Shown here: in pieces, positions 1 through 32,000 of the stretch
Layout: each line of letters starts with the position of its first letter
How positions within the stretch are numbered: position 1 is the stretch's first letter
Virus record (IMG/VR): IMGVR_UViG_3300015608_001846
Coordinates: 30,001-62,000 of that record
DNA from: a virus
Reading direction: 5' to 3' (one strand)
Length of the DNA: 32,000 nucleotides
The notes under the pieces: model-generated
Database searches by the model: none
Seen by the model: the letters and a program-made list of their open reading frames with translations, nothing else
Told to the model about the DNA's origin: nothing
Made by a program: the position numbers and the translations under genes

Positions 1-752
1 TTGGGTGACATCTTGGTGATACAGACGAGTCGAAAGGCCCGATCGTAGTCAGCGGCGGGTACCCGCAGGAAGCCCATGGACGTCGTCCCATTGATTGCTG
101 CGTACTTTCCCAGCACCTTGGAGGGCGCCAGTTCACGTTGCAACTCATTGCGAATGTGTTCGGGCAACGTGTTGTACAGCTTGCCAGCAGACACCTCGCC
201 GGTGTCAAAGGCTTCCCACATCGATTCATCTAACATCGCGTCTGTCGTTGACCTGATGATCGATCGCTTGACACGGCCGAACATTTTCATCCCAATTGCA
301 CCAACCTTGAAAGAGGCGATCGAACCCAAGTCAGTCGTCACCTCCCATGACTTGATCTCTTCGTTGAGTCCAGGTAGGTCACAGTCAAACTGCGTCGGAC
401 CATCGATGATCGAGTGTCGAGTCCTTAGAGCCTTTTCGCCGTAGCCTTCGTAGCTCAGCGTCGGTTGCTGGTTGAGCGTTCGTTCCTCATCTGTCCACAA
501 CGTGCCATCGCAGTCCATCAATACGGTCAACAGCTGGTGCAGCGTCAAGCGATTGGGATCTTGTATTCGTAACAACCTGCCATCGATCAACCTGATCTTC
601 GTCTTTGCTGTTGAACGCTGTCGCGAGGCGCCCTTGACGTTGGTCGCAGCCTCCAACGACTGGAGCGCTCGTTGCCGCTGCGCCAACAGCTCTACCTTGT
701 CACGTTCAATGAAGTCCTTGAAGGTCTGACACCGATGATAGGTGCACTCCAT
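1..752 (-). CDS. hypothetical protein; 3' end runs off the window start
   Basis: Not in the supplied track because it has no stop in the window. My minus-strand translation is open from ATG 752 (GGAGG 5 nt upstream; alternative in-frame ATG 764) down to position 3: MECTYHRCQTFKDFIERDKVELLAQRQ...GKYAAINGTTSMGFLRVPAADYD. Its amino-acid mix is ordinary, whereas the overlapping plus ORFs 76..444 and 472..729 are Ser/Cys/Arg-rich shadows. No family recognised. Confidence 0.55.
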   Translation of the reverse strand, partial: MECTYHRCQTFKDFIERDKVELLAQRQRALQSLEAATNVKGASRQRSTAKTKIRLIDGRLLRIQDPNRLTLHQLLTVLMDCDGTLWTDEERTLNQQPTLSYEGYGEKALRTRHSIIDGPTQFDCDLPGLNEEIKSWEVTTDLGSIASFKVGAIGMKMFGRVKRSIIRSTTDAMLDESMWEAFDTGEVSAGKLYNTLPEHIRNELQRELAPSKVLGKYAAINGTTSMGFLRVPAADYDRAFRLVCITKMSP

Positions 753-833
753 AGTACCCTCCATGACGCCAATAATATCCACTGTAGGAATGGTGTATTC
801 CCACCTCGACCGCTCACAGAATATTTTGAGTGG

Positions 834-3512
834 CTACTGTGGGCCTGAACCAAAGGTGGCGAGGATAAAGCGAGGACGACCTTGGGTCACCTTTTCGAAC
901 TTCAGAGCGTTGGCCAACTGGTCACGTGGGATTGCCATGAAGCCTTGTGGGTTGACGATGAAGACACCGTCGACCTGCGAAAAGACGTTGTCGATCTTGA
1001 TGCTCTGGAACCATTCGTTGAAGAACGCCCGCGGGTCGTCGAACGCCTTGTCCTTCAACGTCGCCATCGCGATGTCGATCTCTTCGAAGTCTGTTAAGAT
1101 GTCCTCGCGGCCGGTCGCCTTCTTGACACGCTTGGCCACGTCGATGAAGGTTGATTTGTCGACGCGGGTCTCCTTGTCGTTGAGTGCAACGCGGGTGTCG
1201 GGCTGTGCAACGTCCTTCTTGTCGGGATCGATGCGGTTCTTGATGTTGCTGACGATTGTCAACACTGACCTGAGGTCGATGAACTTTCCCTTGCTGACCT
1301 CGCCCTTGCTGACGATCATCTCATACTCGTCTTCAACGAATGACTTGACAAACTCGAGCTTCTTGGCGTCGTCAGGTGTCAGGGTATCGCTCAGTTTCAC
1401 CTTGTCACAGACGACAGTGAAGTTTTTCAACTGTTGCATGACGCTGTTCAACCGCCGCCTCGAGTGTTCGAAGGCCTTGAGTCCTTCGGTTCCCGGACGG
1501 ATCGTCTCTGACTTGCTGAGCAGTTGTTTGACCTCCCAGGCCGACCCATCGGTCATGACAACGTCGTATGAGACACTTCCGCCTTGCACCTGTCCGCCAA
1601 AGACGTACGCTAGCCATTCTTCACCGGGCCCGGTACCCATCGCTGCCTGCTCGTTATCATCGCCTGCCGCCTTCGAGCCGTACGACAGCTTCGTACGTTT
1701 GACCTGTGCGGGCCAGGCGTGCCACTTCATGAATGAGATCTTGTTGATGTCCAGGACGCCCTTCTTGTCCTTCGAAGGCAGCTGTTTATCGTCAGTCGTT
1801 CGAGCTCCCGATCCTCCACGCCGCTCTCGACGGTAGCCTCTGACCTCAGGGTTGTATGCAGCATAACGAGCTTCAGCCTTGTCAAGCAACTGCTCGAGCG
1901 TCTCTCGACGCTTGGCTGCCAAGGACGGACTGTAGTCGTACTCTGGCTGTGACTTCAGTTGCTTGCGCGCCTTTTCTTCACCGATGCCCTGCTTACGTAG
2001 CTGAGCAAACGCAGCATCAAAGGCTGCTTTCTTAGCGTTGTTCTCATCCCAGGCTGCGAGGGCCGCTTTCGCTTCCGCGTACTTGACACGAGCTTCCTCC
2101 TCAGCCCGTTCGAACTCAGCACCTACACCCGTCGTCCCGTCCCCCGTGGCCTCAGCTAGCAACGCATCAAACCTTGATGACTTGATGACGTCTTCGACTA
2201 ACTGCGCACGCACCGACTTGCGTAGGTACGATTCACGCAGCGTGTCCTTGGTCTTAGACCTGAGGGAACCTTCTCCCATGTCGAGCTTTGGGATGCCCGG
2301 GCGACCGTACTTGAAGAGGCCCAGGATCTGGTGCGCCGGCGCAAATGCTCCGGTGAACTTGTAGGCCTGGCCCTTGTAAAAGAAGACGATGCCCTCCATC
2401 GCTGCACCGATGTTCTCAACGCTGCCCAGCTTTTCCATCTGGCGCTTGAGGACCTCCATGGCAGCCTCGTTGCCGCTGGCTTCAATGGCGCTGATCGCCT
2501 TGGACACCTGGTCGCGGAGGCGCTGGACCTCCGCGTCTGAATTGGCAATCAACGTCGAGCTGAGGCCTTTCAGCGCCTCGATGGCAAACCTATGGATGAC
2601 GTGTTCGATGGGTGCAACGAGGCGCTGCATCAGCTTGTCAGCGCCCTTGATGAACGCTGAGATCTCAGCGTGCTGTTCCTTCGGCGTCACCTTCTTGATG
2701 TCATTGACACTGGGAGCTCCCGGAGCTCCGATAGCCCTTTCAACGACAGCGACAGAGCCAGCTCGATCGAGCTTAAGCGAGCTGACCTCACGTGCGACCA
2801 TCGAACGCAGGTAGTCATAGATGTTGTTGTCGTCAGAGACGCCGGCCCGAGACATCACCGCGTCGAGGTCCGACAGCGCCTGCTGCACGATCGAACCGTC
2901 AGAGATCTTTTTGATGTTAAGAAGTGAGGGGCCCTTGACCCGCCAGTCCTTGGCCTTGACCGATTTTTGCATGTTGTCGATGTTGGTCGCTAGCAGGTCG
3001 ACACCCTCGACGTCGTTGACGTTTGTGACCTTACCCGCAGCATCGACGTCCAGGACGGGTGACTGGTGGAAGACGACGCTGTTGCTGTCGTAGTTGATCG
3101 TTCCCGGATTGGCCGTGTAGATGACCTCGACAGAGTACCAACGCGATCCATCGTGGAAGACCTGCTTACGTAGGCTAGGAGGTAGTGTCACGACGGCCTG
3201 GCGCAGGACGTCAAAGGCTTGGTTGAAGGCATCCTCCACGTTTCCTCGTCCGAAGAACTTCTTGGCCAGCCCGGCGGCGTCCATGCCGCCGCCCTTGATG
3301 TCACCACCGTTACGAGCGACACGAAGCTCCTTTCCAACGAAGGTGAACATGATGTTCATCCCATCAAGCTTCTCAGAGACCTTCTCCAGCTTGCCTTCAG
3401 CGGCTGACTTGATGACGTCTTTCAACTCAGCAAACGTCAACTCGCGGTTGTCATAGAGGTGCTGGAGGTGGCCCGCGGCGCCGCCTTCTTCGATGATGTT
3501 AAGTTGTTTCAT
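834..3512 (-). CDS. RNA-ligase-like nucleotidyltransferase, helical linker, PD-(D/E)xK-like nuclease domain (fusion protein)
   Basis: 892 aa, ATG 3512. The N-terminal ~400 aa carries covalent nucleotidyltransferase motifs in order: I SEKLDGMN (KxDGxN), Ia RVARNG, IV EGIVFFY, V AYKFTG, an Rnl2-style RNA ligase pattern. An Ala/Lys/Glu-rich helical linker follows. The C-terminal ~290 aa has GPGEEWLA...SYDVVMTDGSAWEVKQL, a D-x(n)-E-x-K signature. Motifs read by eye only. Confidence 0.5.
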   Translation of the reverse strand: MKQLNIIEEGGAAGHLQHLYDNRELTFAELKDVIKSAAEGKLEKVSEKLDGMNIMFTFVGKELRVARNGGDIKGGGMDAAGLAKKFFGRGNVEDAFNQAFDVLRQAVVTLPPSLRKQVFHDGSRWYSVEVIYTANPGTINYDSNSVVFHQSPVLDVDAAGKVTNVNDVEGVDLLATNIDNMQKSVKAKDWRVKGPSLLNIKKISDGSIVQQALSDLDAVMSRAGVSDDNNIYDYLRSMVAREVSSLKLDRAGSVAVVERAIGAPGAPSVNDIKKVTPKEQHAEISAFIKGADKLMQRLVAPIEHVIHRFAIEALKGLSSTLIANSDAEVQRLRDQVSKAISAIEASGNEAAMEVLKRQMEKLGSVENIGAAMEGIVFFYKGQAYKFTGAFAPAHQILGLFKYGRPGIPKLDMGEGSLRSKTKDTLRESYLRKSVRAQLVEDVIKSSRFDALLAEATGDGTTGVGAEFERAEEEARVKYAEAKAALAAWDENNAKKAAFDAAFAQLRKQGIGEEKARKQLKSQPEYDYSPSLAAKRRETLEQLLDKAEARYAAYNPEVRGYRRERRGGSGARTTDDKQLPSKDKKGVLDINKISFMKWHAWPAQVKRTKLSYGSKAAGDDNEQAAMGTGPGEEWLAYVFGGQVQGGSVSYDVVMTDGSAWEVKQLLSKSETIRPGTEGLKAFEHSRRRLNSVMQQLKNFTVVCDKVKLSDTLTPDDAKKLEFVKSFVEDEYEMIVSKGEVSKGKFIDLRSVLTIVSNIKNRIDPDKKDVAQPDTRVALNDKETRVDKSTFIDVAKRVKKATGREDILTDFEEIDIAMATLKDKAFDDPRAFFNEWFQSIKIDNVFSQVDGVFIVNPQGFMAIPRDQLANALKFEKVTQGRPRFILATFGSGPQ

Positions 3513-3521
3513 TAATGAAAT

Positions 3522-4730
3522 TCAACTTTCGTAGATGTTAACCAGGGGTCGAGGTTGATTAGCTGCCTCGACCTCGTCTGCGAGGCGTCGTGCGACGTCG
3601 TCTTGCCAGGATTCGAGTTGATTGCGCGGTGCATGTGTCTTGAACGACAGAACGTATTCAGCGTAGTACGACCACGAAGCCCCCTGGTCATGATCGATCT
3701 TCGTGAGAGACACGTTCGAGTGCCCAAACAGTTCCTCTGCAGTGCCCAACAAGATGTCATCGAACCCATCTTTGACATCTTGTTCCAGTGGCCCACGTTC
3801 ATTTTTCGAAGCGTCATGACGATAATAGACGTGCACCCTGAATTGGTACTTGACCCTGTTCTTTTTGGGAGGACGCTTGCCTGGAGCGATGGGCTTCCAG
3901 AACGTCGGGGTCATCCAGCGTCCTTCGATCCATCCGGGCATGTCATCAAGTTCGACAGGAAACCAGTCCGTATCGCCCACCTGTTGCAGCTTGTCGCCGA
4001 CGACAAGCAATGAATTGATGTCAACGTGTCCGAGGAGCTCATCGCCTCCAGGCGTTCCGAACAACTTGATCGGCAGGACGTCCTTGCCTGGTCTTAAGAC
4101 CCATGTCGTGCCGGCTTGCATCAATCGAGTGGTTCTCGTATCAAGAATCTTGTTCCTGTATTTCTTGATCGCATCGATGACCTGTGTTGGACTAAGGCTA
4201 CCCCGAGCGATGACGCTCTGGATGTCATGATGCGTCTTGTTTCCTACCGTGCCGACCCTGACCTGATCGACATCAGGATGGTATATGAAAAACTTTCTGT
4301 CTAGATCTCCATCGTTCCAAACGTACGTTTGGTTCTTCAACTGTCTGGGTGTCGAGATCAGATCAAATCCCAAATCTGTCAACAGCGATTCGTACGCTTC
4401 AACGTTGGGATAATTGACCTCACGCAGGATGTCAACAGACTCGTGGACGCTTTTCAGACGATCGTTGGCGCGCCTTGCGCTAGCAAGTTCTGCCCTCAGT
4501 TTGTTTAGCAACCTGGCATAGTTTGCTCGAGCCTCTGACCCTCGACGCTGGCGGTCGCGCCAACGCGTGAGGTCAGCGATCCTGGCCTCGAGGTCCTCGA
4601 TGTGCCTAGGCGATCCGTGAGGAACACGTGAACCGTCAGACACGTGCGTCTCTCTGACCCGCTTGAGTTCTTCGATCCGTTGCTGAACCAAGTCACGGAT
4701 GCACTCTCTGACGATCGTTAACGTGGTCAT
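3522..4730 (-). CDS. hypothetical protein
   Basis: 402 aa. ATG 4730 overlaps the upstream stop (ATGA). It has an Arg/Glu-rich helical N-terminal third (RIEELKRVRE, LRAELASARRANDRLK) and a beta-rich remainder. No family recognised. Confidence 0.7.
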   Translation of the reverse strand: MTTLTIVRECIRDLVQQRIEELKRVRETHVSDGSRVPHGSPRHIEDLEARIADLTRWRDRQRRGSEARANYARLLNKLRAELASARRANDRLKSVHESVDILREVNYPNVEAYESLLTDLGFDLISTPRQLKNQTYVWNDGDLDRKFFIYHPDVDQVRVGTVGNKTHHDIQSVIARGSLSPTQVIDAIKKYRNKILDTRTTRLMQAGTTWVLRPGKDVLPIKLFGTPGGDELLGHVDINSLLVVGDKLQQVGDTDWFPVELDDMPGWIEGRWMTPTFWKPIAPGKRPPKKNRVKYQFRVHVYYRHDASKNERGPLEQDVKDGFDDILLGTAEELFGHSNVSLTKIDHDQGASWSYYAEYVLSFKTHAPRNQLESWQDDVARRLADEVEAANQPRPLVNIYES

Positions 4731-4921
4731 CGGTTGCTGACCTCGACCCGATCGACAGCGTTAGAGAGCGCTCCAAAGATGAACATCCTGACGTGGTCGT
4801 CATCGATCGGCGCCGAAGGCGGGATGTTGAACTGTTGTCGCACACGATCGCCAAATTGAGGCGTCATTTGGATCTCAAGGACTAGTCCTTTCGGAAGCAA
4901 GATGTTCCGTGTCTCCATCAT
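4727..4921 (-). CDS. small hypothetical protein
   Basis: 64 aa. ATGA stop-start overlaps on both sides tie it into the operon. No family recognised. Confidence 0.5.
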   Translation of the reverse strand: MMETRNILLPKGLVLEIQMTPQFGDRVRQQFNIPPSAPIDDDHVRMFIFGALSNAVDRVEVSNR

Positions 4922-5553
4922 TTCCTCTTAGGCGTGATCGGAACGGGTCCCGAGGTGTCCTCGCTGCCGGCCTTGTTGTTCGCTGGCCGGTCGTGAGACG
5001 TCTTTTTGATGATGTTCGGTTGGATCGTCTTCTGACGAACGTCCGGCCCTTTCTTCATGTGAACGTCTGACGGGTTGCTGTCGGGTTCGACGGCCTGTTG
5101 GGCCGGGATCTCGCCGGTGACAATCTGGGCGATCCCCTTGAGAAAGGCAAACAATGCGGTGCGCTCGGCGACGGACAAGCTGCTGACGTACTCTTCCATC
5201 GCGGGGCCGACAGCGCTGTCCTTGAAGGACCGACCGCTGCGGATGGAATTGAGCTTTTCAATGACGTCCTTGGGTTCAACGTCGCCCTGCTCAAGCTTCT
5301 TCTTCTCGTCGTCGCCCGTCTTGGACGTCTGTTGCACGTCGGTGTCACTCGATGCATCACTCGAGCCTTCATCGTCCCCAAAAAGACCTACACCACCTTC
5401 ATCATCTGATGAATTGTCTGTGTTGCCAGTAGCAGCCTGCTTTTCCTTTTCTTGCAGACCCTTGCGGTGAAGGCTCGACTTGACGCCTTCCTCGAACAAT
5501 GCAGCTACGAGGCCCGCTAGGCTCTTGCCACCCGTGATGATGCTCGAGCTCAT
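4918..5553 (-). CDS. acidic low-complexity hypothetical protein
   Basis: 211 aa. The centre is Ser/Asp/Glu/Gly-rich (SSDDEGGVGLFGDDEGSSDASSDTD) and the C-terminus is basic (PITPKRK). ATGA coupling with both neighbours. Confidence 0.65.
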   Translation of the reverse strand: MSSSIITGGKSLAGLVAALFEEGVKSSLHRKGLQEKEKQAATGNTDNSSDDEGGVGLFGDDEGSSDASSDTDVQQTSKTGDDEKKKLEQGDVEPKDVIEKLNSIRSGRSFKDSAVGPAMEEYVSSLSVAERTALFAFLKGIAQIVTGEIPAQQAVEPDSNPSDVHMKKGPDVRQKTIQPNIIKKTSHDRPANNKAGSEDTSGPVPITPKRK

Positions 5554-5999
5554 CGCTTGCCTCCGTTGACGACGATCCTACCCAGTGGGCGTTCCTGGCG
5601 GCGCATCTGACGGATCCGTTGCGGGTGATCGATCTTTTCATCGATCGTCCTCCGCCTCGACTCGACCATCACGATCCTGTCCATGAACTTATCAAACGAC
5701 GTCGACTCAGCCTGAGTAGCAGCCAGCTGATCTTCATGCTTTGCAACCTCACGCGCATGACAAGCCTGGCACAGGTTATTGTTTGGGCCGAACAGAATTG
5801 AACTTACGCCGTGACCGTGGGTCTCCGCGCCGCAGATGTCACAATTGTCGGTGGTCTCATCCTCGAACTCACCTAGGTCACTGTGTTCCCTGTGCCAGGC
5901 AACTGCCTCCGCCTGTTCATACGAGTGATCGAACCCACAGTCACCGCACGGTTCGTAGTCAGCGATCGGCTTTTCGTTGTTTTCTGTCTCTGTTTTCAT
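5550..5999 (-). CDS. Cys-rich (probable zinc-binding) hypothetical protein
   Basis: 149 aa, ATG 5999. Three Cys pairs (CGDCG, CDICG, CQACH) and a basic C-terminal tail. Confidence 0.6.
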   Translation of the reverse strand: MKTETENNEKPIADYEPCGDCGFDHSYEQAEAVAWHREHSDLGEFEDETTDNCDICGAETHGHGVSSILFGPNNNLCQACHAREVAKHEDQLAATQAESTSFDKFMDRIVMVESRRRTIDEKIDHPQRIRQMRRQERPLGRIVVNGGKR

Positions 6000-6103
6000 T
6001 GTGACATCTTTCTAATCGCTTCGACGGTTACCAACTGTGTCACATCTGTCAACTGTGACAGGATTATTCAAGGTTAATTATGGAACCACCGTTGACAAGC
6101 CAA
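6000..6103 (-). promoter_or_regulatory. intergenic region with TGTGACA/TGTCACA repeats and a hairpin; possible operator or promoter region
   Basis: This 104-nt gap is one of the few non-coding stretches. TGTGACA occurs at 6000..6006 and 6054..6060, and its complement TGTCACA at 6038..6044. A hairpin CTGTCA-ACTG-TGACAG spans 6046..6061. The minus strand reads TTGACA at the complement of 6047..6052, but I find no convincing -10. Confidence 0.25.
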
Positions 6104-6520
6104 TCAAGAGCGTTTTGTTCTGTTGAGGTGCAACGCAATCACACACATCTGGTCCCTGACATCGATTTCCTGGATCCTAGCAGCCTTTACTGTAAAGGGG
6201 CCGACCAGGTTGACGATGCGCGTCCCGTGATGGAGCTCAAAGCAGTCAAACGTCTGCTTGTCAGCCTGTACCAGGTCAAACGCATCTGACAGTTCAACAC
6301 GGAACTCGATCTCAGGTTCGATGTCAAACAACACCGTCCGAAGGATCCCTGTCATCGGGTTCAATTGCCCAGCCAAACGACGGGCAGCGACGACGGTGAC
6401 ATAGCGGTGAGCCAGGTCATCAACATCATCTGCGTTGTCGAGGTCTAGGACCTGGCCACGCAACGTATCACTCATCAAGATCCGTGAAGGGTCAGCTTTC
6501 ATCTCCATAACAGCTGACAC
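6104..6520 (-). CDS. hypothetical protein
   Basis: 138 aa from the track start GTG 6520; in-frame ATGs at 6508 and 6502. No family recognised. Confidence 0.6.
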   Translation of the reverse strand: MSAVMEMKADPSRILMSDTLRGQVLDLDNADDVDDLAHRYVTVVAARRLAGQLNPMTGILRTVLFDIEPEIEFRVELSDAFDLVQADKQTFDCFELHHGTRIVNLVGPFTVKAARIQEIDVRDQMCVIALHLNRTKRS

Positions 6521-6881
6521 TATAAACTACGTCTTTATAGAGGACATCTGCGAAGGTTGCGTAGTCCTTGTCGCTCTCAGTGACCTTCTGCAGTTCCTTC
6601 GTCGAGAGTTTCACTGTCACCCGGTCGTGGTCGATGGCGATGCGAGCGTGGTGTTGGGTATCACGTTCATATGCCAACAGTTCAGTGATGAACGTCTCCC
6701 TGTCGTTGATGCGACGAAATTGAAACGTTTTTGTCAACGACCCTTCGTCCTTTGCCCACCGATCTGTAGCAACGAGGGGCACCTCGGGTTGTTGCTGCGG
6801 AGTGATTGGCAGCCGGCCCAGGGCCATGGGACGTTGAGCATTCTTGATGAACGATTCGTGCAACGTTTTGAGGCTCTTCAT
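6492..6881 (-). CDS. pterin-4a-carbinolamine dehydratase (PCD/DCoH)-like protein
   Basis: 129 aa from ATG 6881 (GAGGG 5 nt upstream; track start is GTG 6893). RWAKDEGSLTKTFQFRRINDRETFITELLAYERDTQHHARIAIDHDRVTVKLSTKE follows the PCD pattern W..eg..l.k.F.F....f.......e...HHP.....y..v.v.LsT, with HHA in place of HHP. Confidence 0.6.
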   Translation of the reverse strand: MKSLKTLHESFIKNAQRPMALGRLPITPQQQPEVPLVATDRWAKDEGSLTKTFQFRRINDRETFITELLAYERDTQHHARIAIDHDRVTVKLSTKELQKVTESDKDYATFADVLYKDVVYSVSCYGDES

Positions 6882-6889
6882 CCTCACCC

Positions 6890-7642
6890 TCACAATACGA
6901 TACCGCCGACAACAGCGGCTTCGGTGAAGCTGGAACCATTTGTCCAGATCCTACGATCGCGGTCGATGATCGCAGAGCCGCCCTTCCACGTCAGGTCACG
7001 TTCCTTGCCAACGCGGTTGCTGACGATCAGGTTGGCTCGAGTCTCTTCTACGAGCTCAACCCAAGCTGCGTCGGGGTACGCGTACATCTCGCCCCAGTTG
7101 GTGCACAGTGCAATCGTGTCAACGCTGCCTCGTTTGTAGAAGCGATGACCGGGTCGGTAGAACTGGTACGACTCTCGGTAGCGGTTCATGGCGTCGCGGC
7201 AGACGAGGACGCCTAACCTGCCGGCGGCTGTCAACACGACGGGTGCCAGCTGTTCAGAAGGTTGGGCCCACAGGTTGTCAGCGCCGAACAGGTTGTGCTT
7301 TTGGGCGTTGGCCTCGAGGCCCCGGGGTCCGACGACTGCTGCGGAGTTATAGAGGTTGCCCTCAGTAAGCTCTACGTAACCAAAGACGACGTGGCTGTTG
7401 AACTGCCGTGCGATGGCAGCGAATGCTTGGGTCTGGTAACCATCGCGAGCCTGCGCGCAGGCTACCGCCTCGCGCGGCCCGTGCAGTGCATAGCCGCTAA
7501 GACACAGCTCAGGCAACACGACGACCCGAGCTCCCTTGGCACAGGCCTCAAACGTCAGTTGGAGCGCTGTTGCCATGTTCTGCTCGACCTCAAGCAGGTG
7601 AGGAGCGAACTGGACGGCGGCGACGATGGCGGGTTGTTGCAT
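6890..7642 (-). CDS. carbon-nitrogen hydrolase (nitrilase superfamily)
   Basis: 250 aa from ATG 7642 (TGATG overlap with the upstream stop; track start GTG 7645). The Glu-Lys-Cys triad sits in its usual contexts: VVVLPELCLSGY, AQKHNLFG, RLGVLVCRDAM. Confidence 0.8.
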   Translation of the reverse strand: MQQPAIVAAVQFAPHLLEVEQNMATALQLTFEACAKGARVVVLPELCLSGYALHGPREAVACAQARDGYQTQAFAAIARQFNSHVVFGYVELTEGNLYNSAAVVGPRGLEANAQKHNLFGADNLWAQPSEQLAPVVLTAAGRLGVLVCRDAMNRYRESYQFYRPGHRFYKRGSVDTIALCTNWGEMYAYPDAAWVELVEETRANLIVSNRVGKERDLTWKGGSAIIDRDRRIWTNGSSFTEAAVVGGIVL

Positions 7643-8739
7643 CACGACCTTTTGATCAAGCGCACTCGTTCACGCGAGCCCAGGCAAAGGTGACCGTCTG
7701 GACCCTTGTGTTCCTTGATCACCACCTTGTCAGTCGTCTTGACGACCCCGACGCTTTCTTTGCACAGACGACACTGTGCACGTCGACCCACTGATTCCGT
7801 GTGGGTTTTCTTGACGGGAGGGGTCGGCTGCCCAACGTCCATCTTCAGCGTCTCGCTATCACCATCAGCTTCACCCAACGGGTCCTCCAACTGTTGGTCG
7901 CTCTTGCGAGCTCGCTTGATGTGGGTATGCAGGAATTCACGGAAACCATCAAGGTCACGGACGATGTCCGGGTGGTCCTTCATCAATTGCACGTCAGCAG
8001 CTGTCAGCTCACCAGACTTGGACAGCAGCTTGATGTAGTCGTTCATCGCAGTCAACACCAGGATCTCGACCTCATCGGGATCCTCCAGTTGCATCTTACC
8101 GATCCACTGCGCCTTCAACAAGGCCTTGTCGACCGCCTGCTTGGCGCCGGCGACAGAAAATCCAAGCTCTTGAGCGATCTCCTCGAATGAGGAACCACCG
8201 ACGTCATTCATGTTACCGATGGCTGTTGACTTGTAGGCCCGGCCCTTCTTGGGCTCGTCGTCATCATCGTCATCATCCTCAATGCCACTCATGTCAGGTT
8301 CAATCCCGGAGTACGACATGTCTGATCGCAAGCCGATCTCGGCCAACGTCTTACGAATGGAACGGCGAATCGTCTCTTCGGTCACCGGCTTGTTGCTGTC
8401 TGCGATCTTCTTCATCTCGTCCTCTGCCTGTTGCGTTTCTGCTTTGTTCTCAATGTCATCAATGACGCCCTTGATGGCATCATACAGCTTCGGCACTCGT
8501 TCATTTGGAATGCCCTTGACCATGTTGCGAAACGTGACGTCGAGCTCTTGCTGCGTCTTCGGAACAAAGTCTGGATTGATTGGGTCAGTTTCATACGCCG
8601 ACGGGTCAACGACAGGATTTACATTGACGGGTTCTTCTTCGGGCACAGTGAGATCTCCCAAGTGACCACCGTCGAGCGCGCTTCGAACAAACTCACGCAA
8701 CGCGTTGTGACTGACGACGACACCTTTCATTGGTATCAC
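7642..8739 (-). CDS. hypothetical protein with sigma-70 region-4-like HTH, poly-Asp tract and C-terminal Cys/His cluster
   Basis: 365 aa from GTG 8739, or 362 aa from ATG 8730. SSFEEIAQELGFSVAGAKQAVDKALLKAQ resembles sigma region 4.2. The protein also has an EDDDDDDDEPKK tract and a C-terminal CRLCKESVG...HKGPDGHLC cluster. Confidence 0.45.
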   Translation of the reverse strand: MIPMKGVVVSHNALREFVRSALDGGHLGDLTVPEEEPVNVNPVVDPSAYETDPINPDFVPKTQQELDVTFRNMVKGIPNERVPKLYDAIKGVIDDIENKAETQQAEDEMKKIADSNKPVTEETIRRSIRKTLAEIGLRSDMSYSGIEPDMSGIEDDDDDDDEPKKGRAYKSTAIGNMNDVGGSSFEEIAQELGFSVAGAKQAVDKALLKAQWIGKMQLEDPDEVEILVLTAMNDYIKLLSKSGELTAADVQLMKDHPDIVRDLDGFREFLHTHIKRARKSDQQLEDPLGEADGDSETLKMDVGQPTPPVKKTHTESVGRRAQCRLCKESVGVVKTTDKVVIKEHKGPDGHLCLGSRERVRLIKRS

Positions 8740-9050
8740 TTCTGCTCGGGTTCAGCCGGCTGCGTCGGCGTCTCGATCGCAGCCTTCGTCTGGAAATGCG
8801 CGTCGGTGAACTTTCGACCAAAGTACAACGACAATACCGGGATGAAATATGCGCTGCAGGCAGCAACGTCAAACGGCCTGATCTCCAGCGGACCAATCTT
8901 TGAGACAATGCTCAGCACGTACGCAAGCGTTGTGACAAAGAACGCAATCGTCGCAAAGGTGACCGTGACAGACCCGTTCCCCTTGGTGTCTCGGATCCAC
9001 AGCCACGAATCTGGCACCTGCTCAAGGGATTCTTCTTTTTCGTTTGCCAC
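8736..9050 (-). CDS. small two-TM membrane protein
   Basis: 104 aa. The start is GTG 9050 with AAAGGTG about 8 nt upstream; there is no in-frame ATG. Hydrophobic spans are VTVTFATIAFFVTTLAYVLSIV and AACSAYFIPVLSLYF. Confidence 0.6.
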   Translation of the reverse strand: MANEKEESLEQVPDSWLWIRDTKGNGSVTVTFATIAFFVTTLAYVLSIVSKIGPLEIRPFDVAACSAYFIPVLSLYFGRKFTDAHFQTKAAIETPTQPAEPEQK

Positions 9051-9098
9051 AATTACACCTTTTCACGTCAACGAACAAACGTAAATAGGCGACCGGCA

Positions 9099-9635
9099 TC
9101 ACTTTGTCGCTTGGTTCACACCGTATGTCACAACGACTGTCAACAGCACGCCGAGGATAAGACCACCGCTGACCCCTAGACCCACCCAAAGAGGCGTGTT
9201 AGGACGATCGTCTTCGGTTTTCTTTAGCCGGCCGTTGAGCGTATCGATCATCCGTTGCTTCTCATCGAGCTGGGCCTGAGCGACCTTGACATCAGCCTTG
9301 GCACGTGATTCGACCTCAGAGACCTTGAATTCACACTTTGCGCTCTCTTCAGAAGCGACGCGAGCTGTTTCTAGCTTCAAACGAGCATCGAATGAATCAA
9401 TCTCAGCCAACAACGTTGCCAAAGCCAACGGCGACAGCAACACACCGGTGAACGGCGCAATCTGCAACTTGTGCATCGGAGACGCTGCAGCACCGACGTC
9501 CTTCTCTCCGTAGACCCGGTCGGGTGCTGGTGGGATTGCCACCGTCACCGGACTAGGATCTGCTGTCGCTGTCGCTGACACAGCCAGGATCGAACAGACC
9601 AGCAACAACGAGATGAACTTTTTGATGAATGACAT
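9099..9635 (-). CDS. exported coiled-coil protein with C-terminal membrane anchor
   Basis: 178 aa from ATG 9635 (GGAG 6 nt upstream; track start GTG 9653). The N-terminus MSFIKKFISLLLVCSILAVSATATA looks like a signal peptide. The middle is helical and the C-terminus has a TM span, LWVGLGVSGGLILGVLLTVVVTY. Confidence 0.6.
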   Translation of the reverse strand: MSFIKKFISLLLVCSILAVSATATADPSPVTVAIPPAPDRVYGEKDVGAAASPMHKLQIAPFTGVLLSPLALATLLAEIDSFDARLKLETARVASEESAKCEFKVSEVESRAKADVKVAQAQLDEKQRMIDTLNGRLKKTEDDRPNTPLWVGLGVSGGLILGVLLTVVVTYGVNQATK

Positions 9636-9649
9636 ACGCTGCTCCGAAA

Positions 9650-10042
9650 TCACAGAGGCGGGATAACACGGAAACCTGTCTTCTTGCTGAGCTCTTCAGC
9701 CAGGCCTTCGGGATCATCCTTATACTCATTGAACACACGCTTGATCTCAGCCTTCTTTTTCTCGTCAAGGACCTGCTTGTCAGCCTCGTATTGCTTCTGG
9801 ATCGCATCCATCGTCGCTTGCAACCGCTTCTGGTTGGCTTCGTGCTCGAGACGCTCCTGCTCACGCGCAGCCTGGATCTGCTTTAGTTCCTCGTCATGTG
9901 ATTCCTGGATCTTCTTCAGATCGTCAGCAAACGATGTCTTCTTCTTGTAGAAGAAAAGACCCGCTGCGATCGCTCCCAAGGCGACAACAAAAACACCCCA
10001 GTACTTCTTGAGAAATGCCCACAGGCCCTTGAGAAACAGCAT
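9650..10042 (-). CDS. N-terminally anchored coiled-coil membrane protein
   Basis: 130 aa, ATG 10042. A TM span GVFVVALGAIAAGLFFY is followed by a Lys/Glu/Gln-rich helical region. Confidence 0.6.
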   Translation of the reverse strand: MLFLKGLWAFLKKYWGVFVVALGAIAAGLFFYKKKTSFADDLKKIQESHDEELKQIQAAREQERLEHEANQKRLQATMDAIQKQYEADKQVLDEKKKAEIKRVFNEYKDDPEGLAEELSKKTGFRVIPPL

Positions 10043-10043
10043 G

Positions 10044-10298
10044 TCAATTCGGCTTGTCTTTAGGGCTTGAGGGTTCAGTGGGCAAGGGTTTGATAACGAT
10101 ACCTGAACGAGCAGCTAACTCAGCGATGAGTTGTTGTTGGTATCGTTGTTCACGTATCACTTGGATCAATGTTTGAGTCAGGTCGGCTACGTCAATCGAC
10201 AATCCTTCGATCGAGCTGACCATCGATCGAGCCACGGTTGACACGTTGACCAACTTCAACAGCATCTGATCAAACAGGTTCATTTTTTTCTTCGTCAT
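10044..10298 (-). CDS. hypothetical protein
   Basis: 84 aa, ATG 10298 (second ATG at 10283). No family recognised. Confidence 0.5.
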   Translation of the reverse strand: MTKKKMNLFDQMLLKLVNVSTVARSMVSSIEGLSIDVADLTQTLIQVIREQRYQQQLIAELAARSGIVIKPLPTEPSSPKDKPN

Positions 10299-10605
10299 CT
10301 TGTTTCTCGTTGATCAGATCATATAAAGCATCGTGATCGAGTTCACCAACACGTTTTTCGTACAAGCGCACCTTGCGTATGCCATCAATCTGGTCGCGCA
10401 CCTTGCGTAGGACCAAATTTTCAACGATCCTATTCGCTCGAGCATCATCAGTGACGAGCAGCTTGACAAATTCTTCCATGACCTGCTGCATCGACAGGTT
10501 GTGCGTAAACAACCTCGCACGGAATGCGCTGTGCACCTCCTTGTCCATGGTGACATGGATGCACTTTCGGTTTTGAAAGAGATCAGTCCTAACTGCTTTT
10601 TTCAT
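10270..10605 (-). CDS. hypothetical protein, possible ribbon-helix-helix DNA-binding fold
   Basis: 111 aa, with an ATGA overlap with the upstream ORF. IHVTMDKEVHSAFRARLFTHNLSMQQVMEEFVKLL has the strand-helix-helix look of Arc/CopG-type repressors. This is weak evidence. Confidence 0.45.
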   Translation of the reverse strand: MKKAVRTDLFQNRKCIHVTMDKEVHSAFRARLFTHNLSMQQVMEEFVKLLVTDDARANRIVENLVLRKVRDQIDGIRKVRLYEKRVGELDHDALYDLINEKQDDEEKNEPV

Positions 10606-11144
10606 ACTGCGGCACCGCTGGCGCCGCCCTCACCCGCGCGGTCTGCAGCGGGAGCTGGAAACTCTTCAGCGGCGACGTCTTCTTTGCTCTTGCCGATCTC
10701 TAGGCCGTGTGCCTGTCGCAGCACGTCGACAAATGCATCGACCACGTCAGGCTGGTACGACTTTGCCAAAAAGTTCTTGGCTCGGCGCATCAAGGTGTTC
10801 TTGATCTCGAGAAGGCTATCATAATTCTCGATCAACCTGACAACACCATTAACGAACGATTCCATGTCGATGGCGTCGGCAGCGAGCTTACCAGGTTCAG
10901 CAACGTCTTCTGCTTTATCCTCAGCGTCTGCTTCGTTGACGAGACGACGCGTCATCTGTCGAAAATCAAATCCTTCGTTCTTTGACGACTTTGCCTCGTT
11001 CTCAAAGTCAGCAAGGTATCGATCGACCTGTGAATCGAGCGAATCTTCTTCTTCGGGTGCTGGCTCAGTCGCATCAGCCTCGTGGACAAAGGCTTCAGCG
11101 ATCATTCTCCTCAGCTCTCCCAATGTGATCTTTGTCATCTTCAC
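10602..11144 (-). CDS. acidic hypothetical protein
   Basis: 180 aa from GTG 11144 (GTGA overlap), or ATG 11138. Acidic and Ala-rich. No family recognised. Confidence 0.6.
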   Translation of the reverse strand: MKMTKITLGELRRMIAEAFVHEADATEPAPEEEDSLDSQVDRYLADFENEAKSSKNEGFDFRQMTRRLVNEADAEDKAEDVAEPGKLAADAIDMESFVNGVVRLIENYDSLLEIKNTLMRRAKNFLAKSYQPDVVDAFVDVLRQAHGLEIGKSKEDVAAEEFPAPAADRAGEGGASGAAV

Positions 11145-11863
11145 TTGAGCACCTCATTGATCGATTCTGTGCGATTGAACCGCTCTTCGATCGTTGTCCA
11201 ATTGAACTCTCGCATTTGCGCGATGAGGTAACTCTTTTTGTCGCTCAGATAGTCACGGTAGTAAGCATGTTCATGCATGTCAACAACAATGACCGGGTAG
11301 ATGCCGACCATGACATCTTGGCTGTGATTGCTGACAAACGTGTTGACATACCTTTTCAGGAACATGTGGTAACCACATATGGCCCAGCCTTGTCCCGCAG
11401 ACAACGCACAAGCGATGAAATCCTTCTGAAAATCATCGAAGGTGCCGAAGTCACGCTCCAAGCGCAAGTATGCCATAGAATCCATGGTGATTTCACTGTG
11501 TGGGTCGAAGCAGTTGGCAAAGTACAGCTCATGCAGCCACACCGAGTTGATGTTGTACGTCTCATCGAGCTTCAGCGAACGAAAGTCGCTGTGCTGTGAA
11601 CTAGCATCCTGCCTCGAGGCCGAATCGAGCTGCGCAGAGACGTTATTCAGTGTTTGAACGTAACCCGTATAAAGCGTTCGGTGAGCGTCCTTGGTCTTTT
11701 GGCTAACCAGTTCAGACACCTGGCGATATGGCTTGGGCTCTGCAACGTAGGCTTCATTTAACCCGTCGTTGGGAAACAGGTCGGCTGGCAGCTTGACACT
11801 GTCACGTAGGATCTGATCGATGTCGATGGCCTTCAGCGAGTCAGCAAGCGGTTTCTTGTTCAT
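11141..11863 (-). CDS. Fe/Mn superoxide dismutase-like protein
   Basis: 240 aa from ATG 11863 (AAGGA 6 nt upstream; the track extends to 11938, overlapping the upstream ORF). SOD-family blocks: AHRTLYTGYVQTLNN (cf. H..KHH..YV..LN), SVWLHELYF (cf. WNH..FW), GQGWAICGY (cf. GSGW.WL) and VVDMHEHAYYRDY (cf. D.WEHAYY). The Asp and both C-terminal His ligands are present. Confidence 0.6.
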   Translation of the reverse strand: MNKKPLADSLKAIDIDQILRDSVKLPADLFPNDGLNEAYVAEPKPYRQVSELVSQKTKDAHRTLYTGYVQTLNNVSAQLDSASRQDASSQHSDFRSLKLDETYNINSVWLHELYFANCFDPHSEITMDSMAYLRLERDFGTFDDFQKDFIACALSAGQGWAICGYHMFLKRYVNTFVSNHSQDVMVGIYPVIVVDMHEHAYYRDYLSDKKSYLIAQMREFNWTTIEERFNRTESINEVLK

Positions 11864-11882
11864 CGTGCATCCTTTTACGACG

Positions 11883-12158
11883 TCAGTCGACTTCGTAGTC
11901 CTTCTCAAACTCTGCAGCGTCGACGAGGAACTGTTCACCTTCAGGTGTCTTCAGGATGACGTCGCGAGGCGAAACGCTGACGACAGTGTACCGGATTTGG
12001 CTGCGCTTGTGCCTGACCTTGAAATCTGGTGCGATGATTGGCTCATCCGTTACAGGTGAATCAAGCTTGACCTCCAAAGCCTCGCTGAGGCGTCTAACGC
12101 GAGCATCCCACTCTTCGCGCATCACTCGGATGACGTCTTGTTCTTCGAGCCTCTTCAT
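11883..12158 (-). CDS. hypothetical protein
   Basis: 91 aa, ATG 12158. No family recognised. Confidence 0.55.
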   Translation of the reverse strand: MKRLEEQDVIRVMREEWDARVRRLSEALEVKLDSPVTDEPIIAPDFKVRHKRSQIRYTVVSVSPRDVILKTPEGEQFLVDAAEFEKDYEVD

Positions 12159-12207
12159 CTGCTGCTCACTAAGTATCTCTTCATCGACGACCTTGGGCTG
12201 TTCACCT

Positions 12208-12729
12208 TCAACCCTCCCAACTGGTGTAGAACCCTAGGGCCTCAGGGAGGCTCAACACCTCGACTCCGGCAGCACGTAATAGGTCACACCCCGACATGTC
12301 ACGATATGGACGATCGTAGACGACTCGAGTTAGTTGGGCGTTGATGCACAGCTTCGCACACAACCGGCAAGGCGCGTCAGTGACGTACATGTGTTTTTTC
12401 TTCCAAAAGTTGAAGTCGAGCTTCACCAGAGCGTTCTGTTCGGCGTGGATGAAACCTGACAGCCCGGGTTCGAGCGATTCAGGTTCATTGGGACCACCGC
12501 AATAGTTTCCATTGTATCCTACTGACAACACCTGTGTGTTGTCAGCAGAAACGACGATGGCTCCCACTTTCAACCGAGGATCGTACGATCGTTCGGCAAT
12601 GGTACGAGCGACGATCATCCATGTCTCGGGCCACGGTGGTCGTTCATAGTGACCACACCTGTCGCAGCGGCCATCGACAAACGTGTGATTCTGTCCAGTG
12701 ACGCACCAAGGCGCGCACCCGTAGCTCAT
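12208..12729 (-). CDS. dCMP deaminase (cytidine/deoxycytidylate deaminase family)
   Basis: 173 aa. WMIVARTIAERSYDPRLKVGAIVV, SVGYNG, zinc motifs HAEQNAL and PCRLCAKLC, and RVVY. There is an extra N-terminal Cys cluster (CAPWC...CDRCGH). Confidence 0.9.
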   Translation of the reverse strand: MSYGCAPWCVTGQNHTFVDGRCDRCGHYERPPWPETWMIVARTIAERSYDPRLKVGAIVVSADNTQVLSVGYNGNYCGGPNEPESLEPGLSGFIHAEQNALVKLDFNFWKKKHMYVTDAPCRLCAKLCINAQLTRVVYDRPYRDMSGCDLLRAAGVEVLSLPEALGFYTSWEG

Positions 12730-13277
12730 CAGATCCCCCTCGCTAGCTCGTGAAACCGAGCCAAGAATCGGTTCTCGGCATGCAACGGATCCCAGGGCAC
12801 GATGTTGAAGTCATAGGGTTCAAAGACGGCTGACATGCCCATCGTGCGGCCCCTGTCAATTCGCATGTCCCTAGCCTCAGTGACCGTCATACGATTGTCG
12901 ACCAATTTTACTGCGGTCGGCTCGCCTTGTGTGAGGCCGAACACGTCGCAGATCACGTTCATCAGGTGCGTCTCTGCCTCGCGGTAGAACGCAAACCCGG
13001 GATCACGCTTGACGGGTGACGGTACGTCAGTCAAGTACGCTTCTGAGGCATCGTGTAGCAGGCCCCACAACTGCAGTTCAGGCGGGCACATCATTGACAC
13101 CAACACCGAGTGCTGTGCCACCGAGTAGAACCTCATCAGGTGTCCCGCGAACCTCGCTGCGTTCGACAAGGCATGAGCGATGTCAACGATGCTGACTTCA
13201 TCCTGACGTGGGTCAAGCGGCCAGAACTTGAGTCCCGTGTACGTGGTGATGTAATCACCTCTGCGTTGCTCTTCCAT
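12729..13277 (-). CDS. HD-domain phosphohydrolase, YfbR-type 5'-deoxynucleotidase-like
   Basis: 182 aa. YSVAQHSVLVS and LLHDASEAYLTDVPSPVK closely match the E. coli YfbR block YHDASEVLTGDLPTPVK as I recall it. Confidence 0.7.
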   Translation of the reverse strand: MEEQRRGDYITTYTGLKFWPLDPRQDEVSIVDIAHALSNAARFAGHLMRFYSVAQHSVLVSMMCPPELQLWGLLHDASEAYLTDVPSPVKRDPGFAFYREAETHLMNVICDVFGLTQGEPTAVKLVDNRMTVTEARDMRIDRGRTMGMSAVFEPYDFNIVPWDPLHAENRFLARFHELARGI

Positions 13278-14412
13278 GCAATTGCTTGAATAGTAGGCTC
13301 TCTCGGCGAGCTAGTTCAAGACCAATTTCTTTGCCCACGAACCCCTCACCCACCAGGTCCTGACCTTTCACCGTCAGCTCATAGCTAGCAAATGACATCA
13401 ACATCGGGAACGATGGCAGGCCTCTGTTTCCCTGTGCATCGAACAGCTCCTCGTCAGTCACACGCAACCTGTTCTGACAACGCTTAAGTTCGAACGCTGC
13501 ATTGGTCGCATCCAGGCCTGCCAGGCCCTTGAAAAAGCACGTTCGATCGATCTCGTCAACGGTGTACTTCAAGTCGTGTAAGACCTGGCTTATCTTTTTT
13601 CGAGAATCATTAAGAATCACTGACAGGACGACAGGAACATTCGATGACTCAGGTCCAGCACTTGGCGCATGTGTGTCAGGGACGAGGCGGACATCGAGCC
13701 CCGGAAAGACCTGAGACCACATCTTGAAGCGTTCTAGAAGCGACAGATAGCAACGGCTCGACGACGAACCCGTGACGCCTTTGACAAACTCGTCATGGAT
13801 GCGTTCGGCAGCTAGTTCACTCAGGTCGTTGTCTGCTTCGATGGCACTCGCAGTCGCTGGATCGATGGAGAACCCAAAGCGAGCAGCGAACCGCAGGGCA
13901 CGCATGACACGCAATCGATCCTCACGGAAACGATCAACCGGAACGCCAACCGTTCTCACAACGTGATTCCGAAGGTCGGCCAGTCCTCCGACCAGATCTA
14001 CGACCTCATTCGTTGCAAGGTCGTAAAACAATGCATTGATCGTCAGGTCACGACGCTTGACATCTTCATCGATCGAGGTGAACGTGACATGCTCCGGTCG
14101 ACGACCCTCACCATGATCGATCCTGAAAGTCGCAATGTCGTACTCTGCGTTGGATCCAACCAACTTAACAACACCAAACGACTTACCGACAGCGGAGATC
14201 GAAAACCCATCTATGTCGTGGAGAAGTTCAATGACGTCCGTTGGGTGCAGGTTCGTCGCTAGGTCAATGTCATCGTGAGGCAAACGCATCAACGCGTCTC
14301 TGACAGCACCTCCGACGAGGTATAGCTTCGCACCTGCACGTTTGAAACGTGCAGCGATTCTATCGATGTCGCTAGATAACGAAATATCAAACCGCGTCCG
14401 TGAAGCCGACAT
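13255..14412 (-). CDS. tRNA nucleotidyltransferase (CCA-adding enzyme / poly(A) polymerase family)
   Basis: 385 aa from ATG 14412 (track start TTG 14418). Class II head-domain motifs: LYLVGGAVRDALM, DDIDLAT, ATFR, RRDLTINAL. No HD domain in this ORF. Confidence 0.85.
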   Translation of the reverse strand: MSASRTRFDISLSSDIDRIAARFKRAGAKLYLVGGAVRDALMRLPHDDIDLATNLHPTDVIELLHDIDGFSISAVGKSFGVVKLVGSNAEYDIATFRIDHGEGRRPEHVTFTSIDEDVKRRDLTINALFYDLATNEVVDLVGGLADLRNHVVRTVGVPVDRFREDRLRVMRALRFAARFGFSIDPATASAIEADNDLSELAAERIHDEFVKGVTGSSSSRCYLSLLERFKMWSQVFPGLDVRLVPDTHAPSAGPESSNVPVVLSVILNDSRKKISQVLHDLKYTVDEIDRTCFFKGLAGLDATNAAFELKRCQNRLRVTDEELFDAQGNRGLPSFPMLMSFASYELTVKGQDLVGEGFVGKEIGLELARRESLLFKQLHGRATQR

Positions 14413-14455
14413 GGACAAATGTTACCACCTTTGGGTGGCTTTTACATGTTGGTGT

Positions 14456-15034
14456 TCAGCCATCGATCCTCATCAAGGCTACTGGAGGAAAGTGCGCATG
14501 ACACCTAGGTTCATACATCTCATCGCCACCGATGCAAATCTCAGCCTGGTCATCATCGATCTGTTTCTTGTGAGTGTATCGAGCATCCTGCCCACAGACA
14601 GTGCAAACCGCAGTACACTTTTCCACGTGGGTTGCCCAAATTAGCAGCCTTTCAACCTCCTTAAAGGGCTTGCCTTGGGCAGAAACGTCTAACGTTGACA
14701 CGATGATGTCCTTGCCGCTGCGGTACAACCAGACCAAGACGTCAGCAACGTTATCGATCATGAATGCTTCATCGACTGCAACCACGTCAGGTTCACCATC
14801 GATGTTGGCTAGGGCTTCGATGATGTCAGGACCGGTACTGACAGTGATCGCGGGGACGCTCCACCCGCTGTGCGTAACGACGTCGCTGGTGCTGTAGCGC
14901 GTGTCGATCGCCGGCTTGAAGACGATCGCCTTTCGATGTTGGTGCTTGAAGCGCTCGAGATCCATCAACAACCTTGACGTTTTTGAGCTGAACATGCACC
15001 CGGTATACACCTTAAGGACTGGATTCATCTTCAT
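14456..15034 (-). CDS. tdk: thymidine kinase
   Basis: 192 aa. P-loop GCMFSSKTS, VVAVDEAFM, and the zinc-lasso Cys pairs CTAVCTVCG and ICIGGDEMYEPRC. Confidence 0.9.
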   Translation of the reverse strand: MKMNPVLKVYTGCMFSSKTSRLLMDLERFKHQHRKAIVFKPAIDTRYSTSDVVTHSGWSVPAITVSTGPDIIEALANIDGEPDVVAVDEAFMIDNVADVLVWLYRSGKDIIVSTLDVSAQGKPFKEVERLLIWATHVEKCTAVCTVCGQDARYTHKKQIDDDQAEICIGGDEMYEPRCHAHFPPVALMRIDG

Positions 15035-15067
15035 TGCCCGCTCCCGTGATTAACTATGTGTTTGCCA

Positions 15068-15631
15068 TCATGATGTAGTTTCTTCAAGCTCTAACTTCAA
15101 GATCGTGTAGGGCGGCTGCACGCCGGCACTAAAGTGAGATGCAGCATCGAGTGCCATCCTGATCCGTTCGAACGGGTCAAGGCACGTGTGTGTTGAATGC
15201 AACGAACCCAAAGCATAGCTCATCCCGCAGCCGATGGCTGCGTAGCCGTCCTTGTGTCGAGCGACCTGAAAATCTTCCTCAATGACAAAAAGCTCACCCC
15301 TATAGCCGAGCAAGAAACTGCCGCCTGATTCTTGCTCGTTTTCCTTCGTCAGGTAGCCTTTTTCATGGAAAAGGCCACGGACAGCATCGACGAAATCAGT
15401 CACCAGGTACGCCATCGAGTCTTTTCTCGATGGATGGTCAGGAACAGTCAACGCATAACGTAACAGCTGACCCATCCGGAACGACGAGGTGAAGCCCATC
15501 ATCATCTCATCGTTCATGAAGACCTTTTCGTCCAAACGAGACACGACATCAAGCGTGTCTGTGTCAATGGCGGCCGAGTCACCACCCATGTAAACGATGC
15601 CTTCGTGAACAAGACCGACGATGCAAGTCAC
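15068..15631 (-). CDS. proteasome-beta/HslV-like Ntn hydrolase, copy B
   Basis: 187 aa. The start is GTG 15631, 3 nt after the upstream stop. The N-terminus is M-TCIVGLV (Thr directly after the initiator). GGDSA gives Asp17 and DEKVF gives the Lys. Paralogous to copy A. Confidence 0.7.
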   Translation of the reverse strand: MTCIVGLVHEGIVYMGGDSAAIDTDTLDVVSRLDEKVFMNDEMMMGFTSSFRMGQLLRYALTVPDHPSRKDSMAYLVTDFVDAVRGLFHEKGYLTKENEQESGGSFLLGYRGELFVIEEDFQVARHKDGYAAIGCGMSYALGSLHSTHTCLDPFERIRMALDAASHFSAGVQPPYTILKLELEETTS

Positions 15632-15634
15632 AGG

Positions 15635-16177
15635 TCACTTTCCCTTCTTGACGCTGACGACACTGTAAGGAGGTCTGACTGTCGCATTGTTGCGGGTCGA
15701 TGCCTCGAGAGCATTGAAGAGGCGCTTCTTGGGATCACGTAAGGTTTCATTAGAATGCATGGCACCCAACGCAATGTCCGCGCCCGATCCAACGGCAGCA
15801 AACCTGTCAGAGGACGTAATGACCTGAAAGTTTCCCTGGATCCTGTACAATCCGCCGTTATAGCCCACGAGCACCTCACCAGAGAACTGGTCGCCTTCGA
15901 CACAACCACCGGCATCGAGAGCTGTCTTGAAGGCGTCAGCAAACGTTGACCCGATGAAACCACGGTCGTCAACGTCTTTCGGACGTTGTGGCAGCTCGAG
16001 TCGATACTTGATTGCGTCCATTACTTTTGGTGAACCACAGACGCCAAAGATGAACGACCCGACCTTAAAGACCTTCTTGTCACCGATGATGGTCTGCGCT
16101 CCAGAGCCTGACGTAGCTGCGCTGTCGCCTGCTAACCAAACAACGTTCCGATCAACCAATCCTACAATGCACGTCAT
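15635..16177 (-). CDS. proteasome-beta/HslV-like Ntn hydrolase, copy A
   Basis: 180 aa from ATG 16177 (GGAGG 5 nt upstream; track start TTG 16189). The N-terminus is M-TCIVGLV. AGDSA gives Asp17 and DKKVF gives Lys33. Other blocks: AAVGSG, ALGAMHS. Confidence 0.7.
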   Translation of the reverse strand: MTCIVGLVDRNVVWLAGDSAATSGSGAQTIIGDKKVFKVGSFIFGVCGSPKVMDAIKYRLELPQRPKDVDDRGFIGSTFADAFKTALDAGGCVEGDQFSGEVLVGYNGGLYRIQGNFQVITSSDRFAAVGSGADIALGAMHSNETLRDPKKRLFNALEASTRNNATVRPPYSVVSVKKGK

Positions 16178-16192
16178 CTGAACCTCCAAACT

Positions 16193-16852
16193 TCAATCTA
16201 CTAGGTGAAAGTGCCGTTCGTACAAGTGCAAGGATCCGGCGTGCCACAACATGTCTCCCAACGGGACCCCTAGCTCGTTGCCGAGCTGCTGGTGAACGTG
16301 GTCCTGCCACGCTTTGTCGTTTTTATAGCCAAAGACGACGTCGTTCGATCGCATCCTGACGCATGCGATCAGCTTGTCGTCACGGATGAAGTACTGTGCA
16401 GAGTCGGTGCAGATGAAGTCGCTCATGCCATCAACGTTGTAGTCACGCCAGATCGAAGGTCGAGTGTAGATCATCTCCGCACGTCGACTAGTCGGGTTGG
16501 CTCTTAACTCGTCGCGGACGTGCTCGTACTGCTTGCCGTTGGCCTCGCTCCAGATCAAGTAACCGTAGTTGGAATTGATGTTCCCTGCATGCGAAGAGCA
16601 CGCTCTCCACGCTGCGGGAGCTCCGCCCGGGATGTCATTGATGTTGAGTGATTGTGACTTGTACCACTCGATCTCTCGAGAGACATAGTCCTCGTTGACA
16701 GTGCCGAAGATCGAACGCTCGTCAGCGACGAACGTCGCTCCGATGATCTCGATCACCTTGCAACCCGTCTTGTCCTGGACAAATTCGCCGCGCGCTTTCA
16801 ATTCACCGAACTGCGCCCGGAGCTGAGCAACGTTCTGCATATGATAGATCAT
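16193..16852 (-). CDS. dCMP hydroxymethylase (thymidylate-synthase fold, T4 gene 42 type)
   Basis: 219 aa. Full-length resemblance to T4 gp42 as I recall it: DKTGCKVIEIIGATFVADE, EWYKSQSL, INSNYG, SRRAEMIYTRPS, DGMSDFICT (Cys148), MRSNDVVFGYKND (Asp179, where TS has the dUMP-selecting Asn) and GSLHLYERHFHLVD. Confidence 0.8.
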   Translation of the reverse strand: MIYHMQNVAQLRAQFGELKARGEFVQDKTGCKVIEIIGATFVADERSIFGTVNEDYVSREIEWYKSQSLNINDIPGGAPAAWRACSSHAGNINSNYGYLIWSEANGKQYEHVRDELRANPTSRRAEMIYTRPSIWRDYNVDGMSDFICTDSAQYFIRDDKLIACVRMRSNDVVFGYKNDKAWQDHVHQQLGNELGVPLGDMLWHAGSLHLYERHFHLVD

Positions 16853-16876
16853 CTTGTTTTTTCTCTCTTTTCTGTG

Positions 16877-17032
16877 TCAGCGGTGCTCGAGTTGTTCAAC
16901 ACGTGTCTCCAGGTTGTAGATCCGGATCTGATACGCACAATCCTTCATCAGTAGGATGATGATGCCTAAGGCAAGAGCGACCATGACAGTGTGATCACTG
17001 ACGTCGTTCGTTCGTTGCTGTGTCTTCTTCAC
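16877..17032 (-). CDS. candidate small membrane ORF (below track cutoff)
   Basis: This ORF fills an otherwise 180-nt gap. It gives 51 aa from GTG 17032 or 35 aa from ATG 16984: ..MVALALGIIILLMKDCAYQIRIYNLETRVEQLEHR, one hydrophobic span. There is no further support. Confidence 0.3.
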   Translation of the reverse strand: MKKTQQRTNDVSDHTVMVALALGIIILLMKDCAYQIRIYNLETRVEQLEHR

Positions 17033-17033
17033 G

Positions 17034-18005
17034 TCACACTCTCAGCTTCAGCGTTCGAAACAAAGGCTCGTTGATGGCCCACTCGATCGTACGTTCTAAG
17101 CCATCTGAGAAAGAGACCAGGGGCCTGTACCCAAGGACCTGTTCTGCACGAGACACATCAGCCAACGTATGCATAACGTCTCCAGCACGCCACGGGGTTG
17201 ATTCGACTGTCGCGGCCGGGAATCGTAGCCGTAGCCTGTCGATGATCTCATTGTTAGTCACGCTCTCACCACACGCAACGTTGAAGGGCGCGCCCTTCAA
17301 CTCACCGTCGAATGAACCAGCTCGGATGCATGCATCGACGACGTTATCAACGTAACACATGTCACGTGACTGCGTCCCATCTCCGTCGCTCCGCATCGGT
17401 CGACCGTCGACGATGGCCGACAACCATGCTGAGACAGCGGTGGCATAAGGCGATGATCCCAACTGGTTCGGACCAAAGACGTTGAAGAACCGAAGACACG
17501 CTGAATCTAGACCGTAGAGCTCACTGTACAGTTTGAGGTACTGTTCAATGATCAGCTTTTGCAACGCATAAGGTGACTTTGGTTGCAAGGTTGAGTCTTC
17601 GTGCGTCGCCTGTCCGGCTTCGACGCCGCCGTACACAGAACTAGACGATGCAAACACAAGCCGCTTGACGTTACTTACACACGCATCCATCAACTTTAAG
17701 GTCTTGCTAACGTTGGTCTCGTTCGTCTCTAGAGGATGCTCTACAGAGTAACTGACACGTGGCACTGCTGCCAGGTGAAAGACAACGTCGTACTGCTTGC
17801 GTTTGACAGCGTTCAGTACAGAATCAGACGCAAAGTCACACCAGTGTGCGACCGTGGACGCATCCGTCAAAAACTCCCAACGACCGTTGCTGAGGTCGTC
17901 ACAACCAAAGACCTCCCAATCATCCAGGGTCTGCAATCGGTTAAACAAGTTGCTACCGATGAACCCCGCAGCCCCTGTGACCAGCGCTCTACGCCTCTTA
18001 CGCAT
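17034..18005 (-). CDS. NAD-dependent nucleotide-sugar epimerase/dehydratase (extended SDR)
   Basis: 323 aa. Rossmann motif LVTGAAGFIGSNL, FASSSSVYG, catalytic YxxxK (SPYALQK), and RFFNVFGP. This is closest by eye to 4-epimerase-type enzymes. Confidence 0.8.
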   Translation of the reverse strand: MRKRRRALVTGAAGFIGSNLFNRLQTLDDWEVFGCDDLSNGRWEFLTDASTVAHWCDFASDSVLNAVKRKQYDVVFHLAAVPRVSYSVEHPLETNETNVSKTLKLMDACVSNVKRLVFASSSSVYGGVEAGQATHEDSTLQPKSPYALQKLIIEQYLKLYSELYGLDSACLRFFNVFGPNQLGSSPYATAVSAWLSAIVDGRPMRSDGDGTQSRDMCYVDNVVDACIRAGSFDGELKGAPFNVACGESVTNNEIIDRLRLRFPAATVESTPWRAGDVMHTLADVSRAEQVLGYRPLVSFSDGLERTIEWAINEPLFRTLKLRV

Positions 18006-18037
18006 GCAACCAAACTACACTCAGTCGTTAAACTAGT

Positions 18038-18427
18038 TCAACAGCACAAGGTCGGTCTCAAGGTCACGTATGTGAAGGCAGAGTTCTTGACCCGGCGGCG
18101 GCGCGTTTCGTCAATTGATCTTGTCAGCTCGTCGAGCGCAGTTGCCACAGCAAACATCGACGCCTCTGACCATGCCTGACCCACCTGTACTCGAGCTGAT
18201 TCTAGGTCTGACCAAGCGCGGTCGAGGCACTCAATGATCGAACTTTCGTCGCTAGCTGTGACCAGCTTGACCAGATCGTCATCGGCACCCGCTACGTACA
18301 ATGCCTCTCCGAAACGGCTACGCATGTCTCCGTAGGTCGTCGGCGGCAGCTTGCGCCGTGCATCACGTTCATCAAGAGCAGCTTCGATCTCTTCGCGGAT
18401 CAACTGACGTACGTCATTGACATCCAT
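18038..18427 (-). CDS. hypothetical protein
   Basis: 129 aa, ATG 18427. No family recognised. Confidence 0.6.
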   Translation of the reverse strand: MDVNDVRQLIREEIEAALDERDARRKLPPTTYGDMRSRFGEALYVAGADDDLVKLVTASDESSIIECLDRAWSDLESARVQVGQAWSEASMFAVATALDELTRSIDETRRRRVKNSAFTYVTLRPTLCC

Positions 18428-18629
18428 TTGACGTTAACTATCGTCCCAAGCATGCCGGTTCACAACTGTCCCCGGGACGTACGTGGCCAAACAACAACGT
18501 TCCATTTTTGGCGTCGTCGACGCCAACCCAACCTCTGAAGGTCTTCCTCTGTCAGGCTGCCTAGCAACCCGTGTGGGTGCGAGTTGTCCCTGTCGTCGGT
18601 TTGACAGGTGGGTCTTGTGCATCGATTTT

Positions 18630-18893
18630 TCACCCGATCTCTTCCTCTTGTGTCGTTGTCGTCAGATGGATTGATGCTAACATTTGTCGCTTTTCGTCAT
18701 CGAGCAACTTAAGATCGATCTCAAAAAACGCAGCAAGGAGGTCTTTCAACGTTAGGTCTGACACCGGCGTATCATCACGCCACGAAAGTCGAATGTCGTG
18801 GTGGTCACGTAACCACTGTAAAAAATCATAGATTGATTGTGACTGGTCCTTGATGAGTGCTAGCGCCGCGTGTTGAGGATAGCGACCTGTCAT
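18630..18893 (-). CDS. hypothetical protein
   Basis: 87 aa, with an ATGA overlap with the upstream glycosyltransferase-like ORF. No family recognised. Confidence 0.55.
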   Translation of the reverse strand: MTGRYPQHAALALIKDQSQSIYDFLQWLRDHHDIRLSWRDDTPVSDLTLKDLLAAFFEIDLKLLDDEKRQMLASIHLTTTTQEEEIG

Positions 18894-20182
18894 AGCCCCA
18901 TGCGTTCCATGGCTGATGTTGTTGTCGACTCAAACGAACAACGCTGACGCACAACGCGTTGCAATGACCTTACATCGTGACGGCTTTGTTCGAGGCCGAC
19001 GTTGTCTAACATGTGACACAACCCATCGACCAAGTCAGAAAAGTCAGGCTTGCACAAAACACCTGGCGTTTGGGCCTCACGAGCGATCGTAGAATATTCG
19101 TAGTTATCGAGCCACAGTGGCATACATCCTAGCTCAACGCATTCTCGAGCAGCGGTACCGCCGTACGAATCCTGATCGTATAGGCCGAGGGCGATGTCGG
19201 CTTCACGAGCGACAACCTTGAATTCATCACGCGTGAACGCATCTGGCACCAGGCTGACGTAACCGTTTGGCCCACACTCTTTGGTGAGTTCTTCGTTGGA
19301 AAACTTCTGGCTGGGGTTGCCAGCGATGACAACAAAGTCCTGTCTCAACTTCCGCAGCTCCGGCAGCAGCTCGAACATGAACTTCCCACAGTTGGTGTAA
19401 TCGCTCGACCTGCCCCTGCCCCCGATGCGGTTGGGAACAAAGATGATGCGCTTGCCTGCGTTCTTCCACTCACGCAGGCGCCCCGGGTCAAACCTGACGT
19501 CGTCGACGACGACCGGAGACGTGATCTCAGTTGCTGAGTACCCGTCGTCCCAAGGCTGTGACTTTTCTGCCACCTCGAGCACGAGGTCAGGGAGGAACTG
19601 GCGTCCCATCGATTGAAAGAAAACATTCATCGATGACTCACACTGCCAGAAGTTGACGTCAGCCTTGATGGCGGCTTCACACTGTCCCAACCACAACGAT
19701 GCTTCAGTCGGAAACTTCGGACACTCTAGATTGTCAATGAAATGGTTGTGAACGATGAACTTGGGCTGGCGCTTCTGCACTACGTGGAACAACGCCTTGA
19801 ACGCACGTAGGTGCATCGGATCATTGATGTACACTGCCGTGTACGGCTCCTGGCCGACCAGTTTGGCCATGGCACGCCAATCAAAGTCGTACCGAGTCAC
19901 CAGCGCATTACTGATGATGTTGTGTGGCCGGTACTGGAGACGCCCGTCACCGTCGGGACCATGCGCATCCCACAATTCTGAATTGATCTGCGCTGGATCA
20001 TTGATCACCTGACGGGGTGCCTCCAACAGCGGTCCAGTGATGTCGATGTGAAGCTCGGGATCGAGTTTCAACATCTCGCGACACCGGTTGATGCACATCT
20101 GCCAACCAGAATCGCATTCAAGTAGAAACTTACCTTTTGTATCGTAGTTCGAGAGCTGCGTCTGCACCAGCATGCGCTTCAT
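18890..20182 (-). CDS. GT-B fold glycosyltransferase-like protein
   Basis: 430 aa. The C-terminal half resembles GT1/GT4 donor-binding domains: IIFVPNRIGGRG, VVIAGNP, ADIALGLYDQDSYGGTAARECVELGCMPL (E-x7-E-like). The N-terminal half is not recognisable. Confidence 0.5.
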   Translation of the reverse strand: MKRMLVQTQLSNYDTKGKFLLECDSGWQMCINRCREMLKLDPELHIDITGPLLEAPRQVINDPAQINSELWDAHGPDGDGRLQYRPHNIISNALVTRYDFDWRAMAKLVGQEPYTAVYINDPMHLRAFKALFHVVQKRQPKFIVHNHFIDNLECPKFPTEASLWLGQCEAAIKADVNFWQCESSMNVFFQSMGRQFLPDLVLEVAEKSQPWDDGYSATEITSPVVVDDVRFDPGRLREWKNAGKRIIFVPNRIGGRGRSSDYTNCGKFMFELLPELRKLRQDFVVIAGNPSQKFSNEELTKECGPNGYVSLVPDAFTRDEFKVVAREADIALGLYDQDSYGGTAARECVELGCMPLWLDNYEYSTIAREAQTPGVLCKPDFSDLVDGLCHMLDNVGLEQSRHDVRSLQRVVRQRCSFESTTTSAMERMGL

Positions 20183-20214
20183 GTCATCACCCTACACCAA
20201 GATCGACGATCAGT

Positions 20215-20406
20215 TCACCACGGCAGTTGGATGCCGAATCCCAGGCCTTCGCCCAGGTTGGCCCAGCGATTGACGTACGTCGAGCCATCATCGCGGGTGA
20301 ACGTCATCTTGTAAAATGTAATGAGGCACCTCCCAAAGACGATGACGCGCCAGCGGACGATGTCGGTCTTGACAGGAGTCCCCTTGAATTCCTTCTTCTC
20401 AATCAT
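20215..20406 (-). CDS. small hypothetical protein, intact copy of a duplicated gene
   Basis: 63 aa. ATG 20406 lies in an ATGATTGA overlap with the upstream stop. Paralogous to the broken copy at 21070..21311 (KTDIVRW, KMTFTRDDGSTYVNRW). Confidence 0.6.
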   Translation of the reverse strand: MIEKKEFKGTPVKTDIVRWRVIVFGRCLITFYKMTFTRDDGSTYVNRWANLGEGLGFGIQLPW

Positions 20407-20674
20407 CTTTAATCACCTCAAGTTCAACGACTGCGTCGAAACACATGTCATGGTTTCGATGGCCGAGATACCATTCTCGTGTCTCGAGCACGTGGGTGAC
20501 ATTGACAACGACGAATCGATTTTCCATCGATGACGTTTGAGGATCCCTCACATCAAATTCGACATGCCTGACAACGTGTTCACCGATCTGTGGAATCTGA
20601 TCAGAGCTGTGCATAAATGACCGCTGCGCAAAATGGGGCGCGCCCTTTTGGTTCACGATGTATCTAATTTTCAT
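20399..20674 (-). CDS. hypothetical protein
   Basis: 91 aa from ATG 20674 (ATGA overlap with the upstream stop; GGAG 10 nt upstream; track start TTG 20692). Confidence 0.6.
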   Translation of the reverse strand: MKIRYIVNQKGAPHFAQRSFMHSSDQIPQIGEHVVRHVEFDVRDPQTSSMENRFVVVNVTHVLETREWYLGHRNHDMCFDAVVELEVIKDD

Positions 20675-20994
20675 TGGTGGTACTCCACACAATCCTTCAT
20701 GTCACAACGATGGTACACACAGAAGACGCCCGTCGAATCAGACCGTTTCAGGGCCTCATCCGCCAACCGGCAGACGACTCGCATATTGTATACGTGCATC
20801 GCAGCGACCCTGAGGTCTTCATCGTACCGTTCGTAGGCACCGACGAACCGATCATCATCGGGAGGTATCGTGCCAACGAAGGCTAGCAACTGTTCATCGG
20901 ACTGTTCCTCGAAGATCGTCTTGATACGATCCTGGTACTCGATGAACGCCTCGGCCAACTGCTCCATCACATCATGTTCGAGTCGTTCGCTCAT
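20671..20994 (-). CDS. hypothetical protein
   Basis: 107 aa from ATG 20994 (track start TTG 21021). No family recognised. Confidence 0.55.
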   Translation of the reverse strand: MSERLEHDVMEQLAEAFIEYQDRIKTIFEEQSDEQLLAFVGTIPPDDDRFVGAYERYDEDLRVAAMHVYNMRVVCRLADEALKRSDSTGVFCVYHRCDMKDCVEYHQ

Positions 20995-21069
20995 CTTTTC
21001 TCTTCGGACGCGCAGCGTCAATCTCCGCCTTGATGGTTATGAACCACAATACCATTGACAGGAACGATA

Positions 21070-21311
21070 TCATTGTACTTCAGGCTTGAGCTCGTGGATC
21101 ACAGTGAACATGTCACTTTCATCACGGCAGGTGTATGCCATGTCAACATCAGAACCCACGTAGATCCAACGGTTGACGTATGAGTCACCGTTCGTACATG
21201 TGAATTTCATCCGGTATATACCGTCGCAAAGTGCCATCCGAACACGGTCAGTTTCCACCTGACGATGTCGGTCTTGAATGAGACGCCTTCGATATCAGTC
21301 CTGTCAATCAT
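21070..21311 (-). pseudogene. frameshifted paralogue of ORF 20215..20406
   Basis: ATG 21311 (same ATGATTGA overlap as the intact copy) opens MIDRTDIEGVSFKTDIVRWKLTVFGW.., which stops at 21207. The rest of the homology (..ALCDGIYRMKFTCTNGDSYVNRW..) continues in the -1 frame as track ORF 21070..21258. The 15-nt string aagaccgacatcgtc is identical in both copies. Confidence 0.55.
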
Positions 21312-21714
21312 GAGTTTTTTCGTTATAGACAAATTCTGTGATGGGATCCAGCGTCTCTCGCTCATTGATCATGATGATACCACTGTTCCACCACCAAACG
21401 AAGACGCAATCGGCCTTTACGCCCTTGTCGTTCAACAATCCAAGGCGAACACCTACGTCACCGATGACAGTACCAAACGTACGCTCTGGAATCCTTAAAA
21501 AGGAAGCATCGATCGATTGATGCGTGTCAGCGGCCCAGGCTCTTCGCCATCTAGACCACGTTGACATGTACAAAGGAGCGACGATGGCACCGGGAAACAC
21601 ATGAGTCGAGCGCCACAGCGCACAGTATCTGCACGCGCAGGGCTCTGAATGGCGAGGGCGCGGTTCAAGTCTGACCCTGGCTTCCAGCGAATAGATTGCT
21701 TCAGAAAAACGCAT
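21304..21714 (-). CDS. hypothetical protein
   Basis: 136 aa. ATG 21714 directly abuts the stop of the exonuclease gene. No family recognised. Confidence 0.55.
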   Translation of the reverse strand: MRFSEAIYSLEARVRLEPRPRHSEPCACRYCALWRSTHVFPGAIVAPLYMSTWSRWRRAWAADTHQSIDASFLRIPERTFGTVIGDVGVRLGLLNDKGVKADCVFVWWWNSGIIMINERETLDPITEFVYNEKTHD

Positions 21715-22305
21715 TCATTTGACTGTGATTGTGTCGTACAGGGCTCCCCCACCGACGTCTCGGAAGTGATCTTGCAACCACTGATCGCACTGTCGACAAT
21801 GCTCAATCGATTCAATCACATCGTCGACCGCGCGATGGGCTTCTCCCTTGGGGAAGGGTGACATCCCCTTGCTTTGGCAGAACAGCTTGACGGTCGATAC
21901 GTCAAAGATCCGGTGTGACATGCGTGACATGACGGTCGGCATGTCACGCATCAAGAAGCTCATGTCAAAGTGGACGCTGCTGCCAGCTAACATCCACATG
22001 TCAGCACGGTTAGCGACAACAGGCACCAATTCAAGAAGATCACGTTCAACGTCAGCGATCGTCACTGTTGAGGCGGCAGCCTCGAGCAACAAGCCATTTT
22101 CAGTGTGCGTTTTCAACACCCACGGGTCAAGCTTGTCCCAGTTATCCCGGGCATAGTGTAACACGGTGTGGTACGCTGGTTTAGCCTGATACGGGCTACG
22201 TACGTCAGCTACCGACACTGCAACTTCCAGGACCTGGTCGTGTTGTCGATCGAGGCCCGTGGTCTCGATGTCTAACCAGAGGAGCTTCATCTCAGGATTC
22301 CTCAT
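21715..22305 (-). CDS. orn: oligoribonuclease-like DEDDh 3'-5' exonuclease
   Basis: 196 aa from ATG 22305, or 191 aa from ATG 22290. LLWLDIETTGLD (Exo I), KTHTENGL, AGSSVHFDMSFL (Exo II), HRIFDVSTVK and HRAVDDVIES (Exo III with His) track E. coli Orn block for block. Confidence 0.85.
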   Translation of the reverse strand: MRNPEMKLLWLDIETTGLDRQHDQVLEVAVSVADVRSPYQAKPAYHTVLHYARDNWDKLDPWVLKTHTENGLLLEAAASTVTIADVERDLLELVPVVANRADMWMLAGSSVHFDMSFLMRDMPTVMSRMSHRIFDVSTVKLFCQSKGMSPFPKGEAHRAVDDVIESIEHCRQCDQWLQDHFRDVGGGALYDTITVK

Positions 22306-22609
22306 TCTTCTTTGAGGCTTCTTCGTCCTGGCTACGAAGGTCGATCAGCGCCTGCGCAAACTCTGCATCGACCTTCGCCTGATCGTAGCCCACGACGTCC
22401 TTGAGGTCCTGCAAGAACTGTTCGACTAGGAACGAACAGACGATCTTCCCTGATCCATCTGGGTTGTTTGATAGGATCCCAAACAGGACCTGTGCACTGG
22501 GGGACTCCATCACAGCGCCCTTCACTGCAATGTCAAGGAACGGTAGCACCGCCTGCAACCTGCCCAAAGCCGTCTCACCCTCAGTGTCCACGTTCGTTTC
22601 ATCAGTCAT
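22292..22609 (-). CDS. acidic hypothetical protein
   Basis: 105 aa. ATG 22609 has a strong AGGAGG about 6 nt upstream. Confidence 0.65.
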   Translation of the reverse strand: MTDETNVDTEGETALGRLQAVLPFLDIAVKGAVMESPSAQVLFGILSNNPDGSGKIVCSFLVEQFLQDLKDVVGYDQAKVDAEFAQALIDLRSQDEEASKKNEES

Positions 22610-22634
22610 CTCATTCCTCCTACGTTAATGATTG

Positions 22635-23243
22635 TTACGCTGACAGCATCATAGACCGTTCAAGCTCAGTGTAACCCATGAATCGCAGGACCTCGTCGGT
22701 CTCCCGATCGAGGTCCTCATCGTCGACGTTCAACACCATCGATTCACACTTGGTGTAACCTTCAACGAAGTACATGTACGCCCTTGATAGCTGTGTCAAC
22801 CGTGTTGAGTCGAGATTGGGATCGATGTCATCAACGATCCCATCGTAGCTTGACCGGACGCAGAGGACGATCTGTGCGCCCAATTCTGCGTAAGCGTTGT
22901 CAGCTGCGGCGATGGCCACGTAATCAGTCTCACGCTGGAGGACTGACGAGTAGACGAGCTCACACGGATACCCACGATCAAAGATGATCGAGTACCCCGT
23001 CTGACGAAGCACGTCGGCGACCCTGGGATCAGCGTATCGTAGTTCATTAACGAACCTATCCTTTCTTGACAGGTAGGTCGATCGCTCTAAGGAGGCCTTA
23101 AAGTAAGGAATCCCCGTCAATCGTGACACGTTCTGTGCGATGTTGGTTTTTCCCGTCATGTCAGGGCCGACAAAAAAGGTGACACGTTGGACATCGAGCA
23201 CCCGACCCGTCCGTAGATCTAACAGACCACGCATGGACCCCAT
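22635..23243 (-). CDS. P-loop nucleoside/nucleotide kinase (thymidylate/deoxynucleoside kinase-like)
   Basis: 202 aa. Walker A FFVGPDMTGKT and an FDRGYPCELVYS block like the DR(Y/S) substrate motif of dNMP/dN kinases. It does not look like T4 gp1. Confidence 0.55.
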   Translation of the reverse strand: MGSMRGLLDLRTGRVLDVQRVTFFVGPDMTGKTNIAQNVSRLTGIPYFKASLERSTYLSRKDRFVNELRYADPRVADVLRQTGYSIIFDRGYPCELVYSSVLQRETDYVAIAAADNAYAELGAQIVLCVRSSYDGIVDDIDPNLDSTRLTQLSRAYMYFVEGYTKCESMVLNVDDEDLDRETDEVLRFMGYTELERSMMLSA

Positions 23244-23266
23244 CTTCTACCTTGCTCAACCCGTGT

Positions 23267-23821
23267 TCACTGCACCTGTTCGTAATTCACGTACGTGCCG
23301 TGGCAGCCTGTCCCAACACGTACGTGACCCAAGTGTTCGCAGAAGACCAGGTACTGCGCAGTCTCGTGTTCAATGACGACGATGGTGCCGGTTTCAGTCT
23401 CACCTTTTGCACGAGAAAAGGTGACCTGGTCACCGATGCGGTGCCTTGGCGTCACGTTGTTCGAGCGGACCCAGTCTTTCACGGTCTTGCGGTGGATCGC
23501 ATAGCGTTTGGCAGCCACCTCGCTCATCAGGTCGACAAGCCGAGCGTCGACGGTCCACGTCCGCGACTCAAGCGATCGACAGATCTCATACGCATCATCG
23601 GTGAGTTCAATCGACTCGATCAGGTCAGCTCGGACGTCGCTGATCATCTCCTCATCAAAGACGGTTGAGGCCGAATTGAGCTCAGACTTCAGGTATGCAA
23701 TCACCTTGGGCAACAAGGCCTCGACGGTCTCACGAGAGACCTCGAGGTCAAAAAGCGCTGGACGTTTGGGAGCAATCATGATCGATTTTACCTCGCATGG
23801 CGCGCCATGCACCATGTGCAC
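23267..23821 (-). CDS. hypothetical protein
   Basis: 184 aa from the track start GTG 23821; ATGs at 23815 and 23779. It overlaps the end of the GIY-YIG ORF. No family recognised. Confidence 0.55.
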   Translation of the reverse strand: MHMVHGAPCEVKSIMIAPKRPALFDLEVSRETVEALLPKVIAYLKSELNSASTVFDEEMISDVRADLIESIELTDDAYEICRSLESRTWTVDARLVDLMSEVAAKRYAIHRKTVKDWVRSNNVTPRHRIGDQVTFSRAKGETETGTIVVIEHETAQYLVFCEHLGHVRVGTGCHGTYVNYEQVQ

Positions 23822-24674
23822 ACGACTTGGTTGACAGCGCCAAGCGACCGTCGATGACCCTGTTCACTGTCGATGGTCGTACACCGCACGATGTCGCAAT
23901 TGTTCGCAGATCAACGCCTTGTGCATGCAGCCCCAGGATCTCAATCACCGGAACGACGAACTGTCGACTGTCGTCGTTGGCTATGCACTTGACTGCGTAG
24001 TAAGAAATGTTCCAAGCGTCAGCAACCTGACGCGGACTGTTTCCCAATGACGATAGCTGCGCCTTGACAGATTGAACGTCGGCAGGCACAACGACAACGT
24101 TTGATCTCTTGGAACCTAGGTGAGCCAGTGATCGTCGGCGGCGGGCTTCAGTCGTTCTCATCGATTCGCACATGAGGTCTCTGTTCGAGCGCCACTGCTC
24201 AGAGCACCGTTCGCTTCTGATCGTGCGAAGTTCTGCCGTGTACGAGCTGCCCACCGCACGAGAAAGCGATCGTTTGTACTCAGGTGAAGCACGAACAATT
24301 GTCATGTCGACCTTCGATAGGGACTCCTTTACGCGCCTTGAGATTTTCTGTCGAACCTCGAGCGTCGGCGAGCTACCTCCTAAACCTCCACTCGTTTCAT
24401 TGTAGAGGCGCTCTCCGGCGTCAGAGAGTTGCTCGCACAGCGCCATTTCAAAGGCGAAGGCTGACGGTTCATCGATGAAGCTTTGGACGATCGTCAGGTC
24501 AAAATTGGCACACCCATACGTCATGATCGCACGGTGAAATGTTAACGTCGATCCCTTCATGGCGTCGCGACAGTGTCGACGCCAGCGTCTGTGTGGATGG
24601 ATCGATTTTCCGACGTACTTGTGACCATTCGTCAGATTGGTCACAACGTAGACGAATGCCTCACGTTGTGACAT
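23748..24674 (-). CDS. free-standing GIY-YIG homing endonuclease (Seg/I-TevI-like)
   Basis: 308 aa. GIY-YIG core FVYVVTNLTNGHKYVGKS, RRWRRH, FEMALCE, LYNETSGG. NUMOD3-like repeats (SPTLEVRQKISRRV, SPEYKRSLSRAV) and a C-terminal HTH (GVDLRTIATSCGVRPSTVNRVI). Confidence 0.85.
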   Translation of the reverse strand: MSQREAFVYVVTNLTNGHKYVGKSIHPHRRWRRHCRDAMKGSTLTFHRAIMTYGCANFDLTIVQSFIDEPSAFAFEMALCEQLSDAGERLYNETSGGLGGSSPTLEVRQKISRRVKESLSKVDMTIVRASPEYKRSLSRAVGSSYTAELRTIRSERCSEQWRSNRDLMCESMRTTEARRRRSLAHLGSKRSNVVVVPADVQSVKAQLSSLGNSPRQVADAWNISYYAVKCIANDDSRQFVVPVIEILGLHAQGVDLRTIATSCGVRPSTVNRVIDGRLALSTKSCAHGAWRAMRGKIDHDCSQTSSAF

Positions 24675-25317
24675 CGTTTCTCGTGAAGACAGCGGTGTTT
24701 TTCCTGTAGAAGGAGGCCAGCTTCTTGATCTTTTGAAACGATGACGTCAATGCTTCGTCGTACAAGTAGCCCCTTCCAGTTAGGATCGGCACAACTTCAT
24801 CTTTGCCGCGGCAGTTGTAATGATGACGTCCCCACTGGCCTGGTTCCGCACACGACAGGATCAACGTCTTGGGTTTGAAGGCCAGCAGGTTGTCGATGAA
24901 GGTGGACTCGAACTCCTCAGGGATGTGCTCGTAGACCTCGAGCGACACGACCAGGTCGTATGAACTTTTCGTGTCGAGTTCCGACAGCGGCTTCGTCAGA
25001 TCGTGGCACAAGTAACACTCTGGCGGGATCGCGAGCATCGCCTCCGCGCCAGTCGAAAAATCGATCCCGAGGACCTTCTTTTTCTCGACGAGGGGCACCA
25101 AAAAGTCGCCGCAACCGCAGCCTACATCGACGATCGAATCAAACTGCAGGTTCTGCTCGAGCCACTCAGCGTAGTGCGCGATGCCCTTGTCGTAATACTT
25201 CCGGTGCTTCTCGTAGAAGCCAACATCATACGTTTCCGATTCTTTCTGTGGGTCCCAACCCTTGTAGCGCTTGGACTTGGCAACCTTCTTGACGAGCTTT
25301 TGCGTGTCTTCAGACAT
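24661..25317 (-). CDS. class I SAM-dependent methyltransferase
   Basis: 218 aa. Motif I IVDVGCGCGDF, motif II VLGIDFS, and DLVVSLEVYEHI. No DNA-methyltransferase DPPY or PCQ motif seen. Confidence 0.75.
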   Translation of the reverse strand: MSEDTQKLVKKVAKSKRYKGWDPQKESETYDVGFYEKHRKYYDKGIAHYAEWLEQNLQFDSIVDVGCGCGDFLVPLVEKKKVLGIDFSTGAEAMLAIPPECYLCHDLTKPLSELDTKSSYDLVVSLEVYEHIPEEFESTFIDNLLAFKPKTLILSCAEPGQWGRHHYNCRGKDEVVPILTGRGYLYDEALTSSFQKIKKLASFYRKNTAVFTRNDVTT

Positions 25318-25403
25318 GGTCTGATACTACAACGTATCAACGCGCTAGTTCACAACTGCAGCGCTCTTAGGGCTTCATCGACAACCTGTTAGCTGGGCAG
25401 CCA

Positions 25404-26504
25404 TCACGTTATCTCCTTCACGCGCCACATCGTGGTCGAGAACCCGTAGTCGTTGCGGTCGACCTCGCCCAACACCAGCGCATATGCCGGGAATTCCCGG
25501 ATGCCGTCCCAACCCCACGCATTCATCCGGTACGTCCGACCCTCGGGTCCCTGCACCGTCAACAGGAGGTACTGCTTGCCGTTCTTTGTCTTCTTTGGTT
25601 TGGCCTCCATGATGACAAACCAGTAGATGTCGCGCTTGTCCCAGTCATCGACTGAACGAACGCCCTTCTCTAGGAGGCGATCGATGAGCTCAGGTTCGAC
25701 CATCGTCAACACGTCGAAGCTACCGAAAGCCTCGATCTTGTGCTCAGCAAGCTCCCGGCGCGTCCACTCTTCTTCAAACTCTTCAGCCAACGCACGAGCC
25801 AGCGCATAGAAGTTCTTGCGACCCTCGTGCGGGTCCTTCTTTGATGTCCGTTTGATGAGGGTCGCATGGTCACGGATGCGCTCGACGATCTCGTCGGAAC
25901 CCTTGCGCCTGGGTACCTCCTCGGTATAGGAACCCATCAACGTCTCATGCATGTGCCTGTACGACTTGAAGACCTTGTCAGGACCGACGCACCCTAGAGA
26001 GTCAAAGGCACGGATCTTGATGAGCACCTCGAGCGCCTTGCGGTTGAACTTCGACGGGCGCCAGCTGCCGTCCTCGTTCCACAGCACGTCCTCGATCGAG
26101 GCGTACGGGCGACTGGAGACGATCTCTTCGGCGGCTGTCTGTCCGATTCCCTTGCACGACAGCAGGCTGGGCATCAACCGCTTGCCGGGCAGCACTGTCC
26201 ACCCCAGTCCGGCCTCGTTGATGTCGATGGGTACGATGGTGTAACCTAGCTGCTTCACCTCGCTGAAGGCCTTCGCTTTCTTGTCGGGCGAGTTTGACAT
26301 AGATTCGATGTAGGCTGTGATCCACTGTTCCTCGTGGTACGTCATCAACCAGGCACACCAGAACGAATCGATTGCGTACGCCACTGCGTGGCTGTTCGAC
26401 GTCAACATGCCGTTGGCAAGGTAGAACTGGTGATCTGGATGCTCGACCTCGAGGTCGAACGTCTGGTGTTTACCTACCGGAGTGATTGACTTGATGTTTG
26501 TCAT
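25404..26504 (-). CDS. dnaE: split-intein C-half (b) fused to DNA polymerase III alpha C-terminal piece (fragment 4)
   Basis: 366 aa. It begins MTNIKSITPVGKHQTFDLEVEHPDHQFYLANGMLTSN, then SHAVAYAIDSFWCAWLMTYH (DnaE block KSHaaAYa...lk.hyP). Helix-hairpin-helix-like and OB-fold-like regions follow (KRDIYWFVIMEAKPKKTKNGKQYLLLTVQGPEG). ATGA overlap with the upstream ORF. Confidence 0.85.
   Translation of the reverse strand: MTNIKSITPVGKHQTFDLEVEHPDHQFYLANGMLTSNSHAVAYAIDSFWCAWLMTYHEEQWITAYIESMSNSPDKKAKAFSEVKQLGYTIVPIDINEAGLGWTVLPGKRLMPSLLSCKGIGQTAAEEIVSSRPYASIEDVLWNEDGSWRPSKFNRKALEVLIKIRAFDSLGCVGPDKVFKSYRHMHETLMGSYTEEVPRRKGSDEIVERIRDHATLIKRTSKKDPHEGRKNFYALARALAEEFEEEWTRRELAEHKIEAFGSFDVLTMVEPELIDRLLEKGVRSVDDWDKRDIYWFVIMEAKPKKTKNGKQYLLLTVQGPEGRTYRMNAWGWDGIREFPAYALVLGEVDRNDYGFSTTMWRVKEIT
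26394..26504 (-). mobile_element. split intein b, C-terminal half (37 aa)
   Basis: Blocks F/G: TFDLEVEHPDHQFYLANGMLTSN, followed by +1 Ser. The size and pattern resemble known IntC fragments. The penultimate residue is Ser rather than His. Confidence 0.75.
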
Positions 26505-26770
26505 TTCTTGACGTCTCTGACCAATGCCTCTAGCCTCTTGGATGCCCTGCGTCGTTGGGCCTTGTCACACTGTTCGTCACAGTAATCATCGGAGGGCTCG
26601 AGTTCAACAGCCACAGGAGGGCACCGCAACCTCATCGCGTGCTGCAGAAGCTCGATGGGCGACAGGCCCATCCTGGCAGAGATGTCATTCAGCGCTTCTT
26701 CAAACGAAGGTCGCTGCATAGGCCTCTCCGATTCGATGGACGCCCGGCTTTGGATCGCGCAGGTGTTCAA
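26501..26770 (-). CDS. small hypothetical protein inside intein-b gap
   Basis: 89 aa from the track start; ATG 26719 gives 72 aa (MQRPSFEEALNDISARMGLSPIELLQHAM...). Its stop overlaps the ATG of the IntC-b ORF. Confidence 0.45.
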   Translation of the reverse strand: MNTCAIQSRASIESERPMQRPSFEEALNDISARMGLSPIELLQHAMRLRCPPVAVELEPSDDYCDEQCDKAQRRRASKRLEALVRDVKK

Positions 26771-27737
26771 AGAGCTGTTTCAGGCACTCATCACTGAACT
26801 TGCCACCGTCCTTGTACGAAAACTGGTCGTAGGAGATGCGAATCAACGTCATTTCCTGCTTGACGACAGCTTCATCAAGTTCACGGTCGCGGACCCTCGC
26901 GTTATTTAGCGTTTCATCACCTTTGATGGGTTGGAAGTGGTACTTGCCATCGAACTCAATGATGATGTTCGTGTCCCAATTCGCCAAATCAACCTGCTTT
27001 CGTCGTGATTTAGACGTGATGCACACATCATGCAAGCGTTGATTCTGCTTAAACCCGGCATCGATGCTCATGACAACGTTTGCCAACACAAGCTCGGGCT
27101 TGCTGTGCCACGTTGAGTGCATCGCCTTCACGCACTTTTCATAGAAGACGTCAAAGTTTTCTGTTCGCCAACGCGCGAGGCGTTCAGCGCGGGCAGCCAT
27201 GATTTCCGGCCGTGCCGATGTTCTTTTTGCCGTGTTTCTTGACAGCTGACGTGCTGCTTCAGTCTTGTTATTTGCTGTCATCTGAGCAGATCGACGCGCG
27301 CGTTCTTTTGGATTTGCAAGGATTGCCGCGCTGACCGCTGCTCCCATCTTGGCTTTGTACTCTGTCAGATCATCGCCACGTTCTTTGGCGCGCCTGAGCC
27401 AGGCAAAATTCTGACCACGATTCTTGAATCGAACGCTTGACGTGTCGGACGTCAATTTTGCATCAGGGAATTGCATGACGTAAGTTTCTTTGCTAACGCC
27501 ATGCGTTTGTGTCAGGTGCTTACTGAGCGTCTTTGCTTTCAATCCACACAACCTACAGGTGACACGATCGTCACCTTCTTGCGAGACGCACCCTTCGATG
27601 TGTTTCTGGCACGACGTTTTGTACTTGAAGTTGCGGCCGCATCGTTCACAACGATGCTTAGGTTCCGTTTTTGTATCAACCACAGGGGCAACATCTCCCC
27701 CGTTTCCCTTGTTCGGAACTTGTGATCCCACGTGCAC
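26700..27737 (-). CDS. zinc-finger + Vsr-like nuclease, candidate homing endonuclease (intein b gap)
   Basis: Up to 345 aa. No ATG precedes the first finger; candidate starts are GTG 27737, 27731 or 27683. C2H2-like fingers: CERCGRNFKYKTSCQKHIEGC and CRLCGLKAKTLSKHLTQTH. The C-terminal VDLANWDTNIIIEFDGKYHF...RVRDRELDEAVVKQEMTLIRISY parallels E. coli Vsr PDIVFP..AIFVHGCFWHGH...RDRRD...GWRVLIVWE. Confidence 0.65.
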   Translation of the reverse strand: MHVGSQVPNKGNGGDVAPVVDTKTEPKHRCERCGRNFKYKTSCQKHIEGCVSQEGDDRVTCRLCGLKAKTLSKHLTQTHGVSKETYVMQFPDAKLTSDTSSVRFKNRGQNFAWLRRAKERGDDLTEYKAKMGAAVSAAILANPKERARRSAQMTANNKTEAARQLSRNTAKRTSARPEIMAARAERLARWRTENFDVFYEKCVKAMHSTWHSKPELVLANVVMSIDAGFKQNQRLHDVCITSKSRRKQVDLANWDTNIIIEFDGKYHFQPIKGDETLNNARVRDRELDEAVVKQEMTLIRISYDQFSYKDGGKFSDECLKQLFEHLRDPKPGVHRIGEAYAATFV

Positions 27738-27943
27738 TTTACTTTTTCTCCGGTGTTCAGCTCAACCTCAACCAGATCAAGAACACCATGATCGTGTTTC
27801 GATTTGACAGTGACGATTACGTTTTCACCTGTCTTTTCATCGCGCGTCATGACAAGATCGCCAGCTTCAACGTGCTGAAGCTGTTTGGTTGTGATGACTC
27901 TACCATCCAAATTATAAATATTCACTAGTTCTGAAAAGTGACA
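27539..27943 (-). mobile_element. split intein b, N-terminal half
   Basis: It starts at Cys codon 27941..27943: CHFSELVNIYNLDGRVITTKQL (block A) and TWDHKF (block B, TxxH). About 100 aa look intein-like. A ~30-aa basic tail then runs on to the stop while overlapping the endonuclease ORF in another frame. Confidence 0.75.
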
Positions 27944-28315
27944 GGACTTATTGAACCCATACCCAGCGAAGTAGAGTATCTTGTCGTACAGGTTGTTCGC
28001 GACTGCCTCGGTGTAACCGTTCTTGACGCACCCCTTGACGAAGCCATCACGGGTCTCCTGAGCTGCCTTCTTGGCAGCCTCACCGCCTGAGATGCTGCGC
28101 TTCATGATGGCGCGACGCACTTCGTCGCACTTGTCCTTCGGAAAGCCGGCGACCTTTTCAGCGAGTTCCATCACTTGCTCCTGAAATATTATACAGTTAT
28201 GCACGAGAAGGCCATTTGCGAAGAAGTTGTGGTTCTTCTTGATCTGGATGTCGTACACAAGCTGTGCAGGCGCGCGTTTGATTGCGCGAATCTTGACAGG
28301 AACTACGTCAGGCAT
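27539..28315 (-). CDS. dnaE: split-intein C-half (a) + DNA polymerase III alpha fragment 3 + split-intein N-half (b)
   Basis: 258 aa from ATG 28315 (ATGCCTGA overlap with the upstream stop; alternative ATG 28342, track start TTG 28345). It begins MPDVVPVKIRAIKRAPAQLVYDIQIKKNHNFFANGLLVHN. Then comes CIIFQEQVMELAEKVAGF..VRRAIMK..FAGYGFNKS (DnaE blocks YQEQVM, RRAMGKK, FAgYGFNKS). Then CHFSELVNIYNLDGRV...KCTWDHKF. Confidence 0.85.
   Translation of the reverse strand: MPDVVPVKIRAIKRAPAQLVYDIQIKKNHNFFANGLLVHNCIIFQEQVMELAEKVAGFPKDKCDEVRRAIMKRSISGGEAAKKAAQETRDGFVKGCVKNGYTEAVANNLYDKILYFAGYGFNKSCHFSELVNIYNLDGRVITTKQLQHVEAGDLVMTRDEKTGENVIVTVKSKHDHGVLDLVEVELNTGEKVKCTWDHKFRTRETGEMLPLWLIQKRNLSIVVNDAAATSSTKRRARNTSKGASRKKVTIVSPVGCVD
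28196..28315 (-). mobile_element. split intein a, C-terminal half (40 aa)
   Basis: LVYDIQIKKNHNFFANGLLVHN followed by +1 Cys (codon 28193..28195). Blocks F/G are canonical. Confidence 0.8.
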
Positions 28316-28790
28316 CGTCCACCTCGACAATATCGAACTCATCAAAACAACACACTTCTTGATCGAGCTTGCCGTCTTTCAACCCTTCGAAAAGACCTGA
28401 ACCAGTGCTACGATTGTAGAACATCGCATCATTGTCACGATAGTCGTCAATGAGTTTCACCTCAGTCCCAGCATCGAACCATTCATCGGGACGAGAAATG
28501 TATTTGACACGCTTAATTGGCTGGAGAGTTGCAGATGAAAAGAAGCCTTCAGCCCCATCACGCATCATCTTGACGTGAACAATTCTCTCGTTAAGATGAT
28601 CTGTTTGCAGGCGTTCACCCTCGTCAACTAGCCTGATCACATTGGGACATGCAGTCGTCTTCTCTATCCATAGTGGGTCAAGAGGCGACGGATGGTGTGG
28701 ACACGCACGCCAGTCGTGTTGACGTTGACGCTCGAGCAGGCAAAACACACCTGTCAAGTGCGTGTAACAAACAACGTAATCCCTCATCAT
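28308..28790 (-). CDS. hypothetical protein inside intein-a gap
   Basis: 160 aa. ATGA overlap with the upstream ORF, and its stop overlaps the IntC-a start. No family recognised. Confidence 0.55.
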   Translation of the reverse strand: MMRDYVVCYTHLTGVFCLLERQRQHDWRACPHHPSPLDPLWIEKTTACPNVIRLVDEGERLQTDHLNERIVHVKMMRDGAEGFFSSATLQPIKRVKYISRPDEWFDAGTEVKLIDDYRDNDAMFYNRSTGSGLFEGLKDGKLDQEVCCFDEFDIVEVDDA

Positions 28791-29215
28791 TCACACTCCT
28801 GTTCGCGATGCATTAAGCACGCAGCACATATATCGCGGCCAGGTATTGACGTCCAAAATTGCTCGCGGCAATCAACACACGTTTGAGGCTGGCTCATAAG
28901 CAACTTCGTTGCTACACTGTGTGATGACATAGAACGAGACAACGCATCAGCGTCCAACACAACGCGACACGGGTTGATCTTTGTAGCTAGTGAAGATGCG
29001 CACAGTTGACACACGGGTCCGTGAACGTCAAGCACACGTTGCCCGTGATATTCAAGTTCCATTTCGTTTCCCACTTCCTCGTAAGCCCTGAACGTATCGA
29101 ACCAATCGGCGTACGTAAGGTCATCACGCTTTCCCACTTCAACATGTGACTTCATCGTGTTGATGAAGTTTTGAAATGACGTAAGCAATTCCTTCTCAAA
29201 GTCCTCGATTTTCAT
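28787..29215 (-). CDS. Cys-rich hypothetical protein inside intein-a gap
   Basis: 142 aa. Cys pairs CQLC..C and CVDC...CAAC suggest a zinc ribbon. No family recognised. Confidence 0.55.
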   Translation of the reverse strand: MKIEDFEKELLTSFQNFINTMKSHVEVGKRDDLTYADWFDTFRAYEEVGNEMELEYHGQRVLDVHGPVCQLCASSLATKINPCRVVLDADALSRSMSSHSVATKLLMSQPQTCVDCREQFWTSIPGRDICAACLMHREQECE

Positions 29216-29217
29216 GT

Positions 29218-29958
29218 CTAAATTGTCCTCAATTTGTGTGGGTAGTACAAGGCCTCAGAAGCCCACACTCGCCTGACAATGTAACCTAACATTTCTGCTG
29301 TTCTAGTATATGACTCGTCTAGACGATACTGTCGCTTCATCTTTGGCATCAATTCATGTTTGGTTGAGTTACCATGCCAATAGTCGCCATCAAACTCTAC
29401 GAGAATGTTCTCATTTGGAACGTAAAAATCAAACTCATGATTGATGCCATCAACGCGATGCTTGTGAACGACGTTGTCACCATGTATCTCAATCATCTTT
29501 GTTTTGAATGAAAGTTCAGCTTCAGAATTTCTCTTCCTCGGTTTTTGAGTTTCAAGTCCCGCGCTTGTCTTTCGAGAATGTTCTTCAAAGAACCCTGGCG
29601 TGTGTGATCTCATGTGCCAGGTCAACCCTCGTTGTCGCTTACAAATCTTTCCGCACACTTCACAAACAACAGATTTCTGCTCTTCTGTCGCTGAACAGTA
29701 TGATCGATGCGAACGCAGCGACGTGTTAGATGTGAAAACCTTGCCACACGCATCGCACGGAAATTCCCCTTCTTTCCTGACGTTCTCACGGAGTTTAGCA
29801 ACGTTGAGTTTAGCAACGTGTTCGTCTGTGAACTTTCGACCTTTGTACGTTTGACGACGCCACTCCGACAGGCACCTGATGCTACACGCAACTGAACGAT
29901 CATTTCTTGTTGAGTACGTCTTTCCGCACGTTTGACACTGCTTCTCCAGCTTGCTCAT
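29218..29958 (-). CDS. zinc-finger + Vsr-like nuclease, candidate homing endonuclease (intein a gap)
   Basis: 246 aa from ATG 29958 (track start GTG 30048). Fingers: CQTCGK..C..C, CDACGKVFTSNTSLRSHRSYC and CEVCGKICKRQRGLTWHMRSH. The C-terminal HEFDFYVPNENILVEFDGDYWHGN...RLDESYTRTAEMLGYIVRRVWASE parallels Vsr PDIVFP..IFVHGCFWHGH...RDRRD..L...GWRVLIVWE. Confidence 0.7.
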   Translation of the reverse strand: MSKLEKQCQTCGKTYSTRNDRSVACSIRCLSEWRRQTYKGRKFTDEHVAKLNVAKLRENVRKEGEFPCDACGKVFTSNTSLRSHRSYCSATEEQKSVVCEVCGKICKRQRGLTWHMRSHTPGFFEEHSRKTSAGLETQKPRKRNSEAELSFKTKMIEIHGDNVVHKHRVDGINHEFDFYVPNENILVEFDGDYWHGNSTKHELMPKMKRQYRLDESYTRTAEMLGYIVRRVWASEALYYPHKLRTI

Positions 29959-30280
29959 CTTCCAGCGCTGCTCCTGAAAGATAAGTATAGTCTTTGATCG
30001 ACACAATTTCGTCATCAAGCGTAAGTTGTCCAGCCTCAATCCAGCCACGTTGAGTCATGACGAGGTGATCAGAGGTGAGTTTAATGACACCAATGTCAGT
30101 GTCAAGCTCAATCACGTCTTTCATGCCATTGCATACTGCGGCGACAATTACATCCTGTTCGAGCTCACCAGTCTCTTCATTATACGAAGGAAGCGTGACA
30201 CCGATCATCTGATCGTCAACGATCTCTTTGATCGTGATTTCGCCTTCATCGGTCATGACCTTTGCATCGCCAGTCAAGCA
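29900..30280 (-). mobile_element. split intein a, N-terminal half
   Basis: It starts at Cys codon 30278..30280: CLTGDAKVMTDEG (block A) and LTSDHLV (block B). It is 126 aa to the stop. The last ~20 aa overlap the endonuclease ORF start at 29958. Confidence 0.8.
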
Positions 30281-30637
30281 CGAGTACGTCTTCTTCAGGA
30301 TCTCGTTGATTCGTGGGTCACCCCACTCCAGCTCCTTGCCAGCCCTTGCTTCCAAGTAAAGCTTGTCAACGTTTGCCGCGAGAGGTCCAGGTCGGTAGAT
30401 CGACGTCAGCGTCGCTATGTCAATGATGCTCTTCGGTTTGGCCTTGACGAACAGCCTTTGCGCACCTGAAGAGGTGAGCTGGAAGATGCCTGCCCACTTG
30501 GCCTTTTCATACACCTCATACGGAGATCGGTCGTTGAAGTCGATGACATCGGGAGACATGTGCCGCTCGTACCAGTCCTTGATGTCGGCGAACGTGGGTT
30601 TGCACTTCGAAATGTCAGTGACCTTGGTCGGTTTCAT
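29900..30637 (-). CDS. dnaE: DNA polymerase III alpha fragment 2 + split-intein N-half (a)
   Basis: 245 aa. ATG 30637 has its own AGGAG 3 nt upstream. VIDFNDRSPYEVYEKAKWAGIFQLTSSGAQRL and IATLTSIYRPGPL..ILKKTYS match DnaE blocks (ip.dD..t...l....t.GvFQlES.G, aLyRPGP, eTYG). Then CLTGDAKVMTDEGEITIKEI...IKLTSDHLV. Confidence 0.85.
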   Translation of the reverse strand: MKPTKVTDISKCKPTFADIKDWYERHMSPDVIDFNDRSPYEVYEKAKWAGIFQLTSSGAQRLFVKAKPKSIIDIATLTSIYRPGPLAANVDKLYLEARAGKELEWGDPRINEILKKTYSCLTGDAKVMTDEGEITIKEIVDDQMIGVTLPSYNEETGELEQDVIVAAVCNGMKDVIELDTDIGVIKLTSDHLVMTQRGWIEAGQLTLDDEIVSIKDYTYLSGAALEDEQAGEAVSNVRKDVLNKK

Positions 30638-31655
30638 GGACTCCTACGCTGGACTGTCGATCGGTCCCGTCTGGGTTTGACGATTCATCGATGGGTGCTA
30701 GCCCAGCGGGAGCGTACCGCCAGCGACACCCATCGTACACTCGACTGGCACGGATGATGTTTAGCATCGTCGACTTGCTGATCCCGAGGTGCCTCTGGGC
30801 CGCCGACGCTGAGACGAACACCGCGACGATCGATCCTTCGTCATTGATCTGGTGCACGCACTTCGAGCGGGCCGCCGACAGCAGCGCCTTCGTCTCACCA
30901 GAGAGCCTGCGACCCTTCAACGATCGTGAGATGATCGATCTTGTTTCATCTGAGTGGCCCGGGCGCTCCCGTATGGTCGAGCGCGCCCACGACCGACGAC
31001 CGTCCCCTGGAACCGTTGAGCTCGGGCGACGGCCCGACAGGATCGCAGACATGTGAGCGCGGCTGACGCCCGCTGCGCGAGCAGCATCGGACACGGAATC
31101 GTGCACGGCGACGACATTGCCGTCGAGGTCAAACTCGATGACCTGGGTGCAATTGATTCGACGGTGGTTCTGCTGGCGTTTGGCCCTGACGAGGCCCAAG
31201 CGCTCGATGCGATGGCCTGCGATCTCTTGCGCCTTCCGGCCCGAGCTCGTCGACAGCCTACCGACGATCTCAGCGGCCACGCCGAGGTACTGGGCTGCCG
31301 CTGCCGTCGACTCGAACGTCAATCGATCTCCGGCCGGCGTCCACAGCGCGATGGGCACCCGATTGATCCCCGACAGACCGGCGCCCCCTGTCGTCATGTT
31401 GCTTGCGATGTCTGACGCCAGCGGATCAGCGACGAACGTGTGAAGTTCACTGACCAGCCTCCTCTCCTCGGAAAATGCAAGTTCTTCACTGTCGGTCGAT
31501 ACCACGATGCGCCTGTCCAGGCCCAACGCTGCTGAAATTGCAGCGTGCTTCCTGTTACGTCTGACGTTCAGAACGCGTGACGGGCTTCCTTTGCCCACGT
31601 AGTATGCACGCGGCTGCTCTTCCTTCGTGTAGTCGACATATACGCAGAATTTCAT
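30615..31655 (-). CDS. GIY-YIG homing endonuclease inserted between dnaE fragments 1 and 2
   Basis: 346 aa. ATG 31655 lies in an ATGA overlap with the fragment-1 stop. GIY-YIG core CVYVDYTKEEQPRAYYVGKGS, RRNRKH, EERRLVSE. DNA-binding modules follow: IEFDLDGNVVAVHDSVSDAARAAGVSRAHMSAIL, HSDETRSIISRSLKGRRLSGETKALLSAA (NUMOD3-like) and INDEGSIVAVFVSASAAQRHLGISKSTMLNII. Confidence 0.85.
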   Translation of the reverse strand: MKFCVYVDYTKEEQPRAYYVGKGSPSRVLNVRRNRKHAAISAALGLDRRIVVSTDSEELAFSEERRLVSELHTFVADPLASDIASNMTTGGAGLSGINRVPIALWTPAGDRLTFESTAAAAQYLGVAAEIVGRLSTSSGRKAQEIAGHRIERLGLVRAKRQQNHRRINCTQVIEFDLDGNVVAVHDSVSDAARAAGVSRAHMSAILSGRRPSSTVPGDGRRSWARSTIRERPGHSDETRSIISRSLKGRRLSGETKALLSAARSKCVHQINDEGSIVAVFVSASAAQRHLGISKSTMLNIIRASRVYDGCRWRYAPAGLAPIDESSNPDGTDRQSSVGVHETDQGH

Positions 31656-32000
31656 CGATGTTCAAGCGGAAATCGGAGATCATCATCGACGGTCACAGCA
31701 GCTACAGCCTTCCAGGATCCGTCCTCGAGCATGACTTCTGCGGTGCTCTTCAACCTATGCACCTCGCCTGAAAGCTCGATCTCAACAAGTCCGACCTGTC
31801 TTTCTTTTTGGATGATGAGTTCGATTGTCCGCTCAATGAGTCGCAAAGTTTCTAGACCCAGTAGGTCGTATTTGATGAAATTGCCGATGTACTCGAGGTG
31901 CTTGAAGTTGACGCCCTCGACCCAGGGCGACTGTGGTTCGCCGCCGGAACAGATCAGTGGCATCTTCGACGGCAGGTCATCGCAGATGAGGACACCGCCG
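31652..32000 (-). CDS. dnaE: DNA polymerase III alpha fragment 1 (5' part lies beyond the window end)
   Basis: The frame is open to position 31999: GGVLICDDLPSKMPLICSGGEPQSPWVEGVNFKHLEYIGNFIKYDLLGLETLRLIERTIELI parallels E. coli HAGGVVIAP..APLY......[28 protein letters not shown]. A 49-aa non-DnaE tail follows before the stop at 31652. Confidence 0.8.
   Translation of the reverse strand, partial: GGVLICDDLPSKMPLICSGGEPQSPWVEGVNFKHLEYIGNFIKYDLLGLETLRLIERTIELIIQKERQVGLVEIELSGEVHRLKSTAEVMLEDGSWKAVAAVTVDDDLRFPLEHR

Follow-up and report, generated by a model that had tools for sequence, protein, structure and literature searches.

What a phage protein that joins an RNA-ligase-like module to a nuclease-like module might do is the question raised by a gene of an uncultured jumbo phage of ~320 kb. 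The window analysed here is a stretch of 32,000 nucleotides covering positions 30,001 to 62,000 of the IMG/VR virus record IMGVR_UViG_3300015608_001846. Positions 834..3512 of the window read as a single open reading frame (ORF) of 892 amino acids with 0 internal stops (see Table 1 for the coordinates of all features), and 17 fused homologues of 841-893 amino acids from independent samples were found to be 38-52% identical to it over ~99% of its length. A near-copy on other contigs is also 892 amino acids long and is 99.7% identical. An assembly artefact was ruled out, as the same fusion is present on independent contigs. Upon direct inspection of the ORF, all motifs quoted in the initial annotation were located, with SEKLDGMN at residues 46-53, RVARNG at 64-69, EGIVFFY at 373-379, AYKFTG at 383-388, GPGEEWLA at 628-635 and YDVVMTDGSAWEVKQL at 649-664. 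The Ala/Lys/Glu linker described between the modules agrees with the composition of residues 428-590 (Ala 17%; Glu, Arg and Lys ~10% each). Connector residues ~505-600 match the N-terminus of stand-alone C-terminal-module proteins of 463 and 513 amino acids and, as judged from this match, the second half of the connector goes with the nuclease module where the two modules are encoded separately.

Table 1. Features of the fusion gene and its immediate neighbours (nucleotide positions in the window).
Feature	Position	Strand	Basis or remark
Next gene downstream, 279 aa, DxDGT motif	1..782, past window start; full ORF genome 29943-30782	-	Present in some related loci
Whole gene P0001, 892-aa ligase-like/nuclease-like fusion	834..3512	-	Single ORF and fused homologues
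C-terminal module, residues 601-892, undescribed E-D-ExK (PD-(D/E)xK-like) family with helical-bundle insert	837..1712	-	AF2 model, invariant residues
VDGVFIVN strand	951..974	-	F844, G849, V853 conserved; model strand 260-265
Putative nuclease active site: GPGE631 on helix, YD650 and E660-V-K662 on beta hairpin	1521..1631	-	Four invariant columns
Connector between modules, Ala/Glu/Arg/Lys-rich, residues 428-600	1713..2231	-	Composition
N-terminal module, residues 1-427, divergent covalent nucleotidyltransferase of RNA-ligase type	2232..3512	-	AF2 model, Foldseek, invariant motifs
Motifs IV (E373-G374-IVFFY) and V (AYK385FTG)	2349..2396	-	Invariance; DSSP strands
All-helical insert of ~165 residues (~200-365), between motifs IIIa and IV	2418..2915	-	DSSP on model
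Motifs III (WYSVE129VIY) and IIIa (VVFH149)	3066..3140	-	Invariance; DSSP strands
Motif I SEKLDGMN, residues 46-53	3354..3377	-	Invariance; alignment to Pfam RNA_ligase motif I, PF09414 families
Immediate upstream gene, 402 aa, 9 nt from fusion-gene start codon	3522..4730	-	No family match

In an alignment of 90 sequences of the N-terminal module, residues K48, D50, G51, N53, R67, E129, H149, E373, G374 and K385 are invariant, as are Y141, D142, V376, F377, Y384, T387 and G388, so that the motifs exceed what chance would give. Motif I aligns to that of the Pfam RNA_ligase family, and in hhalign K48 is paired with K39/K44 of two PF09414 families and E129 of motif III with the GEW motif found in PF09414 proteins. 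K48, encoded by codon 3369-3371, is the lysine predicted to accept AMP. The module was modelled with AlphaFold (AF2) at a pLDDT of 93.2, and DSSP assigned motifs III and IIIa to strands 124-131 and 144-156, motifs IV and V to strands 374-379 and 382-386, and the insert to helices spanning residues 207-362 (pLDDT >90). When the model was compared with the PDB (350,542 chains) using Foldseek, the best 30 matches were all ligases, with 26 RNA ligases, including Rnl3 (8ucf, E 1.8e-3), T4 Rnl1, Pab1020, T4 Rnl2 and NgrRnl, and a remaining 4 that are DNA ligases or ligase-annotated entries. All of these matches are weak, none having an E-value of 1e-3 or lower, with TM-scores of 0.16-0.25. To our knowledge, the solved Rnl structures contain no such helical insert of ~165 residues, and the low TM-scores fit its absence from them.

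The closest known enzymes are Rnl3 (Palaeococcus pacificus, Pyrococcus abyssi Pab1020) and T4 Rnl1, which gave the best fold matches and share with the module a KxDG motif I, reading KxDGxN in Rnl3, followed by motifs III, IIIa, IV and V in the same order without an OB domain. However, in the phage module the catalytic domain is split by the helical insert, the fold similarity is low (E ~2e-3, TM ~0.2), none of the flanking domains by which Rnl1 or Rnl3 is defined was found, and sequence profiles gave no membership. Motifs I and III are also in register with those of PF09414, a family of T4 Rnl2-like and KxDGxN-type proteins (hhalign pairwise E 0.0023, with a Prob of only 12.6%, for a KxDGxN-type family). 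The EG...YKF pattern of motifs IV-V resembles that of the PF09414 gene at 75.8-76.6 kb of the same genome, which has two RNA-ligase genes of PF09414 besides the fusion gene. The scores against Pfam RNA_ligase (PF09414) nevertheless reached only 12.8-14.3 bits, below the cut-off of 27, and the hhalign comparison with the Rnl2-like family of the genome was not significant (Prob 0.2%), so the module lies outside PF09414 as defined. For the 892-aa protein and its family members, no family passed the cut-off in Pfam, PHROGs, NCBIfam or PADLOC, and phmmer and profile searches against PDB sequences (whole protein, both module families and nuclease core) returned coiled-coil noise alone. The ligase-like character that the initial annotation had proposed for the N-terminal domain is thus borne out by its motifs, which are in canonical order, and by its best folds, but not by any sequence profile placing it in a known ligase family. 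Residues 1-427 are best read as a highly divergent member of the ATP-dependent RNA-ligase type of lysine-nucleotidylating enzymes, with predicted ligase activity. At least 179 proteins carry this module, from uncultured, mostly very large phages.

After motif V, the AF2 model and the composition contain just helices 390-402 and 414-428 and then the connector, and an OB-fold domain with motif VI is absent. A capping enzyme was rejected on this ground and because capping enzymes come much lower in the Foldseek list than RNA ligases do. The missing OB domain and the RNA ligases among the best fold matches also argue against the idea that the pair acts on DNA, with the ligase sealing nicks or breaks for the phage, perhaps as its replicative DNA ligase, and the nuclease processing ends or flaps in recombination or a LigD-like repair. 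In favour of action on DNA, DNA ligases (ASFV, Pmar-Lig, LigD) do appear among the lower Foldseek matches, and no DNA ligase (PF01068 or PF01653) was found in the 150-kb record or in two of the three complete phage genomes with the ligase module (Mel-JY01 and LR756508). However, with the record only 45% complete, a DNA ligase may be encoded in another part of the genome; many phages use the DNA ligase of their host; and LR756500 carries a LigA-like gene as well as the ligase module. PD-(D/E)xK enzymes mainly cut DNA, which counts for action on DNA and against action on RNA, and a Fapy DNA glycosylase gene sits between the two module genes in one related locus (L008). On balance, DNA as the substrate of the pair appears rather unlikely.

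In the C-terminal module, E631, D650, E660 and K662 are the sole invariant columns among 141 diverse relatives, and again in sets of 106 and 42 sequences. The module was modelled at a pLDDT of 93.8, with helix 42-49, strands 51-52, 62-63 and 69-74 and helix 86-115 (model numbering) in an order that fits an alpha-beta-beta-beta-alpha-beta core. F844, G849 and V853 (C-domain numbering F255, G260 and V264) show a conservation of 90% or more in the alignment of 141 sequences, and VDGVFIVN is probably the strand with which the chain returns to the core sheet behind the helical insert. The E...D-x9-E-x-K arrangement on a helix and beta hairpin is that of PvuII-type PD-(D/E)xK endonucleases, to which the module has local Foldseek matches (1ni0_A over 57 columns; 2pvi_A over 44 columns, rmsd 2.7, 23% identity) that are not significant (E 1.5-2.3); that to Eco15I is likewise local and non-significant. 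It differs from these enzymes in the helical bundle of ~150 residues inserted in its core and in having no adjacent methyltransferase, being linked to a ligase-like gene rather than to a restriction-modification system. A search of BFVD gave one uncharacterised family member and a non-significant 40-column match to a viral restriction endonuclease, no model for the family exists in Pfam, PHROGs, NCBIfam or PADLOC, and the core profile found nothing among PDB sequences. The family comprises 188 cluster representatives in a library of 1.84 billion proteins.

Helical bundles dominate the Foldseek list of the C-terminal module and neither folds nor profiles match any nuclease significantly, as would be expected of a binding or scaffold domain in which the E-D-ExK pattern has another role. 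We give this very little weight, since the invariant columns are precisely the four canonical catalytic positions with no others among them, the D-x9-E-x-K spacing falls on a beta hairpin after a Glu-bearing helix in the model, and the sole fold matches to a recognisable enzyme are the local ones to restriction enzymes. The module is a probable metal-dependent nuclease of the PD-(D/E)xK type with a large helical insert, as the sequence signature and the model suggest. The assignment of this domain to the PD-(D/E)xK type in the initial annotation therefore holds for the invariant signature but has no significant match to a known nuclease behind it. Structure prediction of the separate segments, which the same annotation had proposed, led to ligases for the N-terminal domain, if weakly, and to no significant fold for the C-terminal one.

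The two modules are fused, adjacent or at most 3.2 kb apart in 10 of the 11 loci with enough flanking sequence. Fusion is seen in the window, L006 and another 16 homologues, whereas the modules are adjacent genes in L007, L009, L010, L011, L012, L013 and L017 and lie 3.2 kb apart in L008; in most related phages they are thus separate, tightly packed neighbouring genes. The order ligase-then-nuclease is kept from 28% to 67% identity, and the stop and start codons often overlap. As the modules are fused here and neighbours in most relatives, they probably act as one complex, to which the kept gene order, the overlapping codons and the repeated fusion also point. These same observations make it improbable that the modules do separate jobs, the nuclease attacking host or competitor DNA and the ligase repairing phage or host RNA. 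That division of labour would agree with the occurrence of the modules apart, L018 having two nuclease-module genes (tandem paralogues) and no ligase module, and three complete phage genomes having the ligase module and no nuclease module. It also has a jumbo-phage precedent, as it was proposed by Iyer et al. for HNH-Rnl2 fusions, according to the account in PMC7824862.

The combination of sealing and cutting in one polypeptide was not recognised in the initial annotation, but precedents exist. Bacterial LigD, which consists of ligase, polymerase and 3'-phosphoesterase domains and serves non-homologous end joining, also unites end trimming and sealing in one protein; it is, however, a DNA ligase with an OB domain, and its phosphoesterase and primase-polymerase folds are unrelated to both modules. 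Relatives of the ligase module that carry a nucleotidyltransferase-like domain would form a trim, fill and seal set comparable to LigD. In jumbo phages, HNH-Rnl2 fusions (Burroughs and Aravind 2016, cited in PMC7824862) likewise join a nuclease to an RNA-ligase-type enzyme and, as they are outlined there, differ in having HNH in place of E-D-ExK, another ligase family, and the nuclease at the N-terminus instead of the C-terminus. With these two precedents, cutting and sealing in a single polypeptide is not new in principle.

The genes around the module pair are also conserved. A HIGH-type nucleotidyltransferase gene lies beside it in all 10 linked loci, a Nudix gene follows it clearly in 9 of the 10 and as a weak match (E 0.001) in L008, and a 338-aa protein follows it in 7. 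Over its whole length, the HIGH protein of 197 amino acids is homologous (E 8e-11) to a domain that other phages carry in fusion with the ligase module, and 16 of 57 ligase-module members match CTP_transf_like. Identification of the HIGH neighbour as an established NMNAT was rejected, all matches being sub-threshold and confined to the HxGH region and those to NCBIfam far below cut-off. Of the genes flanking the fusion itself, the downstream DxDGT gene, whose HAD-IIIC match is sub-threshold (E 0.077), has homologues after the nuclease gene in L009 and L017, and no conserved counterpart of the 402-aa upstream gene was found in L006 or L009. Assignment of the 656-aa "cytidyltransferase-like" relatives to cultured cyanomyoviruses was rejected, as the matches in the phage collection were Microcystis phage Mel-JY01 and two uncultured huge phages only.

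This neighbourhood bears on two further explanations. The conserved HIGH, Nudix and 338-aa genes, together with the HIGH domain fused elsewhere, would be in keeping with a ligase-like module that is not a polynucleotide ligase and serves nucleotide or NAD+-related chemistry by transfer of AMP or a different NMP. However, we know of no member of the ligase/capping superfamily that acts on small molecules only, the HIGH and Nudix matches to NCBIfam are all far below cut-off, and synteny among related phages may account for part of the cassette, all of which makes such chemistry very improbable. It is also doubtful, though conceivable, that the ligase-like and E-D-ExK modules make up, with the linked HIGH and Nudix genes, a repair cassette of four enzymes not described before, in which trimming would replace end-healing by a kinase/phosphatase of the T4 type and the HIGH enzyme would supply or recycle the nucleotide donor of the ligase, for example NAD+ from NMN. 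If true, this would be a sixth or later RNA ligase clade with a new repair logic. Elsewhere in the ligase-module family, a tail showing the Pol-beta-like motif GS..GDxD..D and a second REase-like partner tail were read by eye, and HMM searches linked neither to known families or to this nuclease module. RNA ligases are known to pair with RlaP nucleotidyltransferases (PMC7824862), a pairing that the HIGH and Pol-beta-like partners of the ligase module recall.

The initial annotation had suggested a tRNA repair toolkit that includes a CCA-adding enzyme. This enzyme is real (ORF 13255..14418, minus strand; PolyA_pol match E 1.4e-32), lies ~10 kb from the fusion gene and is not specifically linked to it, the conserved partners being the HIGH nucleotidyltransferase and the Nudix hydrolase. 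In comparison with tRNA repair by T4 Pnkp and Rnl1, no kinase was seen near the fusion gene, and the Rnl2-like gene and the CCA enzyme are present in the genome with neither adjacent. No kinase, phosphatase or 2H end-healing enzyme was found linked to the module pair, and no tRNA genes were found in the 150-kb record. A role of the fusion in tRNA repair is plausible as a candidate.

As the modules are neighbours in nearly all related phages examined, they probably trim and rejoin broken nucleic acid together, most likely RNA, and a trim-and-seal repair enzyme, probably for RNA, is the best explanation of the fusion, which we hold with moderate confidence. Beyond the observed ORF, its conservation, the predicted folds and the gene linkage, we infer the catalysis, the substrate and the order of steps: the nuclease module would trim back a break that is damaged or blocked, leaving a clean 3'-OH and 5'-phosphate, and the ligase module would take AMP on K48 and pass it to the 5'-phosphate, so that the break would be sealed, with E129, H149, E373-G374 and K385 as the putative motifs III, IIIa, IV and V. 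The most likely substrate would be RNA, such as tRNA, that defence nucleases of the host have cleaved. Counted against this explanation are the failure of every profile method to place either module in a known family at significance, the weak TM-scores, the nuclease fold match at E 1.5, the missing linked end-healing enzyme and tRNA genes, and the occurrence of the modules apart in three genomes and L018.

Both modules are sizeable protein families of uncultured, for the most part very large phages, and neither is modelled in Pfam, PHROGs, NCBIfam or PADLOC. If active, the ligase module would represent a structurally distinct clade beside the few known RNA-ligase types, a group of useful laboratory reagents, and its split catalytic domain would be unusual. 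Its kept pairing with the nuclease, the HIGH nucleotidyltransferase and the Nudix hydrolase is a candidate for a new phage pathway that would undo host defences that cleave nucleic acid.

The single polypeptide proposed in the initial annotation is an uninterrupted reading frame (see table), in which all of the quoted motifs were located: SEKLDGMN (residues 46-53), RVARNG (64-69), EGIVFFY (373-379) and AYKFTG (383-388) in the N-terminal ligase module, and GPGEEWLA (628-635) and YDVVMTDGSAWEVKQL (649-664) in the C-terminal nuclease module. That the fusion is real, and conserved, follows from a search of 5.8 billion proteins: other contigs encode an 892-aa protein 99.7% identical to it, and a further 17 fused homologues (841-893 aa, 38-52% identity, about 99% of the length covered) occur in independent samples of JGI, ENA, NCBI and Logan.

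Coordinates of the features described. Genome positions refer to the virus record; L002 and L003 are stretches of the same genome and L018 is a related phage locus.
Feature	Position	Strand	Length	Remark
Ligase-like/nuclease-like fusion ORF	window 834..3512	-	892 codons	uninterrupted
Upstream protein	window 3522-4730	-	402 aa	9 nt from fusion gene
Downstream protein	window 1-782 (full ORF, genome 29943-30782)	-	279 aa	motif LMDCDGTLW (DxDGT)
HIGH gene	genome 29363-29956 (L002:1-620)	+	197 aa	just before window start
Nudix gene	genome 28736-29248	-		just before window start
338-aa protein gene	genome 27519-28535	-	338 aa	just before window start
Third RNA-ligase gene	genome G000:C1:75839-76644 (L003:1175-1980)			outside window; PF09414, E 1.6e-27; motif KIDGSN
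Doubtful tmRNA call	genome 146745-147101			ARAGORN
Tandem E-D-ExK paralogues	L018:8978-10912		314 + 303 aa	phage contig

In an alignment of 90 sequences, K48, D50, G51 and N53 of motif I, R67, E129 (motif III), Y141, D142, H149 (motif IIIa), E373 and G374 of motif IV and K385 of motif V were invariant. The AlphaFold2 model of residues 1-427 calculated from this alignment (mean pLDDT 93.2, pTM 0.88) places the ligase motifs on beta strands 43-48, 124-131, 144-156, 374-379 and 382-386, with an all-helical insert at roughly residues 207-362 and nothing but helices after motif V. When the model was compared with 350,542 PDB chains using Foldseek, ranks 1-30 were all ligases, 26 of them RNA ligases, including Palaeococcus Rnl3 (8ucf, E 1.8e-3), T4 Rnl1, Pab1020, T4 Rnl2 and Naegleria Rnl; the remaining four were DNA ligases or annotated as ligases (Aquifex 3qwu, ASFV ligase 6imn and Pmar-Lig 6rar/6ras). 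The likeness to ligases that the model shows is weak: no E-value reached 1e-3 and TM-scores were 0.16-0.25, scores that are low in part because of the helical insert. Sequence profiles do not confirm membership: Pfam RNA_ligase reached 12.8-14.3 bits, below its cut-off of 27, and covered motif I alone, PDB sequence searches gave no match, and hhalign gave a Prob of 0.2% against the genome's own Rnl2-like family and of 12.6% against a KxDGxN-type PF09414 family (pairwise E 0.0023, 112 columns, motifs I and III in register). The module very probably has the fold and active site of the ligase/capping nucleotidyltransferases; its nearest likeness is to RNA ligases and it is a member of no defined family. 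Unlike DNA ligases and capping enzymes, it has no OB domain.

For the nuclease module, HMMER run across all 1.84 billion cluster representatives identified 188 relatives, many of them stand-alone proteins of 280-330 aa and others of about 450 aa that extend into the latter half of the connector (residues ~428-600). E631, D650, E660 and K662 were the sole invariant columns among 141 diverse members, and the same quartet recurred in alignments of 106 and 42 sequences. In the AlphaFold model (pLDDT 93.8), E631 lies at a helix start and D650 and E660-x-K662 on opposite arms of a beta hairpin, followed by long helices and a C-terminal sheet with a conserved VDGVFIV strand; as modelled, this layout is the classic PD-(D/E)xK site arrangement, its core here interrupted by a helical bundle. 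Foldseek against the PDB returned helical-bundle noise and local, non-significant matches to the Eco15I N-domain and to PvuII, the latter over 57 columns in one alignment and 44 (rmsd 2.7, 23% identity) in a second. BFVD contained a single relative, itself uncharacterised (E 3.5e-7), and a restriction endonuclease of a phage that matched over 40 columns. No model in Pfam, PHROG, NCBIfam or PADLOC covers the family, and a profile of the core alone found no match in the PDB. The PD-(D/E)xK signature seen in the initial annotation is supported by the invariant quartet, and no known nuclease gave a significant fold or profile match; because of the quartet, the module is accepted as a probable, predicted nuclease.

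The comparison covered eleven loci whose upstream flank spanned 3 kb or more, or was long enough to reveal an adjacent ligase-module gene. The modules are fused in the window and L006 and encoded by adjacent, often overlapping genes, ligase first, in L007 (447 + 513 aa), L009 (690 + 463), L010 (438 + 467; nuclease module 67% identical to that of the window), L011 (708 + 306), L012 (421 + 451), L013 (400 + 328) and L017, while in L008 they share a strand at a distance of 3.2 kb. These arrangements mark the two modules as operon partners. L018 carries two tandem nuclease-module paralogues with no ligase-like gene within 10 kb, so that the nuclease module can work without the ligase module, and three complete phage genomes have the ligase module and no nuclease module; the association is not obligatory in either direction.

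The conserved cassette extends beyond the two modules: each of the ten linked loci has, close by, a gene for a nucleotidyltransferase of the HIGH superfamily (HxGH, about 200 aa), which lies on the opposite strand wherever gene calls reveal its orientation. It is followed in nine loci by a clear Nudix hydrolase gene (L008 gave a weak match, E 0.001, though gene calling places a Nudix gene next to its nuclease gene) and in seven by a 338-aa protein of unknown function; the N-terminus of the latter in the window's genome is an LRELV-type tag. Along its entire length, the 197-aa HIGH protein shows homology (blastp E 8e-11) to the CTP_transf_like domain fused to the ligase module in other phages, a fusion annotated in Microcystis phage Mel-JY01 as "cytidylyltransferase like protein". 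For the HIGH and Nudix proteins, all NCBIfam matches were far below cut-off and assign no substrate specificity. In the closest ligase-module relatives (P0020-P0064; about 60% identity, 690-722 aa) the tail is of another kind: it contains G[ST]xGKK..GDxD and, further on, a conserved Asp, together a putative Pol-beta-type nucleotidyltransferase signature as judged by eye; no profile library confirms this assignment. A few relatives (P0085, 1085 aa; P0042 and P0056, about 956 aa) have unannotated tails, one with a second E..D..EVK region and one with a ParB-like DGHHR motif (read by eye), and Pfam has none of the relatives' unannotated tails.

The record (150,835 bp, estimated completeness 45%; window at bases 30001-62000) has a near-identical counterpart in a 322,887-bp contig, which identifies the window's genome as that of an uncultured jumbo phage of ~320 kb. 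The neighbouring genes, encoding thymidine kinase, a thymidylate-synthase-like protein, dCMP deaminase, a CCA-adding enzyme, Fe/Mn superoxide dismutase, a nitrilase-family hydrolase and a pterin-4a-carbinolamine-dehydratase-like protein, fit a large phage. The fusion gene sits within a long run of co-directional genes, with no convincing promoter or terminator found around it. The 402-aa upstream protein had no family match, and no counterpart was seen at the same position in L006 or L009; its weak PADLOC matches to Cas12 models (E about 0.002, residues 40-88) resemble coiled-coil noise. In L009 and L017, a homologue of the 279-aa DxDGT protein follows the nuclease gene; the sole family match of this protein, to HAD-IIIC, is sub-threshold (E 0.077), so that it is at most a candidate phosphatase. 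The KIDGSN RNA-ligase gene consists of two directly abutting ORFs (167 and 101 aa) where its homologues have one protein of 260-275 aa, and represents a frameshift, pseudogene or assembly error. ARAGORN found no tRNA genes in the whole record, an unusual lack in a phage that has several genes of RNA-repair type.

The partners of the ligase module are shared in kind, and in break-repair logic, with those of RNA ligases paired with RlaP or CCA-adding nucleotidyltransferases, of HNH-Rnl2 fusions and of LigD, a further known break-repair set. The pairings, in jumbo phages, and the HNH-Rnl2 fusions have been described (PMC7824862). Nuclease-ligase fusions and ligase-nucleotidyltransferase partnerships being already known, this kind of system is not new, and neither, in principle, is sealing plus cutting by one polypeptide, a combination that the initial annotation did not recognise. 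No published description of the ligase clade, the E-D-ExK family or their linkage was found (Burroughs and Aravind, 2016, left out). What appears to be new is the ligase-like clade, whose catalytic domain is split, the unannotated E-D-ExK family, and the persistence with which both modules are linked to a HIGH nucleotidyltransferase and a Nudix hydrolase.

We favour a trim-and-seal enzyme, in which the nuclease module would trim a break and the ligase module would rejoin the ends, because the ligase module recurs alongside nucleases and nucleotidyltransferases, as in known break-repair sets. PD-(D/E)xK nucleases leave 3'-OH and 5'-phosphate ends, precisely those that an ATP-dependent ligase requires, which further favours this reading. 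The pair may act on DNA, as neither the partial 150,835-bp record nor two of the three complete genomes carrying the ligase module yielded a canonical DNA ligase. RNA is the likelier substrate of a trim-and-seal enzyme, given a fold nearest to RNA ligases, the lack of an OB domain and the genome's investment in RNA repair (two PF09414 ligases and the CCA-adding enzyme).

Follow-up and report, generated by a model that had tools for sequence, protein, structure and literature searches.

Two adjacent genes in a giant phage genome

The stretch of DNA analysed here, 32,000 nucleotides long and referred to below as the window, lies within a contig of 322,887 bp whose relatives in IMG/VR measure 100-370 kb. 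This agrees with an initial annotation, made from the window alone, which had called the region phage-like, and the source is a giant uncultivated (jumbo) phage. The phage appears to lack a close cultured relative: a megablast search with positions 14000-18000 gave no match among 50,697 phage genomes, and tblastn with an 892-aa ORF reached at most 30% identity, over the N-terminal half only. We identified two adjacent genes on the minus strand, designated A and B, between a thymidylate-synthase-like (ThyA-like) gene and a thymidine kinase (TK) gene.

14456-15034, minus strand: thymidine kinase gene, 33 nt downstream of B (PF00265, E 2e-39), syntenic in relatives
15068-15631, minus strand: gene B, an ORF of 187 aa with a GTG start; acidic product, pI 4.8
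15526-15524, 15580-15578 and 15628-15626, minus strand: codons of B for the catalytic Lys, Asp17 and Thr
15629-15647, minus strand: A/B junction, consisting of GAAGGGA, the TGA stop of A, CCT and the GTG of B
15635-16177, minus strand: gene A, an ORF of 180 aa with an ATG start; product with pI 9.0
16075-16073, 16126-16124 and 16174-16172, minus strand: codons of A for the catalytic Lys, Asp17 and Thr
16183-16187, minus strand: Shine-Dalgarno GGAGG of gene A, 5 nt 5' of its ATG, as read from the sequence
16193-16852, minus strand: thymidylate-synthase-like gene of 219 aa, 15 nt upstream of A (PF00303, E 5.8e-15; phrog_160, E 6.7e-49), syntenic in relatives

The initial annotation had described these genes as adjacent paralogous ORFs of 180 and 187 aa, and this is what we found. 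BLASTP aligns the two products at 35% identity over 181 residues (E 6e-38), far above chance; both begin with MTCIVGLV, and every shared block listed in that annotation (KVF, LxGYxGxL, FQV, AAxGxG, ALGxxHS, DP and PPY) is present. A TTG at 16189 is unlikely to be the start of A because it overlaps the Shine-Dalgarno element. The GTG of B lies 3 nt past the TGA of A and in the same frame, and the GAAGGGA at the junction is a Shine-Dalgarno-like element inside the 3' end of A. A start that abuts the preceding stop in the same frame suggests that A and B are translationally coupled. Some gene callers begin B at Met15 (173 aa) on contigs with the same DNA as the window; this start was ruled out, given the identical DNA across those contigs and the conservation of the N-terminus throughout the family. 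Nearly all of 239 homologues begin M/V/L-T-C-I-V-G, and GTG is therefore the right start of B, which places Thr at position 2. Around the pair, predicted promoter and terminator sites are no more numerous than in shuffled sequence. Judged from gene spacing, A and B are probably part of an operon and co-expressed with their neighbours.

The surrounding gene block is syntenic in relatives at 40-70% protein identity, in the order 430-aa gene, epimerase, ThyA-like gene, A, B, TK, CCA-adding enzyme, dCMP deaminase and SOD. The pair has its place within a nucleotide-metabolism and replication block, which comprises ThyA-like, TK, dCMP deaminase and Pol III alpha genes. Single-copy homologues also occur in metabolic modules: among Nrd, DHFR and ThyA in the T5-like phage S133, near dCMP deaminase, NAMPT and MazG in Xoo-sp13, near dCMP deaminase, Sir2 and Nudix in an E. 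coli jumbo phage, near MazG and NMNAT in an Ochrobactrum phage, and near NT5C and dUTPase in a Bacteroidota MAG. No capsid genes adjoin single-copy homologues in the unrelated-phage contexts inspected. In Paenibacillus and Pelosinus prophages the homologue adjoins the large terminase, so the gene is not everywhere far from late genes.

These contexts bear on whether A and B might serve as a virion or prohead maturation protease, or otherwise process structural proteins. Such enzymes are common in phages, but the position of the pair within the metabolic block and the location of T5-like and other phage homologues away from capsid genes argue against this role, as does the fact that known prohead proteases have other folds, either herpesvirus-type S80/U9/U35 or ClpP-like. 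We consider the maturation reading highly improbable.

Fold, family and active sites

Neither protein reaches the cutoff of any NCBIfam model. With the HslV models, the scores are 11.7 bits for TIGR03692 (cutoff 157.75) and 12.0 bits for NF003964 (cutoff 137); with the 20S beta models they are 12.6 bits for TIGR03690 (cutoff 191.9) and 16.6 bits for TIGR03634 (cutoff 224). The Pfam Proteasome family (PF00227) gives 16.0 bits for A and 12.8 for B, below its gathering cutoff of 22.4, and no PADLOC defence model matches either protein. Both match PHROG 1040, annotated as "peptidase HslV family" (E 4.5e-24 for A and 4.3e-22 for B). Comparison by HMM with the HslV, BPH and 20S beta families had been proposed in the initial annotation; profiles of the two clades are significant against all three and best against BPH (E 5e-8 and 5e-7, full length), followed by HslV (3e-5) and 20S beta (2e-4). 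The stronger of the two BPH matches is that of the B profile, to the structure 5ovu.

Structure prediction gave the same order. The AlphaFold (AF2) models have pLDDT values of 96.6 for A and 95.9 for B, and with Foldseek they display the alpha-beta-beta-alpha sandwich common to proteasome subunits. In a search of the PDB with model A, BPH was the top match (E 3e-12, TM about 0.8), followed by HslV and then 20S beta, all with probability 1.00 and TM values of 0.65-0.82; model B, searched against BFVD, matches phage proteasome-like proteins. The fold and profile evidence thus upholds the earlier proposal of proteasome-like Ntn hydrolases lacking a propeptide. It does not extend to HslV proper, given the score of 11.7 bits against a cutoff of 157.75 and BPH as the nearest solved relative.

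In the description by Fuchs, Alva and Lupas (2021, PMC8665760), the proteasome homologues of group I radiate from BPH and include PPH, AAH and CPH, all three of which are phage-borne and propeptide-free; according to these authors, a propeptide is absent from proteasome homologues with the exception of 20S beta and HslV. Compared with that description, the secondary structure of both models shows the compact group-I architecture with helices H1-H4. PPH is also a phage-borne member of group I, but it was rejected as the identity of A and B because it has about 140 aa and no helix 2, whereas A and B have 180 and 187 aa and carry H2 at residues 71-89 and 72-90. By the architecture and distribution given in PMC8665760, the best fit for A and B is with the AAH-like homologues. 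We regard A and B as plausible threonine peptidases of the group-I (BPH/AAH-like) branch, as one part of a reading that we hold to have about an even chance overall.

Databases often name relatives of A and B "HslVU peptidase subunit" or "peptidase HslV family". These labels, together with an HslV-like fold (TM 0.7-0.77), could point to an unfoldase-dependent protease served by a host HslU/ClpX-like partner or by an ATPase of the phage's own from another part of the 323-kb genome, of which the ATPase search covered 51 kb. The initial annotation had seen no HslU-like gene nearby, and our searches concur: there is no AAA+ domain by Pfam among the 30 largest ORFs of the window, the window has no Walker A motif of the AAA+ type, and there is no AAA+ domain by Pfam labels in the called genes at contig positions 242.8-293.6 kb. 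Likewise, no AAA+ unfoldase neighbours the homologues in five cultured-phage contexts or in the sampled prophage and bacterial contexts, for which ten chosen neighbours were scanned with Pfam. An unfoldase-dependent enzyme is improbable in view of these neighbourhoods, the very low HslV model scores and the nearest relative, BPH, which has no unfoldase partner. BPH-like homologues are normally without an ATPase partner (PMC5777263), and its absence is therefore not peculiar to the A/B locus.

The catalytic residues are well preserved. The initial annotation had placed Asp17 and a Lys at proteasome-beta spacing in both proteins, and both clades keep this arrangement: Thr2, Asp18 and Lys35 (A) or Lys36 (B), numbered from the initiator residue, are invariant within each clade, and the A clade invariants are T2, D18, K35 and G48. 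Thr and Asp are kept in all 21 A-type and all 15 partner B-type sequences. Removal of the initiator Met is expected to expose Thr1, and the intact Thr/Asp/Lys triad predicts that both A and B are catalytically competent. The two proteins differ around the active site. At the position of proteasome Ser129, A has G-S-G and B has G-C-G, so that Cys replaces Ser in B; at the oxyanion-hole Gly47 position, as aligned by eye, A has C-G-S and B has T-S-S, with Ser in place of Gly.

These deviations of B from the canonical Gly47 and Ser129 could be read as a sign of other chemistry, either of an amidase or of a ligase of the connectase type, or of one copy being a non-catalytic scaffold. The proteasome-like family does include a ligase, connectase, and no AAH-type protein has a known activity. 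Against this, the full triad is present in A and B, the S3/S4 helical insertion by which connectase is defined is missing from both, and epoxomicin binding is of the classical kind in BPH, their closest relative. We see very little chance that either protein is something other than a protease.

A further difference lies in the loop after helix 2, which is the pore-loop site. In B this loop holds an extra hairpin that is conserved and acidic (KG..KENExE), whereas in A it is variable, and shorter in the protein of the window. The difference in pI within the window recurs in the lineage, where paired A genes have a mean net charge of +3.3 and paired B genes of -9.1, compared with about -2.7 for single-copy viral and bacterial homologues. 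Set against 53 single-copy viral genes, B is shifted to the acidic side and A to the basic side when the two are paired (Mann-Whitney p about 1e-6), a comparison that is uncorrected for shared ancestry and, as the sequences are phylogenetically non-independent, descriptive only.

Distribution and history of the pair

The family is large, with at least 8,283 representatives in an exhaustive profile search, and A and B occupy very different places in it. We detected 5,925 homologues for B and 250 for A, about 100 of the latter being 42-58% identical to A and making up a clade of their own; 9 of the best 150 family representatives are clearly A-type. B shares 45-57% identity with bacterial copies, and a GTDB scan with a B-only alignment found 80 loci, mainly in Frankia, Actinoplanes and Streptomyces but also in Bradyrhizobium and Mesorhizobium. 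Most bacterial relatives of B are thus from Actinobacteria and alpha-proteobacteria, with others in Firmicutes, Chloroflexota and Bacteroidota; the sampled Firmicutes copies and several proteobacterial ones lie within prophages, and all 80 GTDB loci are single-copy. AAH has been reported mostly from Actinobacteria, also from alpha-proteobacteria, from many phages, and as a phage-borne gene in Firmicutes and Bacteroidetes (PMC8665760). The GTDB scan, the prophages and the 205 phage records that carry a family homologue give B the same distribution. A-type genes were found in uncultivated phage contigs only, and the 50,697 deposited phage genomes yielded neither an A-type gene nor a genome with two family copies. 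B is thus an ordinary, canonical member of the family, and A belongs to a rare, mostly basic subfamily.

The initial annotation had called A and B a duplicated pair. They are indeed paralogues, but the wording misleads as to duplication: A shows the same identity of about 32% to its partner gene, to the B-types of other phages and to copies from bacteria, and the A-B identity within a locus equals that across loci (0.32). A recent tandem duplication was ruled out by this equal distance to every B-type, and A is therefore an old, separate subfamily. The A clade is monophyletic, and conservation within the lineage is higher for A (0.56) than for B (0.49). As a separate observation, the large phage L026/L031 carries an independent and younger B-B tandem with 65% identity.

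In IMG/VR, 20 loci have an A-type gene that is not truncated at a contig end. B lies directly downstream of A in 14 of them, one (L015) has the reversed order B-A plus a third copy, and five have A by itself over about 6 kb. Some syntenic relatives have just one of the two genes, A in L011 and L029/30 and B in L076; these assignments cover the same distance of about 6 kb, so that a partner could be encoded elsewhere in the genome. A-type genes are also found alone in the unrelated contigs L017 and L019. In the rooted tree the A+B state is basal and the A-only loci are nested within it, which indicates that B was lost secondarily; the A+B pair is ancestral.

Taken together, these data raise the question of whether A and B combine in fixed stoichiometry into a regular hetero-oligomer. 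Such a particle would have active sites of two kinds and could be built of mixed rings or of one ring of A on top of one ring of B. Several features speak for it: 13 of 14 distinct related loci share the A-to-B order with junctions of -4 to +10 nt, both proteins retain the catalytic residues, a basic A contrasts with a strongly acidic B throughout the lineage, and the pair has been kept through 45-55% sequence divergence. Opposite charge and tight junctions are at least as compatible with a mixed particle as with separate particles. On the other side stand the relatives named above that lack B or A, and BPH, the solved group-I relative, which is a homo-oligomer, as is HslV. Conserved order and tight junctions are common to the whole gene block and are thus not specific to the pair. 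The charge pattern may also predate pairing, because A genes are still basic when unpartnered, the B-only gene is still acidic, and L023, the single-copy sister group, is basic as well. Since A-only and B-only relatives exist and the evidence for co-assembly is circumstantial, we hold the regular hetero-oligomer as a tentative reading; an obligate one is similarly doubtful.

Proposed function and comparison with known systems

The reading that we favour, with roughly equal chances of being right or wrong, is that A and B are separate, co-expressed and non-redundant proteasome-like peptidases; their 32% identity and opposite charge would be the marks of non-redundancy. Both proteins would be made together with the products of the ThyA-like and TK genes. 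Host deformylase and methionine aminopeptidase would then strip the initiator Met and free Thr1, which would act with Asp17 and the conserved Lys in the manner of the proteasome. From the fold, each protein may be expected to build a stacked ring like that of BPH or HslV with the active sites inside, and each probably assembles alone, because relatives carry only A or only B. Such rings would work on peptides or unfolded polypeptides without an ATPase of their own, and A would be an old offshoot that the phage lineage has retained beside B. This reading leaves room for a mixed particle, in which a basic ring of A might sit on an acidic ring of B, but does not require one. As to the biological role, we propose with low confidence intracellular proteolysis in early or middle infection, for peptide salvage or the removal of particular host proteins; a role in virion maturation is unlikely. 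Our literature search found no functional study of a phage proteasome/HslV-like homologue.

If A and B did co-assemble, which we put forward only tentatively, they would make a two-subunit, ATPase-independent proteasome-like particle in which each subunit has its own active sites. A heteromeric proteasome-like complex encoded by a virus would apparently be without described precedent; its subunit heterogeneity would have arisen independently of the archaeal and eukaryotic proteasome, and the complex would be one kept by a lineage of uncultivated phages of 100-370 kb. The change from a homomeric to a heteromeric ring protease is the step behind the alpha/beta and multi-beta proteasomes, and the pair would offer a small, tractable model of it. 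In either case, the locus represents a defined and conserved two-gene system, in which a canonical family member adjoins a rare sister of opposite charge and both are apparently active. Even as separate enzymes A and B would be a good entry point, being small, confidently modelled and equipped with the type of active site targeted by standard proteasome inhibitors. Work on them could explain why ATP-independent proteasome-like peptidases are found in the nucleotide and NAD metabolism modules of so many large phages.

Among known systems, BPH (PDB 5OVS, 5OVT, 5OVU) is the closest to A and B both by structure and by sequence profile. Its N-terminus is also T-C, it likewise has neither a propeptide nor an unfoldase partner, and B resembles it in the acidic loop at the pore-loop position. 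However, identity to BPH is only 17-22%, with single-sequence E values of 0.0015-0.009, and A and B fall outside the BPH sequence cluster, which suggests a related family and not the same one. BPH, a protein of bacteria, is moreover a double-ring homo-tetradecamer with an acidic cavity, and its one gene belongs to stress-regulated operons, whereas the present locus holds two differing phage genes. HslV (ClpQ) shares the fold and a Thr1/Lys33-type active site, but it is a homo-dodecamer that needs HslU, A and B fail its models, and no HslU gene lies near them. The 20S beta subunits share the Thr1/Asp17/Lys33 triad at proteasome-like spacing; in contrast to them, A and B come without an alpha subunit, a propeptide or a C-terminal helix 5. 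Paralogous subunits in one particle are known from those archaeal and actinobacterial proteasomes that have two beta paralogues.

The closest match in family terms is AAH, which like A and B is compact (about 180 aa), without propeptide, insertions or C-terminal S12/H5, and connects to BPH. Phage proteasome homologues as such were already catalogued in 2021, and the text of that study (PMC8665760) does not contain the word "paralog", has a single, unrelated match to "hetero" and does not mention gene pairs. AAH is treated by Fuchs et al. (2021) as a family of single genes, whereas here the canonical member B adjoins the rare, mostly basic subfamily A, and this conserved pairing of an AAH-like gene with a rare basic sister in large phages is, as far as we have found, new.

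The junction between the paired genes

The two proteasome-like genes, A (the rare subfamily, 180 aa) and B (the canonical homologue, 187 aa), lie in the same reading frame, with a single CCT codon between the TGA stop of A and the GTG start of B (window 15629-15637). A same-frame arrangement is also found in three related loci (L013, L020 and L022) and is absent from most other related loci. On this comparison of sequences the arrangement is probably incidental, since most of the other loci lack it.

Genes surrounding the pair

Several groups of genes with recognizable functions accompany the pair in this phage:

Window 834-3512, 12729-13277, 16193-16852, 17034-18005 and 22635-23243, with further genes in loci L167 and L168: pyrimidine and sugar genes
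Window 13255-14418: CCA-adding enzyme
L167 18954-19724: Thg1 (tRNA-His guanylyltransferase), just beyond the window
L167 20601-21626: RNA ligase, just beyond the window
Window 11141-11938: Fe/Mn superoxide dismutase
Window 6890-7645: carbon-nitrogen hydrolase
L001 19297-19686: pterin-4a-carbinolamine dehydratase
Window 25404-31963 and on into L168, on the minus strand: split DNA polymerase III alpha gene

A short thymidylate-synthase-like gene (219 aa) is grouped with thymidine kinase, a dNMP phosphatase, a dCMP deaminase and a thymidylate-kinase-like gene. Near these pyrimidine genes are two NAD-epimerases, a phosphomannomutase and an 892-aa ORF with a cytidylyltransferase-like N-terminus. 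All these genes may together form a pathway by which the phage makes hypermodified or glycosylated pyrimidines for its DNA. The CCA-adding enzyme, Thg1 and RNA ligase look like a tRNA repair set; ARAGORN found no tRNA genes in the window. Superoxide dismutase is kept throughout the syntenic lineage at 62-71% identity.

The polymerase gene is split into several pieces, which are separated by intein-splicing domains and by NUMOD and GIY-YIG homing endonucleases. Among the pieces lies an ORF at 29218-30048 that matches the Pfam C2H2 zinc-finger model (zf-C2H2, E 1.4e-11); such a domain is unexpected in a phage.

Proteasome-like genes in other phages

The proteasome-like gene has multiplied repeatedly in very large phages. 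An independent tandem pair of two canonical (B-type) genes, 65% identical to each other and both basic (pI 9.1 and 9.5), was found in another large phage, represented by the IMG/VR contigs L026 (301 kb; 5983-7361) and L031 (121 kb). In L015 (324 kb) there are three copies, all divergent: two arranged as B-A and a third, another B, 2 kb away.

Size variants also occur. The Vibrio phage VPMCC14 homologue (L172 3501-4463), annotated as a 320-aa "nucleophile aminohydrolase", consists of the proteasome-like domain and a C-terminal extension of ~140 aa, and phage versions of 219-388 aa are also present in BFVD. In three phages with a single-copy homologue, a PhoH-like ATPase is encoded within a few kb of the proteasome-like gene:

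L085 462-1214: T5-like phage S133
L171 6316-7474: E. coli jumbo phage E9.1
L172 1251-2036: Vibrio phage VPMCC14

This proximity may merely reflect a common metabolic module.

Follow-up and report, generated by a model that had tools for sequence, protein, structure and literature searches.

A probable modular cytosine-hypermodification cassette with an undescribed GT-B family in an uncultured jumbo phage

Genes at the locus

We analysed a 32-kb stretch of viral DNA (hereafter the window; IMG/VR record IMGVR_UViG_3300015608_001846, positions 30,001 to 62,000), in which every ORF given below with coordinates lies on the minus strand. The cassette is located in the interval between a DnaE-type polymerase, split here into at least three pieces, and SOD. 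The ORF at 16193..16852 encodes a predicted dCMP hydroxymethylase (HMase) of the T4 gp42 type, 219 aa in length. Its product matches the T4 enzyme (PDB 1b49) with E=1.3e-74, and the alignment is ungapped across residues 4-195, with residue numbering identical to that of T4. This agrees with the first-pass annotation, which had matched the ORF to T4 gene 42 and placed the codons of the catalytic Cys148 (TGC, 16411..16409) and of Asp179 (GAC, 16318..16316; equivalent to E. coli N177) where we also find them. Asp145 (GAC, 16420..16418) is the equivalent of E. coli L143, and Asp171 (GAC, 16342..16340) retains E. coli D169. The protein ends approximately 27 residues short of the T4 gp42 C-terminus, a feature absent from the earlier annotation; the short form is common to a sub-clade of relatives.

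The ORF at 18890..20182 (430 aa) had been called GT-B-like. No family match was found for its product in Pfam, PHROG or NCBIfam; its AlphaFold2 model (pLDDT 94.1, pTM 0.90) matched GT-B glycosyltransferases in Foldseek with probability 1.00, the top matches being HepE, BshA, OtsA and PimA, which bears out the assignment. These structural neighbours are retaining GT4/GT5/GT20 enzymes, and the best viral matches are actinophage glycosyltransferases whose acceptor is not established. Sequence similarity to T4 α-GT, T4 β-GT or RB69 gp46/47 was not detected. Metagenomic homologues numbered 412 at E<=0.001, with approximately 56-66% identity among the 120 matches listed, and a low-sensitivity scan of 185,579 cellular genomes found no relatives. 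The model makes us confident that the ORF encodes a GT-B enzyme, and its family has no sequence relationship to the T4 transferases.

Between these two genes lies an ORF (17034..18005) that proved, as proposed earlier, to be of the extended-SDR nucleotide-sugar 4-epimerase type (PF01370 Epimerase, 1.8e-51). Its nearest solved structures are UDP-HexNAc 4-epimerases, namely 6dnt from M. ruminantium (5e-53), followed by WbgU, PelX and WbpP. Homology to these UDP-hexose/UDP-HexNAc 4-epimerases is full length and in the 35-37% range, and the enzyme is intact: it shares with them the GxxGxxG NAD motif (G11xxG14xxG17), the Ser/Tyr/Lys triad (S121-123, Y146, K150) and the 'RxGDxxH[ST]xAD' block. Unlike them, it has Thr280 in place of Ser and scores far under the curated equivalog thresholds of NCBIfam. 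The gap between GT and SDR holds two small ORFs, one of 129 aa (18038..18427) that has no family match and recurs in L002, L003, L008, L012 and L037, and one of 87 aa (18630..18893) with only a weak match to phrog_21869.

A P-loop nucleotide kinase of the RB69p045/DLP3 gp78 type, a predicted hm-dCMP kinase, is encoded at 22635..23243. Its profile (A4) matches RB69p045 in hhalign with a probability of 94% (E=9e-8), and its weak PDB matches are dGK 2jaq and YorR 2axp. A class I SAM methyltransferase (24661..25317; Methyltransf_12/23/25/11) may be a cassette accessory. Pfam and PHROG matches further identify a dCMP deaminase (12208..12729), an HD 5'-deoxynucleotidase-like protein (12729..13277), a CCA/poly(A) polymerase-type nucleotidyltransferase (13255..14418) and a thymidine kinase (14456..15034). 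Domain or profile matches thereby confirm the deaminase, thymidine kinase, HD protein and P-loop kinase that had been named as neighbours. No dCTPase was found within the 32-kb window, which leaves full replacement of cytosine unproven; a gp56-like ORF near the cassette is present in L021, L030 and L040 only.

Co-occurrence and slot-sharing in related loci

Relatives were collected in two sets. The first, anchored on the GT-B gene, comprises 34 IMG/VR loci and 2 ENA loci. All of its loci with downstream coverage carry a thymidylate synthase (TS) homologue with the D/C/D/D signature (residues 145/148/171/179), even though no fewer than three HMase subfamilies share the slot, with 26-72% identity to the protein of the window. 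The second set, anchored on SOD, comprises 72 loci of the same phage clade, of which 22 carry both HMase and GT-B, 20 carry HMase without GT-B, none carries GT-B without HMase, and 30 carry neither. GT-B is thus found in 22/42 HMase-positive and 0/30 HMase-negative loci, counts that come from phylogenetically non-independent loci; the DnaE-to-SOD interval is fully in view in 29 of the 30 negatives. The kinase, which stands upstream of the GT in all clade loci with coverage, co-varies with HMase and is likewise found in none of the 30 HMase-negative loci. Homologues of the methyltransferase occur in 11 other loci, all positive for both HMase and GT-B, and abut the kinase wherever it is in view. 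Thymidine kinase and dCMP deaminase are kept by HMase-negative relatives and are therefore backbone genes.

Other candidate decorating enzymes take the place of GT-B in most of the 20 loci that have HMase without it. A distant relative of T4 β-GT is present in 12 (the sole real match of its profile against the whole PDB is 1bgt, E=2e-4), and 5 (L059, L065-L067 and L071) carry a carbamoyltransferase of a type shown to carbamoylate 5hmC (PMC8670742). In the HMase-positive loci L081, L094 and L117, no decorating enzyme was found within the flank, which suggests that undecorated hmC is viable in the clade. A rough SOD tree, built by NJ from one gene and lacking support values, was used to judge independence and points to repeated swaps of HMase subfamilies, repeated swaps of decorators and joint losses.

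The association recurs outside the clade. Within approximately 4.5 kb, the PolA-type contigs L039 and L041 carry a PRA-PH (dCTPase-like) gene, a GT-B homologue (hhalign E=2e-62), a Tmk-like kinase related to that of the window (hhalign E=5e-6) and a D/C/D/D HMase. In T4-like phages the polymerase belongs to family B, and the first-pass annotation had considered the pairing of T4-style chemistry with a DnaE-type polymerase unusual. That polymerase is indeed present, in split form; the pairing is not special, since PolA phages have the same combination of HMase, GT and kinase. Strict co-occurrence, a slot shared with known types of hmC-modifying enzymes and the independent PolA-phage cluster together support a functional tie between GT-B and the hydroxymethylase.

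Alternative readings of the three enzymes

For the hydroxymethylase ORF, the alternative is an RB69-type 5-hydroxy-dCMP synthase, a dCMP methylase or a conventional thymidylate synthase; in its favour, near gp42 homologues of Straboviridae have lately been found to produce 5-hydroxy-dCMP (PMC13326640), and the C-terminal residues of T4 gp42 are missing from the window protein. We took diagnostic residue rules for TS homologues from the same study, according to which Asn replaces E. coli D169 in 5hodCMP synthases, Asp in place of L143 signals a non-methyl product, and Asp in place of N177 signals dCMP specificity (PMC13326640). The window protein has Asp at all three and reads D/C/D/D at residues 145/148/171/179, compared with E/C/N/D in RB69 gp48 and L/C/D/N in E. 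coli ThyA; its identity is 55% to T4 gp42, 28% to RB69 gp48 and 23% to ThyA. Neither thymidylate synthase nor the 5-hydroxy-dCMP synthases are compatible with this signature; we regard the alternative as extremely improbable, and assignment as a T4-type dCMP hydroxymethylase is well supported by homology and signature residues. The transferase, with or without the SDR, could instead act on virion proteins, precursors of the host envelope or some small molecule, leaving plain hmC in the phage DNA. Such an acceptor would fit its nearest structural neighbours, which are GT4/GT20 enzymes for small molecules, lipids or polysaccharides, as well as the actinophage enzymes leading its viral matches, its lack of sequence similarity to known DNA glycosyltransferases and the relatives in which a decorator was not seen. 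We nevertheless regard it as very unlikely, given that the family is missing from the 30 HMase-negative loci, was not found in the low-sensitivity scan of cellular genomes, alternates in its slot with β-GT-like and 5hmC-carbamoyltransferase-type enzymes, is surrounded by replication and nucleotide-metabolism genes, and reappears beside a dCTPase-like gene, kinase and HMase in unrelated PolA phages. Moreover, DNA arabinosyltransferases studied by experiment have similar fold matches in the PDB (BshA, PimA and 7qsg; PMC13326640). Most likely, then, GT-B puts a sugar on hmC in the phage DNA.

The source of that sugar is a separate matter. The first-pass annotation assigned the SDR to the cassette and suggested a sugar other than plain glucose on hmC. 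In such a model the SDR would turn a host UDP-sugar into the GT-B donor, for instance by converting UDP-GlcNAc into UDP-GalNAc or UDP-Glc into UDP-Gal, and the DNA would carry a non-glucose glycosyl-hmC. The gene does stand between GT and HMase, both here and in the majority of GT-positive loci, and its intact 4-epimerase type and UDP-HexNAc-epimerase relatives suit that role. A precedent exists in RB69, DLP3 and RL38JI, which encode sugar-nucleotide enzymes feeding DNA glycosylation (PMC13326640), so that the notion of such a phage-borne enzyme as unprecedented is outdated. However, among the 30 clade loci with neither HMase, kinase nor decorating enzyme, 24 still have the SDR, as do the loci where a carbamoyltransferase stands in for the GT. 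Its frequency shows no real enrichment (21/22 loci with GT-B versus 43/50 without). No SDR homologue could be seen in GT-B-positive L031/L079, L039 and L041, and the only match in L034/L084 is weak (23%) and lies beyond SOD on the far side. Together with scores far under the equivalog cut-offs, this makes it rather unlikely that the SDR serves specifically to provide an unusual sugar. Because it persists in HMase-negative loci and is missing from some GT-positive ones, its position beside the cassette is better read as conserved backbone synteny; the SDR belongs to the general backbone of the phage clade, and donor supply to the transferase is only a possible role for it.

Comparison with known systems and proposed pathway

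The T-even hmC system consists of the gp42 dCMP hydroxymethylase, the gp1 kinase, the gp56 dCTPase and α-GT and β-GT, which transfer sugar onto the 5-CH2OH of hmC in DNA. The window resembles it in an orthologue-grade HMase with all catalytic and specificity residues, in nucleotide-level hydroxymethylation followed by glycosylation by a GT-B-fold enzyme, and in the accompanying dCMP deaminase and thymidine kinase. It differs in a GT without detectable sequence similarity to α-GT or β-GT, a kinase of RB69p045/YorR rather than gp1 type, a dCTPase not seen in the window, a DnaE rather than family B replicase, and an HMase without the T4 C-terminal tail. With the arabinosyl/hexosyl-5-hydroxycytosine clusters of RB69, DLP3 and RL38JI (PMC13326640), the window shares the core trio of Tmk-like nucleotide kinase, GT-B glycosyltransferase and TS homologue; the kinases are homologous, and the GTs have PDB fold neighbours of the same kind (BshA, PimA, 7qsg). 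In contrast, the TS homologue of those clusters carries D169N and makes 5-hydroxy-dCMP, whereas the window enzyme keeps Asp and is gp42-like; their GTs are unrelated in sequence to that of the window, and their dedicated sugar-nucleotide pathway travels with the cluster, whereas the window SDR does not co-vary. The MetaGPA 5hmC carbamoyltransferase system (PMC8670742) follows the same modular principle, pairing a D177-type TS homologue with an enzyme decorating the 5-CH2OH. In the five sister genomes noted above, carbamoyltransferase genes fill the slot held by GT-B in the window, whose decorator is a glycosyltransferase instead.

We propose that the gp42-type enzyme converts dCMP to 5-hydroxymethyl-dCMP with methylene-tetrahydrofolate, a well-supported step. 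Homology and linkage suggest that the RB69p045-type kinase would then phosphorylate hm-dCMP towards hm-dCTP, which the phage DnaE replicase would build into DNA. As its fold, strict co-occurrence and slot-sharing suggest, GT-B would move a sugar from a nucleotide-sugar onto the 5-CH2OH of hmC in DNA; the product of the SDR may or may not feed it. We consider this pathway, from hydroxymethylation through kinase and DnaE incorporation to glycosylation of hmC, a probable explanation of the locus, and the window probably carries a modular cytosine-hypermodification cassette of an uncultured jumbo phage. The sugar on hmC would shield the genome from host nucleases. Glycosylation of hmC is itself already known; the GT family found here is undescribed.

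A predicted T4-type hydroxymethylase in an uncultured jumbo-phage clade

The ORF at 16193..16852 (minus strand) is, on solid sequence grounds, a T4 gp42-type dCMP hydroxymethylase, predicted to make 5-hydroxymethyl-dCMP (5hm-dCMP). In a phmmer search, T4 dCMP hydroxymethylase (PDB 1b49) was matched over residues 4-219 with E=1.3e-74, followed by thymidylate synthases as the second-ranked PDB matches at E~1e-11. The alignment with the T4 enzyme was ungapped to residue ~195, with coinciding residue numbers, and identity was 55% to T4 gp42, 28% to RB69 gp48, and 23% to E. coli ThyA. The coordinates and the match to T4 gene 42 proposed in the first-pass annotation were thus borne out, as were the minus-strand codons of Cys148 (TGC, 16411..16409) and Asp179 (GAC, 16318..16316). 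C148 and the general base E60 (C146 and E58 in E. coli ThyA) were aligned and invariant. In ThyA numbering, N177D points to specificity for dCMP, an acidic residue at L143 to a non-methyl product (PMC13326640; PMC8670742), and D169N to a 5-hydroxy synthase; a 2026 paper showed that 5-hydroxy-dCMP, and not 5hm-dCMP, is the product of the gp42-like enzymes in RB69, DLP3, and RL38JI (PMC13326640). The window enzyme carries the T4 specificity residues D179 at N177 and D145 at L143, and retains D171 at D169 (in 'RSND'), as T4 does, where RB69 gp48 reads 'RSQN'. It is these T4-like residues, together with the identity pattern, that make the assignment solid, and an RB69-type 5-hydroxy-dCMP synthase was ruled out by the D169-position rule and by identity.

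The C-terminus ends ~27 residues short of T4 gp42, at '...HLYERHFHLVD', and lacks the tail 'HFxKTGExxIxxxxYxxxYP' that T4 gp42 shares with many relatives in the clade (e.g., 13567-14328 of locus L002 and 13966-14730 of L004). The next gene begins 4 nt past the end of the ORF, so that no remnant of the tail is left. The same short form is common to a sub-clade of relatives (L012, L014, L018, L025, and L033; 67-72% identical), and is therefore not an assembly artefact. Directly downstream lie tandem HslV/proteasome-β-like Ntn-hydrolase genes (15068..15631 and 15635..16189, minus strand; phrog_1040, E 4e-22 and 7e-25), both starting with MTCIVGL; the pair is kept in many clade members and was not seen in loci lacking the hydroxymethylase.

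Between 12 and 25 kb of the window, every gene is encoded by the minus strand. A megablast search of 12 kb against INPHARED phages gave no match, which indicates that the phage has no close cultured relative. Two long contigs showed the gene order of the window: DnaE ... P-loop kinase ... glycosyltransferase ... SDR epimerase, thymidylate synthase (TS) homologue, two HslV-like genes, thymidine kinase, CCA/poly(A) polymerase, dCMP deaminase, superoxide dismutase (SOD). This common order and the presence of homologues on long contigs place the window in a clade of uncultured jumbo phages whose replicase is DnaE. The neighbouring genes named at first reading (dCMP deaminase, HD 5'-deoxynucleotidase-like protein, thymidine kinase, and P-loop kinase) proved real by Pfam and PHROG. 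Candidate promoters and terminators were no more numerous than background, and neither an Rfam nor a tRNA search of the window yielded a match.

Several features of the surroundings were also recorded. DnaE, a single intact protein of 1179-1205 aa in relatives, is broken in the window (25404..31655, minus strand) into at least three ORFs: 29900..30637 holds the N-terminal part of the finger, 27539..28345 an intein C-terminal splicing block and the remaining finger, and 25404..26504 the HHH_6 domain. The inserted ORFs on the same strand are NUMOD/I-HmuI-like (30615..31655), a C2H2 zinc-finger protein (29218..30048), and a Ros/MucR-domain protein (26700..27737); no intron was detected in this region by Rfam. 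The window encodes a CCA-adding/poly(A) polymerase-type nucleotidyltransferase (13255..14418) yet has no tRNA gene. It also encodes a Fe/Mn SOD with an N-terminal extension that is conserved clade-wide (11141..11938), an oligoribonuclease-like exonuclease (21715..22305; 121 bits against an NCBIfam cut-off of 106), and a nitrilase/CN-hydrolase (6890..7645).

A GT-B family linked to the hydroxymethylase

The 430-aa ORF at 18890..20182 (minus strand) had been called GT-B-like, and structure prediction confirmed this identity. Its AlphaFold2 model, built on 52 homologues, was highly confident (pLDDT 94.1, pTM 0.90) and matched GT-B-fold structures with a Foldseek probability of 1.00 and TM 0.6-0.67. 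The neighbours were HepE, BshA, OtsA, PimA, and glycogen synthase, and the best match among viral models was the glycosyltransferase of Arthrobacter phage Kitkat. At the sequence level, no family was matched in Pfam (at E<=0.01), PHROG, or NCBIfam; tblastn against 50,697 phage records gave no match, and the profile retrieved nothing from PDB sequences. Two strict peptide patterns, of low sensitivity, found no relatives in 185,579 cellular genomes. Metagenomes yielded 412 homologues at E<=0.001; the 120 matches listed are ~56-66% identical, and the longest contig among them measures 351 kb. Membership of the GT4-like family (PF00534/Glycos_transf_1) was rejected, given the missing Pfam match and a D338-x8-E347 arrangement in place of the strict E-x7-E motif; the likeness is structural only. 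Against T4 α-GT and T4 β-GT, hhalign gave a probability of 0.5% each, i.e., no homology detected, and together with the PDB profile search this excluded GT72 (α-GT) and GT63 (β-GT). The prediction for this protein is therefore that it works like the T4 DNA glycosyltransferases, not that it is one of them. Profile comparison also showed no relation to RB69 gp46/gp47. The predicted pI is 5.4, compared with 6.1 for T4 α-GT and 9.0 for T4 β-GT.

Genomic linkage was assessed in two sets of metagenomic loci. The first comprised 34 IMG/VR loci retrieved with the GT-B profile, and a TS homologue was found within a few kb in every one having downstream coverage. At least three subfamilies are represented, whose members are 48-72% or just 26-36% identical to the window hydroxymethylase, and despite this spread all carry its D/C/D/D signature (D145/C148/D171/D179). 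The second set comprised 80 loci anchored on SOD, and counts were made on the 72 that extend 9 kb or more upstream. GT-B was present in 22 and absent from 20 of the hydroxymethylase-positive loci; in the 30 hydroxymethylase-negative loci, it was never present. The DnaE end was visible in 29 of these 30, so in those loci the whole interval is covered and simply shorter.

Most of the 20 hydroxymethylase-positive loci without GT-B hold another enzyme predicted to decorate 5-hydroxymethylcytosine (hmC). In 12 of them, a glycosyltransferase of 341-348 aa occupies the GT-B slot (e.g., L047:2823-3848, L052:2792-3817, L062:2245-3288, and L080:2010-3056). Its profile is unrelated to that of GT-B by hhalign, and its single meaningful match in the whole PDB was T4 DNA β-glucosyltransferase (1bgt, E=2e-4; hhalign E=1.7e-4). 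Five others carry a carbamoyltransferase (PF16861/PF02543) adjoining the hydroxymethylase and no glycosyltransferase (L066:3307-5076, L059:4294-6060, and likewise L065, L067, and L071), accompanied in three (L065-L067) by an ATP-grasp partner (2036-3310 in L066). A carbamoyltransferase of this type has been shown to convert 5hmC to 5-carbamoyloxymethylcytosine, and the clade loci match that system (PMC8670742). GT-B, β-GT-like glycosyltransferase, and carbamoyltransferase were not seen in any of the 30 hydroxymethylase-negative loci.

The SOD tree contained swaps of the hydroxymethylase subfamily with GT-B retained, swaps of the decorating enzyme with the hydroxymethylase retained, and joint loss of both among close relatives; these patterns argue against one inherited event as the origin of the association, to the extent that a rough single-gene neighbour-joining tree with no support values can speak for independence. 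A second lineage, represented by the small contigs L039 and L041, encodes a family A polymerase and shares none of the jumbo-clade backbone. Here a compact hmC cassette (L041:6647-13504; L039:3694-10161) holds, within ~4.5 kb, a GT-B homologue (33-37% identical to that of the window; hhalign E=2e-62), a PRA-PH/MazG-type pyrophosphohydrolase that is dCTPase-like, a Tmk-like kinase, and a D/C/D/D TS homologue. An FkbM-family methyltransferase is also encoded in the region, possibly methylating the sugar. Taken together, the GT-anchored and SOD-anchored counts, the slot replacements, the tree, and the family A polymerase lineage make a predicted hmC-directed transferase the best reading of GT-B. 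Its sugar, anomeric configuration, and acceptor (DNA versus nucleotide) we infer.

As a separate observation, an ORF of the Acb2/Tad1-hairpin type (anti-CBASS/anti-Thoeris sponge) lies immediately upstream of the glycosyltransferase in one relative (L002:9757-9996), which suggests that this region gathers counter-defence genes.

Accessory genes and the SDR epimerase

The P-loop kinase (22635..23243, minus strand; GPDMTGKT at residues 26-33) lies upstream of the glycosyltransferase in every covered clade locus and is present in none of the 30 hydroxymethylase-negative loci. Its profile matched RB69p045 (hhalign probability 94%, E=9e-8) and the kinase of the family A polymerase phages (E=5e-6), and weak PDB matches were to deoxyguanosine kinase and YorR, the latter also reported as a fold match for DLP3 gp78 (PMC13326640). 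By its P-loop, its homology, and its linkage to the glycosyltransferase and TS homologue, it is of the RB69p045/DLP3 gp78 type, and its inferred role is the phosphorylation of hm-dCMP. A class I SAM methyltransferase (24661..25317, minus strand) has homologues in 11 other loci, all positive for both hydroxymethylase and GT-B, and these abut the kinase wherever the kinase is in view; in the window, a GIY-YIG homing endonuclease (23748..24674, minus strand) and a 184-aa ORF stand between the two. It could be a cassette accessory, e.g., a sugar O-methylase. No dCTPase/MazG was found in the 32-kb window by Pfam over all sizeable ORFs, or by tblastn for dCTPase with RB69 gp56, the PRA-PH proteins of the family A polymerase phages, and a clade gp56-like ORF as queries. 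That gp56-like ORF occurs ~5 kb upstream of the glycosyltransferase in L021, L030, and L040 only.

The extended-SDR, epimerase-type ORF at 17034..18005 (minus strand) was likewise upheld as an intact enzyme (PF01370 Epimerase, 1.8e-51), with GxxGxxG at G11/G14/G17 and S121-123, Y146, and K150 aligned with WbgU and 6dnt. The nearest solved structures are UDP-HexNAc 4-epimerases (6dnt at 5e-53, then WbgU, PelX, and WbpP). WbgU reads 'RSGDVRHSQAD' where the SDR reads 'RAGDVMHTLAD'; the Ser of the former is presumably the gatekeeper admitting N-acetylated substrates, and we treat this as a lead only. Bit scores fell far under the curated NCBIfam equivalog cut-offs (138.7 against 262 for GalE, TIGR01179; 144.4 against 760 for TviC, NF011728), so no substrate is assignable.

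The first-pass annotation had built its main claim on this gene, reading a cassette with its own epimerase as a sign of an unusual sugar. This is the least supported part of that proposal: in the SOD-anchored set, 40 of the 42 hydroxymethylase-positive loci have the SDR, and so do 24 of the 30 negative ones, where it stands immediately before thymidine kinase, often beside a second SDR. It is also retained where a carbamoyltransferase replaces the glycosyltransferase. Conversely, no SDR homologue was in view in the GT-B-positive loci L031/L079, L039, and L041, and L034/L084 showed a weak distal match only. A dedicated role in a donor pathway of the RB69/DLP3/RL38JI style was rejected, as the SDR does not co-vary with the glycosyltransferase and TS homologue. 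Its distribution does not track the cassette, which makes the SDR part of the clade backbone; a donor sugar may still come from it, but adjacency is no evidence for this. Two further groups of SDR 'Epimerase' paralogues occur in the clade (L045:6423-7418, L047:3856-4845, and L066:5744-6733; L002:421-1452 and L080:1027-2013), and one of the two sits just upstream of the SDR of the window type, hydroxymethylase-negative genomes included. This hints at a nucleotide-sugar pathway of several steps that has nothing to do with hmC. We regard as rather unlikely the fuller scheme in which GT-B, as a third hmC-DNA glycosyltransferase family, takes the product of the adjacent 4-epimerase (e.g., UDP-GalNAc or UDP-Gal) as donor to yield an undescribed hmC glycoform, its sugar being methylated by the SAM methyltransferase in a subset of genomes.

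Relation to known systems and implications

In its predicted working, the system resembles the T-even hmC-glucosylation pathway, and it has the kinase/glycosyltransferase/TS-homologue core in common with the RB69/DLP3/RL38JI clusters. Four features set it apart: the DnaE replicase context, a modular slot occupied in sister genomes by other hmC-decorating enzymes, a kinase of another type than T4 gp1, and a GT-B family for which no sequence relationship to a characterised DNA glycosyltransferase could be detected. The case of the SDR cautions that a sugar-nucleotide enzyme adjoining a DNA-modification gene is no evidence of a common pathway unless the genes co-vary.

If the prediction is true, the ~430-aa GT-B family would be a new class of DNA-modifying glycosyltransferase, with more than 400 metagenomic members, from phages of 200-370 kb in groundwater, freshwater, and soil metagenomes, and no Pfam or PHROG model. 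In that case, the DnaE-to-SOD interval of the clade would serve as a natural "plug-and-play" site, combining three hydroxymethylase subfamilies with three hmC-decorating chemistries (GT-B, β-GT-like, and carbamoyltransferase). It would offer an enzyme source for 5hmC labelling chemistry and a compact comparative system for the diversity of phage DNA hypermodification against restriction and CRISPR defences.

Follow-up and report, generated by a model that had tools for sequence, protein, structure and literature searches.

How might a DNA polymerase be obtained from a gene broken into pieces? This question is raised by one end of the window, the 32,000-nt stretch of viral DNA analyzed here (IMG/VR record IMGVR_UViG_3300015608_001846, positions 30,001 to 62,000). 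Between positions 25404 and 32000, four minus-strand ORFs carry consecutive blocks of the DNA polymerase III alpha subunit (Pol III alpha, DnaE), with endonuclease genes between them; the original prediction of such successive blocks is borne out. The window contains only the 3' two-thirds of dnaE, and the gene is cut off at the window end. On a 322,887-bp viral contig, which is 99.994% identical to the window over 16.6 kb (the same identity is found for locus L038), the full gene consists of six pieces, with split inteins at four of its breaks and none at the fifth, and spans 11.4 kb. Its pieces are called A to F here, and of these the window includes the end of C (piece 1), followed by D, E and F (pieces 2, 3 and 4), separated by break 0 (C|D), site b (intein 1, D|E) and site c (intein 2, E|F). 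It is likely that the window carries part of the dnaE of a jumbo phage (about 323 kb), a gene colonized at five sites by mobile intein/homing-endonuclease elements, and that its pieces are rebuilt by four split inteins, with the two sides of C|D as separate chains. The extein segments, all on the minus strand, are as follows.

31799..32000, minus: extein of piece 1 (C), cut by the window; its translation ends ...RLIERTIELIIQKER and matches E. coli Pol III alpha 514-580
30281..30601, minus: extein of piece 2 (fingers, first part), ending ...EILKKTYS; Pfam DNA_pol3_finger 8.4e-21, PDB alignment
27947..28195, minus: extein of piece 3 (fingers, second part), 83 aa, CIIFQEQVM...YFAGYGFNK; Pfam DNA_pol3_finger, PDB alignment
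25407..26393, minus: extein of piece 4, 329 aa, SHAVAYA..., HhH domain (Pfam HHH_6 1.2e-10) and C-terminal region; stop at 25404-25406

The DNA_pol3_finger profile positions are consecutive between piece 2 (8-116) and piece 3 (113-165), and piece 3 also contains an Intein_splicing domain. When joined, the exteins match residues 514-580 and 588-892 of E. coli Pol III alpha (E = 7e-41), the alignment of piece 4 reaching residue 892. Across TYS|CIIFQEQ there is no gap against the E. coli protein, as the original prediction required. At the second junction, the boundaries drawn originally (GFNKS+SHAVAYA) add one residue relative to the E. coli alignment (GFNK-SHSAAYA), and the junction is contiguous once the N-extein ends at GFNK. 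Close relatives without an intein at this site read GFNKSHAVAYA, which most likely puts the end of the N-extein at GFNK and the Ser (SCHFSELV) at the start of the intein. In the full gene, all five junctions are gap-free against uninterrupted homologues at 70-73% identity. The OB-fold-like tail once assigned to piece 4 was not recovered, since no profile matched its C-terminal ~195 aa.

Sites b (TYS|CIIF) and c (GFNK|SHA) are each flanked by matching split-intein halves, as proposed, with free-standing endonuclease genes between the halves; the measured distances, 1.58 kb and 1.03 kb, agree with the earlier estimates of about 1.6 and 1.0 kb.

29903..30280, minus: N-half (IntN) of intein 1, 126 aa, CLTGDAKV...LTSDHLV...; Intein_splicing 1.2e-5 alone; stop at 29900-29902
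28196..28315, minus: C-half (IntC) of intein 1, 40 aa, MPDVVPVK...NHNFFANGLLVHN; Intein_splicing positions 117-155
27542..27946, minus: IntN of intein 2 plus a 33-aa extension, S-CHFSELV...CTWDHKF...SIVVND; best PDB matches Npu DnaE 4kl5/2keq; stop at 27539-27541
26394..26504, minus: IntC of intein 2, 37 aa, MTNIKSITPVGKHQTFDLEVEHPDHQFYLANGMLTSN, aligning with Npu DnaE-C IKIATRKYLGKQNVYDIGVERDHNFALKNGFIASN

HINT support was found for all four halves, and when joined they match HINT models and inteins of solved structure. The joined halves of intein 1 give a full-length Pfam Intein_splicing match (5e-17) and match the Spl DnaX mini-intein (5e-19) and NrdJ-1 (1.5e-12). The start of its C-half, preceded by a GAGGTG ribosome-binding site, was placed by homology to P0001/P0002 and from the sequence. 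For intein 2, joining the two halves gives a match to the Npu DnaE intein (2e-11; 36% identity over 98 aa) with an identical split point; its C-half alone scores only 0.14, yet can be aligned residue for residue to Npu DnaE-C. Intein 1 carries Cys1, TxxH, HN and Cys+1, and intein 2 carries most likely Ser1, with TxxH, SN and Ser+1. The sequence leaves two options for the first residue of intein 2 (Ser1, or Cys at position 2); the Cys was originally taken as the start, but homology and the first-residue distribution across relatives favor the Ser one residue earlier.

The third break, break 0, falls in the segment linking thumb to fingers and has the following features.

31655..31798, minus: 48-aa tail of piece 1 (QVGLVEIELS...RFPLEHR) after the last extein residue; stop at 31652-31654
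30615..31655, minus: endonuclease-like gene, 346 aa; Pfam NUMOD1 1.6e-7, I-HmuI_NUMOD-like 4e-7, NUMOD3
30602..30637, minus: 12-aa head of piece 2, MKPTKVTDISKC, extra relative to homologues uninterrupted here (L004, L010-L013)

The break is without a working intein. However, it does not appear to be a plain break, because the tail can be read as the decayed remnant of a split-intein N-half, from block B to the split point, with the TxxH residues lost. In an hhalign comparison of small alignments (7 tails vs 11 IntN sequences), the tails matched template columns 51-91 with a probability of 96.3% (E = 1.9e-9). AlphaFold predicts four beta strands (pLDDT 84-91), and inteins make up 10 of the top 20 Foldseek matches, although all matches have E > 1 and none is individually significant. 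Homologous tails are present in L001, L009 and P0121-P0124. The full ORF of piece C has 291 aa and an IntC at its N-terminus (L038/L042), and the start position of piece 2 is common to many relatives.

The lineage thus tolerates break 0 with no working intein and conserves the fossil tail, which would be expected if the intein halves no longer spliced and merely docked non-covalently, leaving a polymerase of up to six chains. Ser1/Ser+1 inteins are usually slower than Cys-dependent inteins, which points the same way. However, inteins b and c retain Cys/Ser1, TxxH, the terminal Asn and Cys/Ser+1, as do dozens of relatives, whereas at break 0, which has lost splicing, the same residues have decayed. 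The splicing chemistry thus appears to be under selection wherever it remains in use, and we regard docking throughout as unlikely.

Break 0 could also be a self-splicing intron with an endonuclease ORF, in which case tail and head would come from reading into the intron, and the coding parts would already be joined in the mRNA that is translated. The insertion of about 1.2 kb fits a group I intron with such an ORF, the ORF matches DNA-binding modules of group I intron endonucleases (NCBIfam 1.5e-6, C-terminal part only; its N-terminal catalytic domain found no match in profile searches), and small group I introns are numerous in huge phages (PMC12880540). Nevertheless, Rfam searches gave no intron match in the window, with hits allowed up to E <= 5, or in L009, where the break is free of the endonuclease and the gap, read by eye, apparently holds a 77-aa opposite-strand ORF. 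The endonuclease ORF runs from the piece 1 stop, which its ATG overlaps (ATGA), to 14 nt before the extein resumes, so that no free intron core is left; its 3' end includes the AGGAG ribosome-binding site and ATG that piece 2 has of its own. In addition, conservation of the tail is at the protein level, with a pattern of beta strands shared by seven divergent sequences and a predicted fold of high confidence. An intron at this site is accordingly quite improbable.

The gaps of the two inteins hold, as originally noted, endonuclease and other ORFs: a Vsr-like endonuclease, a zinc-finger protein and three small ORFs.

29218..29958, minus: homing endonuclease in gap b, 246 aa, C2H2 zinc fingers and Vsr-like/EDxHD nuclease; Pfam zf-C2H2 1.4e-11, NCBIfam Vsr 0.005
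29954..29985, minus: 12-bp RNA hairpin covering the start codon of the Vsr-like gene and part of its ribosome-binding site; MFE -19.3 kcal/mol, z = -1.6
28787..29215, minus: ORF in gap b, 142 aa; one marginal PHROG match to an uncharacterised family (E = 0.0088)
28308..28790, minus: ORF in gap b, 160 aa; stop overlaps the piece 3 start
26700..27737, minus: endonuclease-like gene in gap c, start uncertain (27737 to 27476); Pfam ROS_MUCR 8.4e-6
26501..26719, minus: ORF in gap c, 72 aa; stop overlaps the piece 4 ATG (ATGA); homologue at the same position in L001

The predicted structure of the Vsr-like protein (AlphaFold pLDDT 91) matches Vsr (1cw0/1vsr) and I-Bth0305I (3r3p, TM 0.61), each with a Foldseek probability of 1.0, and E148, D190, H195 and D214 are invariant in 30 homologues. 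Its start overlaps the end of IntN1 in another reading frame, and the hairpin is also present in L004 (with a G-U change) and L036 (z = -4.4). The C-terminal domain of the gap c protein matches PHROG families with homing or HNH endonuclease annotations, namely phrog_559 (1.2e-12) and phrog_9084 ('homing endonuclease', 5.6e-7). The long form of this protein has two zinc fingers, encoded over the IntN2 end in a second reading frame, an overlap found likewise in L007, and by hhalign (probability 85%) this pair and the fingers of the Vsr-like endonuclease are homologous. Neither the 142-aa nor the 160-aa ORF of gap b gave a significant family match in Pfam, PHROG or NCBIfam; the former has a homologue at the same gap in L001, which is without the endonuclease there.

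Five insertions in one gene, with one intein already degenerate, might be expected of a decaying pseudogene full of selfish elements in a phage that uses another polymerase. Against this, no extein has a frameshift or internal stop, catalytic motifs such as PDID and GFNKSH are intact, and the same pieces are kept in relatives down to ~50% identity. The dN/dS ratios are low throughout, 0.03-0.28 for exteins (piece 3, 0.03-0.10) and 0.04-0.19 for intein halves (intein 1 N-half 0.05-0.19 and C-half 0.13; intein 2 C-half 0.04), with dS saturated in several comparisons; purifying selection acts on every extein and intein half. Decay of the gene is thus a very doubtful account.

Among relatives, each insertion site is independently present or absent. 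L004 has inteins a and b and is without break 0 and intein c; L006, L008 and L022 have site b only; L010-L013 and 16 more distant loci (L015-L021, L023-L024, L026-L031, L033) give one full-length alignment with no break; and in L001/L005 the gene is in about eight pieces. Contiguous mini-inteins are found at sites a or b in P0025, P0056 and P0061. Although the data come from metagenome assemblies, an assembly chimera is scarcely credible, since at least six separately named assemblies (ENA ERZ27282949, ERZ17987011 and ERZ27282887; Logan SRR6837571, SRR6837557 and SRR14932657) agree in this layout with identical gene order, and the 323-kb contig matches the window as given above.

The preferred reading, splicing in trans with one non-covalent joint, would work as follows. 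Most adjacent starts and stops overlap or abut, with ATGA at two junctions and the ribosome-binding sites of pieces 2 and 3 inside preceding ORFs, suggesting that the six co-directional ORFs share one transcript with coupled translation; promoter and terminator signals were not above background. Four mutually dissimilar split inteins would join A-B, B-C, D-E and E-F by trans-splicing, intein 1 joining ...KKTYS to CIIFQEQ... and intein 2 joining ...GYGFNK to SHAVAYA..., and the products would read exactly like uninterrupted homologues. Piece E bears IntC1 and IntN2, and therefore inteins 1 and 2 must not cross-react. The low mutual identity of the four IntN halves (20-35%) and the charge differences (intein b -17/+4, intein c +4/-2) hint at orthogonality. 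The PHP/palm/thumb part and the ligated fingers/HhH/C-terminus part would probably remain separate chains that associate non-covalently, possibly with help in docking from the fossil tail of piece C. Meanwhile, the endonuclease genes would keep and spread the insertions by homing into empty alleles during co-infection.

The locus was originally contrasted with the classic cyanobacterial DnaE split intein; this contrast does not hold for intein 2, which is the closest relative of the Npu/Ssp DnaE split intein and lies four residues downstream of its insertion site. The reading as a 'fractured gene' does agree with the arrangement described by Dassa et al. 2009, whose examples include three DnaE loci fractured in this way, one of them carrying an additional C-intein segment (PMC2677866). 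The layout was also called rare, but about 40 protein clusters in metagenomes have the same middle-piece architecture, and for one jumbo-phage lineage the fractured arrangement is common among public metagenome assemblies. Fractured DnaE is therefore already described as a kind; what is new here is the multiplicity together with the fossil intein, and the known layout is seen here in unusually extreme form, with the full genome around it.

On the minus strand of 25404-32000 there is a run of ORFs, most members of which overlap or abut. It comprises pieces 1 to 4 of a dnaE gene (C, D, E and F of the full gene, C being cut by the window end), interrupted at break 0 between C and D, which lacks a working intein, in gap b between D and E (intein 1, or b), and in gap c between E and F (intein 2, or c).

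ORFs of the run in the window
Open at the window end, stop codon at 31652, minus strand: piece 1
30615-31655, minus strand: 346-aa ORF at break 0
29900-30637, minus strand: piece 2
29218-29958, minus strand: zinc-finger ORF of gap b
28787-29215, minus strand: 142-aa ORF of gap b without assigned function
28308-28790, minus strand: ORF of gap b without assigned function
27539-28315, minus strand: piece 3
26700-27737, minus strand: second zinc-finger ORF, in gap c
26501-26719, minus strand: 72-aa ORF
25404-26504, minus strand: piece 4

The ORFs, the Pfam matches and an alignment with E. coli confirm the four consecutive dnaE pieces of the original prediction, together with their coordinates and distances, and its interpretation as a fractured gene is supported with corrections. 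The Pfam profile DNA_pol3_finger is divided between piece 2 (profile positions 8-116) and piece 3 (113-165), Intein_splicing is found in piece 3, and HHH_6 in piece 4. The joined exteins (the polymerase parts) align with E. coli Pol III alpha over 514-580 and 588-892 (E = 7e-41), and the junction TYS/CIIFQEQ is, as had been proposed, gap-free to both E. coli DnaE and uninterrupted phage homologues. The palm PDID motif (PDxD) is present. An OB-fold-like tail had also been claimed for piece 4; no OB domain was detected in its C-terminus.

The sequence of piece 4 recurs exactly on a 322,887-bp ENA contig (L038/L042), which carries the whole gene and shows one mismatch to the window in 16,597 bases. 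Upstream, beyond the window end, this contig adds two pieces and two split inteins to the gene.

Pieces upstream of piece D on the 322,887-bp contig
Piece A, 566 aa, upstream of the window: ends in ...LVGPGRG/CFVPETRV...
Piece B, 165 aa, upstream of the window: intein C-half (IntC), 33-aa extein and intein N-half (IntN)
Piece C, 291 aa, reaching into the window as piece 1: IntC followed by SGAPDIDTDL..., with the same end as piece 1

The A-B and B-C gaps each contain a gene that resembles an endonuclease gene and weakly matches the PD-(D/E)XK type. To encode about 1,220 extein residues, the full dnaE takes up 11.4 kb, divided into six pieces by four split inteins and a single break without an intein. 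None of the five junctions shows a gap against uninterrupted homologues, to which the gene is 70-73% identical, and the domain order of Pol III alpha is kept, with PHP and DNA_pol3_alpha in pieces A-C (L042), the fingers in D and E, and HHH_6 in F. A chimera is ruled out because the gene order is identical in at least six separately named assemblies. No near-identical GenBank phage was found by megablast, and the tblastn matches are distant DnaE genes only (<=35% identity).

For the intein analyses, each N-half was joined to its proposed C-half before the search, and both joined pairs gave the HINT support anticipated for them. For the joined intein 1, the match to Pfam Intein_splicing is full-length (5e-17), and there are further matches to the Spl DnaX mini-intein (5e-19) and NrdJ-1 (1.5e-12); this intein possesses the catalytic positions of the class 1 intein set (C1, LTSDH, VHN and C+1). 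The best PDB match of the joined intein 2 is the Npu DnaE split intein (4kl5/2keq; 2e-11, 36% identity over 98 residues). The natural break lies at the same point in intein 2 (...SIVVND / MTNIK) and Npu DnaE (...DNLPN / MIKIA), and both end in S-N. The catalytic positions of intein 2 are S1 (or C2), CTWDH, TSN and S+1, position 1 being ambiguous by one residue. The original prediction let intein 2 start at Cys, with the junction GFNKS-SHAVAY; the exteins are indeed contiguous there, but this boundary gives a spliced product one residue longer than both E. coli DnaE and the intein-free close relatives, which read GFNKSHAVAYA. Among 68 related protein clusters, the first two residues of intein c are SL in 31, TC in nine, CF/CL/CV in 22, SC in five and SV in one, all in a single register, and the window belongs to the SC type. 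Because the cluster starts share one register, the first residue of intein 2 is predicted by homology to be Ser, which is favored over Cys; the nucleophile may have shifted to Cys2. In the Thr-Cys and Ser-Cys starts in general, either Thr or Ser is the nucleophile, Thr at position 1 being very unusual, or the junction has slipped one residue onto Cys.

Break 0 is of another kind. A close relative, L004, is uninterrupted at this point and reads ...ELILIKEGNPKPTFDDIK..., while in the window piece 1 carries an extra tail of 48 aa and piece 2 an extra head of 12 aa. Homologous tails are found at break 0 of L001, where the gap holds a different endonuclease gene of 501 aa, at that of L009, where the gap has no endonuclease gene, and in four further metagenome proteins; in addition, the break-0 point is where the proteins of about 30 piece-2-like clusters begin. 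When a profile of seven tails was compared with a profile of eleven intein N-halves by hhalign, the tails aligned to the last 40 columns of the N-half profile with a probability of 96.3% (E = 1.9e-9). These columns begin with the strand that precedes block B and end at the split point of IntN; the TxxH residues are lost in the tails. The AlphaFold model of the tail shows four beta strands (pLDDT 84-91); its Foldseek matches are non-significant one by one, and inteins make up 10 of the top 20. In our reading, the 48-aa tail is a fossil left by a fifth split intein. A metagenome protein (P0121, 'CLYGDEEVETSNRG') had prompted an alternative placement of the tail as an intein N-terminus, which was rejected since hhalign places it at the region from block B to the split point. 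Splicing at break 0 is impossible, and therefore the flanking parts most likely remain separate chains. That break 0 is an intron is a weak explanation: the Rfam covariance models of group I and II introns match neither the window (at the gathering threshold and at E <= 5) nor L009, the insertion is taken up by the endonuclease ORF, which begins at the stop codon of piece 1 and ends 14 nt short of the resumed extein, and the AGGAG ribosome-binding site and ATG belong to piece 2 itself. In the break-0 region of L009 (8413-8700), a 77-aa ORF on the opposite strand was seen by eye, and the GTG start of the piece that follows is closely preceded by a TAAATA motif.

The distribution of the insertions was compared among 31 related IMG/VR loci, on viral contigs of about 4-370 kb. 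The dnaE gene is uninterrupted over essentially its full length in 20 of the 31 loci (L010-L013, L015-L021, L023-L024, L026-L031 and L033); three more (L025, L032 and L034) show no break in the alignment, though they are truncated or were not mapped to the end. A single break at site b occurs in L006, L008 and L022, break 0 alone in L009, and three breaks in L007, while L035 carries in-frame, contiguous insertions at two places, around residues 215 and 475. At the other extreme, L005, on the same contig as L001 (IMGVR_UViG_3300037010_002844, 309 kb), has its dnaE in about eight pieces with about seven breaks. One ORF of this contig (L001 418-1155) consists of an IntC, the 7-residue extein SGAPDID with the palm/catalytic aspartates, and an N-half that belongs to a different intein. 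In a set of 120 piece-3 homologues, the architecture IntC-extein-IntN is seen in about 40 clusters, intein c is absent from about 22, and inteins a (at a further site) and b are absent from about 23; contiguous mini-inteins occupy site a or b in some of these homologues. This site-by-site presence and absence is, judged from the sequences, the pattern that mobile elements would produce. Meanwhile, dN/dS is 0.03-0.28 for the exteins and 0.04-0.19 for the intein halves, and these low values argue against a pseudogene and for working inteins. Two uninterrupted loci, L011 and L012, keep a Cys at the +1 position of site b (KKTNS/CIIFQEQ), where others have Leu or Ala; it may be the footprint of a precise intein loss or a pre-adapted homing site. 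In a 175-aa protein from four contigs (P0097), the C-half of intein b and the first 60 residues of extein E are fused in frame to a Vsr-like C-terminal nuclease domain, which may represent an endonuclease insertion within the extein or a dead allele.

The 246-aa protein of gap b has about 30 homologues, several of which are named 'very-short-patch-repair endonuclease' by JGI. Searched by sequence against the PDB, its zinc fingers alone were matched, and the nuclease fold came from the structure model (pLDDT 91), which Foldseek matches with a probability of 1.0 each to Vsr (1cw0, 1vsr) and I-Bth0305I (3r3p, TM 0.61). A C2H2 zinc-finger array precedes the nuclease domain, in place of the N-terminal NUMOD/HTH region of the I-Bth0305I kind, which was not found in this protein. 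Residues E148, D190, H195 and D214 are invariant and fit the EDxHD motif (defined in PMC3239194). The gap-c protein has a zinc-finger pair in common with that of gap b, and its C-terminal domain matches PHROG families annotated as HNH/homing endonuclease; the long form of its gene has an N-terminus lying in a second frame over the end of IntN, likewise in L007. Each of the two gaps holds a candidate free-standing homing endonuclease gene, on the same strand and between the intein halves, as indicated by the model for gap b and by the family matches for gap c. The protein at break 0 contains NUMOD1, NUMOD3 and I-TevI-type DNA-binding modules; no family was assigned to its catalytic domain, the N-terminal 125-159 aa having no match in Pfam, PHROGs or the PDB, and a GIY-YIG-like motif was recognized there by eye only.

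The small ORFs without assigned function travel with the insertions. The 142-aa ORF (28787-29215) has a homologue in gap b of L001, where there is no endonuclease gene, and the 72-aa ORF (26501-26719) has one in L001 after the gap-c endonuclease gene. A 12-bp hairpin over the start codon of the gap-b endonuclease gene is kept in relatives (z = -1.6 in the window, -4.4 in L036); no comparable hairpin was found at the starts of the other two endonuclease genes. A scan of the coding strand for promoters and terminators gave nothing above the shuffled background. The run is presumably co-transcribed, with coupled translation, because its starts and stops overlap or abut at each junction within the window. 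Downstream of it, a free-standing GIY-YIG homing endonuclease gene of 308 aa (23748-24674, minus strand) overlaps a methyltransferase gene (24661-25317); it is present in L038, L039 and L043 and absent from the close relative L036, in which the methyltransferase is directly followed by the next gene. The rest of the window (1-25400) has a phage-like character, and almost all of its long ORFs are on the minus strand. It encodes a tRNA nucleotidyltransferase (13255-14418) as well as a nucleotide-sugar epimerase (17034-18005); for many of the large ORFs there is no match in PHROGs, and no tRNA genes were found in this part.

Inteins b and c must be orthogonal, because piece E has the layout IntC-extein-IntN and a reaction between its own two halves would circularize it. 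The two are 25% identical to each other, their charge patterns are opposite (-17/+4 in intein b, +4/-2 in intein c), and the four intein N-halves are 20-35% identical in pairwise comparison. Such low identity and opposite charges are consistent with orthogonality and would not by themselves prove it. Tentatively, and with slightly less than even confidence, we suggest that the polymerase is a natural assembly line, in which six polypeptides would be brought together by four mutually orthogonal split inteins acting at once in one cell, with the fifth junction held by a fossil split intein that has lost its chemistry and kept its docking. One of the inteins in this reading is a Ser1/Ser+1 relative of the Npu DnaE intein that sits four residues away from where the cyanobacterial one is inserted. 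Its similarity to the Npu/Ssp DnaE intein is relevant to the question of where the cyanobacterial split DnaE came from, and in this reading it would link the fractured genes of phages to that origin.

The gene represents a limit case, an essential gene broken up by selfish elements yet still under selection. The related genomes provide a series of stages, from empty sites through contiguous mini-inteins and split inteins with or without an endonuclease gene to a fossil intein, which fits the gene-breaking model of Dassa et al. and can be tested site by site. For protein engineering, the gene could offer sets of split inteins that must be orthogonal in vivo. In addition, the relatives include variants that start with Ser-Leu, have Ser+1 and work without a catalytic cysteine, whereas few efficient split inteins of the cysteine-less type are available (PMC12707363).

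The cyanobacterial split DnaE had been brought in as a contrast to the present layout; intein 2 turns out to be its relative, and the Ssp/Npu DnaE intein has the same host protein and the same split point and is the nearest solved relative, with the C-terminus S-N in place of H-N. The cyanobacterial insertion site, Y/CFNK (the AEY/CFN junction), is not shared, as intein 2 lies four residues downstream, at GFNK/SHA. The nucleophiles differ as well (most likely Ser1/Ser+1 in intein 2, Cys1/Cys+1 in the cyanobacterial intein), and the halves of intein 2 are separated by 1 kb that includes an endonuclease gene, whereas the cyanobacterial halves are at distant loci without one.

Break 0 resembles the nrdA gene of Aeromonas phage Aeh1, split by mobE, and the split gp43 of T4-like phages, in that a free-standing endonuclease gene cuts an essential gene without an intein. 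The two products of such a cut gene are considered to assemble non-covalently; in Aeh1, the mobile element has reportedly supplied a sequence that aids their contact (Crona et al. 2011, PMC3045599). At break 0, by contrast, the candidate docking sequence is a split-intein remnant, and the site holds different endonuclease genes, or none, depending on the relative. The gap-b protein is similar to I-Bth0305I and the EDxHD family (Taylor et al. 2011, PMC3239194) in its C-terminal Vsr fold with conserved E, D, H and D; however, its gene is free-standing within a split intein, not in a group I intron, and it has a zinc-finger array instead of NUMOD/HTH repeats.

Among large phages, the PolB gene of Pseudomonas phage MIJ3 is a single fractured polymerase gene in an isolated jumbo phage (PMC6892783), and like the present gene it is interrupted by an endonuclease gene with an intein half on either side, in its case from a single split intein. 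Gene fragmentation is widespread in the Jug huge phages, mainly through group I introns (PMC12880540). Several split inteins in one gene, as found here, are described in neither of these studies. Among the top-ranked full-text matches of a literature search of incomplete coverage, there was no gene needing several split inteins and no fossil split intein at a conserved break.

The closest known systems are the fractured genes defined by Dassa, London, Stoddard, Schueler-Furman and Pietrokovski (2009, PMC2677866), which include DnaE-1, -2 and -3 from ocean metagenomes, DnaE-1 having an extra C-intein part in frame. In common with them, a split intein interrupts a conserved replication enzyme, its two halves flank a free-standing homing endonuclease gene, everything is encoded on one strand with some coding frames overlapping, the origin is phage, and the endonuclease belongs to the Vsr-like family. 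Where those loci have a hairpin at the endonuclease start, a candidate hairpin lies here over the start of one endonuclease gene, that of gap b. The gap-b endonuclease differs in carrying C2H2 zinc fingers where those of Dassa et al. have NUMOD motifs, and the gaps contain extra small ORFs. Compared with DnaE-1, -2 and -3 as described, the whole gene and its genome context are visible here, with six pieces, four split inteins and one fossil in a 323-kb phage. Taken singly, each fracture is in our view a typical case of the kind described by Dassa et al., while the six-piece arrangement as a whole is a new form within that kind.

Follow-up and report, generated by a model that had tools for sequence, protein, structure and literature searches.

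Two Vsr-like candidate homing endonuclease genes between the halves of split inteins in a jumbo phage dnaE

In 2009 Dassa, London, Stoddard and Pietrokovski (PMC2677866) described fractured genes, in which a split intein interrupts the coding sequence and a Vsr-like endonuclease gene stands free between the intein halves; the loci reported there include DnaE-1 to DnaE-3. Gene splitting free of inteins, cited in the same paper, is known from mobE in the nrdA of Aeh1 and from a GIY-YIG gene in gp43 of Aeromonas phage 25. I-Bth0305I is the prototype of the EDxHD homing endonucleases (Taylor et al. 2011, PMC3239194, PDB 3r3p). A first-pass annotation of the DNA studied here had pointed to an EDxHD family linked to fractured genes, and the family is a real one, documented in the 2011 paper. 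The window analysed in this work (32,000 nucleotides, positions 30,001 to 62,000 of IMG/VR virus record IMGVR_UViG_3300015608_001846) holds a further, well-documented example of the kind of fractured gene described in 2009, and not a new type of system: in the dnaE of an uncultured jumbo phage, two genes, called here nuc1 and nuc2, separate IntN from IntC in one split intein each. By its place in the loop of a mini-intein, each gene leaves that intein encoded in two pieces, IntN and IntC (Table 1). Both are probably homing endonuclease genes that stand free and belong to the Vsr-like (EDxHD) family, with predicted catalysis and predicted targets.

Table 1. Features of the fractured dnaE locus (positions in the window)
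Feature	Position	Strand	Basis or remark
dnaE finger-domain extein + IntN1 ORF	29900..30637	minus	Pfam DNA_pol3_finger 8e-21
Extein of IntN1 ORF	30281-30637	minus	boundary set against the intact dnaE of L015/L018
IntN1	Cys1 30278-30280; functional to ~29993; tail 29903-29992; stop 29900-29902	minus	
RNA hairpin at nuc1 start	29954..29985	minus	folding and conservation
nuc1, 246 aa, ATG	29218..29958	minus	Pfam, invariant columns, model, Foldseek, profile
nuc1 Cys4 zinc ribbon	29872-29937	minus	
nuc1 two C2H2/C2HC fingers	29602-29763	minus	
nuc1 Vsr-like nuclease domain (predicted)	about 29221-29541	minus	
Passenger orf142, Cys-rich	28787..29215	minus	ORF list
Passenger orf160	28308..28790	minus	ORF list
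IntC1 + extein 2 + IntN2 ORF	27539..28315	minus	Pfam Intein_splicing 1.4e-12, DNA_pol3_finger 1.2e-8
IntC1, 40 aa, ATG 28315	28196-28315	minus	
Extein 2, 83 aa	27947-28195	minus	
IntN2	Ser1 (most likely) 27944-27946; functional to ~27641; tail 27542-27640; stop 27539-27541	minus	
nuc2, 327 aa from likely start GTG 27683	26700..27683	minus	Pfam, invariant columns, model, Foldseek, profile, start-codon comparison
nuc2 C2HC finger + Ros/MucR-type finger	about 27468-27656	minus	
nuc2 Vsr-like nuclease domain (predicted) with C-terminal extension	about 26703-27116	minus	
Passenger ORF, 72 aa from ATG 26719	26501..26719	minus	ORF list alternative: 89 aa from TTG 26770
IntC2 + dnaE C-terminal extein	25404..26504	minus	Pfam HHH_6 1.2e-10; collinear with intact dnaE genes
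IntC2, 37 aa, ending TSN	26394-26504	minus	downstream extein begins SHAVAYA

Genes are packed tightly in both gaps, each touching or overlapping the next. The last 8 nt of orf160 overlap the IntC1 ATG (ATGCCTGA), and the passenger ORF of the second gap shares 20 nt with the 3′ end of nuc2 and 4 nt (ATGA) with the start of IntC2. The presence of these passengers varies among related phages, whose loci are given L numbers here: orf142, for which no family match was found, and orf160 have homologues in L024 (86% identity, in gap 1, and 89% identity, respectively), orf142 is absent from L011, L022 and L026, and the passenger of the second gap has a 40%-identical homologue at the same place in L014 and no counterpart in L019 and L021.

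The first-pass annotation had proposed two ORFs combining zinc fingers with a nuclease-like C-terminal domain, and both are indeed present, with zinc modules recognized by Pfam. In nuc1 these are zf-C2H2 (E=1.4e-11) and zf-C2H2_6 (9e-8), and in the model residues 8-29 form a Cys4 ribbon and residues 66-88 and 97-119 two beta-beta-alpha fingers; a NUMOD3-like stretch is also found. In nuc2, a C2HC finger precedes a match to ROS_MUCR (E=8.4e-6; 26.3 bits, the cut-off being 25.4), and there is a helical array of ~110 aa. The candidate catalytic residues are E148, D177, E188/D190, H195 and D214 in nuc1, and E197, D232, E243/D245, H249 and D266 in nuc2 (numbered from GTG 27683), and they are invariant in 14 nuc1 relatives and 26 nuc2 relatives. 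The pair had been called paralogous, of which the homology stands (hhalign E=2.3e-4, though at a probability of only 44%) and the closeness does not: at ~16% core identity, nuc1 and nuc2 are by their sequences distant homologues and not close paralogues.

Fold and profile evidence together support Vsr-like C-terminal domains, with catalytic residues aligned, in both putative nucleases. Of all PDB entries, Vsr (1cw0_A) is the best Foldseek match for the predicted structures of both (E 1.3e-3 and 2.1e-3, probability 1.00), and that of nuc1 additionally matches I-Bth0305I (3r3p_B), although with E about 1e-3 and TM-scores of 0.47-0.58 this support is modest. A merged profile of the nuc1 family, the nuc2 family and paralogues from the same phage (A5) matches in the PDB exclusively Vsr, DUF559 and I-Bth0305I chains (1cw0 at 4.8e-4, 3hrl at 1.3e-3, 3r3p at 4.4e-3; nothing else below 0.5), with the E-D-x-H-D catalytic columns lining up; one of the paralogues in it carries a near-canonical Vsr motif and may drive part of the Vsr match. 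The motif parallels to Vsr read earlier by eye (DFYVP, VEFDGDYWH, RRVW and their nuc2 equivalents) fall in HMMER-aligned columns of Vsr D51, H69 and the strand after D97. Simpler searches say less, for the Pfam Vsr and DUF559 models, suggested earlier as a check, miss nuc1 and nuc2 even when this genome alone is searched, phmmer finds no match to either in the PDB, and single-sequence searches are weak, with MTES_1575 (E=0.011, to nuc1) as the sole match. The link to the known families runs through paralogues instead: the nuc2-family profile (A2) finds one at genome positions 145950-146699 (9e-11) that passes the Pfam DUF559 cut-off, and the nuc1-family profile (A1) finds another at 119629-121359 (6e-6), an ORF that the Pfam Vsr model touches too. 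In addition, four family members carry the JGI label ‘very-short-patch-repair endonuclease’, and both nuc1 and nuc2 have matches in PHROG families annotated as ‘homing endonuclease’.

If this interpretation is correct, the N-terminal zinc modules and the NUMOD-like or helical region would recognize a long DNA site, and the Vsr-fold domain, with its E...D...(E)xD...H...D residues, would cut it. The targets, judged from presence/absence polymorphism, would be the empty dnaE sites, that is, the intein-free dnaE of related phages, most likely around KKTY(S/T)|CIIFQEQ for nuc1 and around GYGFNK|SHAVAYA for nuc2. The second site had been given earlier as GFNKS/SHAVAY; however, the first residue of intein 2 is most likely Ser1, which puts the junction at GFNK|SHAVAY. 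Repair of the cut gene from an occupied allele would copy IntN, nuclease and IntC as a whole unit, and trans-splicing of the intein halves would keep DnaE functional.

Among related phages, dnaE occurs with neither site occupied, with one occupied, or, at site 2, with a contiguous mini-intein. Among the 80 dnaE loci from IMG/VR, empty alleles make up 75 of the 78 scorable at site 1 and 79 of the 80 at site 2; in L027, L045, L046 and L051 site 1 alone is filled. Ten loci carry the matching nuclease lineage at the matching site (L011, L014, L019, L021, L022, L024, L026, L027, L045 and L051), and this fidelity holds with extein identity down to 37%. One empty allele has an extein 2 protein 98% identical; the nearest one found reaches just 82% DNA identity over extein 2, so that no recent homing event is documented.

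The same comparison bears on another possibility, that the nucleases cut not empty dnaE but a contiguous mini-intein free of nuclease, or a site near it, so that only the nuclease cassette moves into existing inteins. PMC2677866 proposed this route, which corresponds to step II of the Dassa model or to what is called ‘intronless homing’ in free-standing phage endonucleases. L041 does have a contiguous 128-aa mini-intein, one codon off site 2, that is homologous to intein 2 and aligns collinearly with IntN2+IntC2 (E 7e-14); in L027 the nuc1 cassette carries its own hairpin and AUG and lies detached from IntN1, as a separable unit; and the cassettes of gap 1 turned over in L024 and L027. Even so, we consider cassette-only movement unlikely. 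All sampled occupied alleles of both sites pair the nuclease with both intein halves, the exceptions being L041 and L028, where IntN2 continues in frame into a nuc2-family nuclease and IntC2 was not found within 4 kb; no nuclease-free intein lies at exactly site 1 or 2 in about 95 loci; and the start and first 11 codons of nuc2 consist of intein sequence, which speaks for a long shared inheritance of the two. The origin of the split is a separate matter: the mini-intein of L041 makes it plausible that a nuclease gene invaded a contiguous intein, as proposed in the first reading, and also fits nuclease loss.

Homing endonucleases commonly decay after fixation of their element, and the nuclease domains could likewise be inactive, the proteins persisting as zinc-finger regulators or as spacers that give stop, start and coupling signals to the dnaE fragments. 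The tight coupling of the gap genes means that the ORFs could be kept for expression of the downstream IntC, and the alleles compared include no recent empty/occupied pair. Inactivity nevertheless seems improbable, as the five catalytic positions and an extra acidic residue are intact and invariant in relatives down to about 40% identity, and nuc1 and nuc2 are full length and conserved over their whole length in large families (157 clusters at E<=1e-30 for that of nuc2).

The starts of the two genes differ. Both were said to open about 105 residues into IntN, which holds for nuc1 (intein codon 108, past the functional IntN) and not for nuc2, whose likely start, GTG 27683, spans codons 88/89, inside the last conserved block of the functional IntN2. 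A GTG start, or another route, had been expected for this ATG-less copy. The codon is formed from the Leu88-Trp89 codons of IntN2, and a GGAG from intein Gly-Glu codons lies 11 nt upstream, a long spacing; nuc2 expression would in this way be woven into dnaE itself. It is residue 19 of the ORF listed earlier, whose start at 27737 is the -1-frame reading of intein block B (CTWDHKF). That nuc2 has no independent start and is made by -1 ribosomal frameshifting as an IntN2-nuclease fusion, a bifunctional split intein, is very improbable: relative to IntN2 its frame is -1, with no stop from block B on, and the L028 fusion indicates that such fusions are tolerated in nature, but neither IntN ORF has an in-phase X_XXY_YYZ slippery heptamer, an ATG or GTG is conserved at the start position in five loci, the nuclease frame of L011 is closed by a stop immediately before that position, and upstream substitutions follow the intein frame. 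Beyond the functional parts, the IntN frames run on for 30 (IntN1, 97-126) and 33 residues (IntN2, 103-135) that are unconserved in relatives. At nuc1, a hairpin with a 12-bp stem and an 8-nt loop (-17.2 kcal/mol, z=-2.66; none of 200 shuffles as stable) has the AUG in its 3′ arm and AGGAG at the stem top. It is kept in L022, L026 and L027, with one compensatory pair, and in L027 it stays with nuc1 although nuc1 does not adjoin IntN1. The AUG would thus be sequestered in a hairpin belonging to the nuclease cassette, possibly with a regulatory role.

The likeness to the fractured genes of 2009 is close: a split intein breaks a phage-type gene of DNA metabolism, dnaE, the gap holds a co-linear Vsr-like endonuclease ORF whose start has a hairpin, the IntC start overlaps the upstream gene, and the same gene has an intein-less GIY-YIG fracture. 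Compared by description, this locus differs in having two units with two nuclease subfamilies 1.3 kb apart in one gene, passenger ORFs in the gaps, zinc-finger DNA-binding parts where NUMOD motifs are mentioned there, and a nuc2 start codon in conserved IntN sequence and not in invader-borne DNA. With I-Bth0305I, nuc1 and nuc2 share a bipartite plan (N-terminal DNA-binding region, C-terminal Vsr-fold catalytic domain) and aligned E, D, x, H and D, with a further acidic residue where Vsr has Phe62, and nuc1 the Foldseek match; yet I-Bth0305I is encoded in a recA group I intron and binds DNA via NUMOD/HTH motifs, the sequence similarity is visible through profiles alone (E 4.4e-3), and nuc2 adds a C-terminal extension and its helical array. 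E. coli Vsr (PDB 1cw0/1vsr; Pfam PF03852) has the core fold and the Asp51/His69/Asp97 equivalents, whereas nuc1 and nuc2 are, as aligned, without the Cys and extra His of the GCxWHxHxC motif, a region that contributes zinc ligands in Vsr (PMC2677866) and is retained in the Vsr-like paralogue of the same phage, and have large zinc-finger N-terminal parts in the context of a mobile element, not of repair. The mobE and phage 25 GIY-YIG cases are alike in placing a selfish nuclease gene, with a translational hairpin at its start, between the halves of an essential replication gene; there the halves associate non-covalently, while here the split inteins should ligate them.

The source contig, 150.8 kb long at a CheckV completeness of 45% and therefore from a very large phage, carries a dnaE gene that is broken by the halves of two inteins on separate co-linear ORFs, which is the arrangement of a fractured gene. 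The interrupted pieces (exteins) are collinear with the uninterrupted dnaE open frames, of 1,199-1,234 aa, of two other loci (L015 and L018), and the layout seen here, with an endonuclease ORF between the two halves of an intein and on the same strand, is also found in L011, L022 and L024. No match to positions 25000-32000 of the window was returned by blastn against 50,697 phage records. Besides the two intein insertions, dnaE has an intein-less break (window 30615-31999) filled by a GIY-YIG/NUMOD gene, with some 49 extra C-terminal residues on the upstream dnaE piece and some 12 extra N-terminal residues on the downstream one; the gene is uninterrupted there in L015 and L030, and in L027 this position holds what is left of a decayed GIY-YIG gene. 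A second GIY-YIG homing endonuclease gene lies at 23748-24674, 0.7 kb downstream of the dnaE end (PHROG 314, 2.9e-20; PHROG 7168, 9e-14), and Vsr-like nuclease ORFs stand upstream of the extein 1 ORF in L041 and L039.

Coordinates of the dnaE locus, of the other ORFs with the same nuclease domain on the source contig, and of nuc1 orthologues with extra Cys4 ribbons
Feature	Sequence	Coordinates	Strand	Remarks
dnaE piece	window	31652-31999	-	runs past window end
GIY-YIG/NUMOD endonuclease gene	window	30615-31655	-	Pfam NUMOD1 1.6e-7, I-HmuI_NUMOD-like 4e-7
dnaE finger extein + IntN1	window	29900-30637	-	Pfam DNA_pol3_finger 8e-21
nuc1	window	29218-29958	-	between IntN1 and IntC1
orf142, orf160	window	28787-29215, 28308-28790	-	gap 1; no family match
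IntC1 + 83-aa extein + IntN2	window	27539-28315	-	Pfam Intein_splicing 1.4e-12, DNA_pol3_finger
nuc2	window	26700-27737 as open frame	-	between IntN2 and IntC2
small ORF	window	26501-26719	-	gap 2
IntC2 + dnaE C-terminal part	window	25404-26504	-	Pfam HHH_6 1.2e-10
further nuclease-domain ORFs (at least seven on both strands)	genome	19116-20024, 119629-121359	+	
	genome	92691-93722, 116770-118116, 131695-132612, 145950-146699, 149440-150762	-	
nuc1 orthologue, extra ribbons	L011	4522-5376		two C2H2 fingers and nuclease domain kept
nuc1 orthologue, extra ribbons	L045	5913-6893		two C2H2 fingers and nuclease domain kept
nuc1 orthologue, extra ribbons	L051	6010-6915		two C2H2 fingers and nuclease domain kept

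Intact dnaE genes read TRG/LLVFQES at site 1 and GYGFNR/(A/S)HA at site 2 (the slash marking the insertion point). Intein 1 runs from Cys1 to HN/Cys+1. In intein 2 GYGFN(K/R) is followed by S or T and then by C or L, in the window as well as in L011 and L028. Ser1 is therefore the most likely first residue of this intein, and splicing would give GYGFNK-SHAVAYA, one residue away from the GFNKS/SHAVAY junction of the first-pass annotation. The residues predicted for splicing are in place in both, Cys1 with HN/C in intein 1 and Ser1 with SN/S in intein 2. IntC2 (26394-26504) ends in Ser-Asn instead of the usual His-Asn, a conserved feature of the intein 2 lineage since L011 has TSN/S too. Having two split inteins in one protein may mean an orthogonal pair, and thus parts for protein engineering.

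The nucleases in the two gaps, nuc1 and nuc2, have in their models a C-terminal domain of the Vsr/type II restriction enzyme fold, as expected of EDxHD homing endonucleases (nuclease-domain pLDDT of about 54-92 in nuc1, one loop of which is of low confidence, against about 92-98 in nuc2). The best Foldseek match in the PDB is E. coli Vsr (1cw0_A) for both, with a probability of 1.00 in each case (nuc1, E=1.3e-3, TMt 0.47; nuc2, E=2.1e-3, TMt 0.58), and nuc1 also matches the catalytic domain of I-Bth0305I (3r3p_B, probability 1.00, TMt 0.55), to our knowledge the only characterised EDxHD member. Taylor et al. (PMC3239194) give the composite motif of that enzyme as E170, D196, N208, H213 and D222, and mark out for the family a further, conserved acidic residue where Vsr has Phe62. 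The corresponding residues are E148, D177, D190, H195 and D214, plus E188, in nuc1, and E197, D232, D245, H249 and D266, plus E243, in nuc2 (numbered from GTG 27683), and they are invariant in the family alignments, of 14 and 26 relatives respectively. HMMER alignments to A5, a profile merging both families and their same-contig paralogues, equate the invariant Asp with Vsr D51 and I-Bth0305I D196, the histidine of WH/YH with H69 and H213, the later Asp with D97 and D222, and the S-x-x-E glutamate with I-Bth0305I E170, whilst the conserved Glu of (V/I)EFDG falls at the Vsr Phe62 position.

The similarity is hardly visible in single sequences. Phmmer of each C-terminal domain alone against the PDB gave nothing relevant, and hmmscan of the nuclease domains alone against Pfam gave a sole, weak match to MTES_1575 (0.011, nuc1). 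The nuc1-family profile (A1) reached the DUF559 structure 3hrl at E=0.13 in the PDB, where the nuc2-family profile (A2) had no relevant match. Searched over this contig only, Pfam Vsr (PF03852) matched neither ORF at E<=10, nor did Pfam DUF559 (PF04480) place either above its cut-off. A5, however, retrieved just five PDB sequences at E<0.5, namely Vsr 1cw0 (4.8e-4), 1vsr and 1odg, 3hrl (1.3e-3) and 3r3p (4.4e-3). The Vsr-like domain proposed from the sequence is supported by the modelled fold and by this profile with its catalytic columns, whereas the Pfam models miss it in both ORFs. Neither protein belongs to the Vsr repair endonuclease family proper (PF03852): in addition to the missing model match, its zinc-site motif GCxWHxHxC is absent, the sequence being DGDYWHGN in nuc1 and DGKYHFQP in nuc2, without the Cys or the second His.

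At least nine ORFs of the source contig contain this nuclease domain. A2 reaches the one at 145950-146699 (9e-11), the sole ORF of the whole contig to pass the Pfam DUF559 cut-off (match 146103-146309, 21.1 bits), and A1 the one at 119629-121359 (6e-6), which the Pfam Vsr model also touches. The families are connected by way of such paralogues. In several of these ORFs the nuclease domain is accompanied by NUMOD-like repeats or by fingers of C2H2 or Ros type; that at 92691-93722 retains a near-canonical Vsr motif (GCMWHAHDC ... VVVWECEW), and in that at 149440-150762 the nuclease domain is fused to a DNA methylase-like domain. The two gap nucleases share about 16% core identity (hhalign E=2.3e-4, 44% probability), so their description as paralogues holds at the superfamily level, but not in the sense of close relatives.

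The N-terminal, separate DNA-binding regions of both proteins are of zinc type, as the first reading of the sequence had it. That of nuc1 gives Pfam zf-C2H2 at E=1.4e-11 and zf-C2H2_6 at 9e-8, can be aligned in PDB entries with ZNF568 and CTCF-type fingers, and is modelled as a Cys4 ribbon followed by two beta-beta-alpha fingers (mean pLDDT 78). In nuc2 a C2HC finger precedes a Ros/MucR-type finger (Pfam ROS_MUCR, 26.3 bits against a cut-off of 25.4; mean pLDDT 87). The number of Cys4 ribbons varies among nuc1 orthologues at the same dnaE site, from one in the window to three to about five elsewhere. Proteins of this kind are not rare: a full-length nuc2 profile finds 157 clusters at E<=1e-30 and 3,193 at E<=1e-3 (50%-identity clusters, 1.84 billion representatives), and the nuc2 model has 92 matches in BFVD at E<=1e-3, with names including 'Homing endonuclease', 'C2H2-type zinc finger', 'Treble clef zinc finger domain-containing protein', 'ROS/MUCR...' and 'DUF559'. 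Combinations of zinc fingers with Vsr-like nucleases are thus widespread in viral data, and mostly unstudied.

Both nuclease genes begin inside the preceding intein half. For nuc1 the start is ATG 29958, the same place at which all 11 full-length relatives (245-251 aa) start; it lies in IntN1 codon 108, close to the 105 or so residues estimated at first, and the two ORFs overlap by 59 nt. This ATG falls within a 30-residue non-conserved tail of IntN1 (residues 97-126), in line with the junk-like run-on noted earlier for this half. A 12-bp hairpin (z=-2.66, a stability matched by 0 of 200 shuffles) holds the AUG in its 3′ arm. L022, L026 and L027 have this hairpin too, and one of its pairs is compensatory. 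Although IntN1 and nuc1 have three other ORFs between them in L027, the hairpin is still immediately 5′ of the nuclease gene there, and so is part of the nuclease cassette. The IntN1 'tail' of the window is then the leader of the nuc1 cassette read in the intein frame, and this agrees with the proposal of Dassa et al. (PMC2677866) that the upstream gene receives its stop from the invading element.

The start of nuc2 is of a different kind, most likely at codons 88/89, within functional IntN2, and not some 105 residues in as supposed. Its frame is open from GTG 27737, and this was the start assumed at first; the initial stretch comes, however, from translating intein block B (CTWDHKF) in the -1 frame, as does the 'MHxGSQVQ' N-terminus called in relatives, and substitutions there follow the intein frame, so this start is rejected. 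At the Leu-Trp codons of IntN2 (CTN/TGG), five loci have a start codon for the nuclease, GTG in the window, L014 and L021 and ATG in L011 and L019, giving N-termini such as MVDSK in L011 and VVDTK in the window. In L011 a stop closes the nuclease frame just upstream, making this position the sole possible start of its nuc2-type gene. Up to the end of IntN2, substitutions fall mostly at intein third positions (18/9/41 and 29/10/36 at positions 1/2/3), a bias that is gone beyond it (41/59/46). Given the start codon kept across loci, the L011 stop and the intein-frame substitutions upstream, GTG 27683 is the most likely start judging from these alignments, in line with the early remark that this ORF has no ATG before its first finger and would use GTG or another route. 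A frameshift route is rejected on the conserved start codon and the L011 stop, and because an in-phase slippery heptamer is missing from both IntN ORFs. GTG 27683 is 43 nt within functional IntN2 (total ORF overlap, 145 nt) and is preceded at 11 nt by a GGAG from intein Gly-Glu codons; hairpins at this start are inconsistent across loci (z-scores -0.4, 0.3, -3.0 and -0.1). The start region of a homing endonuclease gene is here shared with functional intein codons.

When proteins of the two families were traced to their source contigs, the nuc1 family was always in gap 1 and the nuc2 family always in gap 2, even at 37% extein 3 identity (L022). A separate census of 80 IMG/VR dnaE loci found site 1 empty in 75 of the 78 scorable ones, the three filled sites (L045, L046 and L051) having a split intein with a nuc1-family ORF, and site 2 empty in 79 of 80. 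The exception, L041 (about 7240-7630), has a contiguous 128-aa mini-intein at GYGFN/C, one codon off site 2, which is collinear with IntN2 plus IntC2 across the split point (31% identity, E 7e-14). L027 is occupied at site 1 only, and in L028 a nuc2-family nuclease is fused in frame to IntN2. This fusion belongs to a single 779-aa ORF (L028 4001-6340, protein P0052) that also has a contiguous mini-intein at a third dnaE site (IFQ/C) and an empty site 1; no IntC2 or dnaE C-terminal part follows within 4 kb downstream on this one metagenome contig, where an assembly error is possible. Taken together, the empty, contiguous-intein, fractured and in-frame-fusion alleles are the states of the Dassa model, without the order of events, and the L041 mini-intein and the L028 fusion bear on the origin of bifunctional inteins. 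For the predicted site-specific double-strand cleavage of the element-free allele, the empty, half-occupied and fully occupied dnaE copies of related phages are evidence of an indirect sort. L029, the closest empty allele, has an extein 2 protein 98% identical to that of the window, its DNA being 82% identical across extein 2 and 69-70% identical across the exteins on either side; comparison with it gave no clear signal of a co-conversion tract around the sites, and since its extein 2 DNA is only 82% identical, no recent transfer is documented.

The split-intein gaps behave as landing pads. In gap 1, orf142 and orf160 are 86-89% identical in L024 and absent from L011, L022 and L026, and L027 has three different ORFs there, including an HNH-like one. 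In gap 2 the small ORF, also without family match, has a 40% identical copy in L014 but none in L019 or L021. In L024 a different 294-aa ORF follows IntN1, and a relic ORF (3230-3769, protein P0012), made of IntC1, the first 60 residues of extein 2 and the last 86 of a nuc1-type nuclease, stands upstream of orf142/orf160 and also of another IntC1-extein2-IntN2 gene, which is complete. The relic is a partial duplication or a recombination scar in gap 1.

It is tempting, if doubtful, to speculate that these proteins are natural modular zinc-finger nucleases, in which a variable string of zinc modules would set target length and specificity and whose expression would be coupled to that of the polymerase pieces at the level of translation. 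Two features would provide the coupling: conserved intein codons make up both the start codon and the Shine-Dalgarno sequence of nuc2, and ribosomes finishing IntN1 would need to open the hairpin locking the nuc1 AUG. If so, they would offer small cleavage domains of the Vsr fold that are already suited to zinc-finger targeting, and an example of a nuclease and an intein with codons in common.

In conclusion, the observation of zinc-finger, Vsr-like nucleases in the gaps of two split inteins of this dnaE is confirmed, with corrections to the start of nuc2, to the site 2 junction and to how closely the two proteins are related; the interpretation given to it is supported as well, and agrees with what has been published. 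The locus adds a well-resolved example to the fractured genes already described and does not overturn current understanding; since alleles in the occupied, half-occupied, contiguous-intein and empty states are available, it is a clean, complete and comparable one, with two candidate EDxHD homing enzymes and their predicted targets. Antisense genes for Vsr-like endonucleases, likewise classed as EDxHD through 3r3p, are reported from contiguous inteins of actinophages in a 2025 preprint. Our literature search, limited in reach, found no description of EDxHD enzymes that bind DNA through zinc fingers, and the 2009 and 2011 papers (PMC2677866, PMC3239194) name only NUMOD/HTH motifs. The described members have a NUMOD/HTH N-terminal region, whereas that of nuc1 and nuc2 is of zinc type, and since such a DNA-binding part is common in the family, these EDxHD-type proteins are a natural counterpart of the engineered zinc-finger nucleases.

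Follow-up and report, generated by a model that had tools for sequence, protein, structure and literature searches.

A conserved break in the dnaE gene of a phage-like contig is flanked by probable remnants of a split intein

The dnaE gene of a phage-like contig of ~323 kb is divided into six pieces, and one of its breaks, at 30615..31830, is neither a recent accident nor an intron. We consider it probable that this break is a conserved cassette in which a split intein has been reduced to non-splicing stumps, leaving a two-chain polymerase whose parts may be held by a clasp between the tail of one chain and the head of the other. We file it as a variant of the genes-in-pieces and fractured-gene arrangements. 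The window analysed here is a stretch of 32,000 nucleotides (positions 30,001 to 62,000 of the IMG/VR virus record IMGVR_UViG_3300015608_001846), in which dnaE lies on the minus strand, as read directly from the sequence. The four other breaks of the gene are ordinary split inteins with endonuclease-like ORFs between the halves. The features at and around the break are the following:

31802..32000, minus strand: native C-terminal DnaE sequence of piece 3 (palm/thumb, Pfam DNA_pol3_alpha), cut by the window end
31655..31801, minus strand: 49-aa tail of DnaE piece 3, probable C-terminal remnant of an N-intein, spanning IntN from the block-B region to its end, from hhalign, residue counts, library search, AlphaFold/Foldseek and charges
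31652..31655, minus strand: ATGA overlap of the DnaE piece 3 stop (TGA 31654..31652) and the endonuclease start (ATG 31655..31653), from the sequence
30615..31655, minus strand: free-standing homing-endonuclease ORF of 346 aa, from Pfam, PHROG 314 and homologues
30641..30645, minus strand: AGGAG ribosome-binding site of DnaE piece 4, located 3 nt 5' of the ATG and still within the endonuclease ORF, at its 3' end
30602..30637, minus strand: 12-aa extra head MKPTKVTDISKC, putative remnant of the first beta-strand of a C-intein, from the alignment of relatives, profile score and charge
30281..30601, minus strand: native DnaE, resuming at KPTFADIKDWYERHMSPDVIDFND... (start of the fingers, Pfam DNA_pol3_finger) and running to Cys1 of split intein a
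29900..30280, minus strand: N-half of split intein a (CLTGD..., block B LTSDH intact), a catalytically complete internal contrast

The full product of piece 3 (P0095, 291 aa) begins with the C-intein of a split intein located further upstream. At the break, this fragment 1 ends with ...LIERTIELIIQKE followed by RQVGLVEIELSGEVHRLKSTAEVMLEDGSWKAVAAVTVDDDLRFPLEHR and the TGA at 31654..31652. Fragment 2 starts at the ATG at 30637, so that its beginning shares 23 nt with the 3' end of the endonuclease ORF. A first, sequence-only reading had described a 49-aa tail with its stop overlapping the endonuclease ATG (ATGA 31652..31655), a separate AGGAG and ATG (30637) for fragment 2, and the lack of an intact intein, all of which the sequence confirmed. 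Its estimate of about 29 extra residues at the start of fragment 2 was too high, as only about 12 (MKPTKVTDISKC) are extra. Residues 13-29 (KPTFADIKDWYERHMSP) are native, since the contiguous relatives contain matching DnaE sequence; their junction reads ...IELIL.KEGN.(K)PTF.D[IV]K.WYE.H..P.VIDF.D, and the unsplit junction of the L046 type ...KAGNKNPTFDEV.... The endonuclease ATG has no obvious Shine-Dalgarno sequence in front of it, and its translation may therefore be coupled. A promoter and terminator scan of 29800..32000 gave hits at chance level. By tblastn of fragment 2 against GenBank phages, only distant DnaE sequences (<30% identity) and no close cultured relative were detected. The overall layout, with the host gene as two ORFs on the same strand and a free-standing endonuclease ORF in the middle, follows the plan of Dassa et al. 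2009.

Comparison of profiles relates the tail to inteins. Aligned to the N-intein profile of the same gene family by hhalign, the tail profile reached a probability of 96.9% (E 1.6e-10, score 53.8), with tail columns 5-48 on IntN columns 51-94; 100 column shuffles gave a mean score of 9.0 (sd 1.8, maximum 15). The sequence-only reading had likened the tail to the start of intein a, that is to block A. This register does score above chance (24.3 against 7.2 +/- 1.6 for shuffled columns, maximum 11.5), but the block-B register, which takes in the hairpin before block B, is far stronger (52.3-53.8, probability 97%). When 1.84 billion representative proteins were searched with the tail profile, 448 matches were obtained at E<=1e-3. 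All ten sampled matches bear Pfam intein/Hint domains, and in the proteins checked (e.g. P0133) the match falls on about positions 50-93 of the Intein_splicing model. The homology is visible only to profile methods; Pfam run on single tails touched Intein_splicing in one of 17 cases (E 0.17). In an AlphaFold prediction with 26 tail homologues, the tail forms a small beta domain with a pLDDT of 92-97. Foldseek ranks an intein or intein-like domain first for this model, and about a dozen of the 50 matches it lists belong to this class, the best of them covering 38-41 columns at an rmsd of 1.2-1.8 A; no Foldseek match is individually significant (all E > 1), the aligned domain being only ~40 residues long. 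On these profile alignments and the predicted fold, we regard the tail of piece 3 as homologous to the C-terminal part of N-inteins, comprising their last ~45 residues.

The head of piece 4 is similar to the strand with which a C-intein begins, and may be its remnant. Against the N-terminal strand of the C-inteins it scored 9.75, a value reached by none of 2000 shuffles (4.70 +/- 0.92), with the two sequences in register from Met to Met and the likeness carried by about 6-8 positions. The echo of a C-intein start noted in the sequence-only reading was thus well above its null, and profile comparison of both stumps with intein domains, which had been proposed as a check, placed the tail on the N-intein end (97%) and the head close to the first C-intein strand. 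The head, 12-16 aa long among relatives, lacks blocks F and G and the terminal Asn, as it ends before the position of VYDIEV...HNF...VHN in real C-inteins.

The catalytic residues are lost from the tail as well. Thr of block B occurs in one of 27 tails and His in none, whereas both are invariant in 12 real N-inteins of the family. There is no counterpart of IntN columns 1-50, hence neither block A nor Cys1, and no residue is conserved at the junction. Inteins a and b of the same dnaE retain Cys1, TxxH, HN/SN and a +1 nucleophile. At this point, a very small intein that still splices or cleaves by a non-canonical mechanism has to be considered. Conserved extein flanks the break site, as it does at true intein sites, conservation of the HINT-derived tail is good, and some tails (L006, L013, P0124, P0128) have a sporadic Cys directly before the L-x-G-D motif. 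However, the N-junction has no conserved nucleophile, block B has lost its Thr and His, neither blocks A, F and G nor the terminal Asn are present, and tail and head together amount to ~60 residues, against ~91-111 aa (IntN) plus 35-49 aa (IntC) for the real intein halves recovered here. The smallest known inteins have roughly 130 residues. Residual activity of this kind is accordingly highly improbable in our view, and we infer that no splicing takes place at 30615..31830.

The same split at the same site was detected in at least 15 distinct related loci and ~70 database proteins, with a homologous tail of 45-50 aa and a head of 12-16 aa. The tail forms the C-terminus of 32 proteins and the head the N-terminus of 38. 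About 30 distinct relatives are contiguous at the site and lack both stumps. None of the relatives examined has tail and head in one ORF, as ordinary insertions in an unsplit gene would require, or an intact intein at the site; among the relatives compared, the two stumps occur together wherever the gene is split and never in an unsplit gene. Over the ~110 residues compared, extein identity among the split loci falls to about 64-70%.

The content of the gap varies across the split relatives: some have a GIY-YIG-like endonuclease there, others an endonuclease unrelated to it, and others again no ORF at all (0-40 nt). Homologues of the window endonuclease occupy the gap in L009-11, L012, L034, L036 and L037, and an endonuclease of a different family, the PHROG 3339 type, is present in L003, L025, L039, L040 and L043. 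L002 has no endonuclease, its stop codon directly abutting the ATG, and the gap measures ~40 nt in L059 and ~290 nt in L013. In L001 and L008 the dnaE halves are not adjacent.

These relatives speak against a second explanation, also raised from the sequence, by which an endonuclease recently invaded an intein, intact or split, and removed the greater part of it, so that the stumps are decaying junk with which the polymerase copes or by which it is impaired. The endonuclease fills the gap exactly, with overlapping start and stop codons, and its ORF has the highest GC content among the long ORFs of the window (0.615). Its GC3 of 0.71, however, lies inside the range of the window, so composition is no argument for a recent arrival. 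The stumps recur in diverged exteins with two unrelated endonuclease families or none, the split loci L002 and L059 are free of an endonuclease, and the tail keeps a hydrophobic pattern which AlphaFold folds with high pLDDT; a recent destructive invasion is therefore very unlikely. In the comparison with genomes without the GIY-YIG ORF, the same stumps were found in endonuclease-free relatives and in those with another endonuclease. A dN/dS analysis on the tail was discarded because synonymous sites are saturated at the divergences of these relatives.

Endonucleases with GIY-YIG and NUMOD modules are typical residents of phage group I introns, and the tail is in frame with the upstream exon, as is often the case for 5' parts of introns. 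The segment 31801..30602 might then be a group I or other intron with an endonuclease ORF, removed from the mRNA to give an unbroken DnaE. We regard this as scarcely credible. No Rfam family, group I introns included, matched the whole window at gathering score, and 30300..32000 at E<=10 gave matches at chance level only. The stumps are conserved as protein, the tail is homologous to inteins at the protein level, the halves are unlinked in some genomes, and the 0-40 nt from stop to start in endonuclease-free relatives leave no room for a ribozyme core. A spliced mRNA joining the two fragments, named earlier as the outcome contrary to a split gene, has thus left no sign in the Rfam searches or in these gaps.

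The endonuclease itself had been called GIY-YIG from the sequence. Its C-terminal part gives solid matches to DNA-binding modules of NUMOD / I-TevI type: NUMOD1 (1.6e-7), I-HmuI_NUMOD-like (4e-7) and NUMOD3 (4e-4) each score at or above cut-off, I-TevI_DNA-bd (6e-5) lies below its cut-off, and the protein is a solid match to PHROG 314 'homing endonuclease'. For the N-terminal domain, the assignment is GIY-YIG-like by motif only. PF01541 gave no match with the window endonuclease and for the L012 homologue reached E 0.038 and 14.7 bits, against a cut-off of 22.6; hhalign with the genuine GIY-YIG ORF of the window returned a probability of 17%, and phmmer and profile searches against PDB sequences returned no match. 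V5-Y6, Y19-x-G21, R27, E64/E70 and N86 are invariant in six homologues, an order that fits GIY-YIG as judged by eye.

Taken together, we favour a split intein that would have been whittled down to two segments beside an endonuclease slot. The tail of piece 3 would correspond to the final ~45 residues of the N-intein, and the head of piece 4 to the initial ~12 of the C-intein. Such an origin of genes in pieces with decayed intein ends had been considered in the sequence-only reading, and it is supported by the homology of the tail to N-inteins and the likeness of the head to C-inteins. With all splicing chemistry lost, no peptide bond would form at the break. If the other four inteins splice, the polymerase would be made of two chains, one from pieces 1-3 and the other from pieces 4-6, which meet at the boundary of palm and fingers. 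The acidic, independently folding tail and the basic strand of the head would bind like the matching parts of a split intein and form a non-covalent clasp, and the ORF in the gap would be a replaceable free-standing homing endonuclease, GIY-YIG-like in the window genome.

The charges are consistent with such docking. In the window, the tail has a net charge of -4 and the head of +3. Over all tails the mean net charge is -3.1, with the last 25 residues negative in 29 of 32, and the first eight head residues average +1.55, being positive in 36 of 38 heads. We infer docking because the stumps are conserved, the tail is confidently folded, the charges are opposite and the halves are unlinked in some genomes. 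In two AlphaFold runs, built on tail-only and head-only alignments that hold no covariation between the chains, the head was not paired with the tail. In both it was a coil with a pLDDT of 66-82 and not a strand on the tail sheet.

This result is in keeping with a polymerase whose halves join by the native palm-fingers interface, the intein-derived tail being baggage or having taken a new role (for example oligomerisation or binding of another replisome protein). The tail folds on its own according to AlphaFold, and in the split NrdA of phage Aeh1, the only precedent put to the test, the tails are dispensable for the heterodimer and needed for higher-order assembly (PMC3045599). However, tail and head co-occur with the split and are missing from unsplit genes, their charges are complementary, and the kept segments lie on either side of the point at which the parent intein is split, where charged antiparallel strands join the halves (PMC2677866). 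We therefore hold a polymerase without a clasp to be unlikely.

The preferred reading with a clasp would extend to the history of the locus, as the whole cassette may spread, or be lost, as a single unit. For 12 of the 15 split loci the nearest extein neighbour is a contiguous allele, with extein identities of 89% between the window and L046 and 94% between L012 and L057. L039 and L040 have exteins that are 97% identical and different endonucleases. Head length follows the type of tail: type I tails go with 13-aa heads in six of eight pairs and type II tails with 15-16-aa heads in all eight. The patchy occurrence of the complete cassette in closely similar dnaE alleles suggests spread or loss as one unit; it could also reflect repeated precise loss instead of mobility, the extein tree of ~110 residues being short and poorly resolved. 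It is conceivable, though we lean slightly against it, that the intein was cut down to a 'capture-only' clasp and that tail DNA, endonuclease and head DNA home together between dnaE alleles. If true, the cassette would be a mobile element which divides the gene of its host, supplying glue at the protein level in place of splicing.

The closest parallel is nrdA of Aeromonas phage Aeh1, which is split by the free-standing endonuclease mobE, and whose C- and N-terminal tails cannot be removed without loss of activity (Crona et al. 2011, PMC3045599; Friedrich et al. 2007 is also cited there for the split). The NrdA-a/NrdA-b core associates through its own native interface, and Crona et al. 2011 speculated that such tails might be degenerate split-intein remnants (PMC3045599). 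In both systems, an essential replication-related gene is present as two ORFs around a free-standing homing endonuclease, and both products bear tails of opposite charge that are absent from unsplit homologues, presumably without RNA or protein splicing in dnaE, as in Aeh1. Unlike in Aeh1, the intein origin of the dnaE stumps is detectable by profile comparison and fold, the arrangement occurs in dozens of diverged relatives instead of the one phage reported, at least two families of endonuclease can occupy the gap, which may also be empty, and the charges are the other way round, with an acidic tail at the C-terminus and a basic head at the N-terminus.

Fractured genes, known from environmental, probably phage DNA and including DnaE, have split inteins around a free-standing homing endonuclease; they possess all six HINT motifs and five catalytic residues and splice in trans, and charged antiparallel strands join the intein halves at the split site (Dassa et al. 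2009, PMC2677866). The order of host N-part with IntN, endonuclease ORF (GIY-YIG or Vsr-like) and IntC with host C-part is the same here, as is the host family, and the other four dnaE breaks of the window genome are of this kind. The present break differs in keeping a partial N-intein and one C-intein strand without catalytic residues. Cyanobacterial DnaE (Ssp/Npu), as summarised in PMC2677866, is naturally split with a charged-strand model of assembly. There, too, a polymerase alpha subunit comes from two genes, with halves that are unlinked in some of the phage relatives as well, and oppositely charged intein-derived segments join the halves, putatively so in the phage dnaE. In contrast to the cyanobacterial protein, which is spliced to one chain, the association in the phage would be permanent and non-covalent because the splicing chemistry is absent, and the split site differs, lying at the palm/fingers boundary in the phage. 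For the assembly of split inteins, a 'capture and collapse' model was reportedly put forward by Shah et al. in 2013.

A replicative polymerase made of two polypeptides is also found in Methanothermobacter, where the family B DNA polymerase is encoded by two genes without an intein, reportedly split where relatives bear inteins. This is a different polymerase family in a different domain of life, and intein-derived stumps or an associated endonuclease are not known to have been described for it. Our literature search, of incomplete coverage, found no prior description of natural intein remnants as docking modules.

The suggestion of Crona et al. had no sequence evidence, and the dnaE locus family supplies a tail that is demonstrably HINT-derived, in a gene that also has four working split inteins. 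Split inteins that are intact, stumps with and without an endonuclease between them, unlinked halves and clean unsplit alleles form a natural series for the loss of an intein without killing the host gene, and the family allows one to test how much of a split intein, and what part, is enough for association. Should the stumps bind, they would represent small, orthogonal, non-splicing heterodimerisation tags of natural origin. For the annotation of huge-phage genomes, these findings are a warning that short dnaE ORFs are not pseudogenes.

The break at 30615-31830, the third in dnaE, is a conserved two-gene polymerase junction at the palm/fingers boundary, whose ends are catalytically dead split-intein leftovers with a replaceable homing endonuclease between them. 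The window carries dnaE on its minus strand. The fragment 1 ORF, which leaves the window at its end, closes its native sequence with ...LIERTIELIIQKE and continues into a 49-residue tail, RQVGLVEIELSGEVHRLKSTAEVMLEDGSWKAVAAVTVDDDLRFPLEHR; its exact product is a 291-aa protein with a C-intein at its start. The TGA of fragment 1 (31654..31652) and the ATG of a 346-aa ORF (31655..30615) overlap; at its 3′ end this ORF in turn overlaps the next dnaE ORF, fragment 2, by 23 nt. Fragment 2 has its ATG at 30637 and an AGGAG upstream (30645..30641), and the protein starts with MKPTKVTDISKCKPTFADIKDWYERHMSPDVIDFND..., Pfam placing DNA_pol3_finger from residue 15. On the source contig of 322,887 nt, dnaE consists of six pieces over about 11.4 kb, and four of its five breaks are split inteins, the halves of each being separated by one to three ORFs. 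The split inteins a and b, located downstream in dnaE, have kept Cys1, TxxH, the terminal Asn and the +1 nucleophile, and endonuclease-like ORFs are found between the halves of both. The contigs of related loci (IMG/VR viral) measure 12-370 kb, many of them more than 100 kb, and we take the source of the window to be a huge phage. The elements of the window are:

25404..30280 (source contig, L081, 4692..16124), minus strand in the window: dnaE pieces, with four split inteins besides the stump break, two of which lie upstream of the window
29218..30048, 28787..29215 and 28308..28790, minus strand: three ORFs between the halves of intein a
26700..27737 and 26501..26770, minus strand: a 345-aa ORF in the intein b gap and a small 89-aa ORF after it
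23748..24674, minus strand: free-standing GIY-YIG endonuclease with HTH domains (Pfam, 9e-11)
11141..11938, 13255..14418, 17034..18005 and 6890..7645, minus strand: genes for auxiliary functions that small phages do not usually carry, namely an Fe/Mn superoxide dismutase, a CCA-adding/poly(A) polymerase family enzyme, an NAD-dependent epimerase/dehydratase and a carbon-nitrogen (nitrilase-family) hydrolase

An epimerase is also found beside dnaE itself in two related loci, L003 and L008.

Two scans of the collection and a profile search supplied the relatives. The same dnaE site is split in at least 15 distinct loci; a homologous tail of 45-50 residues ends 32 database proteins, and a head of 12-16 residues with the pattern M-[AS]-K-[IV]-T-S-[IV]... 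starts 38. About 30 distinct relatives are contiguous at the split site and read ...IELIL.KEGN.(K)PTF.D[IV]K.WYE.H..P.VIDF.D. Therefore, of the roughly 29 extra residues previously assigned to the head, only MKPTKVTDISKC are additional, whereas residues 13-29 are native DnaE. Neither an intact intein at the split site nor an unsplit ORF joining tail and head, which would have made the stumps ordinary DnaE insertions, was present among the relatives examined. In locus L002, where the endonuclease is absent, the head ATG directly follows the tail stop codon; the two ORFs are about 40 nt apart in L059 and about 290 nt in L013, and the two dnaE halves are not adjacent in L001 and L008. The split is old, and the stumps accompany it. 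In the long-read contig L005 (7097..8637), several frameshifts interrupt an otherwise contiguous dnaE region; these look like assembly indel errors and not true splits, and call for caution when split alleles are counted.

The break is not an intron. A group I intron had been named in the sequence-only reading as the counter-explanation; in Rfam, the whole window had no match at gathering score, and relaxing to E<=10 within 30300..32000 brought up nothing above chance level. The relatives weigh more heavily: neither the gaps of 0-290 nt in L002, L059 and L013 nor the unlinked halves of L001 and L008 leave room for a ribozyme core, and the flanks of the break show conservation at the protein level.

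The tail is a piece of an intein. Its profile (n=17) was compared by hhalign with an N-intein profile of the same gene family (n=12), giving a probability of 96.9%, an E of 1.6e-10 and a score of 53.8 (100 column shuffles: mean 9.0, sd 1.8, maximum 15; reversed profile: 9.1). Tail columns 5-48 align with IntN columns 51-94, a stretch that begins shortly ahead of block B and reaches the N-intein end. The block-A register proposed earlier also scores above chance (24.3 vs a null of 7.2 +/- 1.6, maximum 11.5), but the block-B register is stronger (52.3) and accounts for the preceding hairpin as well; in our view the block-A score reflects the pseudo-symmetry within the HINT fold. A search of 1.84 billion representative proteins with the tail-only profile returned 448 at E<=1e-3, and in all ten sampled matches Pfam recognises an Intein_splicing, Hint or PT-HINT domain, the host proteins including RNR, RecA and DnaE. 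In the matches checked (e.g. database protein P0133), the aligned part corresponds to roughly positions 50-93 of Intein_splicing. Modelled by AlphaFold on an alignment of 26 tail homologues, the tail is predicted to form a small beta domain (pLDDT 92-97). With about 40 residues aligned, Foldseek against the PDB gave no individually significant match for the predicted tail; the Ssp DnaE intein nevertheless came first, aligning over 41 columns at an rmsd of 1.8 A, with VidaL at rank 6 and the Npu DnaE N-intein at rank 7, and of the 50 matches listed about a dozen were inteins or bacterial intein-like domains. For the tail, the idea of an intein remnant is borne out by profile comparison, profile search and fold resemblance.

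For the head, the best ungapped profile match to 14 family C-inteins is their N-terminal strand, Met to Met (9.75 vs 4.70 +/- 0.92 in 2000 column shuffles, none of which reach 9.75); over so few positions, this lends support to the head being a putative C-intein strand. The tails have a mean net charge of -3.1, their last 25 residues being negative in 29 of 32, and the first eight head residues average +1.55 (positive in 36/38). Charged antiparallel strands were proposed to bring split-intein halves together (Dassa et al., PMC2677866), and the same pairing was proposed for the Aeh1 NrdA tails (Crona et al., PMC3045599). Type I tails pair with 13-residue heads in 6/8 cases and type II tails with 15-16-residue heads in 8/8, which suggests that tail and head are co-inherited or co-evolve. 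The stumps may dock onto each other; in AlphaFold models with tails-only or heads-only alignment depth the head segment stayed coil and no docking was seen.

The catalytic residues are lost at the stump break. The tail has no counterpart of block A or Cys1, and the block-B Thr and His, invariant in real N-inteins, are found in 1/27 and 0/27 tails, respectively. The head stops short of the VYDIEV...HNF...VHN region of real C-inteins, and both stumps together comprise about 60 residues. From established intein chemistry it follows that no splicing takes place here. The break is neither an intein nor a fractured gene as defined by Dassa et al.; the closest precedents are their fractured genes and the Aeh1 nrdA/mobE genes-in-pieces system, for whose tails its authors speculated the same origin from a split-intein remnant. 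We file it as a variant of these genes-in-pieces and fractured-gene arrangements.

The 346-aa ORF contains NUMOD1, NUMOD3 and I-TevI/I-HmuI-type DNA-binding modules (Pfam). It had been read as a GIY-YIG endonuclease, and by eye the motif pattern fits: V-Y, Y-x-G, Arg, Glu and Asn positions are invariant across six homologues and follow the GIY-YIG order. However, the Pfam GIY-YIG model did not match the ORF and was missed or sub-threshold across the family members checked, hhalign against the bona fide GIY-YIG ORF of the window gave a probability of only 17%, and PDB sequence searches with the endonuclease gave no match; we therefore call it GIY-YIG-like. Its GC of 0.615 is the highest among long ORFs, its GC3 being ordinary. 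The gap is occupied as follows:

Window, L009-11, L012, L034, L036, L037: GIY-YIG-like endonuclease family
L003, L025, L039, L040, L043: unrelated endonuclease-like ORFs of 345-654 aa, in our reading putatively 'Vsr-like' (PHROG 3339 'homing endonuclease' match for that of L003)
L035 3088..3741: 217-aa ORF resembling neither endonuclease family
L002, L013, L059: no endonuclease ORF, gap of 0-290 nt

The fragment 2 reading frame of L035 begins LKPKNVKK..., without a clear start codon. L039 and L040 have exteins (native DnaE parts) of 97% identity and near-identical stumps, whereas their gap ORFs differ (345 aa vs 579 aa; after position ~4345), an apparent recent endonuclease replacement. Since split and stumps are common to relatives, the gap content varies and these two endonucleases differ, a recent destructive endonuclease invasion in this genome, the second explanation offered earlier, is ruled out.

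Split and unsplit alleles are intermixed in a neighbour-joining tree; built on about 110 extein residues, this tree is short and poorly resolved. The closest extein is unsplit for 12 of the 15 split loci (window vs L046 89% identity, L012 vs L057 94%, L025 vs L026 83%), and both tail types occur in several extein clades each. The cassette of tail, gap content and head could have spread horizontally by homing, or it could have been lost precisely and repeatedly; because the gap is an endonuclease slot, some mobility is favoured.

Among the other inserts, one intein a gap ORF encodes a C2H2 zinc-finger protein and matches endonuclease-family PHROGs, its start overlapping the IntN-a ORF end, and the other two (142 and 160 aa) had no Pfam or PHROG match. 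The 345-aa ORF of intein b carries a ROS/MucR-type zinc finger, has 'HNH/homing endonuclease' PHROG matches and overlaps the IntN-b ORF 3′ end. The free-standing GIY-YIG endonuclease lies just downstream of dnaE, and its ORF overlaps a methyltransferase gene (24661..25317) at the end of the latter. The intein a and b halves and their endonuclease ORFs (27539..30280) have a GC3 of 0.41-0.60, clearly below the 0.73-0.78 of the flanking exteins (25404..26504, 30281..30637), and therefore look compositionally foreign; the stump tail, with 49 codons only, has 0.53. A further split intein occurs in relatives at a site which the window lacks (after ...AGIFQ, with C... following, rejoining at CTGQGAQ; L003 9058..9534, L014, L039, L058, L059; database proteins P0009-P0011, P0013), so members of this dnaE family differ between genomes in their inteins and endonucleases.
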